Shown here piece by piece: positions 1-41,742 of a DNA stretch of 41,742 nt; within the stretch, counting starts at the first letter, position 1, and the number at the start of each line of letters is the position of its first letter. The notes under the pieces are model-generated. The model did not search any database, was not told where the DNA came from, and was given only the letters and a program-made list of their open reading frames with translations. Location of the stretch: contig PQXF01000011.1 of assembly GCA_003194445.1 (NCBI GenBank), positions 49,201-90,942 of the forward strand. Reading direction: 5' to 3'. A program made the position numbers and the translations under genes. Source of the stretch: Candidatus Methanogaster sp. Its GTDB lineage: Archaea > Halobacteriota > Methanosarcinia > Methanosarcinales > Methanogasteraceae.

Positions 1-269
1 AGTGAAATTGACAAAAGAGGCAATGAAAATCTGCGAAGAGAGAATTGAAAGATCGGGAAATTTGCCAAAGTGGGATGTCACCATCGAGCCTGCATTCGGG
101 TAAGTTATTTATTGGGGCTTGCCCTATACTACAGCAGCGCTCACCCAGAGGCTTAAGCGTCGCGCAACCGCACAGCCGGAGGTGCAAGCGCGGATGATGC
201 CCCATCCGAATTGTGCCACTTGTGCTGGCAGACCAATGCCCTTTTAACCCTGGAGACTACCATTAGACA

Positions 270-470
270 TTGGTGATAACGATGAAACTGAAAATGGTAC
301 ATAGGAGGGATGCGTCGGGGAGAGGAATGTTCAAATCACTCGGAGAAGATATGATTGCGGAGGAAAGGGCGTCAGAAGAAGAACTCTCCGAGATACATAA
401 ATTGAAGGATGAATCCATGAGTGGGATGCACGTAGAATGGGGAAAATTAAAAAAAGAACTGTCTTTGTGA
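270..470 (+). CDS. putative small acidic antitoxin partner of the downstream RelE/ParE-like toxin
   Basis: 66-aa ORF ending 6 nt before the RelE-like ORF on the same strand; glutamate-rich small protein; assignment by position only. Confidence 0.3.
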   Translation: MVITMKLKMVHRRDASGRGMFKSLGEDMIAEERASEEELSEIHKLKDESMSGMHVEWGKLKKELSL

Positions 471-476
471 GATTTC

Positions 477-737
477 ATGTACGACATAGTTGTTCACAGG
501 AACGTTGCTAAAAATGTTAAAAATATTCCAAAACTGCATTTGAGAAAACTATCCTTGCTATTGGAAGTTCTAAAGACGAATCAACTTCCATACATAGAAT
601 TCGACTTGAAAAAGATAAGGGGCACAGATGCCACATACAGGGTTTGGATTGGAGCTTATAGGGTCGTTTATTTCGTTGAAGAGAAGGCGAAAACTGTACA
701 CATCTTGAAATTTGAACACAGAGAGAAAGTTTATTAG
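477..737 (+). CDS. type II toxin, RelE/ParE family
   Basis: 86 aa; C-terminal YRVWIGAYRVVYFVEEKAKTVHILKFEHREKVY matches the RelE/ParE signature (RxG.YRiiY...v.il.i.hR); small size and tandem partner gene. Confidence 0.6.
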   Translation: MYDIVVHRNVAKNVKNIPKLHLRKLSLLLEVLKTNQLPYIEFDLKKIRGTDATYRVWIGAYRVVYFVEEKAKTVHILKFEHREKVY

Positions 738-936
738 AATCATACATGTTTTATAGTATTGGTATGAATAATGCTACGTGTAGTGAACTATCGGGACGAA
801 TCCTCACGATTTTATCTGGTGCATATAATCTACAAACTGAAAAAGAAGGATGGGTATTTACTCAAAAAGGACGTTTTGTGTGAGCTGATTGGTGCGTGCC
901 GATGACTGCCCGCCGCGGGGCGTGCGCGAAAACCCT

Positions 937-2199
937 TCACCCGCTCCCGTACTCCGCAGCCCACCCCTCGTACATCTCGACATCCTGCTCCTTCACCGCG
1001 CCCCTCATCGACTCAAACGACTTCTCGAAGTCCCCCGCGGTCAGTTCACGCACCTTAAGCCTGTACTCCCGTATCGCATCGACCGGCTTGTCAGCAAGGC
1101 TTTCGAGCGCGGGATTCTCTGAGCGCACCATGTTCCATATCGCATCGTTGCACAGCGTTGCGATGTCCCTTCCCGCAAACAGGTTTCCGGTGCACCTCTC
1201 TGCGACCTCGTCAAGAATCCGTTCATCGAGTTTGAGCCCGTTCTTTATCGTGTGAATCCTGATGATCTCCAGACACGCCTCTTTGTCTGGCAGTGGTATG
1301 TGTATCCGTTTCGGAAACCTGCTTAGGACCGCGCTGTCGATGTCCCATGGCGTGTTCGTCGCTGCCATCGTGAGAACGAAACTGCCGGAATCCTTATCCT
1401 GCAACCCGTCAAGCTCGGATAGCAACGTCGATAAGACGCGGCGCGAGGATTCCGCAACTTCTCCGGATCTGCTAAGCGCAATCGAGTCGAATTCATCCAG
1501 AAAGACGATGGAGGGAGCCTTCTTCCGTCCAACGCTGTAGAGTGCGGATACAAGTTTCGATGACTCGCCAAAGTATTTTGAGAGGACCTGCCCGACCTTG
1601 ACGTTAAAGAACGTTGCATCCAGCGATCCCGCAGTAGCAGCAGCAAGAAGCGTCTTACCAGTCCCTGGCGGTCCGAAGAGGAGGATGCCTTTCCACGGCT
1701 TGATCGCTTCCGGTTTCTCCTCGATTATACTCAGCACAACAGACTCCTTAATCGTCTGTTTTACGCCATCCAGTCCGCCTATACCGTCCCATGTTATCCC
1801 GCTCGTTGCGATGAGGTTCTCTTCGACATACCTCTCGAACCCCTCCTCTTCCCCCTTGCCGGATTCAGCCTCGTCCGCAGCGGTATTATCATTGCCGCGA
1901 CCATACACCTCTTCGCTTGTCCGGTACTCTTTTGGCTTGCTTTTTACAGGGATTATGCCTTTCTCAAGTTCTTTTCCAACCGATGTGTAGTTTTTGGCGA
2001 GTGTCAGGCGTTTCTCTTTCAGTTTATCGCTTTCAGTTACGCTGGCAAGCTTCCCCATTGCTCTGCCAGCCTTCAAAAAAGCGTTTGCTGCAGCAGGATA
2101 ATCCTCATCCGCCATCGCCTTCTCGGAAATTTCCTTGTACTTCTTGAATTCGTTGTGCTGGATCGTTTCGATTTCGCCTATATATCCAATTCTAAGCAC
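937..2199 (-). CDS. Vps4/CdvC-like AAA+ ATPase with N-terminal MIT domain
   Basis: 420 aa; Walker A GPPGTGKT; Walker B VFLDEFD; second region of homology ...ATNTPWDIDSAV; N-terminal three-helix MIT-like segment (EDYPAAANAFLKAGRAM); Vps4-type C-terminal helices. Confidence 0.75.
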   Translation of the reverse strand: MLRIGYIGEIETIQHNEFKKYKEISEKAMADEDYPAAANAFLKAGRAMGKLASVTESDKLKEKRLTLAKNYTSVGKELEKGIIPVKSKPKEYRTSEEVYGRGNDNTAADEAESGKGEEEGFERYVEENLIATSGITWDGIGGLDGVKQTIKESVVLSIIEEKPEAIKPWKGILLFGPPGTGKTLLAAATAGSLDATFFNVKVGQVLSKYFGESSKLVSALYSVGRKKAPSIVFLDEFDSIALSRSGEVAESSRRVLSTLLSELDGLQDKDSGSFVLTMAATNTPWDIDSAVLSRFPKRIHIPLPDKEACLEIIRIHTIKNGLKLDERILDEVAERCTGNLFAGRDIATLCNDAIWNMVRSENPALESLADKPVDAIREYRLKVRELTAGDFEKSFESMRGAVKEQDVEMYEGWAAEYGSG

Positions 2200-2274
2200 C
2201 TCCAGCTATTGGAGAGCATCAGCATGGTCGCATAATCTCTCGACAATTAAGAGTTAGCTCTATTGTGAATTCTT

Positions 2275-2889
2275 TCAGACCTGTGCCTCTTCTTCCCTCT
2301 TCACAACCATCTTATCTGTCGATTTCTCGATTTCTTTGAAGAATTCGTCCTCATCCATCTCGCCGGATTCGAGCTCATCCCACATCTCAAGTGCTTGCTT
2401 TGTCTCCTCTGAGAGTTGTTCTCCGCCAAATATGCCGACCATGGCGCCCTCGAGTTCTGATAGCTTGTCCTGCTTCATCATGTCTTCAACCGCAAAATCG
2501 CTTGCAATCTCTGTCACGCGGTCAACATCCATATCAAAGATGCGGTTTGCTACCGTGCTCGCCTGCTTTGCGTTCTTCTGCTCAATCATGAATTCAAGCA
2601 TGTTCAGAGCCTTTTTCTGGCTCATGAGACCCTCATGGGATTTTTGCAGCTGCATCTTCTTCTTCTTTAAGACGTCAAGCTCCACCGCAAGATTGATCTT
2701 TGTCTCTTTACTCTGACCCTTGCCCTTCTGGATCGTCTTGAGCAGTTTGTCATTGGCATCCTCAATCTCGTCGCGCTTGATGCTTGCAAGCCGGTCTACC
2801 TTCAGCTGGTCTCGTTTGATCTCGTCGGCCGATACTTTCAGCGGATCCTTCTTGAATCGGTCTTTTGCCCATTTTCCAAAGTTTACCAT
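2275..2889 (-). CDS. ESCRT-III/Snf7 (CdvB)-like coiled-coil protein, alternatively PspA/IM30 superfamily
   Basis: 204 aa; N-terminus MVNFGKWAKDRFKK (MxxFGK plus basic patch typical of ESCRT-III); long helical core; strongly acidic C-terminus (EMWDELESGEMDEDEFF); lies 76 nt upstream of, and co-directional with, the MIT-AAA ATPase. Confidence 0.55.
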   Translation of the reverse strand: MVNFGKWAKDRFKKDPLKVSADEIKRDQLKVDRLASIKRDEIEDANDKLLKTIQKGKGQSKETKINLAVELDVLKKKKMQLQKSHEGLMSQKKALNMLEFMIEQKNAKQASTVANRIFDMDVDRVTEIASDFAVEDMMKQDKLSELEGAMVGIFGGEQLSEETKQALEMWDELESGEMDEDEFFKEIEKSTDKMVVKREEEAQV

Positions 2890-2988
2890 GTTAGTTCACC
2901 TCAATTGTTAACATACCACCATACCCCCATAATAGTTATTACGGACAACTGTGATATAAATAGTAACGTTACAGGAATCTTGTAACTC

Positions 2989-3576
2989 ATGTCAGACAAG
3001 GAATCGTTGATGAAACTGTGCAAAACGCTTGGCAGAAAGAAACGTGTGGATGTGCTGGACAAGCTTTCATCAGGGTCGTGTCGAAATGTGGAGATAGCAC
3101 GCACCCTTGACCTTGACAGGACCCGTGTGTCAGAGGCGTTATCCGAGCTTACAGACGCAAGGCTCGTCGTTAAGTTCGAACGAGACGCAATCATCGGCGA
3201 GAAGCACACGCTGTATGTGGCAACACCATTTGGTGGCGAGGTTCTTGGCATCAGCGAGAAACTCGGCAGATTGAGAGAATCATTTCCAGGCACGGTGCTC
3301 GATTTCGGTGATGGGGTCGCTTACATCCTCAAGTACTATATGGAGATTGATGCGCTCGAAGTTGCGCACGAGACTGTGATGACGCGAAAGGGGCGAAAAG
3401 TCAGCCTTGAGATCATGCGGGAGCCGTGCGAGAAGAAGAATTGCGAGATAACGTGTGATCCGATAATAAAGAATGTTGTGCGCAAGTTTGGCAAGATCGA
3501 TAAGTATGAACGGGGACCCGTCGGGGGGAAGTGCTGTTTTGGTGTGACGTTCTGGTATAAAGAGCAGAAAGGCTGA
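2989..3576 (+). CDS. winged-helix (ArsR/MarR-like) transcriptional regulator with Cys-rich C-terminal domain
   Basis: 195 aa; N-terminal HTH-like segment (RNVEIARTLDLDRTRVSEALSELTDARLV); C-terminal cysteine cluster (CEKKNCEITCD...GKCCFG). Confidence 0.45.
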   Translation: MSDKESLMKLCKTLGRKKRVDVLDKLSSGSCRNVEIARTLDLDRTRVSEALSELTDARLVVKFERDAIIGEKHTLYVATPFGGEVLGISEKLGRLRESFPGTVLDFGDGVAYILKYYMEIDALEVAHETVMTRKGRKVSLEIMREPCEKKNCEITCDPIIKNVVRKFGKIDKYERGPVGGKCCFGVTFWYKEQKG

Positions 3577-3584
3577 AAAGAGGA

Positions 3585-3989
3585 TTATTCAAGATCTTTT
3601 CCGTGCTGTTGGATGCTGTTTAAAACTTCCTTGATGTACTTGATTTCGCAATCGAGTTCCTTCTCGAGTCGTTCTTCATCAGGCGGCAGCATTTCAGAGA
3701 TGTTGTTTACGAAAGCCTCATGCAGGGTTTTGGAGATCAAGTCCCTGGCAAGTACATCAACCATTGTTATAATCTCCCCATGATTCAGAACGCTTCCGTC
3801 CAATTCCATCAGAATGGTTCCGGTATCCTCAAGTTCGGTTATGATACTTCTTTTTACGTATGTGAGGTCGCCCTGTCCAAGATCAGGGAAGTCGAGGTCC
3901 ATTTTCCTGTCGAGAAATAGGTCGGCTACGGTTTTGGTTCTTTCGTATCCTATGATATCCGCCCACTCGTCCAGTATCTTTGCATTCAT
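3585..3989 (-). CDS. hypothetical protein
   Basis: 134-aa ORF with protein-like composition, convergent with the regulator gene; no recognisable motif. Confidence 0.35.
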   Translation of the reverse strand: MNAKILDEWADIIGYERTKTVADLFLDRKMDLDFPDLGQGDLTYVKRSIITELEDTGTILMELDGSVLNHGEIITMVDVLARDLISKTLHEAFVNNISEMLPPDEERLEKELDCEIKYIKEVLNSIQQHGKDLE

Positions 3990-4159
3990 GATTTTTTAGT
4001 TTTGATTAAGTGGAATATAAGATATGTTACGGGAACTCTGGAATATGCTTCCGGTTTTGCAGGGTGTGTGTTGCTGTTCATTCACCCCAAACTTCGCTTT
4101 GCAGTTCATCGCCGCAGATACGGGGCAACACACCGATTGCGCTATGGGTGGATAGTAGC

Positions 4160-4411
4160 TCATTTGACTATCATTGAGCTGCGAATCATTTTATTATGTA
4201 ACAGGGGTTCAAGAATCTCTGACGCATGCAATATCTCAATCCCCATAATTTCTTTACGCGTATTTAATTCTATTGAGACGCCATCCGCAACCTCAACGAA
4301 TTCCTCTTCCGCACCCTCTTTCATAAAACTGTAAAGCGTGTCACTCCCGACATCATAATCAACCTTCGGTCTTTCCTTTATTCCTCTCATCATATCCATA
4401 TTCTCATCCAC
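4160..4411 (-). CDS. hypothetical small protein downstream of the SWIM gene
   Basis: 83-aa ORF 21 nt downstream of the SWIM-protein ORF on the same strand; no motif recognised. Confidence 0.25.
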   Translation of the reverse strand: MDENMDMMRGIKERPKVDYDVGSDTLYSFMKEGAEEEFVEVADGVSIELNTRKEIMGIEILHASEILEPLLHNKMIRSSMIVK

Positions 4412-4431
4412 CTATCCCCCACTCCTCCGCT

Positions 4432-6009
4432 CTACCCCACCATCTCAACAACGCCCTTCCGCCGCTTCAACACCACCCCTCGCCTCTTAAACTCCTTCCA
4501 GAGATTTATCTTTCTAAAATGCTGATCATAAACCCCCTTCACATATTCTCTCCATTCAGCATCAGAAACGATCCTCCTAAGCAAGAAGACACAATCCGCT
4601 GCCTTCTCATAAGAATAGCCCCCCATCGCCTCGATTAGCGATGCGGCAAGCGCTTTCAACTCGCCCCCCACCTCATCAGGATATTCATCCACCAGATACG
4701 ACAGTAGTTCCAATTTCGATTCCACACCGAAACTGCGAGTTCTCTCTTTCCCGATCAACCTCCGCAGAAGCCCTTTATCCCCCAGTTCCATGCCGGAATC
4801 GACACAGACATCATAACACTGTGTGGAATAGCAAACCTCAAACAGATCGCGCAAAGCATCCTCGGTTCCGGATTTATCCAGCGCTCCTCCCTTCTTTATC
4901 GAATCAAGAACGATCATGTAGAAATATGAACTCGGCTCCAATCGAGCCCCGGGAGGTCCTTCCCCTGCCACTTTCGAAAAGAGACCCACCGCCTCATCGT
5001 GCACACCGGTCTCGTTGTAATATCGTATCAAACTGGAATGAAAACCTTTTCTGTGGGCAAACTCTATCGCAGCCTCTTTATCAATCCGCAGATATGATCT
5101 GAACCTGTTCTCATAAAACAGAGATTTTCCTTCCTCTATTAACTCCCTGGCTTCATCACCAAGTCCGCAGTTTATCAGAAAATCCACATAAGTCTGTTCA
5201 TTCAGAAATTCCCGGATATATTCCTTAAACTCAACTAAAACCTTCCCATTCTCCCCCTCAGCCATCCTATAGAAGAACGGGCCGAGCATATCATAATTAT
5301 CCACCCCCCGTAGCTCCTCCAACCGTCCAAAGTCGGAAGCCTCCAGCCTTTTCCTCACAAACGCGTCGCACAGGTTCAAGAATATCTCATCGCCGAAGTA
5401 ATCATCCGAATAATCATCGTAAAAACAGCCATACTCTTCAGAGTTGTTCACAAGAAACTCCAGTATGTAGAATATCTGCTCTTTCGTGAGCAGTGCCTCA
5501 TTGAATCGTATTAATCCCGAAAGATCGTCCGCAAATCCTTTGTCCGCATACCCATAATCCACAATGCGCCGCAGCATCGATCGTATCTGCTTGTCGAGTG
5601 CCTTGATCTGCGCCTCATCTGCCCCTTCTCCGCCACTCGCCGGATAGACCTGCAGATACATCAGGCTCGAGGGGTTCAGGCGCACAAATTCTTCCACGAC
5701 CTTCAGGAGTTCGTCTCGATCCATCTCTTCCACCCGTTCCATGATCTCATCGCAATCGACGTACCCTCCGTCCGAGTACTGGAGGAGCACAGCAACGCCA
5801 TGCTTGCAATTTCCCGCGTAAGGACAGGAGCAGTCGCATCCCAGACCGTTCAGATCCACCTCGGTCGTATATCCATGAGTCCCTGAAACCTCTCCAATCA
5901 GCCTCCCGCGAAACTTTATTACGTTCGTGACTCGCCCTTCCCGGAAGTACCCGAGACCGCGCTCGAAGATCGTCTCGCCATAAGCCCGTATTATCTTGCT
6001 CTCGTTCAT
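4432..6009 (-). CDS. SWIM zinc-finger domain protein
   Basis: 525 aa; N-terminal CxCx(n)CxH SWIM signature (GCDCSCPYAGNCKHGVAVLL) preceded by a beta-strand region; long helical C-terminal region. Confidence 0.6.
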   Translation of the reverse strand: MNESKIIRAYGETIFERGLGYFREGRVTNVIKFRGRLIGEVSGTHGYTTEVDLNGLGCDCSCPYAGNCKHGVAVLLQYSDGGYVDCDEIMERVEEMDRDELLKVVEEFVRLNPSSLMYLQVYPASGGEGADEAQIKALDKQIRSMLRRIVDYGYADKGFADDLSGLIRFNEALLTKEQIFYILEFLVNNSEEYGCFYDDYSDDYFGDEIFLNLCDAFVRKRLEASDFGRLEELRGVDNYDMLGPFFYRMAEGENGKVLVEFKEYIREFLNEQTYVDFLINCGLGDEARELIEEGKSLFYENRFRSYLRIDKEAAIEFAHRKGFHSSLIRYYNETGVHDEAVGLFSKVAGEGPPGARLEPSSYFYMIVLDSIKKGGALDKSGTEDALRDLFEVCYSTQCYDVCVDSGMELGDKGLLRRLIGKERTRSFGVESKLELLSYLVDEYPDEVGGELKALAASLIEAMGGYSYEKAADCVFLLRRIVSDAEWREYVKGVYDQHFRKINLWKEFKRRGVVLKRRKGVVEMVG

Positions 6010-6281
6010 GCAATCGACCGTATCATACCCATCTGTAGCCGGATTTTATAAGCGTATCCCACATCCCGTACCATCCATCTTCGAACAGCCTGATCGCTAC
6101 CCCGATCCATATATCTCACACTTTCGAGCCACCAATGCCTACACGATCAAATGCCGCTTTTCACCTTCAGCAATCCCTTCGCCTCTTCCTCAATACACAA
6201 CCCCTGTCGACGCACGCTCAATCCGAACCATATCTCCAACCCCCACACCCAGCGCATCCCGCACCACCCGATTGACCTTGA

Positions 6282-8044
6282 TCACGCCCGGGAAGTCACC
6301 ACCATCACCATCGTCATCCAGCGGCTGAACCGTCCCAAGATGCCCCGCTCACCAAACACAATTCTCGCACGATCGATCCTTTGCAGACCCAGCCGCTCCA
6401 TCACGTCCGGATGAACCCGCACAGCATTGTCATATCTGTCCAACGGATGTGGATGATCAACCTTAAGCAGTATCTCGACCGCCCGGCTGTGAATCGCTTC
6501 GAGTACGCCAGTCGGAATTCCAGTCTTAATCGATAACGTCAGAAACTCCTTTCTGAGCCGCTCTCCGGTAACACCAGCCAATCGTTCCTGTATTCGACCC
6601 AGATCCTCTGGCGATATGTCAAACCTCTCCGAAAGATTCTCTTGATCCCCTACTTCATGCGTCGGCATCTCAGCCCTTTCAACCACCCCCTCAGACGCTT
6701 GCGGTACACCATCACGACGAGGCAAACTGGAAAGTGCCTGCTCCACGTGAGCCCTTATCCCTGTGAGTTCAGTCTTCGCCTTCGCCACCTCGTACATCGC
6801 CCCCGCCTTCGCATAATGGCGAAATGCCGCATCACGATCCCCGTTATGCATCAGAAAATCAGCAAGCAGCGTCTCCTGATGACCAGAGAAAATGCCCTCA
6901 AGCGCGCCCACCTCCTTTGCAACCCCGGCAGCACCATGTTCCTCGAAATACGGCTTGCATGTCCCAAAACAGGATGTGGCTTGATCGATCTCTGATTGCA
7001 GCAGGTGGAGGTTGTCGTGCTTCCGGTCTGAAACCAGATGCATCACTCGCGTGAGGTGCGCCCAGCCCATGCAGAAATTACTGCTCGCAAAAAACCCCTC
7101 TCTGGACTCGTTCGACGCTGCATGGATTCCTGCATCGCGGTACATCTTCGCAGCTTTGGTAAATCGCTGCTCAGACGCCTGATAATCTCTCTCGCCAAAC
7201 GATTCCGCTGCCTTCTTCTCAAGATACATCGCCATTGCAAGCGGGGTCTTTGTTGTTACCACCTGCTTTTTCGCTGTCACTATCAGATGATCAGCGATCG
7301 ATATTCGTAGATACTCCGGAACGTCCAGCCCATATTTCTCCTTGAAGTGTTCCACCATTCCCGCAGGGAGCGTTCCGAACGCGGCGGATGGGGCGGTCGG
7401 ATCCATCGGCAGCGTTTTCTCTCCCGCCCCCACCGGCAGCTCAACATACACATGCTCCGGAAGGATCACAAGGATCGGCTCAAACCCGATTGACCCGAGC
7501 ATTGCAGCAAGCAGGATGGACTGGTCGTCACAGTCGCCGGCACCGACCTCCAGAGTCCGTGCAGCTGGCTCTGAAGTACTCGCCTGCCGGATCGTTGATG
7601 TAGGCGACCTGGTCCCGCACCCACAGAAAGATTACGTCCACAATTTCAAGGAGATCGTCGTCAGACATTCCCTTGATGTTAAGCGGAGCACTGTACACGT
7701 CTCTTGCAAGTTCGAATGATTTCTTTCGTACAACCGGATCCCTCGAACCCTTCTTGACCTCTTCGATCATCTCCGCGATCCTGAGTATCTTCTTCGAAGG
7801 GATGTAACTCGTAGAGCCACAATAGGTATAATCGACCTGCGCTGTTCCTGATGATATCTCATAGCTCCAGTTTTTCGTCGATCTTTGAGCCAGCCTTGTG
7901 GAGGATTGCAGCGAGAACACCACTGACCCGACCGGCGACCTCAAAGAATGCGTCGAACTCTCCTGACTCCTGCAAAGCGTACTGGTACTCGGATTCGATG
8001 GATTCGATCCATTTTAGATGCTGATTTATGATTTCTGTGTCCAT
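6282..8044 (-). pseudogene. transglutaminase-like cysteine protease gene interrupted by frameshift(s)
   Basis: In the third reading frame of the minus strand the sequence reads GAGDCDDQSILLAAMLGSIGFEPILV. This is the transglutaminase-core catalytic Cys motif, and it runs directly into ORF 6282..7502. The upstream conserved part (VRDQVAYINDPAGEYFRAS) sits in a different frame (ORF 7528..7944), with the switch near 7545-7560. A further ORF (7859..8044) in a third frame may be the N-terminus. Confidence 0.45.
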
Positions 8045-8156
8045 GGGGAACCGCTCTCCGTGTTCAATTGCTATTGGTTCGTGTAGAATTCTTCGTCGCT
8101 CGCCCCGGCGATTCCGCTGCTGTTCTTGGTTGCGGTGACATAGAAATTGAGCGATT

Positions 8157-8439
8157 CATTCGAACCCTCGTAACTTTTTGTAAGTTCCTTCCGACCTTTT
8201 TGCAATCTTTATCACGTTGATTTCCTTTTTCTCCCAATCGATGGCATAAATAATTCGGTAACTTGAGATTCTCGCCCTGTAAACATCATGCATGCCGCTA
8301 ATCTTTTTAAGATCGTATTTTTTACTGGAAGCGGAGAGATTTTAAGATTTAATAGAAATTTTTTTATTCTTTCTGCTATCTGTTTGTCAAACTTTTGTAA
8401 CGTCTTCAGTGATTTACTGCTCAGATAGACTTCAAACAT
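8157..8439 (-). pseudogene. RelE/ParE-family toxin disrupted by a frameshift
   Basis: The N-terminal part (MFEVYLSSKSLKTLQKFDKQIAERIKKFL) is in one frame and the RelE C-terminal core (KKISGMHDVYRARISSYRIIYAIDWEKKEINVIKIAKRSEGTY) is in another. The switch is around 8335-8350, next to an A/T homopolymer. Confidence 0.5.
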
Positions 8440-8441
8440 TA

Positions 8442-8630
8442 TTATAGTTCAGCAAGAATATCATCAAGTTTAAATCTCCTGCCCATCTCCATCTCTTTTT
8501 CGATCATCAGAATCTCCGACATCTCTTCACTGCTTACTTTCTCTTCGGGGATGAGTGAGTATCTTATCACCGACACTTCCGCCCTTAACTCTTTTAACTC
8601 GTCGTAAACCATTTTCATAGATACTTCCAT
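8442..8630 (-). CDS. putative antitoxin of the RelE-type module
   Basis: 62-aa acidic ORF ending 3 nt upstream of the toxin gene start, same strand; positional inference. Confidence 0.4.
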   Translation of the reverse strand: MEVSMKMVYDELKELRAEVSVIRYSLIPEEKVSSEEMSEILMIEKEMEMGRRFKLDDILAEL

Positions 8631-8824
8631 ATCAGCTACCTCTTTTTAGTTATACGCCACAAAGGTATATAATGCTGCACCTGCCCAGACCTACCGAATC
8701 TGAGCCACCGATGGTTTAGATTGCCTCTCCCGAATCAAAGTCTCCGCCATCGAGATCGCTTCGGTGCACGACGCTGCCTTTGACATTCACCTCAGCACTA
8801 GGGTGATGAAAAGATGTGTCTACC

Positions 8825-9137
8825 CCAAACTGAATCGGTCCCATTTTTGTTCCGTTCCGGTACTGGGACAAAAGCATCGCTCCAGGTAGATTGAACTGAT
8901 TGCCACTGGTTTTTCTTGCACCGTGAAAGAATTGGACTGATATTTGAGGTTCATAATTGGACTAATGAAACTACTATACCAAACTGATCCCATTTTTGTT
9001 TCTTCAGTACTTGATCCAAAGATCTTACAGTATGTGATCACTCATCGATATTTGTGAAACACGCCGTATTCAGCACGCCATTTATCCATTGTCTATTGCG
9101 GACGGGGTGACAAAAAGGAACAAAAATGGGATCAATC
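8825..9137. repeat. intergenic repeat cluster: two direct ~40-nt imperfect copies and one inverted partial copy sharing the core GATCCCATTTTTGTT
   Basis: 8825-8853 ccaaactgaatcggtcccatttttgttcc; 8979-9002 ccaaactgatcccatttttgtttc; 9117-9137 reverse complement gattgatcccatttttgttcc. Confidence 0.5.
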
Positions 9138-9163
9138 TAACAGGCTGGATGAACGTCTTTTCA

Positions 9164-11035
9164 TCAGCCCACCTCAGCACTGCCGCCAACACCGGCACCA
9201 CCGAAACTCGTTCTCTGCACCACAGAATCAATGATGTTCACGACCTGCTTCTCCTCGATGATTCCGATCTCCTTTGCGGACTGAACAGAGCCAACGAGAT
9301 GCCGGATGCTTGCTGCAATCTCGTTTAAGAATCCGTGCAAGCCATGTGGCTTGTCTGAGTATGCTCTGAGTGCGATCCTGGTTATGTCTTTCTCTTTGTA
9401 CGGCTGGATTACAGCAGTGACGAGATAATACGCCCCCTCGCCAATCGATTCGCCTGCAAGGTTGAGGACAATCGTGTTATCTATCTCGTGTTCCCCGACT
9501 GTGTGAAGCCTGTGTGTGCAGGACTCTTTGATGAACGCTGCCGCCTCGTAAACCACAATTCCGCTGAACGAGAGTCCTTCCTCGATGTGTCTACTCTCCG
9601 CAGCAAGTTCCGCGAATTCGCCTTCAGTCAGGGCTTTTTCACGAAGGAACGGGCAGACGCAGTGAACCTCTTTTCCTCGCATCTGAACGGTGCATCTTTT
9701 GCCGGTGTGGTCTCTGTAGATTATGGTTGCGTCTATCTTTTCGTTGTGGACGCAACCCCTGGGCGTCAGCACGTATTTTGCAGTTCGCTCGCCATTCGGG
9801 TGGATGTTTGCAAGCGTCCGGACCCTATCACCTTTTAGCGAGAAGAGCGTTTTATCGTAGTCGAGTATCGTTTCCACGTCTGCAATCAGGTAAGGGGTTG
9901 GGTTGATTACGCGGATACCAAACCTGATGTCGTTGTTTGGCAGGACTTCGTAGCCACGTCTCACCTCGATTGCTGCGGACTCTCTTGTCGGTGTGGGTTC
10001 GGGCACTGGCTGCGGCGCCGGCTGTGGTGTTGGTGCTGGCTCTGGCGGAGGTGTGGGGTCGGGTGGTGCTGGTTGGGGGATTGGTTCCGGCGGCGGTGGT
10101 GATTGCGGAGCTGGCTTGGCAACGACGGTAGGTGCTGGCAGCGGAGTAGTTTTGGTTTCTCTGGTGGTAGATGGTTCAAATGTCGCGTCCCGCCGTTTTC
10201 CGCGGAGTTTTCCTGTAAGAAGCGCGATTGCGAGCAGTGCGATGATCGCGCCGCCTGCGAGTTTGAGCATCTGTGTGCTGTCATCGTCCGGTTTCTGGGC
10301 GGGTGTTGGCGTGGCGATCCGTGGAACTTGGGTTGCTGTCGGAAGGACGGTTGTGCTTGCGTTTGTGTAGATTCCGTTCCAGTTACCATTCTCGTCACGG
10401 AGAGATGCCCACACCAACGCACGATCATAAGTTTCGTCGACCTGATACGCGTTTAATGTGAAGACCGTTTCGTCGGTGCCGGAGATCGTTCTGTTTTCGT
10501 CATCTGCCAGTCGATCTTTGTCTGTATCGGATTTTTCGAGGCTTAAGACGAGTTTCCAGTTAGATGGGATGTTTTCCCAGCCAACCGTGACTTCTACACC
10601 TTCGCCTCCGCGAATTGTGAAGGGAGAGTCGAGGATGCGAACCGAGGGGGTCGTATCTATGCCCCCGACCTTTATCAGCCAGAAATTATACCCGCCAGAA
10701 CCGTACGAACTCATCTCTCCTGCAAGGATGTAGCCACCGTCGGAGGTCTGCTTGACTAAGTAAGCCTCATCGTCTTCAGTTCCTCCAAAGGTCTCATACC
10801 ATTCCTTGTTTCCATCGGAATCAGTTTTTACAAGCCAGAAATCAAGATCACAAGAACCGTACGATTCCGTATCTCCTGCAAGGATGTAGCCACCGTCAGA
10901 GGTCTGCTGGACCGAGTTTGCCCACTCGTTCCCAGTTCCACCAAATGCCTTGCTCCATTCTTCTTCAGGCGCCATTTCAGCACATACCACGTTCGCGAAT
11001 ACGAGCAACAGCACGATTCCGATGATACGTTTCAT
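9164..11035 (-). CDS. single-pass membrane protein: signal peptide, extracellular beta-propeller (SBBP-like) repeats, TM helix, Pro-rich linker, cytoplasmic C-terminal domain
   Basis: 623 aa; N-terminal MKRIIGIVLLLVFANVVCA; repeated QTSDGGYILAG...D.WL.K propeller blades; TM segment AGGAIIALLAIALLTG followed by KLRGKRRD; PAPQPVPEPTP-type linker; Cys/His-containing C-terminal domain. Confidence 0.6.
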   Translation of the reverse strand: MKRIIGIVLLLVFANVVCAEMAPEEEWSKAFGGTGNEWANSVQQTSDGGYILAGDTESYGSCDLDFWLVKTDSDGNKEWYETFGGTEDDEAYLVKQTSDGGYILAGEMSSYGSGGYNFWLIKVGGIDTTPSVRILDSPFTIRGGEGVEVTVGWENIPSNWKLVLSLEKSDTDKDRLADDENRTISGTDETVFTLNAYQVDETYDRALVWASLRDENGNWNGIYTNASTTVLPTATQVPRIATPTPAQKPDDDSTQMLKLAGGAIIALLAIALLTGKLRGKRRDATFEPSTTRETKTTPLPAPTVVAKPAPQSPPPPEPIPQPAPPDPTPPPEPAPTPQPAPQPVPEPTPTRESAAIEVRRGYEVLPNNDIRFGIRVINPTPYLIADVETILDYDKTLFSLKGDRVRTLANIHPNGERTAKYVLTPRGCVHNEKIDATIIYRDHTGKRCTVQMRGKEVHCVCPFLREKALTEGEFAELAAESRHIEEGLSFSGIVVYEAAAFIKESCTHRLHTVGEHEIDNTIVLNLAGESIGEGAYYLVTAVIQPYKEKDITRIALRAYSDKPHGLHGFLNEIAASIRHLVGSVQSAKEIGIIEEKQVVNIIDSVVQRTSFGGAGVGGSAEVG

Positions 11036-11246
11036 TGTTGTCCCTTGAGATTTTACATAGAGTTACCGAATAATAAATAATCCACATGTACCATTCCACA
11101 CTCAATCCCCCCAACCATCTTCATTCCCAGAGCTGCCATGCAGAACGCTACCAGACCCCCCATCGAAATACCACTCCGCGACCAGCCCATTATCAGCCGC
11201 CCCCACACCCACGAGCGCGAGCAGCACCAAGACCGCCAGCCCAGTT

Positions 11247-11657
11247 CTACGCATCCCCAATCACTTCCTCAGTCCGATCGACAAAGTGTTCCGCCTCATT
11301 CAAGAGTTCGCCAACCTCATCATCATCAAGAACAACTTCAATATTGTAATTGCGCCTGTCCCGGATCGTCAAGCCATGCACTATACTTCTTACCTCGTCC
11401 TTGTTCAATTTCCCAAGTTTTACATACTTCCCGAGCTGCAAAATAACTCCTTTGTGCATCTTCGGCGAGATATCCTCCAGTACGAGGAATGTTTTTGCGG
11501 AATGGTTCATGGCATAATATGCATGGCTGACAGCACCTTCAAAGAATCCGCCCCTGTGATCATGCCACGCCATCTCAAGATAACGCCTGGATTTACGCAG
11601 ACGCGCTTTTACATTGTTCATACAATAGGACTCCTTCTCGCACGATTTTTCTGGCAA
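11247..11657 (-). CDS. HEPN-domain protein, partner of the upstream minimal nucleotidyltransferase
   Basis: Helical ~120-aa protein with HEPN-like conserved helix (AVSHAYYAMNHSAKTF) and RxxxHG; immediately follows an MNT gene; the true start is probably an internal Met (11621 or 11576). Confidence 0.5.
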   Translation of the reverse strand: MPEKSCEKESYCMNNVKARLRKSRRYLEMAWHDHRGGFFEGAVSHAYYAMNHSAKTFLVLEDISPKMHKGVILQLGKYVKLGKLNKDEVRSIVHGLTIRDRRNYNIEVVLDDDEVGELLNEAEHFVDRTEEVIGDA

Positions 11658-11913
11658 AGTCGCTCATATTATTGAGTTGATATACGAGTATGGATGGTAG
11701 TTTGGAATAACGAATCACAAAATCCGTCACAACACCACAGATGTCGCCTGAGATGTTCTGATTCGCGTCCGTTGTCACTAAAATGTCGATATCGCTATCT
11801 TCCGTATCAACGCCTTTAGCAACTGAACCGAATAGTGTTATCGAAACTATTTCGTCGCCGGATGTTCTCAGAACCTCTTCTGAAAATCTTTCTGCAACTT
11901 CTTTTCGATCCAT
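11593..11913 (-). CDS. minimal nucleotidyltransferase (MNT) of an MNT-HEPN pair
   Basis: GS-x9-DxD motif (LFGSVAKGVDTEDSDIDILV); start taken at the MDRKEV Met, because the longer ORF 5' extension overlaps a duplicated zinc-ribbon remnant in another frame. Confidence 0.6.
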   Translation of the reverse strand: MDRKEVAERFSEEVLRTSGDEIVSITLFGSVAKGVDTEDSDIDILVTTDANQNISGDICGVVTDFVIRYSKLPSILVYQLNNMSDFARKIVREGVLLYEQCKSASA

Positions 11914-11961
11914 AATTACTATCCGATTCTGTTGTGTGGCATTGCCGACAGCATTCGTCCT

Positions 11962-12110
11962 CTCAGCGTCCAACCCCCACCCCGCACTCCGTGCAGAACT
12001 TCGTCCCGATCGGAACCTCAGCACCACACTCAGAGCAGATAACAACCTTCCTAACCTCCTGCACATGCGGAACCGCTAGTGCAGGTGAAACACCTCCACC
12101 CACAACAACA
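11962..12110 (-). repeat. ~150-bp direct repeat, copy 1: degenerate duplicate of the 3' end (C-terminal zinc ribbon) of gene 12908..15043
   Basis: About 88 percent identical to 12913..13061. On the minus strand it encodes ...VVVGGGVSPALAVPHVQEVRKVVICSECGAEVPIGTKFCTECGVGVGR, a near copy of the last ~50 residues of the 711-aa protein, preceded by an in-frame stop. Confidence 0.6.
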
Positions 12111-12135
12111 CAACCAGTTATCCACCCCCTCCACA

Positions 12136-12465
12136 TCAAACCAGCCTCCTCGCACCCTTAAGAACGCTCTTTATGAACAGGTTATCCCTCTTCATCGCAT
12201 CAAACTCGTTCCTTGTGTAAACCAGTGGCTCTATCGGCAGATCAGTCAGATCAAGAATCTTTCCGATCCGGTCAAAGAACCGCTCCTTAAAGTTCCCGAC
12301 GATGATCAGGTCGATGTCGCTCCCCTCATGAATATCCCCCCTCACAAAAGAGCCGTACAGGTAAACCTCGCAGTTGAACCGTTCTCCGAGATCACCCGAG
12401 AATTCCTCTACCTCTTCGAGAATCTCTTCACGCTTTCCAATATCAACTCTGCGTAGCGTATGCAT
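12136..12465 (-). CDS. minimal nucleotidyltransferase (MNT)
   Basis: LYGSFVRGDIHEGSDIDLIIV motif; overlaps the 3' end of the upstream HEPN gene. Confidence 0.6.
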   Translation of the reverse strand: MHTLRRVDIGKREEILEEVEEFSGDLGERFNCEVYLYGSFVRGDIHEGSDIDLIIVGNFKERFFDRIGKILDLTDLPIEPLVYTRNEFDAMKRDNLFIKSVLKGARRLV

Positions 12466-12803
12466 TGTTCCGCATCCTCCATCTCATAGAATTCAGCAGG
12501 TGCTAACTCGCCAGCCAATCCGTCAGGATACCTTGTTGGGATGTAAAACATATCCAGATGGCGGGCATAAGATTCCACATCAGAAAAACCATTTTCTATC
12601 TTTTTGCACTCTCTCACCAATTCCTTGTTGGAGTGTGTTATAATCGAGGTGTACCCCTGCAAATAAAGGAAGAACTTGAGAGTCTTCTCTGCGGATTGCT
12701 GTGCCTGAAAACATGCCCAGTTATAGTGCCCGCTCTTCAAGCTATCCTTTGCGGCTTTCAGATCTTCTTCTGCCTGTGTGAGCCATTTCCTTGTCTCTCT
12801 CAT
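12408..12803 (-). CDS. HEPN-domain protein
   Basis: 131 aa; conserved HEPN helix (CFQAQQSAEKTLKFFL) and ...YIPTRYPDG motif; paired with the downstream MNT. Confidence 0.6.
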   Translation of the reverse strand: MRETRKWLTQAEEDLKAAKDSLKSGHYNWACFQAQQSAEKTLKFFLYLQGYTSIITHSNKELVRECKKIENGFSDVESYARHLDMFYIPTRYPDGLAGELAPAEFYEMEDAEQCIRYAELILESVKRFSKR

Positions 12804-12907
12804 CGTTTGAACACCTTTACCATTTCAGATATGCGTAACCATCGGGGATAACCATCAGGGAGTTTCGTAGCGCTTCACTCTCATAACCATTGGGCTTCAT
12901 TCGCGCC

Positions 12908-15043
12908 TCATTCAGCTCGCCCAACCCCCGCCCCGCATTCCGTGCAGAACCTCGTCCCGACCGGAACCTCAGCCCCGCACTCAGAGCAGATAACGACCTT
13001 CCTGACCTCCTGCACCGGCGGTGCCGCTACTGGTGCAGGCGAAACACCTCCACCCACAACAACCGGCTGCCCGCTACCACTACCACCGCCCGTCACAACA
13101 GTCGTTCCGCCTGATGCCGCACCCTGCGCCCGTGTCGCAGCCGTGGTCCCCATCTGCCTGAGTGCTTCTGCCGTCATCCGCTCAACTCTGTCTCCGCCTT
13201 TGTCCGCCATCTCCTGTATCGTCCGTGCGAATGCGTCTTTGTCAGAGAGCCGATCCTCGTACATCCGCATGATCTCCTCAGCGCTCTTTGATCTGTACTT
13301 CTCCTTAAACGCATCGGCGATTGCCGCACTGTCCTTTGCCCCAAGAGCAAGTATCTGCTCCTCGGTAAGACCTGTCGCAAGCTTCATTCTCGCAAGTTCG
13401 CTCAGATGTTCCGCACCTTTCCCCTCCGAAACAGAGATGAGCGCCTCATCCGTAGCCGCTGAACGCGCCTTAAGCCGATCGGCCTCAAGATCGGCCTCTT
13501 TCTGCATCTTCTCAAGTTCGAGCGATTGGTAGCCAGCCACGTCCTCCCGTTTCGCTGCTTTCATCGCTTTTAGCAGTTCGATTCCTTCTCTCGCAGCTCT
13601 CGCATCTTCTTCGTCTTCTTTCCGCTCTTTCTCAACTTTGAGATCGTGCGCCTTTCGCTCCATCTCCAGTTCATGCAGACGACGTTTCGCGTCCATATCC
13701 AGATCGTGCGAGCGATGCTCTGCATCCATATCCAGTTCGTGCCGCTGTTCGATGCGACCTAACATCAATCTCCGTGCAACACTTCTATCCTCCCGGTTCT
13801 CCACGAATATCTGCTTGAGCTCAGCCATCTCGTTCTCTCGTATGACCTTGTCCCGGTCAAGCCCATACAGAAACGTCTCAAGCTCTTCCGCATTCCCGAG
13901 TTCATCCATCTTATCATCAGTCAGTCTTGCACGCATCCTCTTTGTGAGTCCAAGCCGCTTACTGTCGAGATCTTCTATCCCCTCGTCAATAACATATTCC
14001 CCTTCTTCAGACGTTAATTCTCTCTTTTTAGCGGCTACACGTTCTTCGTACTCGACCAGTTGCAGCTCGGAATCCTGCTTTATCTGCTCCCTCCTCCTGA
14101 TCAACTCTCGTGCAGACTCGCCCCGTGCACCGATTATATCGCCCCAGTAGCTCTCATCGTAGTCGAAATACGGCAGGTACACGAGGTTCAGACCAGTTCT
14201 TTCGAGCGTAGTCTTCAGCAGATGCTCAAAGTCCTGCTCGATCTCTTTCTTCAGTTCGAGATTGCCATACAGGTCCTCAAATGAATACTGCTTGACCTTC
14301 GGTTGCAACAGATTCGAGATCTCGCTTTCGAGCATCGCCTCAATGTCGGTCGTATCTATGCGTTCTCGCCCCTTCATCAGGTTGTTTGCGAAGAGTATCG
14401 GCGCCTCGACACCCACAACCATCTTGGCCATGACTCCTGAATCAAAGTTCTCCGCCGTTCTCAAGCCGCCGATCCTGAAGTCAAGCCGGACGTCCGAATC
14501 ATCCACAAGTATCACGGTTGCTCGCTCCCCGAAGTTCAGGTTCCGTATCGCATTGGTGAGCCCGCCGACCGTGTACGTCCCGGGCGTAAGTTCGCCTGTG
14601 AACCGTCCCCCCTGCAAAAATATCGCTTTCGTTCCCGGCATAACGGATATCTTCTTGCTAAAGACTCCTTTGATGTCGCTTACCTCAAACCGGCGTGCGA
14701 AGTCGAGCGGCTCTCTCCGCCACACCCTTACTTTGCCAGATTTTTCCGGCACCACCGCCGCCCTCACCCTCTCTTCTGCGGACTGAGTCATTCTGGCACC
14801 GCAGTTCGGGCAGAATTTGTGATCCGCGCCTACCGGCATGTCGCATTTGCTGCACATCATGCCGGATAGGAGATTTCCGCACTGTGAACAGAATTTACTC
14901 TTCTTGCTGTTCTCTGTTCCACAGTTACTGCACTTTATCTTGCCAAACATCTCTTTGGTACCTCCCTGTTCTACTTCAATTCCCCACCACAAAACGGGCA
15001 CATCTTCCACCCTTCTTCCACGTCCTGACCGCAGCCGGGGCAC
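12908..15043 (-). CDS. flotillin/SPFH (band 7) domain protein with N-terminal triple zinc ribbon, long EA/ER-rich coiled coil and C-terminal zinc ribbon
   Basis: 711 aa; N-terminal CSNCG...CSQCG...CSKCD...CPNCG; SPFH-like segment (VGVEAPILFANNL...DIEAMLESEISNLL...); about 300 aa of coiled coil with repeated HELDMDAEHRSHDLDMDAKRRLHELEME; C-terminal CSECGAEVPVGTRFCTECG. Confidence 0.6.
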   Translation of the reverse strand: MPRLRSGRGRRVEDVPVLWWGIEVEQGGTKEMFGKIKCSNCGTENSKKSKFCSQCGNLLSGMMCSKCDMPVGADHKFCPNCGARMTQSAEERVRAAVVPEKSGKVRVWRREPLDFARRFEVSDIKGVFSKKISVMPGTKAIFLQGGRFTGELTPGTYTVGGLTNAIRNLNFGERATVILVDDSDVRLDFRIGGLRTAENFDSGVMAKMVVGVEAPILFANNLMKGRERIDTTDIEAMLESEISNLLQPKVKQYSFEDLYGNLELKKEIEQDFEHLLKTTLERTGLNLVYLPYFDYDESYWGDIIGARGESARELIRRREQIKQDSELQLVEYEERVAAKKRELTSEEGEYVIDEGIEDLDSKRLGLTKRMRARLTDDKMDELGNAEELETFLYGLDRDKVIRENEMAELKQIFVENREDRSVARRLMLGRIEQRHELDMDAEHRSHDLDMDAKRRLHELEMERKAHDLKVEKERKEDEEDARAAREGIELLKAMKAAKREDVAGYQSLELEKMQKEADLEADRLKARSAATDEALISVSEGKGAEHLSELARMKLATGLTEEQILALGAKDSAAIADAFKEKYRSKSAEEIMRMYEDRLSDKDAFARTIQEMADKGGDRVERMTAEALRQMGTTAATRAQGAASGGTTVVTGGGSGSGQPVVVGGGVSPAPVAAPPVQEVRKVVICSECGAEVPVGTRFCTECGAGVGRAE
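12913..13061 (-). repeat. ~150-bp direct repeat, copy 2 (authentic 3' end of gene 12908..15043)
   Basis: See copy 1. The two copies bracket exactly the HEPN-MNT pair 12136..12803. Confidence 0.6.
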
Positions 15044-16239
15044 TTTGATTCGAGTTCATTCCCACAAAACGGGCACATCTTCCATCCAGCCTGCACTATA
15101 TTGCCACATTTCGGGCAGGTCTTTTCAGGTTCAGACTCGTGTTTCGGTTCGGATTCGGTAGCGCTCGTTGCACCACCCACCTCACTCCGCTGCACGATAC
15201 TACCACTCATCTCAACACTCCTACTTCCCTCATACAGCATTTCACCACCCTCGTCTTCTTTAATCGCAGCGCCACCAACCGCACTTTTTTGAATAACACT
15301 CTCTTTGATCTGTGTAGCTCCGGAAGCCACGACCTCGCCGATAGAGCCGATATCAACCTTTGTTACCGTTTTATCCGATTCGACTACAGAGACCAGGAAA
15401 CCCTTTTCAGTAGAGTGTTTCTCTCCATTTTCATCCGTGCATGTCACGTCCAGCTCCAGGCTTACAGAACCACTCTCTTGTGTTTTTAAGACCATGGGAA
15501 TGGTCACGCACTGGTCAGGAGCAAGCGTTTCATCGTAGGTCTGCACTTTGTCCAGATCGAATTTCGAATCTTTTTTCACTGACACGGTCAGGTTCATCAT
15601 CTCTTCGTTACTCAAATTCTCAAAAATAAAACCAATCTCTTTCCATTGATCCTGTGTCATCTCCGGTTCTGTCATCCGGATGCCCAGCGGGCTGACATGG
15701 ATTTCCGCCTCGTTTGACGGGATGTCGTCCAGTGAAAATTTATTCTCGATCTCGCACATCGCTTTCGTTCGGAAATATCCGCCCACGTTTGCCCGGATCC
15801 TATATTGATACTCCATTTCTCCGTCCGGGTTTAACTGGCACTCCATCAGGGGCATCTCTCCGATCAACTCGAATTGAGGCGGCACCTCATCTGTTACAAT
15901 GCAGTCCAGCACACCCGTTCCATATCGGCTTTTAAGTTTTATTGCCATGGTCACGGTTTCTCCGATCTCCATGTACTGTTCTGAGCACGTTCTGGAAAAT
16001 GTGAGTATGGACTTCTCCCCTATCGATATCTTTGAGATTCCTTTTTGTATACCGCCAACTACTGATGCCGAACCGGATTTTGCTTTTTCTGTTATGCCGC
16101 TTGTGTCTATCTTTCCTTTCAGTTTATCTCCGGCACTGGTCATCGCCTCGACATTAACTTTCTCAGTTATCTTTTTTTGTATGTCGCCACTCTCTATTTT
16201 TTCTTTCATCCTTTTAGAAAGGTTTTTTAATCCTTTCAT
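14971..16239 (-). CDS. uncharacterised protein with beta-rich central domain and C-terminal duplicated zinc ribbons
   Basis: 422 aa; C-terminal CPKCGNIVQAGWKMCPFCGNEL followed by CPGCGQDVEEGWKMCPFCGGEL; start overlaps the upstream gene by 4 nt; 3' end overlaps the next gene. Confidence 0.5.
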   Translation of the reverse strand: MKGLKNLSKRMKEKIESGDIQKKITEKVNVEAMTSAGDKLKGKIDTSGITEKAKSGSASVVGGIQKGISKISIGEKSILTFSRTCSEQYMEIGETVTMAIKLKSRYGTGVLDCIVTDEVPPQFELIGEMPLMECQLNPDGEMEYQYRIRANVGGYFRTKAMCEIENKFSLDDIPSNEAEIHVSPLGIRMTEPEMTQDQWKEIGFIFENLSNEEMMNLTVSVKKDSKFDLDKVQTYDETLAPDQCVTIPMVLKTQESGSVSLELDVTCTDENGEKHSTEKGFLVSVVESDKTVTKVDIGSIGEVVASGATQIKESVIQKSAVGGAAIKEDEGGEMLYEGSRSVEMSGSIVQRSEVGGATSATESEPKHESEPEKTCPKCGNIVQAGWKMCPFCGNELESKCPGCGQDVEEGWKMCPFCGGELK

Positions 16240-17804
16240 TGTTTCTCCCCTCCCCGCACCATACTTTCAATAATTCTATATTCCTTTTCAGATATTCTCT
16301 CCTTATTTTTCAGTTTCTCTGCCCCTTTTAGGATAACCTCATGCGTATCCGAAGAAGAACCGACGATGGAATTGTTGAATGTATGCTCTAAGACCTTCAA
16401 TTCAAGTTCCTTATCATTCACCAGTGTCTTTGTCACACCACCTCTGATTAAAAGATCAAAACCTTCTCGACGCTCTATTTTCTTGAATTTGGTTAGTAGA
16501 GCTGAAGATAGGGATTTTGTCTCATCATCGATGTAGTTTGGTGGAAAGACGACGAACCTCTGCGTTCCTGCTTTATCGTCTTTGAATGCAGCGATGTAAA
16601 CCGGTATGTATGCGAAAAAGGAGCCGTGAACATCTTTCGCCACGTCGGGCAAAGGCAGATTGATGCCCAAGTCGTTGATCCGGTCGGTCAGCTCGTTCTT
16701 CATATTTATAACGTATGCTTCTTTAGCATCTTCCAATCGCTCCGAGAGGCGATCAAGTTTTTGAGTCTTTTCCTGGTATTCATAACCGATGCTTTTTGTT
16801 TCGTTGTCGAAATTCTCAAGTTTCGCATCCAGAACCAACAGCTGGTCATGAAGTTCTTTTCTGCGGTTCTCTGCCTTCATTTTGATCTCCTTGATCTCTC
16901 CGTCTACCTCTACCAATTGCTTTTTGTATTCTGCGACTGCGTTTTTTAGCTGTTCACGTTCTTCAACAGTTTTGGTCTGGGAAAGTGCATCTTTTTCCTG
17001 ATTATGCTTGTATTCTATGGTTTCCCTGCGGCCCACTCGGACAGAGAGTAGTTTTTCCTCATCCTCATCATTACCACGTTTTAACTGCTTGATCTCCAAA
17101 GCTTTTATCTTGAATGCATCTATCGTCTCCCTTCGTTTTTTGTTCCTTTCTGAAATCACTTGTTCGCACTCCGCATCCAGGTTTTTCTTTAGCGCATCGG
17201 TTTTCCTTGTTAGTATCCCGCTAACACTGTCTAATATGGACGGCAACCCGGATAATTTGTCTTCCTCGCAATCAAGCACCCTGCGAATCTCCTGAACCTC
17301 CGGATCGTCCTCATACCCCCATGTATCGAACACAAAAGTACCAGTATCTTCTCGTTCATACGCAAAACTTAGAAATCCTTTCAAGTCGTCCAGGACGTTT
17401 TTGCTCGGCAATGAATTAAACTCCAGCGCATTCTTTTTGATTTCCGTAACCGAAGAGAGGAGCGCAGAAAACTCGCGTATATATTCGTCATAGTCCGCCC
17501 CCACCTGACCGAACTTTTCCTCCAACGAGTCAAGATCATGCGCCACGACCTCAGGGAAATACAGCGTCTTTTCATCTGCAAGCATCTGATGCAGAAACAG
17601 GATGCATCGCTCCCTTCTCTCATAAAACGATACGAGCAAGGGTATGGCTAACTCCGCTATACCATCCATCACTTCTCCTGACTTTTTGAGCATCCCGCCG
17701 CCCTTTCGGCTCTTATTTACTTCAAGCAGCAATCCGGGCAGGTACTCTTCTTCCGAGACTTTGCCGTTCTTTGATACTGCAAATGGAATGGATATCATCT
17801 TCAT
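16236..17804 (-). CDS. long coiled-coil protein (uncharacterised)
   Basis: 522 aa; central ~250 aa strongly heptad-like and E/K/R-rich; stop overlaps the downstream gene start (ATGA-type 4-nt overlap). Confidence 0.5.
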   Translation of the reverse strand: MKMISIPFAVSKNGKVSEEEYLPGLLLEVNKSRKGGGMLKKSGEVMDGIAELAIPLLVSFYERRERCILFLHQMLADEKTLYFPEVVAHDLDSLEEKFGQVGADYDEYIREFSALLSSVTEIKKNALEFNSLPSKNVLDDLKGFLSFAYEREDTGTFVFDTWGYEDDPEVQEIRRVLDCEEDKLSGLPSILDSVSGILTRKTDALKKNLDAECEQVISERNKKRRETIDAFKIKALEIKQLKRGNDEDEEKLLSVRVGRRETIEYKHNQEKDALSQTKTVEEREQLKNAVAEYKKQLVEVDGEIKEIKMKAENRRKELHDQLLVLDAKLENFDNETKSIGYEYQEKTQKLDRLSERLEDAKEAYVINMKNELTDRINDLGINLPLPDVAKDVHGSFFAYIPVYIAAFKDDKAGTQRFVVFPPNYIDDETKSLSSALLTKFKKIERREGFDLLIRGGVTKTLVNDKELELKVLEHTFNNSIVGSSSDTHEVILKGAEKLKNKERISEKEYRIIESMVRGGEKQ

Positions 17805-17949
17805 GGTTCATCGCTCCTGATTTAACCTAATCTCGGTTTCTGGTGTTACGATCTTACGCCATATCATCCTCGTCAGTATAAAACTGTAGTGAATGTTCAT
17901 CTCATCTGCCCTCCACAATACGGACAGAACTTCGGCGTCTTCGGCAGAT

Positions 17950-19242
17950 TCAGTGCCTCACCGCAATGGGGCAGTTTGAGAACGGCTTTTCGCCACCACC
18001 ACCGATTGTACTCCTTGTCGCAACCACATCTCCCGTAATTTTCGTACCACCAACGATATCACCCCCAGCAACCTGCTTTTGTCCAGAAACGTAGTCACCT
18101 GCGATAAACACGCTTGAAATGTATTCCTTTACCCTTGTCTGTTCCTCAAGTCTATCAAGCATCCTGTGATAAAATCCCACAAGAGCCGACTCTTCTTCTG
18201 CCCATGCCTCCAGAACCAGCCTCGAACTGCCGGCTTCCGAACCAATGACATTCAACTGGGCTGCATACTTCATCCCGCCTGCCGCACCAAGAGCTGCGTA
18301 TCTGGCAGAGCCGCTGAAATACCCGGGCGCTGAATTCCACACAGGTTTGAGCATGGACATATTCATAGACCGCAGGGCATGGGTTGCGACATTGAACAGG
18401 GTTTCTGCTGGCACAGGAATCTCTTCGTGGGTCTCTTTTGTGGAGATTAGATTGGCTGTGTGGTCAAACCATGTGTCATCTTCGGTTTTAAATCGTTTCA
18501 GAATTGCGCATTTGATATTAACTTGTTTTGGCTTGATTTTTATTCGTTCGTGGTTGTCGGATGCGGTATCGTAATATGTGACCTCGCCTTCGATTACGCA
18601 GTCCCCGCACTCACCGGTCGGTCGAATGGTAAAGGTTGTAGTCTGGCGTTCTTTTGATTTTATCAGTCCAATCGTCTTCTCTTTTTCGCCGAGCAGAAAT
18701 ACCTGCGGCACGAAGAGGGTTGCTTTCACGTCTGCTATCGAGTGGTCGAGCTGGTTCTCGATGCTTACCTTGAAGTCGATGTTTGCGCCGTGGTATTCGG
18801 ATTTGGATTTGAGGATGATTTTTGGTTCTGCTTCTTCTACTCTTGATTTGATCCTATCAAGTGCTTCTTTTGCATGTTTCCTGACATCCTTGTCATAATC
18901 GGTGGTTGCATTTTCAAGCGCAGGGATTGCTCTTGGATCGCCGATCTTACCGAGTGAAAAGGCAGCATACATACGCACAATCTTATCTTCATCTCCAAGA
19001 GCGGTTATCAGAGGCTCAACCGCCCTCACATCACCAATCTCACCAAGTGCTCCGGTAGCAGCCCAACACACAAAAATATCTTCATCGCCAAGTGTAGTTA
19101 TTAAAGGCTCAACCGCTCTTCTATCGCCAATCCCACCAAGTGTTTCGGCAGCCCTCTCACGCACCTTCCAATCTTCATCCCCAAGCGCATCTATCAACCC
19201 CCCAACATCCCTCCGTCTTTCCAATTCATCTATATCAACCAT
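17950..19242 (-). CDS. HEAT (PBS-lyase type) repeat protein with C-terminal beta domain and Gly-rich tail
   Basis: 430 aa; three tandem repeats of the form LGDEDxxVRxxAAxALGxIGDxRAVEPLIxxL; C-terminal tail [21 protein letters not shown] shared with gene 19361..20404. Confidence 0.6.
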
Positions 19243-19360
19243 TTACGAACACATCCGCGCATTGTTCTCCATTCCTCCGATCTTCAACGCCTCGCTGCAG
19301 TAGGGGCAGTTCGAGAGCGTCTTCTCTGCCGACCCCACCCCACCCCTCGGCATCCCAACA

Positions 19361-20404
19361 TCACCTCGTCCTGCCCCCGCCGGCGATATCGCCCCCAGCA
19401 ACCTGCTTATCCCGCCCAATCTCCCCCGTAAAATTCGCGATATGAAACACCTGCTGCCCCACCGTCTCTTCCGTCAATCGTGCCACCTGTATCCACGCCT
19501 CACCAACCGCAGTATCTCGTCGCCCCTGCATGTCCCTGTACTCGGCATAGATCTTGAACTCCATCCTGCCGTGTGGAAGTGGCTTCACCGAGAGCGCAAG
19601 CCCGGTCTCGTACTCCTGCTTCATCGTCTCAAGCGATGCGACAGTCTCGCCTTCCACAGGTGCGTCAAGCTTGATCTTCACATCCTTCGCAACGCCGTCC
19701 CCATTATTTACAATCCTGAGCAACACCCGCGAATACGTATCCTGCCTGAGATTATCAGTGGTCACGTCAACAGAGAGGTGGGGTGTGCCTGTGGTTTTGA
19801 TGCCTGTTATCTGTGATTCCGCTTCCAGAATGCCATATTCGCATGATTCTATATGCTCGATGCAGGTTTCTCGGCTATATTCCACATCTTGATCGAACTC
19901 CATTCGTAACGACTCGTTGAAGTGTTCAACTGCACTTTCAAGTAGTGGCAAACTCTCTTTATATGCAGAAAGCGCTTCATCCCAGTTAAAAACAGCCTCG
20001 GATGCCTTTGCAAGACAATGATGATAGAGTGCACGATCATGATATGCACCACCAATCATGGTATGATACGATGCAATATCATCCTGTTCTTCAGAGATTT
20101 CTGCCGCCTCCGCAATTGATGAGTGTGAAGGGAGTAAGTAGCTTGCAGCTTCCCTGAAATATTCCGCCTGTTCGCTGCCGGATGGTGCATCTACAACAAT
20201 ATTGTTTGCAAGTAACAGATACTTATTTCCCTCTGCCATACGTGCATCCTTGGTCCGGATCAACCTGCTTTCTTCTGTTTCTGCCCTCTCTGCTGCCTGC
20301 AGATAAAGAACGATTGCCATATCTAACAACTCGACCGCTTTGTCCACATCCTCTGTTCCGATTGCTCGATCGCAACATTCCTCTGCCTGTTCCCATAGTT
20401 CCAT
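19361..20404 (-). CDS. paralog C of a helical (TPR-like) domain family, fused to a beta domain and Gly-rich tail
   Basis: 347 aa; N-terminal 200 aa homologous to the two downstream-encoded paralogs (MELWEQA.../MELCEQA...); C-terminus ...[18 protein letters not shown]. Confidence 0.5.
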   Translation of the reverse strand: MELWEQAEECCDRAIGTEDVDKAVELLDMAIVLYLQAAERAETEESRLIRTKDARMAEGNKYLLLANNIVVDAPSGSEQAEYFREAASYLLPSHSSIAEAAEISEEQDDIASYHTMIGGAYHDRALYHHCLAKASEAVFNWDEALSAYKESLPLLESAVEHFNESLRMEFDQDVEYSRETCIEHIESCEYGILEAESQITGIKTTGTPHLSVDVTTDNLRQDTYSRVLLRIVNNGDGVAKDVKIKLDAPVEGETVASLETMKQEYETGLALSVKPLPHGRMEFKIYAEYRDMQGRRDTAVGEAWIQVARLTEETVGQQVFHIANFTGEIGRDKQVAGGDIAGGGRTR

Positions 20405-20410
20405 CTCTTT

Positions 20411-21028
20411 TCACCTCACAGATCGCCTCTTCGCTTTCGCTTCCCGAATGCCTGCTCTGCACAATTTCATGTAGTCAAGGCAGTCTTTTCGGCTCTTCCT
20501 CCGATCCCTGTTGGATTCGATCTGCAGGGACTTATTAATATGCTTAAGCGCGGTTTTAAGAATAGAGAGCGCCTCCTTGTAGCCAGAGAGCGCAGATTTC
20601 GTGTCACCAACCGCATAAGATGCCCATGCAAGATAATAATGATGGAATGCCTGATCAGTATATGCGATACCAAGCCTGTTGTAATACGGAGCCTGGTAGC
20701 CTTGTTCTTTGACGATTTCCGCTGCTTCCGTTCGCGATGAAACTGCTGTAAGCATCTGATCCGCAGCCTCTTTCAGATAACCTGCCTGCTTACTTCCGGA
20801 CGACGCAATTGCAGCGTCAACAAGTTTGCTAGCAATCATGGTGCATCTATTCGCCTCTGAATTCCTTGCATTCCCTATGCAAGCTGCTCTTTGCACTTCT
20901 GTTATATCTTGCTCTGCTGACTGCAGCCAGAGTGAGATCGCCTTATCCAGGAGCTTGATCGCAACATCTTCATTCCGTGCTTTAGCTGCTTCATCCTTGT
21001 ATTTTGCTGCCTGTTCACATAGTTCCAT
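20411..21028 (-). CDS. paralog B, helical repeat protein
   Basis: 205 aa; clearly homologous to 21035..21661 at the protein level, with near-identical nucleotide blocks (e.g. ttaagaatagagagcgcctccttgtagccaga at 20560 and 21180); 6-nt spacing to neighbours. Confidence 0.5.
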   Translation of the reverse strand: MELCEQAAKYKDEAAKARNEDVAIKLLDKAISLWLQSAEQDITEVQRAACIGNARNSEANRCTMIASKLVDAAIASSGSKQAGYLKEAADQMLTAVSSRTEAAEIVKEQGYQAPYYNRLGIAYTDQAFHHYYLAWASYAVGDTKSALSGYKEALSILKTALKHINKSLQIESNRDRRKSRKDCLDYMKLCRAGIREAKAKRRSVR

Positions 21029-21034
21029 TTCTAT

Positions 21035-21661
21035 TCACCTCGCGGACCGCATCTTCGATCTCACACCTTGAATGCTCGCTCTGCACCATTCCATGTAGTC
21101 AAGACAGTCGTTTCGGTTGTCCTCCCTATCGCTGTTGGATTCTATTCGCAGTGACTTATTAAAATGCCCAAGCGCGGTTTTAAGAATAGAGAGCGCCTCC
21201 TTGTAGCCAGAAAGCGCAGTATCCAGATCACCAACCGCATCAGACGCCCATGCATGATAGTAAGAATAGAATGCCTTATTCGAATGTACAATACCGAGCC
21301 TGTTGTAATACACAGCAGAGTATCCATATTCTCTGGCGGTTTCTGCTGCTTCCATCCTGAGCAAACTGGCTTTGAGCATCTGATCCGCAGCCTCTTTCAG
21401 ATAACCAGCCTCAACGTCCCCTGATGACGCTCTTGCCTTATCAACAAGTTTGTTCGCAAACATAACACTTCTGTTCGCCTCCGCAGTCCTTGCATTCCCA
21501 ATATTAAGTGTTCTTGACATCTCTGTTTCACCTTGCTCCGCTGCCTGCAGCCAGAGCAAGATCACCTTATCAAGGAGCTTGATCGCCTCGTCACTATCTT
21601 CTGTCCTGCGTGCTCGATCCTTTAACTCCATCGCCTCGTCCCCGGGTTTCACTTCTTTCAC
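21035..21661 (-). CDS. paralog A, helical repeat protein
   Basis: 208 aa; see paralog B; start overlaps the upstream gene by 4 nt. Confidence 0.5.
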   Translation of the reverse strand: MKEVKPGDEAMELKDRARRTEDSDEAIKLLDKVILLWLQAAEQGETEMSRTLNIGNARTAEANRSVMFANKLVDKARASSGDVEAGYLKEAADQMLKASLLRMEAAETAREYGYSAVYYNRLGIVHSNKAFYSYYHAWASDAVGDLDTALSGYKEALSILKTALGHFNKSLRIESNSDREDNRNDCLDYMEWCRASIQGVRSKMRSAR

Positions 21662-22860
21662 CTCACAACCAGCATAACATCCTTAGCCCCCTCCTCCGGA
21701 AGGATGAACTCTCCCTTTCCATCCTCAACCATCTCCCTGAACGCAGCCATCACGATCTTCCTCGGAACCTGATACTGTAATGCCACCTTATCAGCCCTGA
21801 ACTGCGACATACCACCGGTCACCCCCTCTTTAAGCTTCGCAACCATATCTCCGATCTCCTCCTCGATTGAAACGGGCACGAACCACCCGGAAAAGAGCTT
21901 CGTCTTCTTATCACCGTCGTTCCCAAAGACCTCCCCCTCGCTCAGATCAACAAGATAGACGCTCTTGTTCATGTTTCTGATGCTTGTCACCTTATCAATG
22001 ATCCATTCGCTCCATCCTGTCGGCGATACCAGAACCAGAGCACCATAAGAATTTTTACCGCCTTCATCCGGTTGAATGAATCCCGTAATCATATCAGATA
22101 CATCCTTTCCGACTTTCCGGTAAATGAAACCCTCTTCATCCTCCGGAACCAGGAATTTGATCTCGAACCTGATAGTCGCACGTTTTTTGATCATGCCTCT
22201 CGTGATCTCTGCCGTGATCCCTTCATCCGTTGCACCTATCTCCCAGGCACTCCTGCCGTACTCATCCCCTGTGAGTGGATTGGTAACTCCCCTGCTGGTG
22301 AGGCGGGACTGCATCAAGGAAAAATAATTCAGCCGCAGGAACAAGGCATCTTCCTTTGATAGCAAACGATCCCGTATCGTCTCTTCATCCTCTGCCAAAA
22401 TGTTATCAATAGTGCTTTTAATCCGCTCCACCTCGCGGAGTTGCTCCAACACATTCGCAGATAGCAAGGATATCTTCTGCAACTCTTCACCCATCTGTTC
22501 CCTTTGCTCAACTTCAGACTCTAAAATCCGGCTCTCAATCTCCTGCTCCTTCTCAAGAATCGCTTGCTGCTGCAGGAGAATCCCCTCTTCCTTCGTTTCC
22601 AGTTGACTTTTCTTCTCACGCCATTCGTTCGCAATCCCTGAAACAACACCTCTGAAATCCTCGATCCGGGCGTCGATCAGTTCCCTGATGGCTTGTCCTG
22701 CCATACCCTCTGAAGCGTGCTCGCGGTATTCGTCGACTGACTCTCTGTGTACGCGTGTGGTCTCCTCAAGAACTCTCGCGTCCTCTAACAGTCTCCTGGC
22801 AGCAGACAGCACATCACCCATCTCGCCAGCGTCTCTGAAGAACAGCGGTTCCTTGTTCAT
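21658..22860 (-). CDS. uncharacterised protein: N-terminal coiled coil plus C-terminal alpha/beta globular domain
   Basis: 400 aa; residues ~90-170 coiled coil (QLETKEEGILLQQQAILEKEQEIESRILESEVEQREQ); C-terminal domain with ALVLVSPTGWSEW and SVYLVDLSEGEVFG segments; no canonical P-loop. Confidence 0.5.
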   Translation of the reverse strand: MNKEPLFFRDAGEMGDVLSAARRLLEDARVLEETTRVHRESVDEYREHASEGMAGQAIRELIDARIEDFRGVVSGIANEWREKKSQLETKEEGILLQQQAILEKEQEIESRILESEVEQREQMGEELQKISLLSANVLEQLREVERIKSTIDNILAEDEETIRDRLLSKEDALFLRLNYFSLMQSRLTSRGVTNPLTGDEYGRSAWEIGATDEGITAEITRGMIKKRATIRFEIKFLVPEDEEGFIYRKVGKDVSDMITGFIQPDEGGKNSYGALVLVSPTGWSEWIIDKVTSIRNMNKSVYLVDLSEGEVFGNDGDKKTKLFSGWFVPVSIEEEIGDMVAKLKEGVTGGMSQFRADKVALQYQVPRKIVMAAFREMVEDGKGEFILPEEGAKDVMLVVR

Positions 22861-23372
22861 CAGACTCCACCCCCGGCCGTTGCCATATCTTTCATCAGAA
22901 AGTCTGCCCTGTCCAGGAAGATGTTTCGCAGGTTGTCAACATCTCTCTTCACTTTTCTCATCTGCAAAATGATGTCAGACGTCTCTCCCTTCAGCACGTG
23001 GTCATAAACAAGGTCTGTTGCCTTCGTTACAACCTCCAATTCACTGAAGAGGTCTCTATCAAACTCCACCATCCGGTCCAAGGCGTCATCCGATACCTTA
23101 GCCTCCTTGAATAGTGGCGATAACCCGTAAGAAGCGTTCTCTATCTCGTTTCTGAAGAGGTCTATGGTGCTCTGAAGGTCTTTGATATGCTCCAGCACAT
23201 CACGCCGCCCATCCTTGTATGCTAAGTCGCCGACCTCATTGAGCGTATTATACGACTTTTTCAGTTCCCGTGAAAGCTTATCTCGTACAGCCCGGTCTGA
23301 GTTCAGTCTATCCTTCTGCACCCGATAACCGTAACCCGGAATGATTTTCTCTATCAATTTTGACATCTGCAA
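22860..23372 (-). CDS. small helical protein, first gene of the nine-gene cluster
   Basis: 170-aa ORF whose stop overlaps the next gene start by 1 nt; an AT-rich TATA-like element lies ~50 nt upstream. Confidence 0.45.
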   Translation of the reverse strand: MQMSKLIEKIIPGYGYRVQKDRLNSDRAVRDKLSRELKKSYNTLNEVGDLAYKDGRRDVLEHIKDLQSTIDLFRNEIENASYGLSPLFKEAKVSDDALDRMVEFDRDLFSELEVVTKATDLVYDHVLKGETSDIILQMRKVKRDVDNLRNIFLDRADFLMKDMATAGGGV

Positions 23373-23420
23373 TCACAACCTTCATCGCGTATCGATAGGC
23401 ACATCTTAAGACCACGACTC

Positions 23421-23430
23421 ATATAATAGT
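23421..23430 (-). promoter_or_regulatory. candidate TATA box for the minus-strand cluster (reads ACTATTATAT on the minus strand)
   Basis: AT-rich octamer ~50-60 nt upstream of the 23372 start, in an otherwise GC-balanced intergenic region; no BRE identified. Confidence 0.25.
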
Positions 23431-23567
23431 TGTTACTCATTGGTTAGAACAGTTTTGAGTTTCAATTTAACACCAAAGTGAGTTGACAGCCCAGCAGGTA
23501 CCTGTTCACCCAATCACAGAAACCTTCATAATTCCCAAACCAAGATCAGATCACAGGAGATCACATA

Positions 23568-26500
23568 ATGGAAACGATTACCGCAAGATACGATGCAAAA
23601 ATCATAGAAGAATCGATACAGCAATTCTGGGATGATAACGACACATACACACGCGTCCGGGACCTGCGAAAAGACAAAAAACCGTTCTTCTTCGTGGATG
23701 GTCCTCCATACACCACAGGACACATCCATCTCGGAACCGCATGGAACAAGATCATCAAGGATACGATCCTGCGGTACAGATCCATGAGCGGCTATCGCGT
23801 CATCGATCGCGCCGGATGGGACATGCACGGACTCCCGATCGAAGTAAAAGTCGAAGAGAAACTCGGGTTCAAAACAAAAAAGGATATAGAAACGTACGGG
23901 ATGGACTCATTCATATCTACGTGCAAAGAGTTTGCAATACAGAATATGAAGGAGATGACGGAGCAGTTCAAGCGTCTTGGGGTATGGCTCGACTGGGACG
24001 ACCCGTACATGACGCTTTCACAAAAATACATCGAATCGATCTGGTGGACGCTAAAGAAAGCGCACGAGAAGGATCTGCTCGAAAAAGGTCTGCGTGTGGT
24101 GAACTGGTGCCCGCGATGCGAGACAGCGATTGCCGATTCCGAGGTCGAGTACGGGGATCGGACGGATTCGTCGATCTATGTCAAATTTCCGGTGCTGGAT
24201 GAGGTGGATACGTTCATAGTCATCTGGACAACTACCCCGTGGACTATTCCTGCAAATATCGCGGTTGCTGTGCATCCTGACTTCGAGTACTCGAAGGTAC
24301 GGGCGTACAGGGATGGTAAAAGCGAGATACTGATCCTTGCTTCCGATCTGGTCGACCATGTGCTCCGGGAAGGCAGGTATCAGGATTACGAACTTCTCGA
24401 TGTCTGTTACGGAAGCGATCTGGTAGGGATGCAATACAACCATCCGCTTTCGGATATCGTCTCAAAACAGAACGAATTTACACACAGCATCGTTCCGGCT
24501 GAGTTTGTGACCACCGAGAACACCGGATGCGTGCATATCGCACCGGGTCACGGCGTGGACGACTTTGAACTTGGATCAAAGTATGGACTTCCAGCTTTCT
24601 GCCCGGTGGGACCTGACGGGAGGTACACAGCAGACGTAGAGCCGTACATTGGCGTCTATGTCAAGGACGCAGACCAGATGGTTATCGATGATCTCGATGC
24701 GCGTGGGCTCTTGCTTGCAAGCGGGAAGATCGTTCACAGGTACGGGCACTGCTGGCGGTGCAAAACCCCGATCATCTATCTTGCAACCGAGCAGTGGTTT
24801 TTAAAGATTTCAGAGCTTAAGGATGCGATGCTTGGTGAGGTCGAGAAGGTGAGCTGGTATCCCGACTGGGCTGGGTCTGCGAGGTTTCATGACTGGGTAT
24901 CCGGAGCGCGGGACTGGTGCATATCGAGGCAGCGGTACTGGGGCGTGCCGATCCCGATCTGGGTCTGCGACTCGTGTGGTAAGTACGAGGTGATCGGGAC
25001 CCGCGATGAACTCGAGAAGCGTGCGCCGGCATCTTCCGTGCCACCAGACCTGCACAGACCCTGGGTCGACCAGGTCACATTCGAGTGCGGATGCGGCGGA
25101 ACGATGCGGAGGGCAGAGGACGTCTTCGATGTCTGGTTCGATTCGGCAGTTGCATCGTGGGCGACGCTTGGGTATCCACGCGATGTGGATGCGTTTGATG
25201 AAATATGGCCGCCTGACTTCATCGTGGAAGGGCATGACCAGACCCGCGGGTGGTTCTATTCGCAACTCGGCGCGGGAATGGTTGCGTTTTCGCAGATTCC
25301 GTATAGAAGCGTGCTCGTACACGGGTTTACGCTGGACGAGACAGGAAGCAAGATGTCAAAGAGCCTCGGCAACGTGGTTGCTCCTGCGACCGTAATCGAG
25401 AAGGTCGGGGCTGATACGCTGCGCATGTACGTGCTATCCACGAACGCGCCCTGGGACGACCTGAAGTTTAACTTAGACGAGGTCGAGACCGTGCACCGTT
25501 TCATAAACATCCTCTGGAACGTCTACAGGTTCCCGCTGCCGTACATGATCCTCGACCGCTTCGATCCAGTGGCAGATGCGGTCTCGCTCGAATCGGTGCG
25601 TGGTGCGATGCGCCCTGAGGACCATTGGATCCTATCAAGGGCAAACTCGCTTGTACGCGATGTTACGTCTGCGATGGATGAATACAAGCTCCATACCGCG
25701 ACCCGTGCAATCACCGAGTTCGTGCTCGACGATCTCTCGAGATGGTACATCCAGTTGATCAGGCCGCGCACATGGACTGAGGCTGAAGATCCTGACAAAC
25801 TCGCGGTCTACAGGGTGCTATACGATGTGGTAACGACTGTTACACGTTTGATTGCCCCGGTAATGCCTTACCTTGCAGAAGCGATCTACCAGAACCTCGA
25901 AAGCGGAGAATCGGTTCATACATGCGATTGGCCCACCCCTGACCAGAGCCTGATCGATCCGCAGCTTGAGGATGATATGGCAGAGGTAAGAAGGGTCGTG
26001 GAAGCGGTTGCAAACGCAAGACAGGCAGGAAAGAGGAAACTCAGGTGGCCTGTGCGCCGTGTCGTGATCGCGCCTGCAAGCGAAGAAGTGGTACATGCCG
26101 TCGGATCGCTCTCTGCGGTACTATCAGAGCAGGCGAACGCAAAGGAGATCGTCCTGCTCGGCGTTGGCGAGGAATGGGACGAACTCGGCGTTGAGGCGAT
26201 CCCTGATATGGCGAAACTCGGTCCCGCGTTTAAGAAGGATGCTGGAGAGGTTGCGGACGCTATCAGGGGAGCTGATGCGAGCGCGATTAAGGATGCGATC
26301 GATGCGACGACCGGAAGCTACGATCTTGATGGGGTCTTGATCACAGGCGAGATGGTCAGTTTCGAAAGAACCGTTCCCACGTTCGCTTTCGCGTCAGAAT
26401 TTGCTCACGGAATTGTGTATGTCGATGTCTCGCTGACGCCGGAGATCGAGGCAGAAGGGTACGCGGCAGAGGTGATCCGTCGCATCCAGGATATGCGAAA

Positions 26501-26711
26501 GGAACTCGATCTCGAGGTGAATGAGGGTATCCGGATCACGGTCGAACTATCTGACGAACGGATCGCAGGTCTCTTGCAGGGCAGGGGGAGCTTCATCGCA
26601 GAAGAGGTTCGTGCAAAGGAGATATCGATTGGCGATGCAGCGGCAGCAGGAGATCTTGTGAAGGACTGGACGGTTGAATCTGTGGAGATGCGGATCGGTG
26701 TCGGAACCTGA
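23568..26711 (+). CDS. ileS: isoleucine--tRNA ligase
   Basis: 1047 aa; HIGH motif ([17 protein letters not shown]); KMSKS motif; editing (CP1) domain; C-terminal zinc-binding region (CGCGG). Confidence 0.95.
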
Positions 26712-26773
26712 CCTTGAAGACGAGATAAGAGCGATCCGGTCTGGGAGACTCCAATGTTATAAGGAGGAAGGAG

Positions 26774-27019
26774 TTGAATAAAATAAAAGAACTGGAAGGA
26801 GGAAAGAAAATGGAAGAAGAGCGAGCAAATGGGTTGTACTGGGAAGAAATTCGCCAGACAGTAGCAGGACTATCTGCGTTTCCTGAACATTACCGGGCAG
26901 AAGTGCCGGGAGGGTGGCTTGTCCTGTCTGTGTTACATCTGTCAGATAGAGCTGGAACCGGTATTACCTTTTTCCCAGATCCTCATCACGAATGGACCGT
27001 CAAAGCAGACGATGATTAG
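26774..27019 (+). CDS. hypothetical small protein
   Basis: 81-aa ORF downstream of ileS; no motif recognised; start uncertain (second Met at 26810). Confidence 0.3.
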   Translation: MNKIKELEGGKKMEEERANGLYWEEIRQTVAGLSAFPEHYRAEVPGGWLVLSVLHLSDRAGTGITFFPDPHHEWTVKADDD

Positions 27020-27093
27020 GGGAGGGGTGCAGGTCAGGAGATGGAGGGAGAAGGTGGCACGCTTGTGGTGGTTGGAGAGTAGCTGAGGTAACG

Positions 27094-27402
27094 ATGAAAC
27101 AAATAGTAAAAGAAGTCGGAGAACTGGTAAAAAAGGAGTTTAACGTAGAGAAGGTGATTTTATTCGGCTCTTTTGCTTCCGGAGAACCTTCGCCGAGTAG
27201 CGACCTTGATATTTTAGTTATTATGGATACCAAATTGAAGCCTTACAAACAGTCAGCCTTAATCCGCATGAAGTTGGATGAAAAATTGGGTGTGAAAGTT
27301 CCCATAGACCTGATCGTGAGAACGCCACAACAGATTAACGAACGACTAAATTTGGGCGATTTCTTTATAAAAAATATATTAACCAACGGAGTCCATTTAT
27401 GA
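27094..27402 (+). CDS. minimal nucleotidyltransferase (MNT) of an MNT-HEPN pair
   Basis: LFGSFASGEPSPSSDLDILVIM motif; 4-nt ATGA overlap with the HEPN gene; AT-rich relative to flanks. Confidence 0.7.
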   Translation: MKQIVKEVGELVKKEFNVEKVILFGSFASGEPSPSSDLDILVIMDTKLKPYKQSALIRMKLDEKLGVKVPIDLIVRTPQQINERLNLGDFFIKNILTNGVHL

Positions 27403-27776
27403 AAGAACTGACAAAAGAATGGATAGACAAAGCAGAGGGTGATTTTAGTGTTGTTAATCGGGAATATGAGGCTAAAAACCCTATTTATGATGCGGTATGC
27501 TTTCACGCCCAGCAATGTGTAGAGAAATATATGAAAGCAATATTACAAGATAACAACATAAAGTTTGGGAAGGTCCATGACCTTGATCTCTTGTTGGAAA
27601 AATGTAAACATTTCGTGCCTCTTTTAGAAGAGCACAATGCGGAGTTAATAGAACTTTCCAGTTTTGCAGTAGAGATAAGGTATCCCGGTGTAACAGCGGC
27701 GGAAGAAGAGGCAGTAAATTGTATCTCGATAATGGAGGGGGTACGGAAGATTATAAAAGAGTATTTTGAAGAATAA
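27399..27776 (+). CDS. HEPN-domain protein
   Basis: 125 aa; CFHAQQCVEKYMKAIL HEPN helix and ...EIRYPGV motif; translationally coupled to the MNT. Confidence 0.7.
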   Translation: MKELTKEWIDKAEGDFSVVNREYEAKNPIYDAVCFHAQQCVEKYMKAILQDNNIKFGKVHDLDLLLEKCKHFVPLLEEHNAELIELSSFAVEIRYPGVTAAEEEAVNCISIMEGVRKIIKEYFEE

Positions 27777-27962
27777 CCGAGACAGAAAAGGAAAATGGAA
27801 AAATGAGATTTGCATTCGTAAAGATTGGGATAAAAAATCCTGTAAATCAGAGAAATCAAGGGAAGAGCGACTGCTGGTCGATTCAGGTGCGATTTATACC
27901 GTGGTTCCGGCAGAGGATTTGCAGGAACGGGGGATAGCCGCACACAGTGAAGGGAGTTTGAA

Positions 27963-28646
27963 TTGGCAGATGGCGAGGTCATTAAGCGCAAAGTAAGAAA
28001 CGCCTACTTTGAAGATGAGATAAGAGCGATCCTGACCTCGATACAGGATGAAATCCGATCGAGACTCGATGAGTTCGATTCGGTCCTGAAAACCGGGGAC
28101 GAGGAAAAAGTCTTCGCTGAACTCGTCTTCTGCGTATTAACCCCGCAGTCAAAGGCAAAATCCGCTTGGGCTGCCGTAGAGCGTCTTCTTGATAAGGATC
28201 TGCTGCTTGCCGGGACTGAGGATCAGGTTCTCAGGGAGTTAACCGGGGTGCGATTCAAGTATAAGAAGGCAGGATACATCATAAAAGCGCGGAACATGTT
28301 CATAATCGATGGTAAACTCGTCATCAAGTCCCGGATCAGCCGGTTCAGCGATGCCTGTGATGCAAGGGAGTGGCTCGTCCAGAATGTGAAAGGGATCGGC
28401 TACAAGGAGGCAAGCCATTTTCTGAGGAACGTCGGACATGGAGAGGATCTTGCGATTCTTGACAGGCACATACTGAAGAATCTGAGATCGCTTCAGGTGA
28501 TCGAGGAGGTTCCAGCTTCCTTATCGCGGCGGAGGTATCTTGAGATAGAGGAAGGGATGAAAGAACTTTCAGAGGGGGTTGGAATCCCTATGAGCCATCT
28601 GGATCTTGTTTTGTGGTATAAGGAGACTGGGGGGGTGTTTAAATGA
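27963..28646 (+). CDS. ogg: archaeal-type 8-oxoguanine DNA glycosylase/AP lyase (Ogg2 family, HhH-GPD)
   Basis: 227 aa; HhH segment with catalytic Lys (VKGIGYKEASHFLRNVG) and downstream Asp (ILDRHIL); size and layout typical of archaeal Ogg. Confidence 0.7.
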   Translation: MADGEVIKRKVRNAYFEDEIRAILTSIQDEIRSRLDEFDSVLKTGDEEKVFAELVFCVLTPQSKAKSAWAAVERLLDKDLLLAGTEDQVLRELTGVRFKYKKAGYIIKARNMFIIDGKLVIKSRISRFSDACDAREWLVQNVKGIGYKEASHFLRNVGHGEDLAILDRHILKNLRSLQVIEEVPASLSRRRYLEIEEGMKELSEGVGIPMSHLDLVLWYKETGGVFK

Positions 28647-28799
28647 GAAGTATATCCAAAATTCGTACTTACTCGAGTATTGTGTGGGTATCCACATAGA
28701 AAACCACGAGATTACACAAGATTAACACAGAAATCTTGTGGTTCATACCACAGGGTACCTGAGCATGTTCCAAAATTCGGGGTCGGGTCCTGTGCCGCT

Positions 28800-31112
28800 T
28801 CACGCATCCCCAAAACCCTGTGGCTGTGACACCGTCTTCGGCAGTCTGAATCCGAACGTGCTGCCCTCTCCCATCTCGCTCGTCGCCCAGATCGCGCCGC
28901 CGTGTTCGCGGACTATGTTTGCTGCGATTGCAAGACTAAGACCGATGCCCTTGCTCTTATCGACCTGCCAGAACTCCTCGAATATGTGCGCCAGATCATC
29001 GGGAGCGATGCCGATACCAGTATCGGAGACACTGACCTTTATGCAAGTTCCGTGATCGATTGTGGTGACCGATACGCTGCCATCAACCGGTGTGAATTTA
29101 ATCGCATTGCCGAGTAGATTCACAAGAACCTGCTCGATACGATCACGATCCCCATCGATGACGAGCCCGTCCGGGACATCGGCGGTGCATGAGATATTCT
29201 TCTCTTCGGCAACCAGTTTCATATCCGCAACAACGCCGCTGACCAACCCGGACAGGTCCAGTCCGGCGATGGTCAGTTCCAGTTTTCCTGACCGTATCTT
29301 TGACATATCGAGCATGTTGCTGATAAGGCGGGTCATCCGGTCACTGTTTGATACAACCTTTGAAAGAGCGTTTTTCTGCTTTTCGTTCAGTTCTCCAAGC
29401 TTCTCATCAGCCACAAATCCGGCAAACCCCTTGATCGATGTGAGCGGTGTTCGTAGTTCGTGTGATGCGATGTTTAAGAAGTCTGTTTTGAGTTGATCGA
29501 GTTCTCTCAACTCTGCATTTGCGATCTCAAGTTCCGTGTTTGCGCTTATCAGCTCATTGGTCACCTTCGCCAGTTCGGTGACATCCCTGAGCACCTCCAC
29601 ATATCCAGTGACGTTGCCATCCGCGTCATGGAGCGGCGCACCGCACGTCATGATCGAAACGATCCGACCGTTCCCATCGGTGACGTGCGTCTGCCAGCAG
29701 GTGCCAACGGGAGGGTTATCCGAATGATCCCAGAGGCGGCATCGTGTCTCACATTCAGTGCTTGGAAATAGATCATGACAGAACATTCCGGTGGCGTCAT
29801 CTGCGCTGATGCCTGTAAACTCCTCGCAAGCCCGGTTGAACATGGTTATCCTGAAATTATGGTCAACAGCAAAGACGCAGTCGGTCATGCTCTGGAGGAT
29901 GGTTTCGAGTTTGCTCCTCTGATCCTCGAGATCACGGTTGGCGAGAGCGATCTTACCCTCAAGTTTTCTGTGCGTATCCCCTAGTCTGGAGGTCATCTCG
30001 TTGAACCGCCCGGTCAATGTGCCGATCTCATCATCTGATATCACTGGAACCTGTACCGAATAGTCTCCTTTCGCCACTGCTTCGGTCTCTTCGTACAGTT
30101 GCCTGATCGGTTTTATGATCCGCTTCGTGACAAATATGGAGAAGAGGCTGATCAGGATGATGACACTAAACGTAACCGCAATCGCCCGTTCTAAAATCGT
30201 GTGCATCGCAGATAATATCTCATCATGGTCCTGTTCAACGGTCAGAAACCATCCCGGGTCAGGAACCCATACCTGAGCACCGATGACCTTCCTTCCGTTG
30301 CGATCGTAGATGCCGGAACAGTCCTGGCGGACGTCATGCCGTATTACCGGTGGTGTTGCTGATATATCTCTCGAACTGCTGACGAGATTGCCATACCTGT
30401 CGGTCAGGAAAGTGTTTACGGTTTCTCCAAGTCCCTTGCGGTCGCTTATGGTCCGGTGGATCGTGCTTATGTTGATCCTTCCAACCACCACGCCAACCGT
30501 TCTAGTACCAAGGATAAGCGGGGTTGATACAAGCATCGTTGGTTTTTGAAGTGCCGGGGATTCGTATACGTCCGTTATATGCGTTTCGTTTAATCCGGTG
30601 CGGTAATATTCACGCGATGATTTATTATCCCCAAGGGTCTCTCCATTTGTGGACGAAACGATGATCCCTTCTCCATCCAACACGAACACTTCCTCAAAAT
30701 CGCCGGATTCCGCCTTTACAATATCCCCGAATTCCCATATCGTATCCTTTGCCTGTAGATATTCCTTGCTCGATGGATGTGTGGTTCTCATCACCTCTAT
30801 ATTGAAAGCAACTGCTGATGTGCCTGCGAGAACCCTCGCAGCGCTTTTCTGCTCTGCAAGCCATGTATTTATGTAATCCGCTCTCGTCTCCGCCACCGAG
30901 TTCAGGTGCATGATGGCATGATCCTCCATCGACTCGGCCGAGAGGGTGTATGTGTAGTACCCGATGATGCCAAACGGTACGATAGAAATCGCGATGAAGA
31001 GAAGGATCAGCTTGAACTGGAGCCGCATGACATACCCTTTGGTGATGCACCACTTAATTGTTGTTACGGGGCACTGGAGACTTTTTAATTCGTTCTGGTC
31101 GGTTGAAAACAT
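28800..31112 (-). CDS. sensor histidine kinase: TM helix, extracellular Cache-like domain, HAMP, PAS, HisKA, HATPase_c
   Basis: 770 aa; N-terminal TM helix (LKLILLFIAISIVPFGIIGYY) and second TM before HAMP; H-box ASHELRTPLTSIKGF; N, G1 (DTGIGI) and G2 boxes of the ATPase domain. Confidence 0.85.
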   Translation of the reverse strand: MFSTDQNELKSLQCPVTTIKWCITKGYVMRLQFKLILLFIAISIVPFGIIGYYTYTLSAESMEDHAIMHLNSVAETRADYINTWLAEQKSAARVLAGTSAVAFNIEVMRTTHPSSKEYLQAKDTIWEFGDIVKAESGDFEEVFVLDGEGIIVSSTNGETLGDNKSSREYYRTGLNETHITDVYESPALQKPTMLVSTPLILGTRTVGVVVGRINISTIHRTISDRKGLGETVNTFLTDRYGNLVSSSRDISATPPVIRHDVRQDCSGIYDRNGRKVIGAQVWVPDPGWFLTVEQDHDEILSAMHTILERAIAVTFSVIILISLFSIFVTKRIIKPIRQLYEETEAVAKGDYSVQVPVISDDEIGTLTGRFNEMTSRLGDTHRKLEGKIALANRDLEDQRSKLETILQSMTDCVFAVDHNFRITMFNRACEEFTGISADDATGMFCHDLFPSTECETRCRLWDHSDNPPVGTCWQTHVTDGNGRIVSIMTCGAPLHDADGNVTGYVEVLRDVTELAKVTNELISANTELEIANAELRELDQLKTDFLNIASHELRTPLTSIKGFAGFVADEKLGELNEKQKNALSKVVSNSDRMTRLISNMLDMSKIRSGKLELTIAGLDLSGLVSGVVADMKLVAEEKNISCTADVPDGLVIDGDRDRIEQVLVNLLGNAIKFTPVDGSVSVTTIDHGTCIKVSVSDTGIGIAPDDLAHIFEEFWQVDKSKGIGLSLAIAANIVREHGGAIWATSEMGEGSTFGFRLPKTVSQPQGFGDA

Positions 31113-31234
31113 GACGCCAACCCGGCAAATACAAATATGATTAGATGGGTGAAATCAGTGAAACCGGTGTTAATCTGTGGCTAAAATAGTATCAGCCACG
31201 GATTAACGTAGATGAACACCGATTAGCGGCGTAA

Positions 31235-31409
31235 ATTACTTTTCAGATCGACAGTGCTCCATTATAGTAGTTGTGGTTGGATTGCACCAGATCTCGTGAC
31301 TCCCTTTTGCTTGCCTATCGAAGACGAATCCTGCTCTCTTTAACTTCCTGATAACATCTCTTGTGGTCAGGGATGATAATCTCGTCGGGCGGTCACACTT
31401 ATCGGTATT
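31235..31409 (-). pseudogene. HicA-like toxin remnant (no start codon, truncated C-terminus)
   Basis: A minus-strand frame reads ...RDVIRKLKRAGFVFDRQAKGSHEIWCNPTTTT, the HicA core motif (GF...RQ.GSH). There is no in-frame ATG/GTG/TTG between the upstream stop and the motif. The ORF ends ~15 residues earlier than typical HicA and overlaps the 3' end of hicB. Confidence 0.35.
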
Positions 31410-31660
31410 TTAACGTCTTGCATAACGTTTTGTGATGACTCAATCTCATACGGCAGAGGACCGCCATGCTCGACATAGGACTCGATTAGTTTTCTTGCAA
31501 CATCCTGTGCTATCTCCACCGTCTCTGCTATCGACCTTCCCTGTGCGATGAGTCCCTGAAGGGTATTGCCCGTTGCAAGATAGCCACCTTCTTCCGGTTT
31601 TTCTATTTTTATGGATATGATGTATTCAGACATCTTCACCACATCGAGTTGTTTTTGCAC
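31367..31660 (-). CDS. HicB-family antitoxin (UPF0150)
   Basis: YLATGNTLQGLIAQGRSIAETVEIAQDVARKLIESYVEHGGPLP matches the HicB N-domain pattern (YlA..p.lpG...qG.T.eEA..n..eai); the real start is probably MSEYIISI (31633). Confidence 0.55.
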   Translation of the reverse strand: MQKQLDVVKMSEYIISIKIEKPEEGGYLATGNTLQGLIAQGRSIAETVEIAQDVARKLIESYVEHGGPLPYEIESSQNVMQDVKIPISVTARRDYHP

Positions 31661-31704
31661 CGTCGGTAATCGCTTTTCGTATGGCTTTTGGAGATGCTTC
31701 GCAT

Positions 31705-32040
31705 TCAGTTTGGCTCCGCGGATGTGTTGAAATTGGACAATCTCGAGTATAAATCTATGTTACCAGCCACCGCCTGCAGGATCGTGAGAACGCCCGAGGC
31801 AGTGACACGGTCATCACCGCTCACATCGGCAGCGGTGAATGTCGCGGGGTCGCACGGGCGGCTGCCGGTGGCTAATCGAAGCGCGATCGCGGCGTCTGCG
31901 GGGGTGATCTGGTTGTCGCGGCCCGAGGTCGTCCTTGTAGTGGTTCGCAGTACGCAGTAACCGTTTCGGGCGTGGGTGTGGTGATGTCTGCACCATAGCG
32001 GGCGCTTGAGCTTCATGAGCAGTGTCAGCAGAACCAGCAC
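31705..32040 (-). pseudogene. dockerin-module gene fragment
   Basis: The C-terminal 55 aa form a type-I dockerin pair of Ca-binding repeats (DNQITPADAAIALRLATGS ... ADVSGDDRVTASGVLTILQAVAG). The N-terminal part of the ORF is non-protein-like (WCRHHHTHARNGYCVLRTTT). Confidence 0.3.
31775..31925 (-). repeat. ~150-bp direct repeat copy 1 (dockerin-coding segment)
   Basis: Approximately 80-85 percent nucleotide identity to 32945..33100 (e.g. the shared segment ccgcctgcaggatcgtgaga...gtcgcacgggcggctgccggtggcta); the two copies bracket the AT-rich two-gene cassette. Confidence 0.55.
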
Positions 32041-32202
32041 CGTATGAACTTATGCCCCTCCAATGATGTAGCCACTATCTGTCTGCTGGACCGATTTTCG
32101 GGAGAGTTTATTTCATTGCGGCATTTTAATGTTTTATATATTGGATAGATGTGGTCGATAACTTTTAAACCAGAAGGTTACACATATAAAGGTACTAAAT
32201 AA

Positions 32203-32496
32203 ATGGTGAATGAAATGGCAATATCATTAGAAGAAGCTGCAACAATGCTCCATATGAAAAAAGAGACACTTATGGGAGAGGGGTTAAAAGCTTATTTGAA
32301 AGAGAGGGTTCGCGGATTAAAAGTCGAAATTGCAGCAATCTATCTGAGATATGGAGTATCATCTATTGGGGAACTGGACGAGAAGATAAACAGAGGCGAG
32401 TTGAGCGAAAGCGATACTTTTGATGACTTCACGAGACTTGATTATCTGGAAGGGAGAAAAGATAAAATAAGACATATCCTGGAGAAATTAATGTGA
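32203..32496 (+). CDS. small protein, first gene of an AT-rich two-gene cassette (possible antitoxin-like partner)
   Basis: 97 aa; stop overlaps the start of the next ORF by 4 nt (ATGA); GC content far below flanks. Confidence 0.4.
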   Translation: MVNEMAISLEEAATMLHMKKETLMGEGLKAYLKERVRGLKVEIAAIYLRYGVSSIGELDEKINRGELSESDTFDDFTRLDYLEGRKDKIRHILEKLM

Positions 32497-32849
32497 GTTA
32501 CGGTGAACTGGCTGATATTGCCGAAGATGAGTTCTTTGATGTTGTCCTTTACTCACAAATTGTAGCAGGAAAGCTTCGTTTGCACATTGTTGATGAAAGT
32601 TATCTGGATGTTTGGTTCTCTGTGAAAATCAGGGGTAGGTTTGCATATCATTGGGAAAGAAGAGTGATAGACGGGAGCATTTACAGATATGACAACCGGC
32701 CTCACGAAAAATTGAGAGATATGAAAAGCTTTCCGAAGCACTTTCATGACGGAAGCGATGATGCGATAAGAGAAGGAGAATTCGGTGAAGATTCAAAGGA
32801 TATTTTAAGAGCTTTTTTACAGATTGTCAGGGCAAAAATTCATCGTTAA
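32493..32849 (+). CDS. small conserved protein, second gene of the cassette (possible toxin-like component; DUF-type family, identity unverified)
   Basis: 118 aa; His-rich motifs HWERRVIDGSIYRYDNRPHEKL and FPKHFHDGSDD; translational coupling with the upstream gene. Confidence 0.4.
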   Translation: MSYGELADIAEDEFFDVVLYSQIVAGKLRLHIVDESYLDVWFSVKIRGRFAYHWERRVIDGSIYRYDNRPHEKLRDMKSFPKHFHDGSDDAIREGEFGEDSKDILRAFLQIVRAKIHR

Positions 32850-32889
32850 GAGATGAGAATCAGAAACATCATGCTTCCATGGAATCCTG

Positions 32890-33177
32890 TCATCGCGGCT
32901 GGCCCCGATTGTACGATCTCATAAGTTGGAGCGTTATCGTGCCAGCCGCCGCCTGCAGGATCGTGAGAGCGTCGAGGGAAGTGACGTGGTCATCGCCACT
33001 GACATCGGCGGCGGCGAGTGTCGTGGCGTCGCACGGGCGGCTGCCGGTGGCTATCTGGAGCGCGATCACTGCGTCTGCGGGGGTGAGGGTGCCGTCGCGG
33101 TTGAGGTCACTTTTCAGTGCTGGAGATTCTATTATGTGAGAAATCATATTTTGGATAGTCATATAATTTGTATTCAA
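32890..33177 (-). CDS. small dockerin-module protein or gene fragment
   Basis: 95 aa containing a complete dockerin repeat pair (DLNRDGTLTPADAVIALQIATGS ... ADVSGDDHVTSLDALTILQAAAG) but no signal peptide and no catalytic or adhesion module. Confidence 0.35.
   Translation of the reverse strand: MNTNYMTIQNMISHIIESPALKSDLNRDGTLTPADAVIALQIATGSRPCDATTLAAADVSGDDHVTSLDALTILQAAAGTITLQLMRSYNRGQPR
32945..33100 (-). repeat. ~150-bp direct repeat copy 2 (dockerin-coding segment)
   Basis: see copy 1. Confidence 0.55.
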
Positions 33178-33952
33178 ATCCGCTCACGGTGTCGAGCACT
33201 TCTTTAAAAATGTTTTTCATTGGAGACTTGAACCAATAGTTACACATAATAATCTCATTTGTTGGTTGTTGGCTTATCATTAGATTTAAGTTATATTTAT
33301 AAAATAAAATTCCTGACAATTTTGGGGTTTCATCGACAAATTTCATTGCATTCTCGATATATTCTTCTCTTTCCGGGAGCGCCCCCACATTGACTAAAAA
33401 TATAGCATCTCCATCAGTTTCGTCGAAATCAGACAGTTTCTTATCTATCTTAACTCTTAAATTACTGACATCTGAAGTATCGCCACCTGGAAAATACACT
33501 TCTACATATACTTGTTTACCATCGCTGCACACAGCCAGATCAAAATCCCCATCACCCACATTTGGCTCAAATTCATAAGACCATGAGCTCAATTTGAAAG
33601 CCATTGCAATACGCAACTCTTCCAATGTCCTGTAGAACTCTTGATGATCACCCTTGCATTTTACAATTTTTCTTCGTATTGTTTTAATTTCAGATGAATC
33701 TGGATTAAGTTCTTCTACAAAGTTAAGGAGATTTAAAATCAAAACATACTCATATATATAACTTCCTTTTACGATTTGATCCCATACATTCTGTACCGAT
33801 TTATCATTTAACTCGTCTAAAGTTACCGGATCAGAGATAAACCTCATGAGAGGGTGAGCCCCATCTCTTTCTATTTCACTAAAATCAGTCCCAAGCAACA
33901 ATTTTATTATTTTCTTTCTTGACGGCTTTCTATCCACATTAAACACCCCCAA
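33107..33952 (-). CDS. hypothetical protein encoded in an AT-rich island
   Basis: 281-aa ORF; strongly AT-rich codon usage unlike the flanking genes; possible nuclease-like D...EVY segment (GDGDFDLAVCSDGKQVYVEVY), not verifiable by eye. Confidence 0.4.
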   Translation of the reverse strand: MGVFNVDRKPSRKKIIKLLLGTDFSEIERDGAHPLMRFISDPVTLDELNDKSVQNVWDQIVKGSYIYEYVLILNLLNFVEELNPDSSEIKTIRRKIVKCKGDHQEFYRTLEELRIAMAFKLSSWSYEFEPNVGDGDFDLAVCSDGKQVYVEVYFPGGDTSDVSNLRVKIDKKLSDFDETDGDAIFLVNVGALPEREEYIENAMKFVDETPKLSGILFYKYNLNLMISQQPTNEIIMCNYWFKSPMKNIFKEVLDTVSGFEYKLYDYPKYDFSHNRISSTEK

Positions 33953-33990
33953 TTCACCGTTTCCGCTCCGTTACAGAAGATTATCATAAT

Positions 33991-34120
33991 CGAGCACATC
34001 AGCGTTTGTAGATTCCCATGGACTCTCGTACCACAGTACACGCCACAAACGCGGGCGGGCTTATCTTCTGTGTTCGGAATGGGTACAGGAGTTGCCCCGC
34101 CGCTATGGCCGATGTGCTCG
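33991..34120 (-). rRNA. 5S ribosomal RNA
   Basis: The minus-strand sequence CGAGCACATCGGCCATAGCGGCGGGGCAACTCCTGTACCCATTCCGAACACAGAAGATAAGCCCGCCCGCGTTTGTGGCGTGTACTGTGGTACGAGAGTCCATGGGAATC...GCTGATGTGCTCG carries the universal 5S motifs (CCGAACAC, GTACTG.GG, GGGAA) and a terminal helix I. Confidence 0.85.
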
Positions 34121-34204
34121 TATATTTCCATGTATCAACGTACGACCCAGATATCGCCTGAATTGAACCGACCGAAGTCGGCTCATACATCCAGTGATCT
34201 TACT

Positions 34205-37160
<2,956 letters not shown>

Positions 37161-37388
37161 TCCGTCTTACTAATTCAGTAAGCGTCTGGGTCGCACGTAT
37201 ACATGGCTTCATCAAGCGAGATACAGGTATCTCGCTCTTCACCCTTCCATGACAATGCGTATTTGCCATGTGCATCATAAATCACGTAACATAAGAGTGC
37301 TACCAACATACGTTGGGGGCTTGGAAGATAAAGGTTTCGCCGATGTAGCGCCAAAGTGCATAAGGTGGACGGGCGATGACACGGAAGT

Positions 37389-38186
37389 ATGTCCATCAAA
37401 GACGGTAAACTATACATCGTCGGCATCGGTCCAGGGCATCCGGATTTGATGACCGTCGCCGCACAACAGGCAATCCTAAAATCGGAGTACGTAATCGGCA
37501 ATACCACCTATCTCGACCAGATTGAACCGTTGTTGCCCGGAAGGAAGGTCATAACCAGTTCAATGGGCGAGGAGATCGCACGCGCCAGGCACGCTCTGGA
37601 ACTGGCATCCCGGGGAAAGACCGTATCCATCATAAGCGGAGGCGACGCCGGAGTATATGGCATGGCAGGGATCGTGCTGGAGATCGCAGAGAAAGATGGC
37701 GCGGGCGCGGATGCCAAGATGGATGTAGAGGTGGATGCAGATACCCGGATACAGGTGATCCCGGGCGTCACAGCGGCAAATTCGGCAGCGAGTATTCTTG
37801 GATCTCCGATCACAAGCGATTTCGCGACTATCAGTCTGAGCGATCTGCTGACGCCGTGGGAGGATATCGAGAAGAGGATCGCGGGTGCGGCAGCTTCCGA
37901 TTTTGTGATCGTCCTCTACAATCCAAAGAGCAGGAACCGGAATACAAACTTTGGCAGATGCATAGAGATAGTCAGGAGATATAGATCAGGGTCGGTGCCG
38001 GTGGGACTTGTGAAGAACGCATTCAGAGATGTTGAGCGCGCGGTTGTGACAACGCTTGAGCGCGCACTCGATTACGACGACTTCGTCGATATGCACACCA
38101 CCGCGATAATCGGAAACAGCGAATCAAGGATCTGGGGGGAGCGGATCATAACGCCAAGGGGGTATCACAGAAAGTATGACTACTGA
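37389..38186 (+). CDS. cbiH: precorrin-3B/cobalt-factor III C17-methyltransferase (tetrapyrrole methylase family)
   Basis: 265 aa; LYIVGIGPGHPDLMTVAAQQAIL...ISGGDAGVYGMAGIVLE typical of CbiH/CobJ SAM-dependent corrin methyltransferases. Confidence 0.65.
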   Translation: MSIKDGKLYIVGIGPGHPDLMTVAAQQAILKSEYVIGNTTYLDQIEPLLPGRKVITSSMGEEIARARHALELASRGKTVSIISGGDAGVYGMAGIVLEIAEKDGAGADAKMDVEVDADTRIQVIPGVTAANSAASILGSPITSDFATISLSDLLTPWEDIEKRIAGAAASDFVIVLYNPKSRNRNTNFGRCIEIVRRYRSGSVPVGLVKNAFRDVERAVVTTLERALDYDDFVDMHTTAIIGNSESRIWGERIITPRGYHRKYDY

Positions 38187-38733
38187 TCACGAGGACGGGG
38201 GCACGGATGGGGCGAATCGGCAAGTTAACAGCTTCGTTGCAACGAAACTGTTATGTGCCGCCGGATACCAAAATCGCTACATGGACAGGGAGTCAGCAGA
38301 TGGAACCAGGAGATCTATCGACCGGTTCATCGAGTCCGAAATGATCATCTCAGAGAGATTTATAGCATCTGTTTGGAAGATGTTCGGAGATGATTACAAG
38401 ACGATCATCCGGAATCTCTCGCGCGAATATGAAAAACAGATCATCAAGTATCCTTCCGGAGATATGGATATGACCAACATGACCGATGTCGAGAGATTGC
38501 AGTTGCTCTTCGAGTGCGGTGTGAGTGTCGATGATACGAAGGCGGAACTTGCGGAGGATAAACTGATACGGACAACGCGACATTATAGACGCCATCTTGG
38601 AAAGGATGTACGAGAAAAGATTGGCATCTCCGCAGCCAGGGCGGGTCCTGTCGGCATTTGCAATCTGCCTGGTACGGAACGCGACATATCAGAAGGTTTT
38701 GGGTGGGCGGAAGGGTGCTTGCGAGTACGATAA
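38176..38733 (+). CDS. hypothetical protein
   Basis: 185-aa ORF overlapping the cbiH stop by 11 nt; no motif recognised. Confidence 0.35.
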   Translation: MTTDHEDGGTDGANRQVNSFVATKLLCAAGYQNRYMDRESADGTRRSIDRFIESEMIISERFIASVWKMFGDDYKTIIRNLSREYEKQIIKYPSGDMDMTNMTDVERLQLLFECGVSVDDTKAELAEDKLIRTTRHYRRHLGKDVREKIGISAARAGPVGICNLPGTERDISEGFGWAEGCLRVR

Positions 38734-38772
38734 GACCAGGGGACGCACCATACATTTTGATTTAATGGAGGA

Positions 38773-39141
38773 TTGATCATGGCAACAACGGAAATGCTGG
38801 ATAAAATTTTATCAGAGCTTATGAAGACCGGGGGTATCGAATCGAGCGTGATTGCGAGTCGGGATGGGTTGCTCATGGTATCGTGCATGCAGAAAGGTGA
38901 TGACGAGACGTTTGCTGCCATGTCTGCAACGATGCTCGGCGCTGCGGAAACCGCATCCACAGAACTGGAAAAAGGAATACCTGACCGGGTAATTGTTGAA
39001 TCGAACAACGGAAAATTGATTGCGATCGGTGCCGGACCAAAAGCACTGGTCGTGGTACTCACCCCGCCAGAGGTTAGTCTCGGACTTGTGCTCGTGGAAC
39101 TTAGCAATGCAGCAGATGAGATTAAGAAAATTCTTACCTGA
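38773..39141 (+). CDS. Roadblock/LC7 (MglB-like) domain protein
   Basis: 122 aa; ...GIESSVIASRDGLLMVS...DETFAAMSATMLGAAE...KLIAIGAGPKALVVVL pattern typical of roadblock/LC7 alpha-beta-alpha fold proteins. Confidence 0.6.
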   Translation: MIMATTEMLDKILSELMKTGGIESSVIASRDGLLMVSCMQKGDDETFAAMSATMLGAAETASTELEKGIPDRVIVESNNGKLIAIGAGPKALVVVLTPPEVSLGLVLVELSNAADEIKKILT

Positions 39142-39152
39142 GGGCGATTATC

Positions 39153-39626
39153 TTGTGGATTGAATTGAACGGATGGATGGCAAAACTCCGGTTTTCTGCC
39201 TGCCATCTAATACCATACCATCAGAAATGCGGGAGACTGCACGGGCATACGTATGCAGTGAGCGTGAAGATACACGGAACGCGGAGTGATGAGTTTATCA
39301 TCGATTTCGAACTCTTAAAGGAGTTGATTGCCAAGATATGCAGCAGTCTCGACCACCGCGTCATCATCGCCAGAAACGACCCTCGCATAAAGATCAGAAC
39401 GGAGGGCGACGGCATAATCGTTGATATCGGCGAGAAAAACTACCGGTTTCCGGCAGATGATGTCGTCTTTATTCCGACCGATTCAACGAGCGCAGAGAGC
39501 CTGAGTGAGTATGTCGCATCCAGGATCTCGTCCCGGATGGGTCCGAATGTAAGCCAGATAGAGGTGCGGATCGATGAGGGAATCGGGCAGGGCGCAGGAT
39601 GCATCTTGGATCTCGAGGCGGCATGA
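39153..39626 (+). CDS. 6-pyruvoyl-tetrahydropterin synthase family protein (PTPS/QueD-like)
   Basis: 157 aa; FSACHLIPYHQKCGRLHGHTY zinc-binding His motif and DF..LK core of the PTPS fold. Confidence 0.65.
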   Translation: MWIELNGWMAKLRFSACHLIPYHQKCGRLHGHTYAVSVKIHGTRSDEFIIDFELLKELIAKICSSLDHRVIIARNDPRIKIRTEGDGIIVDIGEKNYRFPADDVVFIPTDSTSAESLSEYVASRISSRMGPNVSQIEVRIDEGIGQGAGCILDLEAA

Positions 39627-40957
39627 AGGCACAACAGATACTCTGCTGCTACAACGTTAACATCGATTCGGTGTGCACCGTCGATGGCGCAAAGGTTGCT
39701 GAATACTTAAGAGACTACAAGATTACAGATCCTCCGGAATCAATTGACCTGATCCGCGACATGAGTGATCTTCTTGCGCTTCTACTTGTGTGCATGAGAC
39801 GCGGAACCGGCGGCGAGTACCAGCTTGAACTGCCTGCTGCCATAGGTGAGTTGTCGTCTCTGGTAAAGGATGAACCAGTGCTGCGCCTGGGCGGAAACGC
39901 AGGAATCGCTGCGGACGTCCTCTCCAAACTCGGAGCCGCGGTCGTAATCCCGAATGTGGCGTCCCTGTCAAGGAAACAGGCAGACTTGCTTGCAGGAGAC
40001 GCTATACAGATTCCGGTTTACAGGGATAGGGATGGCGACATCGTTTTATCAAAGCCGTGCGATGCTGTCAGGGACGAGAGAGATTCCATACATCATGTCT
40101 TCGATTTCAAAAAAGGCGAGGAGATAGTACTGCCCGACCAGACGATCAGAGCACCGTGCGACAACCGCCTCATAGCAACGTATGATCCGAAAAACATAGC
40201 CATCTACGTCGATCCGGCATTCGAGGATTTTTCTGATGCGCATATCAGGGAGATGGACGGCGTACTGGTTGCAGGGCTTCACATGCTACAGGGACTATAC
40301 CCGGACAGATCGACGTACCTCGATCGGATGCGCCGCATCACAGCGCAACTACAGGGATGGAAATCGTCAAACCCGGATCTTTTGATGCATTTCGAGTCAG
40401 GTGATTTTCTGAATAGCAGGATCCAGGATTATGTGATCGCAAGCATCTCAGGCATCGTGGACAGCATAGGAATGAACGAACAAGAGTTTCTCGGGGATGA
40501 TGCCAGTGTTTCAGGCAAGGATATCATCGAAAAATCGGTAGAGATGATCGAAGAACTGGGGATGTCGAGATTATGCGTCCACGCCCGGGATTTTATCGTC
40601 AGCACCTTTGATCCTGCCTATATCGATCCGGCAGCCGAGATCGATGCGCTGAATGCGGGCGCAGCCGCGTCTGCCGTACGTGCAGAGAGGGGGTATGTGG
40701 ATAAAGACATGCTTCCTGATGCGGCAAGGGATATGGTGCCGAACGGTTCCGGGGTTCGTGAATGCTCAACGGTTCAGGAATATTTTGGTGGAATGAAGGC
40801 CGGAGATGGAGTGCACATAACATTGGGCGGTTACTCTGTCTGCATCGTGCCGTCACTCTGGTGCGAGCACCCGGTAACTACGGTTGGTCTGGGCGATACC
40901 ATGACCGCGGCGGTCTTCCTGCGGGAACTTGAACTTACGCACCGCAACCAAGGTTGA
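39599..40957 (+). CDS. ADP-dependent sugar kinase (ADP-dependent glucokinase/phosphofructokinase family)
   Basis: 452 aa; N-terminal ILCCYNVNIDSV (ADP-PFK/GK signature), internal NxxE region, and C-terminal TVGLGDTMTAAVFL catalytic GxGD motif; start overlaps the upstream ORF by 28 nt. Confidence 0.65.
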   Translation: MHLGSRGGMKAQQILCCYNVNIDSVCTVDGAKVAEYLRDYKITDPPESIDLIRDMSDLLALLLVCMRRGTGGEYQLELPAAIGELSSLVKDEPVLRLGGNAGIAADVLSKLGAAVVIPNVASLSRKQADLLAGDAIQIPVYRDRDGDIVLSKPCDAVRDERDSIHHVFDFKKGEEIVLPDQTIRAPCDNRLIATYDPKNIAIYVDPAFEDFSDAHIREMDGVLVAGLHMLQGLYPDRSTYLDRMRRITAQLQGWKSSNPDLLMHFESGDFLNSRIQDYVIASISGIVDSIGMNEQEFLGDDASVSGKDIIEKSVEMIEELGMSRLCVHARDFIVSTFDPAYIDPAAEIDALNAGAAASAVRAERGYVDKDMLPDAARDMVPNGSGVRECSTVQEYFGGMKAGDGVHITLGGYSVCIVPSLWCEHPVTTVGLGDTMTAAVFLRELELTHRNQG

Positions 40958-41142
40958 TGGGTCTTCGAATTCCGCGAATATGGCTGTCAGAATCCGTATC
41001 CACTTCAAAAAGCATGGTAAAACTCATCTCCAGTCTTTCTAAAAATATACGAAAAACATCAATCTGTGTTCATATCAAGTAGGGCCCATAGCACACCTCT
41101 TGTTTGGGGTAATGGCCCCGAGGTTACCGTGAGCCCCCTCAC

Positions 41143-41176
41143 AGAACCGGACTTGAAGATTTCCCTCATCCGGCTC
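41143..41176 (-). other. group II intron catalytic domain V hairpin
   Basis: The minus-strand RNA reads GAGCCGGAUGAGGGAAAUCUUCAAGUCCGGUUCU: AGC catalytic triad, GAAA tetraloop, 2-nt bulge on the 3' strand, and a basal helix GAGCCGGA/UCCGGUUC with an A·U and a G·U at the triad. Confidence 0.6.
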
Positions 41177-41243
41177 TTCAGAAGCACATCCTCTACAGAT
41201 TCAGGTGTATAGTGATTGATATATCTTCGGCTTCGGGAGCGGA

Positions 41244-41742
41244 TTAAATTGCAGAAAACGATTGAACTAAAGCCCAGTTGTAGCTTTTCCTCTGGCTGCG
41301 ACGATTGATCCATTTGAAAGCAAGTCTCACGACATGGTGGTAGAAGTTCTGCAACGATCGTATGTTCCCGCTCATTCCGTAGTAGCGGTAATGTCCGAGC
41401 AGCTTTAGTTCCAGCACCTTCCACCATTCTTTCAGTTGGACAAGATTTCGGATACGCTTCAGCCAAATATTCATCTCCGTCATCTTCTGTCTGAACTTCT
41501 TGCGCGAAGTCTTCCGCCCAAGCTTAAACTTGCCTTTTCTGGTCGTATCGCAGAAATGTGTAAACCCTAAGAAATCAAAGGTCTCACATTTCAGGCCATA
41601 TTTCTTCGCTCCCATGCAGGGGCATCGTCCGAACTTGATAATCTTACTCAATTCTCTCAGATATCGTAAGTCCAAATTTGCCCATACGCCGTCTCAGTTC
41701 TTCCCCAAATACTCTGGCTTCGACTTCTTTCTCGAAACAAAC
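41244..41742 (-). CDS. group II intron-encoded protein (RT thumb/maturase X domain), C-terminal fragment; the upstream part appears frameshifted
   Basis: ...KCETFDFLGFTHFCDTTRKGKFKLGRKTSRKKFRQKM... and ...LLGHYRYYGMSGNIRSLQNFYHHVVRLAFKWINRRSQRKSYNWA are typical of domain X. Upstream of 41680 the RT-like sequence (...EELRRRMGKFGLTISE) continues in a different frame. Confidence 0.5.

Follow-up and report, generated by a model that had tools for sequence, protein, structure and literature searches.

Gene content of the locus

The window, a stretch of 41,742 nt of Candidatus Methanogaster (ANME-2c) DNA, contains nine minus-strand open reading frames, P1 to P9, at positions 12908-23372 (Table 1). 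Homologues were found for all of them, supporting the proposal of the first-pass annotation that these are nine real, co-directional genes. The tight packing that it described holds at junctions with a 1-nt overlap (22860), 4-nt overlaps (21658-61 and 16236-39) and two 6-nt spacers, but P5 and P6 are followed by gaps of 118 and 145 nt, respectively, owing to frameshifts in both genes ahead of a C-terminal zinc ribbon, which homologues retain. The 73-nt overlap assigned to P8 and P9 (14971..15043) disappears on reannotation: it arose because a far-upstream GTG was taken as the P9 start, and P9 homologues begin with MFGKIKC, corresponding to the ATG at 14950, 20 nt past the P8 stop. For P1 the likely start is the ATG at 23366, giving a product of 168 aa. 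As previously stated, domain and family profile searches identified no enzymatic domain in the nine proteins, and none of them contains a transmembrane segment.

Table 1. Features of the Ca. Methanogaster window
Feature	Coordinates	Strand	Description
P1	22860..23372	-	Small all-helical protein; stop overlaps P2 start by 1 nt
P2	21658..22860	-	N-terminal helical/coiled-coil region, central globular domain, putative C-terminal winged helix
P3	21035..21661	-	Helical paralogue; C-terminal MIT-like three-helix bundle (borderline)
P4	20411..21028	-	Helical P3 paralogue, 61% identity
P5	19243..20404	-	P3/P4-type helical domain, Ig-like beta domain, Gly-rich tail, frameshifted degenerate zinc ribbon
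P6	17897..19242	-	HEAT solenoid 1-135, adaptin/COPI-type appendage, disordered Gly-rich tail, out-of-frame zinc ribbon
P7	16236..17804	-	~100-residue antiparallel coiled-coil hairpin between poorly modelled N- and C-terminal domains
P8	14971..16239	-	N-terminal domain, two Ig-like (adaptin-C2-like) domains, two tail motifs, double zinc ribbon
P9	12908..14950	-	Double zinc ribbon, SPFH/Band 7, long charged coiled coil, Gly/Ala/Pro linker, C-terminal zinc ribbon; no TM
Two HEPN/nucleotidyltransferase toxin-antitoxin pairs	11247..12803	-	Inserted between P9 and remaining locus
Membrane protein	9164..11035	-	Signal peptide, extracellular repeat domain, one TM helix, Pro-rich linker, cytoplasmic appendage module with tail motif
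Transglutaminase-like protein	6214..7944	-	Transglutaminase-like, helical repeats, CDC48_N-like; two frameshifts in window
SWIM zinc-finger protein	4432..6009	-	Pfam SWIM, E 3e-6
Putative accessory gene	3585..3989	-	134 aa, no known domain; candidate system member
Putative ESCRT-III-like protein	2275..2889	-	204 aa; basic N-terminal half, acidic C-terminal half; directly upstream of ATPase gene
Vps4/CdvC-type ATPase	937..2199	-	Single AAA domain; MIT-like N-terminal domain

The toxin-antitoxin pairs matched Pfam HEPN (E 2e-31 and 3e-12) and NTP_transf_2 (E 2e-12 and 3e-10). Direct repeats of 144 nt (11967-12110 and 12918-13061), which duplicate the 3' end of P9, bracket the first pair and indicate that the cassette is a secondary insertion, in agreement with the first reading. 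A further HEPN/MNT pair occurs elsewhere in the window, past the IleRS gene.

Domain composition of P1 to P9

In about 23 loci P1 (51-91% identity) immediately precedes P2; its sole family match was to the uncharacterised NCBIfam family LIMLP_15305 (E 4.6e-9), with nothing significant in Pfam or PDB. For P2 we found 67 homologues, one of them from Ca. Methanogaster with 100% identity, and no viral relatives. Its C-terminus is strongly conserved in the homologue alignment and probably folds as a winged helix, for which no tool gave confirmation. P7 has only 15 homologues, all at least 52% identical; its AF2 model is confident only for helices 168-276 and 280-379, and searches returned no Pfam or PDB match and no Foldseek hit at E <1e-3.

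The description of three tandem helical paralogues holds for P3 and P4, and for P5 through its N-terminal half only (61% and 40% identity). P3 matched Pfam MIT with E 0.0023 and P4 with E 0.014, the latter together with weak TPR matches, and positions 136-191 of the P3-P5 family profile matched the MIT domain of human VPS4A (1yxr, 2jq9; E 0.0049); with E values of about 0.002-0.02, the MIT assignment of P3-P5 is borderline. The intact P5 ORF ends at 19361, with a zinc-ribbon remnant at 19243-19360, and its homologues are ~45 aa longer, terminating in a 23-residue sequence (not shown). The C-terminal profile of P5 aligned by hhalign with residues 184-306 of P8 (97%, E 1e-10) and with the Ig domain of P6 (E 4.6e-5).

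The HEAT repeats attributed to P6 were confirmed (HEAT_2, E 7.8e-30). In its AlphaFold model they precede an appendage that consists of an Ig sandwich (142-243) and an alpha/beta platform (255-374); the intact ORF ends at 17950, with a zinc-ribbon remnant at 17897-17965. The best Foldseek PDB match of the model was the COPI large-subunit chain 5a1u_E (E 5e-12, 506 columns), spanning solenoid and appendage, with further matches to isolated appendages of gamma-COP and of AP2 alpha/beta. As modelled, P6 is thus built like a miniature eukaryotic adaptin, with the domain order of the large subunits of AP adaptors and the COPI F-subcomplex (alpha/beta/gamma-adaptin, beta/gamma-COP): a HEAT-type alpha-solenoid, then an Ig sandwich and a platform. 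However, its solenoid comprises ~4.5 PBS-lyase-type HEAT repeats, as compared with more than 500 residues in adaptins, it lacks the long hinge, and its appendage is followed by a Gly-rich tail and a zinc ribbon. Identity to the AP/COPI structures is 10-14%, with low global TM-scores (0.2-0.33); moreover, PBS-type HEAT repeats are promiscuous fusion partners and the P6-type appendage is joined to many other domains in relatives.

The Gly-rich tail KQVAGGDI(A/V)GG is present in P5 and P6, as had been noticed, but it was modelled as disordered (pLDDT <50), and its reading as a bactofilin-like beta-helix turn is therefore without support and was rejected. It corresponds to a disordered linker preceding the zinc ribbon, which is frameshifted in both genes here.

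P8 ends in two zinc ribbons, as annotated (DZR and Zn_ribbon, E about 1e-9 to 1e-11); it also matched Alpha_adaptinC2 with E 0.077, and its residues 92-203 aligned with the P6 Ig domain (hhalign 86%, E 5e-6). Its architecture equals that of the arCOG15284 protein WP_013898571. P9 is indeed an SPFH protein (Band_7, E 4.4e-6, exceeding the curated cut-off) with one C-terminal zinc ribbon, but with two N-terminal ribbons instead of the three claimed; it fits the description of arCOG15283.

Further genes on the same strand

The limits of the locus had been set too early, leaving out, on the same strand (937-2889), the genes for a Vps4/CdvC-type ATPase and a putative ESCRT-III-like protein. The ATPase matched Pfam AAA (E 3.5e-36) and Vps4_C (E 2.9e-5, over the cut-off), as well as NCBIfam CdvC (E 2.9e-50), reaching the model end but scoring far under the equivalog cut-off; a profile of its N-terminus matched the MIT domain 2mpk (E 1.9e-4). 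The neighbouring product, which we infer to be ESCRT-III-like, is encoded upstream of Vps4 as in published loci. It gave no significant Snf7/ESCRT-III sequence match in Pfam, NCBIfam or PDB, and hhalign against an approximate query sequence of yeast Snf7 aligned the expected region with E 0.07.

The membrane protein has TM-like segments at 1-24 and 254-278, and its C-terminal family aligned with the P6 appendage family over 240 columns (hhalign 100%, E 1e-84). Its homologues adjoin P9 in loci L005, L009, L013-L015 and L031, and appendage-bearing membrane proteins of relatives include PQQ-propeller, PKD and FGE-sulfatase fusions. The transglutaminase-like gene lies 3' of P9 in L002, L003, L005 and L012. 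The intact 540-aa homologue from L002 matched Transglut_core (E 4e-7) and CDC48_N (E 4e-10), and tblastn aligned it to the window in three segments and two reading frames, consistent with two frameshifts. Given that three genes of the system (P5, P6 and this one) are frameshifted, the copy in the window could be undergoing decay, or the assembly could be imperfect. In L016 and L034, two Thermoplasmatota-type loci, homologues of the putative accessory gene are found 5' of P1 in divergent orientation. Whether the SWIM zinc-finger protein belongs to the system is uncertain; a fragment 90% identical to it adjoins P6 in L028.

Conservation of gene order in related loci

P1 and P2 are neighbours in about 23 independent contigs, and P9 is conserved 3' of them in about 20 loci. 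This broad conservation is limited to P1-P2 and P9: P7-P8 occur in a subset of loci, where P8 invariably follows P7, and P3-P6 are restricted to the closest relatives. The nine genes, previously taken for a single operon, are thus not a fixed operon, and their composition varies between loci.

The ESCRT-III-like and Vps4 genes recur next to this module. In L008, P2-P7-P8-P9 is followed by homologues of 2275-2889 (80% identity), which adjoins P9, and of Vps4 (77%); in the Methanoperedens locus L015 the order is ESCRT-III-like, Vps4, two appendage proteins and P1-P2-P9. L002 contains, in this order, P7-P8-P9, the transglutaminase-like gene, a gene of the ESCRT-III-like type and an AAA ATPase, and the Haloarculaceae locus L020 contains, also in order, Vps4, a P1-like gene and SPFH. 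The link is frequent but not obligatory, since no such pair exists within the fetched flanks of four long related loci (L014, L017, L031 and L032).

Comparison with known systems

The locus had been considered impossible to assign to any described system, but its gene set matches Meth_adaptin, a class of archaeal ESCRT systems defined by comparative genomics in 2024 (Makarova et al., mBio; PMC10936438). The type locus is from Methanosalsum zhilinae, with others in Methanococcoides, Methanohalophilus, Methanolobus and Methanocorpusculum, and five components define the class: ESCRT-III, Vps4, a protein with coiled coil and wHTH, a pair of adaptin-appendage proteins of which one has a zinc ribbon and the other is TM-linked, and a protein with SPFH, coiled coil and zinc ribbon. 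In the window, likewise, the putative ESCRT-III-like gene is immediately 5' of the Vps4 ATPase gene, P9 combines SPFH, coiled coil and zinc ribbons, and there are several appendage proteins (P5, P6, P8 and 9164-11035). Among these, P8 carries zinc ribbons and an extra N-terminal domain, and in 9164-11035 the appendage is joined via a TM helix to an extracytoplasmic domain. P2, of ~400 aa with a winged-helix-like C-terminus, corresponds to the coiled-coil protein with C-terminal wHTH beside Vps4 in Methanosalsum and Methanococcoides, by architecture only. Among the nine proteins, P2, P5, P6, P8 and P9 match Meth_adaptin components, and P1 and P7 do not. The comparison with the Methanosalsum proteins in general is one of architecture and gene set.

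The window also differs from the class. Genes extra to the window, and unmentioned for the class in the consulted parts of the source, comprise P1, an invariant member of the loci of ANME, Methanoperedens and the Thermoplasmatota type, the hairpin protein P7, the three MIT-like paralogues P3-P5, the HEAT-appendage fusion P6 and the transglutaminase-like/CDC48_N protein. Conversely, ProX is listed there for the class and is absent in the window. P9 has an added N-terminal double ribbon, and the adaptors are encoded in a single long co-directional array that lies 10 kb away from the ESCRT-III-like/Vps4 pair. The examined parts of the tables in PMC10936438 include no ANME or Methanoperedens genomes. 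The ANME-2c copy is an expanded variant of the class, with a protein, P6, resembling a miniature adaptin.

Two other systems share some of these features. The crenarchaeal Cdv system (CdvA-CdvB-CdvC) resembles the window in pairing an ESCRT-III-like gene with a Vps4/CdvC gene, in the CdvC match of the ATPase and in having a coiled-coil/winged-helix partner; however, the window lacks CdvA (PRC barrel), its ATPase does not reach the equivalog cut-off, and nothing found in it indicates a role in cell division. The YdjI-PspA partnership of B. subtilis similarly ties a flotillin/SPFH scaffold genetically to an ESCRT-III-superfamily polymer. In contrast to it, the motor in the window is a Vps4-type AAA ATPase, the SPFH protein has zinc ribbons and no TM anchor, appendage adaptors are present, and no PspA-family signature was detected.

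Proposed function

The first-pass annotation viewed the locus as a membrane-associated, non-enzymatic machine for scaffolding or compartment organisation, a general idea that is consistent with our findings. We consider that P1-P9 probably make up one half, scaffold and adaptors, of a Meth_adaptin-like archaeal ESCRT system for membrane remodelling and sorting, which in its entirety would span approximately 937-23372. That P1-P9 are instead an autonomous flotillin/coiled-coil scaffold or cytoskeletal system, operating without ESCRT-III and Vps4 and only incidentally close to them, as first envisaged, seems improbable. The four loci with P1-P2-P9 and no ESCRT-III-like/Vps4 pair in their fetched flanks agree with it, as do the 10 kb, including two toxin-antitoxin cassettes, that separate P9 from the pair in the window. 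Nevertheless, the pair abuts the module in L008, L015 and L002, and Vps4 does so in L020, in different lineages; the published Methanosarcinales loci display the same association (PMC10936438), and P3-P5 and the ATPase all have MIT-like domains, MIT domains being binders of ESCRT-III.

The same genes could serve for membrane repair or stabilisation under stress rather than cargo sorting, as an archaeal counterpart of the YdjI-PspA link; an SPFH cage would mark damaged or specialised membrane and recruit a sealing ESCRT-III-like polymer, with the appendage membrane proteins as envelope sensors. No finding here separates repair from budding, and bacterial SPFH proteins have been linked to PspA/ESCRT-III-family proteins (cited in PMC10936438 and PMC7619361); also, in relatives the module is fused to, or has as neighbours, Ser/Thr kinases and sensor-like extracellular domains (PQQ propeller, PKD, FGE-sulfatase). 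We nonetheless judge repair unlikely: the large, variable set of appendage adaptors and the surface-type membrane proteins resemble cargo and adaptor diversity more than a simple repair device, and no protein matched the PspA family. A conflict or defence island, with variable sensor-like adaptors triggering membrane-directed abortive infection and the HEPN/MNT cassettes as part of it, is a very unlikely reading of the locus. Adaptor genes do differ greatly among close relatives, and HEPN/MNT pairs are nearby in the window, L005 and L009; but PADLOC returned generic HEAT matches and no system, we found no nucleases, NTPase sensors or viral relatives, the duplicated P9 3' end marks the cassette as a secondary insertion, and such cassettes are not confined to the locus, because of the pair beyond the IleRS gene.

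For the preferred ESCRT-type sorting system, the following scheme can be proposed. P9, devoid of TM segments, would oligomerise via its long coiled coil into a ring or cage at the cytoplasmic side of the membrane, and proteins sharing the adaptin-type appendage (Ig and platform), the Gly-rich linear motif and the terminal zinc ribbon would dock on this platform. Soluble docking proteins would be P6, with its HEAT solenoid, P5, with its MIT-like domain, and P8, and those of the membrane with extracellular domains, such as 9164-11035 and the fusions of relatives, would probably be cargo or receptors. The invariant P1-P2 pair, plus P7 in the ANME-2c lineage, might bridge the platform to the ESCRT-III-like polymer, which P3-P5 and the MIT-bearing Vps4/CdvC ATPase would bind and remodel. 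In Ca. Methanogaster, the locus would then bring about sorting or budding at an SPFH membrane domain, driven by ESCRT-III and Vps4; membrane budding or scission there may lead to the formation of vesicles or the sorting of surface proteins.

Structure of the nine-gene array

Nine minus-strand ORFs, numbered here P1 to P9 from the 23372 end, occupy positions 12908-23372 of the window, as the first-pass annotation had reported. Their tight packing was equally borne out, with overlaps of 1 nt between P1 and P2 and of 4 nt at both P2/P3 and P7/P8, and with spacers of 6 nt separating P3 from P4 and P4 from P5. Candidate TATA-like elements, picked out by eye, lie at ~23420-23426, upstream of P1, and at ~17876-17883, upstream of P7. 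The 73-nt overlap described for P8 and P9 is an artefact of start-codon choice, which arose because a far-upstream GTG was taken as the start of P9; its homologues start with MFGKIKC, corresponding to an ATG inside the ORF. P9 carries two N-terminal zinc ribbons and one at the C-terminus, and not three plus one. Transmembrane helices were not predicted in any of the nine proteins.

Homologues of P5 and P6 run on through a Gly-rich tail into a zinc ribbon, and the gaps of 118 nt after P5 and 145 nt after P6 exist because both genes are frameshifted in the window. The P6 ribbon is still readable at 17897-17965, and that of P5 persists at 19243-19360, where it abuts the P6 start. Taking intact homologues as reference, we located four frameshifts in three genes of the system: P6 (17960-17975), P5 (19355-19370) and the gene for a transglutaminase-like/CDC48_N protein (~7570 and ~6342). 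Either mistakes in the MAG assembly or genuine decay of this copy could account for them.

Features of the locus and its surroundings in the window
Feature	Position	Strand	Remark
P1	22860-23372	minus	
P2	21658-22860	minus	
P3	21035-21661	minus	
P4	20411-21028	minus	
P5	19361-20404	minus	intact ORF; degenerate ribbon remnant beyond
P6	17950-19242	minus	intact ORF; ribbon in another frame beyond
P7	16236-17804	minus	
P8	14971-16239	minus	
P9	12908-15043 as first called	minus	homologue-based start, ATG at 14950
Two HEPN/nucleotidyltransferase pairs	11247-12803		
Membrane protein	9164-11035		
DUF2283 small protein	4160-4411	minus	between SWIM gene and 134-aa gene
134-aa protein	3585-3989	minus	no known domain
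E3	2275-2889	minus	putative ESCRT-III-like protein
Vps4	937-2199	minus	Vps4/CdvC-type AAA ATPase
HEPN/nucleotidyltransferase pair	27399-27991		past isoleucyl-tRNA synthetase gene

A Vps4-type ATPase and a putative ESCRT-III-like protein downstream of the array

The boundary originally drawn around the nine genes left out two further genes on the same strand, 10 kb downstream, which we call E3 and Vps4. The latter encodes a 420-aa protein matching Pfam AAA (E 3.5e-36), Vps4_C (24.4 bits; cut-off 21.3) and NCBIfam CdvC (E 2.9e-50), and its N-terminal family profile matches the solved MIT domain 2mpk (E 1.9e-4). The protein thus corresponds to a component of the Meth_adaptin class of archaeal ESCRT systems (Makarova et al. 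2024, mBio; PMC10936438), a Vps4-family AAA ATPase with a MIT domain or beside ESCRT genes. A Vps4-like ORF of 597 aa, as called, in a Methanoperedens contig (L015:932-2725; JAHFDG010000015.1) carries AAA and Vps4_C followed by a C-terminal DAC (diadenylate cyclase) Pfam match (E 1.7e-16); either Vps4 is fused to a c-di-AMP synthase there, or the boundary between two genes was missed.

The E3 product is helical, 204 aa long, with a basic N-terminal and an acidic C-terminal half, and its position, size and charge asymmetry are those expected for an ESCRT-III protein encoded upstream of Vps4. Sequence and profile searches of Pfam, NCBIfam and the PDB gave no match for it, and exhaustive HMMER searching of 1.8 billion representative proteins retrieved only nine relatives, none with a Snf7 Pfam match. 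Alignment by hhalign to a yeast Snf7 sequence placed the expected helices in the expected register, at E 0.07. We infer that E3 is an ESCRT-III-like protein. The C-terminal third of its family profile also gave weak EF-hand-like matches (centrin 3qrx, E 0.013; acidic stretch ETKQALEMWDELESGEMDEDEFF), which are not significant.

A family of adaptin-type appendages

The AlphaFold2 model of P6, built from a 12-sequence alignment (mean pLDDT 76.6), consists of HEAT repeats (residues 1-135; pLDDT ~95), an Ig-like sandwich (142-243), an alpha/beta platform (255-374) and a disordered tail (375-430; pLDDT 23-48), and P6 aligns over both parts, HEAT and appendage (Ig sandwich plus platform), of the COPI chain 5a1u_E. 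The C-terminal families of P6 and of the membrane protein at 9164-11035 are one and the same module (hhalign 100%, E 1e-84). Residues 92-203 of P8 resemble the P6 Ig domain (hhalign 86%, E 5e-6), the beta domain of P5 resembles P8 residues 184-306 (hhalign 97%, E 1e-10), and P8 has a weak match to Pfam Alpha_adaptinC2 (E 0.077). At least two proteins with an Ig plus TBP/platform adaptin-appendage region are present, as in Meth_adaptin systems. Relatives carry the module as a fusion with PQQ propellers, PKD, CARDB, DUF2341 or FGE-sulfatase domains or with membrane segments, and it often terminates in a zinc ribbon.

Between the appendage and the terminal ribbon lies a tail motif, [VIL]x[RKQ][ST]x[IVLF]GG, which occurs in P6 (17950-18060), twice in P8 (~15160-15300) and in the 9164-11035 protein (9164-9230), as well as in family members of related contigs L005, L009, L013-L017 and L031-L032; P5 (19361-19400) has a related Gly-rich form only, and not the full motif. 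The motif is enriched in the last 110 residues of family ORFs (22 of 49, against 4 of 206 unrelated ORFs), and is a candidate docking motif. The KQVAGGDI(V/A)GG tail of P5 and P6 had been likened to a turn of a bactofilin-like beta-helix. We discarded that reading: the right-handed beta-helix of bactofilins (DUF583) found no Pfam match, and the P6 tail is modelled as disordered, serving in homologues as the linker before the zinc ribbon.

The remaining proteins of the array

P9 matches Band_7 (27.3 bits; cut-off 23.6) and Zn_Ribbon_1 (E 2e-19), contains three CxxC...CxxC ribbons, and corresponds to another Meth_adaptin constituent, the ribbon-bearing SPFH protein with its coiled coil. P2 has the length (400 aa) expected of the Meth_adaptin coiled-coil/winged-helix protein and a conserved C-terminus with a helix-turn-helix-plus-wing pattern, which, together with its architecture, suggests a putative C-terminal winged helix; its profile retrieved only coiled-coil noise from the PDB, and the viral contigs scanned contained no P2 relatives. 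P1 is highly conserved and helical, with a single uncharacterised NCBIfam family as its sole family match and no meaningful match of its profile in the PDB.

The helical paralogues P3-P5 match Pfam MIT below threshold (E 0.0023, 0.014 and 0.025), and their family profile resembles the MIT domain of human VPS4A over its whole length (E 0.0049); hhalign comparison with the N-terminus of the locus's own Vps4, from shallow alignments, was negative. The model of P7 is confident only for an antiparallel coiled-coil hairpin of ~100 residues, for which Foldseek returned generic coiled coils, and its sequence profile had no meaningful PDB match. Profile-profile comparisons of P1 with E3, and of P7 with P2, E3 and P1, again from shallow alignments, were all negative.

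Conservation and gene order in relatives

For comparison, blastp was used to place every window protein on the ORFs of 40 related contigs. P2 has 67 relatives, with identities down to 34% and source labels that include Methanoperedens, Methanospirareceae, Thermoplasmatota and Methanosarcinales, besides a 100% identical protein in a Candidatus Methanogaster sp. (ANME-2c) MAG. P1 and P2 stand side by side in ~23 loci, wherever upstream DNA is present, and P9 follows them either directly or after one to five genes, most of which encode the ~280-residue C-terminal module of P6 or of the 9164-11035 protein. Only 15 relatives of P7 were detectable, every one at least 52% identical, and the P7-P8 pair is restricted to an ANME-2c-like subset (L002-L010, L025, L036); P3-P5 occur in the closest relatives only, in one to three copies (L005, L011, L012, L028). 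Because P1, P2 and P9 are retained while P7-P8 and P3-P5 are restricted, the nine genes are not one fixed operon, but combine a conserved core of P1, P2 and P9 with adaptors specific to particular lineages.

The linkage to E3 and Vps4 recurs. Contig L008 has the order P2-P7-P8-P9, E3 homologue (80% identity) and Vps4 homologue (77%); L002, the order P7-P8-P9, transglutaminase/CDC48_N gene, small gene, E3-like gene and AAA ATPase; the Methanoperedens contig L015, E3, Vps4, two appendage proteins and P1-P2-P9; and the Haloarculaceae contig L020, Vps4, a P1-like gene and then SPFH. Several long related loci had no E3 or Vps4 inside the fetched flanks. The window genes between P9 and E3 that recur beside the module elsewhere include those for the 9164-11035 membrane protein and the transglutaminase-like/CDC48_N protein; the SWIM protein possibly does so in L028. 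Homologues of the 134-aa protein are encoded immediately upstream of P1, in divergent orientation, in L016 (labelled Thermoplasmatota) and L034, and this protein may have an accessory or regulatory role in the system that had gone unrecognised. The neighbouring DUF2283 gene (E 1e-8) probably represents a further small mobile cassette that does not belong to the system. Some relatives encode a Ser/Thr protein kinase immediately before P7-P8-P9 (L002:1-1687, L004:4770-6941), in one case fused to a PQQ beta-propeller, paralleling the association with kinases described for the 'Main' clade of archaeal ESCRT systems.

A toxin-antitoxin cassette had been noted at the 3' end of the nine genes, and we indeed found two HEPN/nucleotidyltransferase pairs there. 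The first is flanked by a 144-nt direct repeat (81% identity; 11967-12110 and 12918-13061) that copies the P9 3' end, and the peptide encoded by the downstream P9 remnant (11969-12088) shares 92.5% identity with the end of the P9 homologue in L005; this duplication and the L005-like remnant suggest that the cassette came in through recombination involving related DNA. A third pair, farther along the window, is placed there by the gene calls on the Logan copy of this region (L001), and such cassettes are frequent around the locus and in relatives (L005, L009, L042).

Comparison with known systems

The Meth_adaptin clade was described from Methanosalsum, Methanococcoides, Methanohalophilus, Methanolobus and Methanocorpusculum, and comprises ESCRT-III, Vps4, ProX, a coiled-coil protein ending in a wHTH, an SPFH protein that also has a coiled coil and a zinc ribbon, and two proteins with an adaptin appendage, of which one has a zinc ribbon and an N-terminal domain of unknown type and the other is connected by a TM linker to a GOLD domain (PMC10936438). 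The window matches this set feature by feature except for ProX, the identity of E3 and the winged helix of P2 being subject to qualification; none of the ORFs scanned in 937-23372 was ProX-like. A distant relative with the same tail and ribbon (P0098) is named ProX-like by JGI, and gene-context look-ups for this protein and for P0093 returned nothing informative. P1, P7, the three MIT-like proteins, the fusion of HEAT repeats with an appendage, and the transglutaminase/CDC48_N protein are not among the published components and so count as additions to them. We read the locus as an expanded variant of this recently described archaeal ESCRT-type system, which supersedes the initial view that it could not be assigned to any described one.

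The available part of the tables of that study contains no ANME or Methanoperedens genomes that we could find (PMC10936438). In its text, HEAT repeats come up only in connection with eukaryotic adaptins and among the abbreviations of the Fig. 3 legend, and the supplementary tables, in the part available, include HEAT-repeat proteins (arCOG02966) as separate entries of a haloarchaeal ESCRT locus. A full-text literature search found no other paper on archaeal HEAT-appendage fusions. In its model, P6 shares with AP/COPI large subunits the order of an N-terminal alpha-solenoid trunk followed by an Ig plus platform appendage. However, the AP/COPI trunk exceeds 500 residues, whereas that of P6 has 135 and is of the PBS-lyase HEAT type (Pfam HEAT_PBS, HEAT_2), and AP/COPI complexes are heterotetramers with medium and small subunits, whereas the locus showed no genes for mu- or sigma-like (longin) subunits. 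Sequence homology to the AP/COPI trunk, a further mark of that family, was likewise not detected in P6.

Two other assignments were rejected. A flotillin-NfeD operon is at odds with the absence of NfeD and of a TM segment in the SPFH protein, and an S-layer or archaellum accessory set with the absence of such domains. The PADLOC defence-system models returned generic HEAT matches only.

Proposed function and significance

We consider it likely that P1-P9 are part of an ESCRT-III/Vps4-linked system of the Meth_adaptin type. The initial observation of the nine genes largely stood, with corrections of detail, and the accompanying intuition of a membrane-associated scaffolding or compartment-organising machine was reasonable. 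The parts list and its conserved linkage are observed, and the following mechanism is proposed from them. The SPFH protein P9 would build a platform on the membrane face, onto which modules of appendage, motif and ribbon would dock soluble adaptors and surface-protein cargo or receptors. P1-P2, plus P7 in this lineage, would link the platform to the ESCRT-III-like polymer, and the MIT-like proteins and Vps4 would remodel this polymer, so that the membrane is budded or cut. That this serves to sort cargo or bud vesicles, and not to repair the membrane, is a tentative proposal that we place somewhat below an even chance.

A bolder reading, which we regard as unlikely, takes P6 and its relatives for genuine prokaryotic 'proto-adaptins', with HEAT solenoid and Ig/platform appendage, acting in an ESCRT/SPFH sorting machine of a Methanosarcinales-related archaeon outside Asgard, and the ANME-type locus for a self-contained archaeal cargo-sorting and vesicle-budding pathway. 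If it were true, the trunk-plus-appendage architecture of AP/COPI, and not the appendage alone, would be older than eukaryotes, and no pathway of such complexity would have been described before the ANME-type one, which combines the invariant P1-P2 pair with the P7 hairpin, three MIT-like proteins and surface proteins that carry an appendage tag.

To our knowledge, comparative genomics is the sole source of information on archaeal ESCRT systems other than the Cdv division machinery. In the window, ANME-2c, a methane oxidiser of environmental importance, provides a compact and gene-dense example with more candidate parts than the published type loci: the P1-P2 core pair, MIT-like proteins that could couple adaptors to ESCRT-III, and a family of surface proteins that bear a cytoplasmic appendage as a tag, together with a linear motif and a zinc ribbon. 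Such parts define concrete interaction hypotheses, and P6, if more than a chance fusion, bears on the origin of adaptor and coat architectures before eukaryotes.

Follow-up and report, generated by a model that had tools for sequence, protein, structure and literature searches.

A 1,179-bp segment that carries a predicted toxin-antitoxin gene pair was found to be inserted at a dockerin remnant in the window (the whole 41,742-nt stretch analyzed here, from the methane-oxidizing archaeon Candidatus Methanogaster sp.), and the limits of the insertion could be placed. The segment is regarded as an insertion because (i) related metagenome contigs (L009, L010, and L011; 89-91% identical) have the same locus with one dockerin and without the cassette; and (ii) the gene is intact in an outgroup locus (L077), where an ORF of >996 aa ends in the same dockerin and is followed directly by the HicB-like region. 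This intact dockerin-bearing parent state was observed in L077 only; the cassette-free relatives were found to have one dockerin ORF rather than two separately conserved ones. The polarity of the event rests on this one outgroup locus together with base composition; integration and loop-out are exact reverses of each other. In the empty-site contigs the order is 5S rRNA, 281-aa gene, one dockerin, HicB-like gene, and histidine kinase, with positions 1-1217 of L009 aligning to 34148-32943 of the window and positions 1074-1708 to 31907-31273. The host site is a dockerin remnant which predates the cassette and lies downstream of the 23S-5S rRNA, between an AT-rich 281-aa ORF with no assigned function on the rRNA side (33107..33952, minus strand; also present in the empty-site contigs) and a HicB-like gene (31367..31660, minus strand; weak PF15919 match, syntenic in L009 and L077). 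An artefact of assembly is excluded as the source of the arrangement, since an independent Logan assembly (L001) matched the window at 100% identity from 31170 to 34277; a filled sister locus, L141 (93% identical), likewise led us to reject this explanation.

The insertion is bracketed by a gapless direct repeat of 166 nt with 81% identity, detected by a repeat search of the window at 31756-31921 (copy A, distal to the 281-aa gene) and 32935-33100 (copy B), with identity falling to the background of 20-35% beyond both limits. Both copies encode dockerin modules on the minus strand, in agreement with the original prediction of two such segments of about 80-85% nucleotide identity. The longest exact blocks shared by the repeats were 25 nt (31850-31874 and 33029-33053) and 20 nt (31770-31789 and 32949-32968), and the G+C content of the repeats was 66-70% compared with 49.5% for the window. 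Copy B scored above the PF00404 cut-off (36 bits) and copy A below it (19.4 bits); of the two Ca-binding loops of a type I dockerin, copy B has DLNRDG and DVSGDD, while the first loop of copy A has decayed to SGRDNQ. In both ORFs the dockerin is preceded by 25-43 unrelated residues and is not attached to a secreted catalytic or structural protein. The dN/dS values of the copies ranged from 0.39 to 0.91, with the 0.91 of copy A between lineages corresponding to neutral evolution, and all 81 of the 81 closest protein relatives of the copy B ORF were themselves ORFs of 42-127 aa. Copy B, whose host-derived body (32948-33100) is collinear with L009, lies in a stand-alone remnant ORF (32890-33177, minus strand), which shares its sequence in part with the end of the 281-aa ORF but is read in a different frame. 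The two dockerin ORFs are 5′-truncated remnants and not intact genes. The upstream ORF had been correctly predicted to be a fragment, and the downstream one does encode only a dockerin; however, the latter is also a remnant, and it derives from the gene of >996 aa that is still intact in L077.

Between the repeats, the region 32101-32934 is AT-rich (39% G+C) and encodes two small genes at 32203-32496 and 32493-32849, which overlap by 4 nt, as expected from the earlier description of an AT-rich insert with two coupled genes. Profile searches of the two proteins returned an MJ0235-family antitoxin and a TumE toxin. The first gene (32203..32496, plus strand) encodes a tumA-like antitoxin of 97 aa with a PF27273 match on record and a dN/dS of 0.14 between the window and L141. 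The second (32493..32849, plus strand) encodes a DUF6516/TumE protein of 118 aa that matched positions 4-77 of the 81 in PF20126 (E = 4e-13; 49.6 bits against a gathering score of 23.4), for which ~100 homologues were found. Against the NCBIfam equivalog model NF045777 this protein scored 18.3 bits where the cut-off is 90, and it is thus best described as a distant member of the TumE family rather than an equivalog, with toxin activity predicted. The pairing of the two genes was kept in L099, L109, L110, L116, L141, and L143. A putative promoter region (32101..32202, plus strand) includes TATA-like boxes at 32132-32142 and 32183-32192, the latter ~28 nt ahead of the likely true start codon at 32215; homologous antitoxins begin with MAIS or MAVS. 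Between copy A and the cassette genes, the insertion carries a G+C-rich noncoding scrap (31922..32100, minus strand; 55% G+C) that does not resemble the upstream flank of the host (35%), is 94.5% conserved in L141, and contains a fragment of a surface-protein gene (~31972-32092), being 72% identical to L004 positions 10066-10191 within the gene for an 841-aa dockerin-bearing protein. At the other end, the stretch from the tumE stop codon to the junction (32850..32942) is unrelated to the empty-site tail (45% identity) and is 95.7% conserved in L141. The 1,179-bp insert has two ORFs only, tumA and tumE, neither of which is a recombinase, and it contains no mobility gene. With regard to a possible viral vector, neither the dockerin nor TumE was found to have relatives on IMG/VR contigs. 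No dockerin flanks were found around the closest JGI homologues of TumE, many of which bear other direct repeats.

Alignment of the two copies with the empty site revealed that the single dockerin of the latter is of copy-B type up to the ILQAAA codons and of copy-A type beyond. The upstream flank of the empty site was 96% identical to that of copy B and 35% to that of copy A, while its tail was 94% identical to copy A and 45% to copy B; informative sites favored copy B by 20:6 in the dockerin body and copy A by ~45:1 in the tail (Fisher P = 1e-11). The last informative site of copy-B type was in column 254 of the three-way alignment and the first of copy-A type in column 260. The switch of type is confined to 6 nt, and the two junctions share one position in the alignment. 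The two ends of the insertion are located at 31764..31768 in copy A (CAGCC, reverse complement GGCTG, just after the ILQAAA codons) and 32943..32947 in copy B, and the crossover in the window lies 3′ of GCGGCGGCTG. Such a chimera is the pattern that one reciprocal crossover would leave if the incoming piece had its own, different dockerin scrap. The body of copy A (31769-31921) would accordingly be the part that arrived with the cassette, and its last few codons, with everything below ~31763, would be host sequence. Copy A was 76.6% and copy B 85.7% identical to the empty site. Because of this difference (77% versus 86%) and the foreign scrap immediately upstream, copy A appears to be another dockerin paralogue imported with the cassette and not a duplicate of the target. 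Of the original proposal that integration duplicates gene 3′ ends, the insertion and its tie to 3′-end repeats are upheld, while a target duplicate at the dockerin locus is not.

The filled sister locus L141 and a second, independent event provided further information on how the repeats recombine. The cassette of L141 is 94-96% identical to that of the window, while its copy A is only 79.7% identical; the 3′ half of this copy matches the copy B of L141 itself at 43 of 43 positions, with a breakpoint at the 25-nt identity block. The L141 copies thus appear to have undergone gene conversion between the repeats. The L141 data would also fit a true target duplication of 78 bp that was followed by conversion in the window lineage. 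The cassette was better conserved between the window and L141 than the host flank (95.5% versus 89.7%, P = 0.003; P = 0.04 when only noncoding parts were compared), which suggests that the cassette spread later. Comparison of L091, which is filled by an ATPase cassette, with its empty counterpart L088 revealed the same chimeric topology, with the crossover ~20 nt further 5′. It precedes the codons CAG/CAA GCx GCx GCx and is thus at a position different from that in the window. Both crossovers, the only two mapped, fall within the same ~40 nt at the dockerin 3′ end, its most conserved part. The shifted crossover of L091/L088 and the conversion in L141 therefore argue for homologous recombination over a fixed-site recombinase; however, a recombinase of loose site preference would also place both crossovers within ~40 nt. 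A 1.9-kb difference between the arrays of L004 and L080 was not reducible to simple crossovers inside the repeats.

The window contains a parallel case around 12136..12803, in which the repeat-cassette-repeat structure noted in the original prediction proved to be real. There, an HEPN (12408-12803; PF05168, 2e-31) and MNT (12136-12465; PF01909, 2e-12) toxin-antitoxin cassette on the minus strand, hereafter cassette 1, is flanked by a repeat at 11967-12110 and 12918-13061 with 81% identity without gaps or ~87% with one 3-nt indel. The upstream copy (12918..13061, minus strand) is the functional 3′ end of a 711-aa Zn-ribbon/SPFH gene (12908-15043), and the other (11963..12115, minus strand) is a remnant that retains, in frame, the final ~50 codons of this gene and has been displaced downstream of the cassette. 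The cassette is missing from the relatives L139 and L140, which have an empty site with a single repeat copy, and it is an insertion as well. Its repeats are equally near the empty site (88.0% and 89.4%), which has the look of a true duplication of the target and not of homology brought in from elsewhere; the crossover could not be mapped in this case, with the informative sites forming a 7:7 mosaic.

On balance, we consider that the 1,179-bp toxin-antitoxin cassette probably entered as a small circle by homologous recombination through its dockerin handle. The cassette, extending from ~31764/31769 to ~32942/32947, would consist of its own promoter, antitoxin, toxin, a short tail, and the handle, the latter presumably a scrap of a foreign dockerin-bearing gene. 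Entry would require one reciprocal crossover at the 20-nt identity block that encodes LTILQAA at the dockerin 3′ end. The incoming DNA was most likely a small circle with one dockerin repeat and one cassette, integrated in Campbell style by the host homologous recombination machinery, and its predicted junction joins the copy A body to the element tail (...CTCTCACGATCCTGCAGGCGGTGGCTGG followed directly by CACGATAACGCTCCAACTTATGAG). The product would be two diverged direct repeats, with host body and element tail in the upstream copy and element body and host tail in the downstream copy. Dockerin 3′ ends are numerous and conserved at the DNA level in ANME-2/GoM-Arc1 genomes and therefore would offer portable homology for cassettes, which could accumulate into short arrays; the toxin-antitoxin pair should penalize loss by loop-out between the repeats. 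At only ~80% identity, recombination has proved inefficient in those organisms for which measurements exist.

An insertion with genuine long target duplication, in which a linear cassette joins the target at two staggered points and copy A acquires its foreign look from later gene conversion by other dockerin paralogues, is in our judgment unlikely at the dockerin locus. Copy A departs from the host type along its whole body and is contiguous with a scrap of a foreign gene that cannot be a duplicate of the target. Furthermore, the two junctions match to within 6 nt, as a single reciprocal exchange would leave them; two independent joins would not be expected to do so. Both L141 copies have host-type sequence over at least 43 nt, as a target duplication would leave it, but copy B lies 1.1 kb away, and conversion from it is the simpler explanation of the identity between them. 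Parallels for a target duplication come from other loci: the two copies at cassette 1 resemble the empty site to the same degree (88% and 89%), and in unrelated genomes near-identical duplicates of local sequence lie on both sides of TumA/TumE cassettes (L133, 92-99%; L099, 91%; and L110, 100%), which in L133 correspond to the 3′ end of an SHMT-GcvT gene. Target duplication of this kind has also been described for addictive restriction-modification modules that lack mobility genes (PMC2853133). By comparison, that there was no insertion, and that two paralogous dockerin remnants and a toxin-antitoxin pair were simply adjacent until relatives deleted the region between the repeats, seems very improbable. 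The single chimeric dockerin of L009 is exactly what loop-out at the identity block of the two copies would produce, and remnant dockerin ORFs are common in related genomes; however, the dockerin of the intact large gene of outgroup L077 directly precedes the HicB-like region, the cassette is foreign in composition and better conserved with L141 than the host flank, and many unrelated loci show this layout around cassettes of other kinds.

We regard as quite unlikely a site-specific recombination by an enzyme encoded elsewhere (integron-like, or a tyrosine or serine integrase), for which the dockerin 3′ end would be the attachment site and the cassettes either mobilizable cargo or the last piece of a larger, decayed integrative element. 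The array-like layout, the size of 0.7-1.4 kb, and the toxin-antitoxin content are typical of chromosomal integron arrays, and the 40 nt of the dockerin that are most conserved contain the two mapped crossovers. Integrases classically insert at the 3′ end of a gene and provide a substitute for it, as for e14 and phage 21 in icd. Yet a Pfam scan covering 30 ORFs of the window detected no integrase domain, and the families listed for 54 array neighbors were those of housekeeping genes only, with no recombinase recurrent near the arrays. The two crossovers are at different nucleotides, cassette 1 uses an entirely different repeat (a Zn-ribbon gene end and not a dockerin), and the insert is compact, with the dockerin-gene scrap as its only decayed gene fragment. 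In terms of structured sites, an imperfect hairpin at 32885-32960 (tail and dockerin end; DNA fold z = −3.4) spans the junction, but it was not found at other dockerin ends. AttC-like hairpins were rejected for both repeats on both strands, with single-strand DNA folds that were not significantly structured (z = −0.6 to −1.7). No GTTRRRY core was found at the junction sequence, and the ILQAAAG codons were rejected as a recombinase site on the basis that their synonymous-codon entropy was no lower than that of other conserved columns.

The layout is not confined to the window. Among 640 kb of related genomes we counted 124 dockerin segments, 45 of them in short remnant ORFs, and adjacent dockerin pairs were on the same strand by 32:1. 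The gaps between dockerins were occupied by a PIN gene with a partner, AF2212-like with PIN, DUF4258 with an MqsA-like gene (twice), RHH with a partner, ATPase_2 (five loci), and TumA/TumE. Dockerin remnants between toxin-antitoxin or ATPase cassettes are thus a recurrent feature of ANME-2/GoM-Arc1 genomes. Toxin-antitoxin modules are among the most mobile prokaryotic genes, usually without a transposase or integrase of their own, and how they spread has long been puzzling. Tentatively, these archaea may maintain a recombinase-independent, integron-like economy of toxin-antitoxin and defense cassettes with gene 3′ ends as handles, in which cassettes would leave as circles by exchange between the repeats on either side and would build arrays by re-entering, within one genome or in a relative, wherever a paralogous handle exists; here the handle comes from dockerin modules, of which each genome has many. 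If true, this would explain in general and testable terms how transposase-free chromosomal toxin-antitoxin modules are mobilized, and would extend Kobayashi's life-cycle idea of 'long target duplication' from bacterial restriction-modification to archaeal toxin-antitoxin systems. The dockerin locus offers a concrete case, with natural before and after states, a mapped junction, conversion between repeats, and many parallels. It suggests that minimal cassettes can use short conserved coding ends as homology that travels with them. It would also explain the many tiny 'dockerin-only' ORFs annotated in ANME genomes as recombination scars and not genes, which affects the dockerin and cohesin protein counts used in studies of the ANME cell surface; such cassettes may in addition account for metagenome assemblies that break into ~1 kb pieces. 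Our literature search found no direct precedent for toxin-antitoxin cassettes with gene-end duplications, nor for the combination of dockerin, ANME, and toxin-antitoxin.

With respect to its cargo, the cassette resembles TumE-TumA, of which TumE inhibits translation in Escherichia coli and is neutralized by TumA, the tested examples being proteobacterial (Durairaj et al. 2023, PMC10584680). The likeness consists of a PF20126 match above threshold and a small overlapping gene upstream; unlike the characterized pairs, the partner is of the MJ0235 family and the NF045777 score is 18.3 bits against the cut-off of 90. In its mode of insertion, the element differs from e14 and phage 21 at icd in that it has no integrase of its own and, for the two events mapped, no fixed crossover position. 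Similar to integron cassettes, including those of archaea (Ghaly et al. 2022, PMC9668308), the cassettes are ~1 kb in size, often encode toxin-antitoxin pairs, have one repeat each, are arrayed in the same orientation, and presumably pass through a circle of one repeat and one cassette. Unlike integrons, there is no IntI nearby, the repeats are coding remnants without the symmetry of attC hairpins, the cassettes have their own putative promoter, crossover positions vary, and other cassettes use unrelated repeats. Translocatable units of IS26 were reportedly described by Harmer, Moran and Hall in 2014 as circles of a repeat and cargo that integrate beside another copy, and are said to use a RecA-dependent route alongside the transposase route. 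The direct-repeat arrays separated by cargo are alike in the two systems; however, in IS26 the enzyme is encoded by the repeat itself, an insertion sequence, whereas the repeat here is an inert dockerin fragment. In Rhs/CDI polymorphic toxin loci, work by Jackson and coworkers in 2009 and Poole and coworkers in 2011 is said to have described C-terminal displacement and orphan toxin/immunity modules. As in those systems, an incoming conserved coding piece would recombine into a resident gene and displace the old 3′ part as a promoterless downstream remnant, leaving coding fragments as direct repeats with small toxin/immunity modules between them. The systems differ in that the variable Rhs/CDI toxin is fused to the conserved region and belongs to the same protein. 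The conserved part here is the extreme C-terminal dockerin, and the toxin-antitoxin genes form an operon apart from it that is self-expressed, sometimes on the opposite strand.

The closest known phenomenon is the 'insertion with long target duplication' of bacterial restriction-modification systems. These insertions have imperfect repeats of 30-420 bp that often overlap a gene 3′ end, an insert of deviant G+C content, and an origin ascribed to DNA breakage by the restriction enzyme (PMC2853133); the screen of Furuta, Abe and Kobayashi 2010 covered bacterial restriction-modification systems and retained no archaeal case (PMC2853133). The dockerin insertion is similar to them (Nobusato et al. 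2000; PMC2853133) in being a small, presumably addictive module without a mobility gene between long repeats, and agrees with the Furuta criteria (PMC2853133) in having an insert of 1,179 bp (<20 kb) and repeats of 166 bp (>30 bp) that are single copy in L009-L011. It departs from the requirement that both repeats be copies of the target, with 76.6% identity for copy A and 85.7% for copy B, as well as in its archaeal toxin-antitoxin cargo and in the genome-wide family to which the dockerin repeats belong and which supports arrays. In cassette 1, both repeats do have the character of target copies, and this cassette and the TumE loci of L133 and L099 closely match the description of long target duplication in restriction-modification systems.

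The repeat-cassette-repeat structure anticipated at the dockerin locus was found to be real. Positions 31756-31921 (copy A) and 32935-33100 (copy B) form gapless 166-nt direct repeats of 81% identity with sharp edges, each coding for a dockerin module on the minus strand, and the region 31170-34277 is identical in an independently assembled Logan contig. Differences between the copies are even across codon positions (10/10/12), with a dN/dS of 0.67. The inter-repeat segment (39% G+C) carries two overlapping genes on the plus strand; profile searches identified the 118-aa product as a TumE/DUF6516 toxin (PF20126, 49.6 bits), and its 97-aa partner, TumA, is recorded as MJ0235 family (PF27273). 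TumE-TumA is an experimentally validated toxin-antitoxin superfamily targeting translation (PMC10584680). When compared with L141, a related contig with the same cassette, dN/dS was 0.14 for tumA, 0.60 for tumE, and 0.91 for dockerin copy A; tumA is under purifying selection between the two. At 32885-32960, the dockerin 3′ end and the element tail pair in an imperfect hairpin (DNA fold z = -3.4); hairpins of this type were sought at other dockerin ends and not found.

An empty site was reached via P0004, which resembles dockerin B most closely among the proteins that have the same unusual N-terminus. It pointed to three ENA contigs (L009-L011) sharing about 89-91% identity with the window, on which the 5S gene is followed by the 281-aa gene, a single dockerin, the HicB-like gene, and a histidine kinase, without the cassette. 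In a three-way alignment, the empty site was (i) 96% identical to copy B and 35% to copy A in the upstream flank; (ii) closer to copy B in the dockerin body (informative sites 20 for copy B, 6 for copy A); and (iii) 94% identical to copy A and 45% to copy B in the tail. The empty-site dockerin thus switches from copy-B-like to copy-A-like just past the ILQAAA codons (body versus tail, p = 1e-11), within a 6-nt interval (CAGCC at 31764-31768, equivalent at 32943-32947). Both junctions fall at one alignment position, exactly 1,179 bp apart, a hallmark of a single reciprocal exchange. Because integration and excision mirror each other, polarity required an outgroup, which L077, a GoM-Arc1 contig, provided: here an ORF of >996 aa ends in the same dockerin, with the HicB-like region directly next. 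This arrangement argues that the empty state is ancestral and that the host "dockerin-only" ORF is a remnant of a large surface-protein gene. The original prediction was correct in regarding copy A as incomplete, while copy B, which it read as encoding only a dockerin, is likewise a remnant, of a gene of the L077 type. Insertion of the two-gene module and the chimeric topology are well established; we infer that integration proceeded through a circular intermediate and depended on homologous recombination.

The window is archaeal chromosome. Its housekeeping genes include an isoleucyl-type tRNA synthetase, Ogg, and an ADP-dependent kinase, and the nearest kin of its proteins and loci were in MAGs labelled ANME-2, Methanogaster (ANME-2c), Methanosarcinales, and GoM-Arc1. 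The 23S (34213-37164) and 5S (33994-34116) rRNA genes, on the minus strand (33994-37164), have no adjoining 16S gene, and protein-coding genes begin directly upstream of the 23S gene. Between the 5S gene and copy B lies the 281-aa ORF (33107-33952, minus strand), which is AT-rich (35% G+C), has no family match, and is kept in L009; possibly this ORF is itself the product of an earlier insertion, one that cut short the large dockerin gene. Close to the window end, a group II intron catalytic domain was detected at 41074-41178 (minus strand; RF00029, 50.6 bits). Repeats at 20272-21661 (73-93% identical, 624-bp register) were rejected as a cassette, as they represent ordinary tandem duplication of a pair of neighbouring paralogues (20411-21028 and 21035-21661).

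The original prediction suggested that insertion duplicates gene 3′ ends, and the origin of the two dockerin copies bears on this. Five components make up the compact insert: a 93-nt tail, the genes tumE and tumA, an AT-rich region of ~100 nt with TATA-like boxes (a presumed promoter), a 180-nt G+C-rich scrap, and the body of dockerin copy A. This scrap shares no similarity with the upstream flank of the host, and part of it is 72% identical to the inside of a large dockerin-bearing protein gene on a Methanogaster contig, which indicates that the cassette brought its own piece of another dockerin gene. This imported piece would have supplied the homology for integration. The prediction is thereby refined at the dockerin locus, where copy A is an imported paralogue rather than a copy of the target; duplication of the gene end itself finds support at the parallel cassette (12136-12803). 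There, repeats at 11963-12115 and 12918-13061, corresponding to the final ~50 codons of a 711-aa Zn-ribbon/SPFH gene, flank a HEPN/MNT pair, with a second MNT/HEPN pair next. In the relatives L139 and L140 (90-92% amino-acid identity), nothing separates the Zn-ribbon/SPFH gene from its downstream neighbour, which marks both pairs as insertions, in keeping with the predicted parallel. The repeat copies are equally close to the empty site (88% and 89%) with mosaic informative sites, and this cassette looks like a true long target duplication. Near position 8030, the L140 gene differs from that of L139 in its C-terminal tail just past the CTECG codons, coinciding with the divergence point of the window's two copies (12918-12930); this suggests a recurrent breakpoint.

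Further filled loci were informative as to how the exchange may occur. L091 (filled) and L088 (empty) match the window's topology, with the crossover within GACGCTCTCATGATCCTGCA, upstream of the QAAA codons, whereas the window crossover lies downstream of them. L141 has the cassette at the identical site; its identity to the window is 94-96% in the element, 89.7% in the host flank (p = 0.003), and 79.7% in copy A. The 3′ half of L141 copy A is host-type, identical to L141's own copy B at 43/43 positions, with the breakpoint at a 25-nt identity block. These patterns indicate gene conversion between the repeats in L141, and the cassette may later have spread between lineages. A fixed-site recombinase would be the alternative. 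Such an enzyme turned up neither in the window nor repeatedly beside dockerin arrays, the dockerin repeats do not resemble hairpins, and synonymous sites in the ILQAAAG codons are under no special constraint. Together with the varied crossovers and conversion, this favours homologous recombination at the longest identity blocks.

Scanning of GTDB genomes with an alignment of dockerins identified 80 loci in ANME-2c, GoM-Arc1, Syntrophoarchaeum, and Methanophagales MAGs. The 640 kb covered contain 124 dockerin segments, of which 62 terminate long ORFs and 45 fall within short remnant ORFs; truncation on the 5′ side of the domain affects 34. Neighbours <3 kb apart share the same strand in 32 of 33 cases. 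The gaps, which where a cassette is present mostly measure 0.4-1.7 kb, house small cassettes: PIN plus partner, AF2212-like plus PIN, DUF4258 plus an MqsA-like zinc-finger protein (two loci), RHH plus partner, and a 358-aa ATPase_2/MJ1010-like gene (five loci). ORFs that start in dockerin MILQAAAG and continue into a thioredoxin-like (L033, 2131-2511) or EF-hand-like (L051, 1164-1391) extension or a 241-aa protein (L025, 799-1524) represent new sequence fused right behind one shared motif.

On unrelated metagenome contigs, TumA/TumE cassettes are flanked by direct repeats built of local sequence: an SHMT-GcvT fusion gene 3′ end (L133, 92-99% identical), an entire DUF2283 gene (L099, 91%), or the next gene's 5′ end (L109). 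The JGI contig L110 (1-1324) has ends identical over 108 bp (100%) and a 1,216-bp unit of HicB-like gene, tumA, and tumE; the contig represents a circular molecule or, alternatively, a cassette between identical repeats. The nearest TumE relatives (P0190-P0203) are almost exclusively on contigs of 0.6-1.4 kb, as would be expected if cassette-bounding repeats break assemblies. On the Methanosarcinales contig L143, small modules follow one another at 3600-10300, separated by only short repeats (40-106 bp); the majority have domains of toxin-antitoxin type (Uma2; MJ0235/TumE; DUF5678 plus partner; DUF433/DUF5615; CopG-like).

TumE homologues at L115 (4373-7160), L138, and L101-L104 adjoin arrays of 60-130-bp direct repeats spaced 0.7-1 kb apart, which resemble integrons in layout, but attC core motifs are not evident in these arrays. 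Functional parallels exist in integron cassettes, IS26 translocatable units, and Rhs/CDI orphan modules, yet the dockerin case fails a defining feature of each. Literature searches revealed no account of toxin-antitoxin cassettes flanked by dockerins in ANME. Overall, the first reading of the locus was supported, with corrections, and the closest precedent is insertion with long target duplication, as described for restriction-modification units, which are addictive modules without mobility genes, with 30-420 bp repeats and single-copy empty sites in relatives, reported from bacteria only (PMC2853133; PMC3874152). The dockerin case differs in that (i) the cargo is a toxin-antitoxin pair; (ii) the host is archaeal; and (iii) the distal repeat was brought in from a multi-copy family of paralogous sequences, so that sites can be reused and arrays can form.
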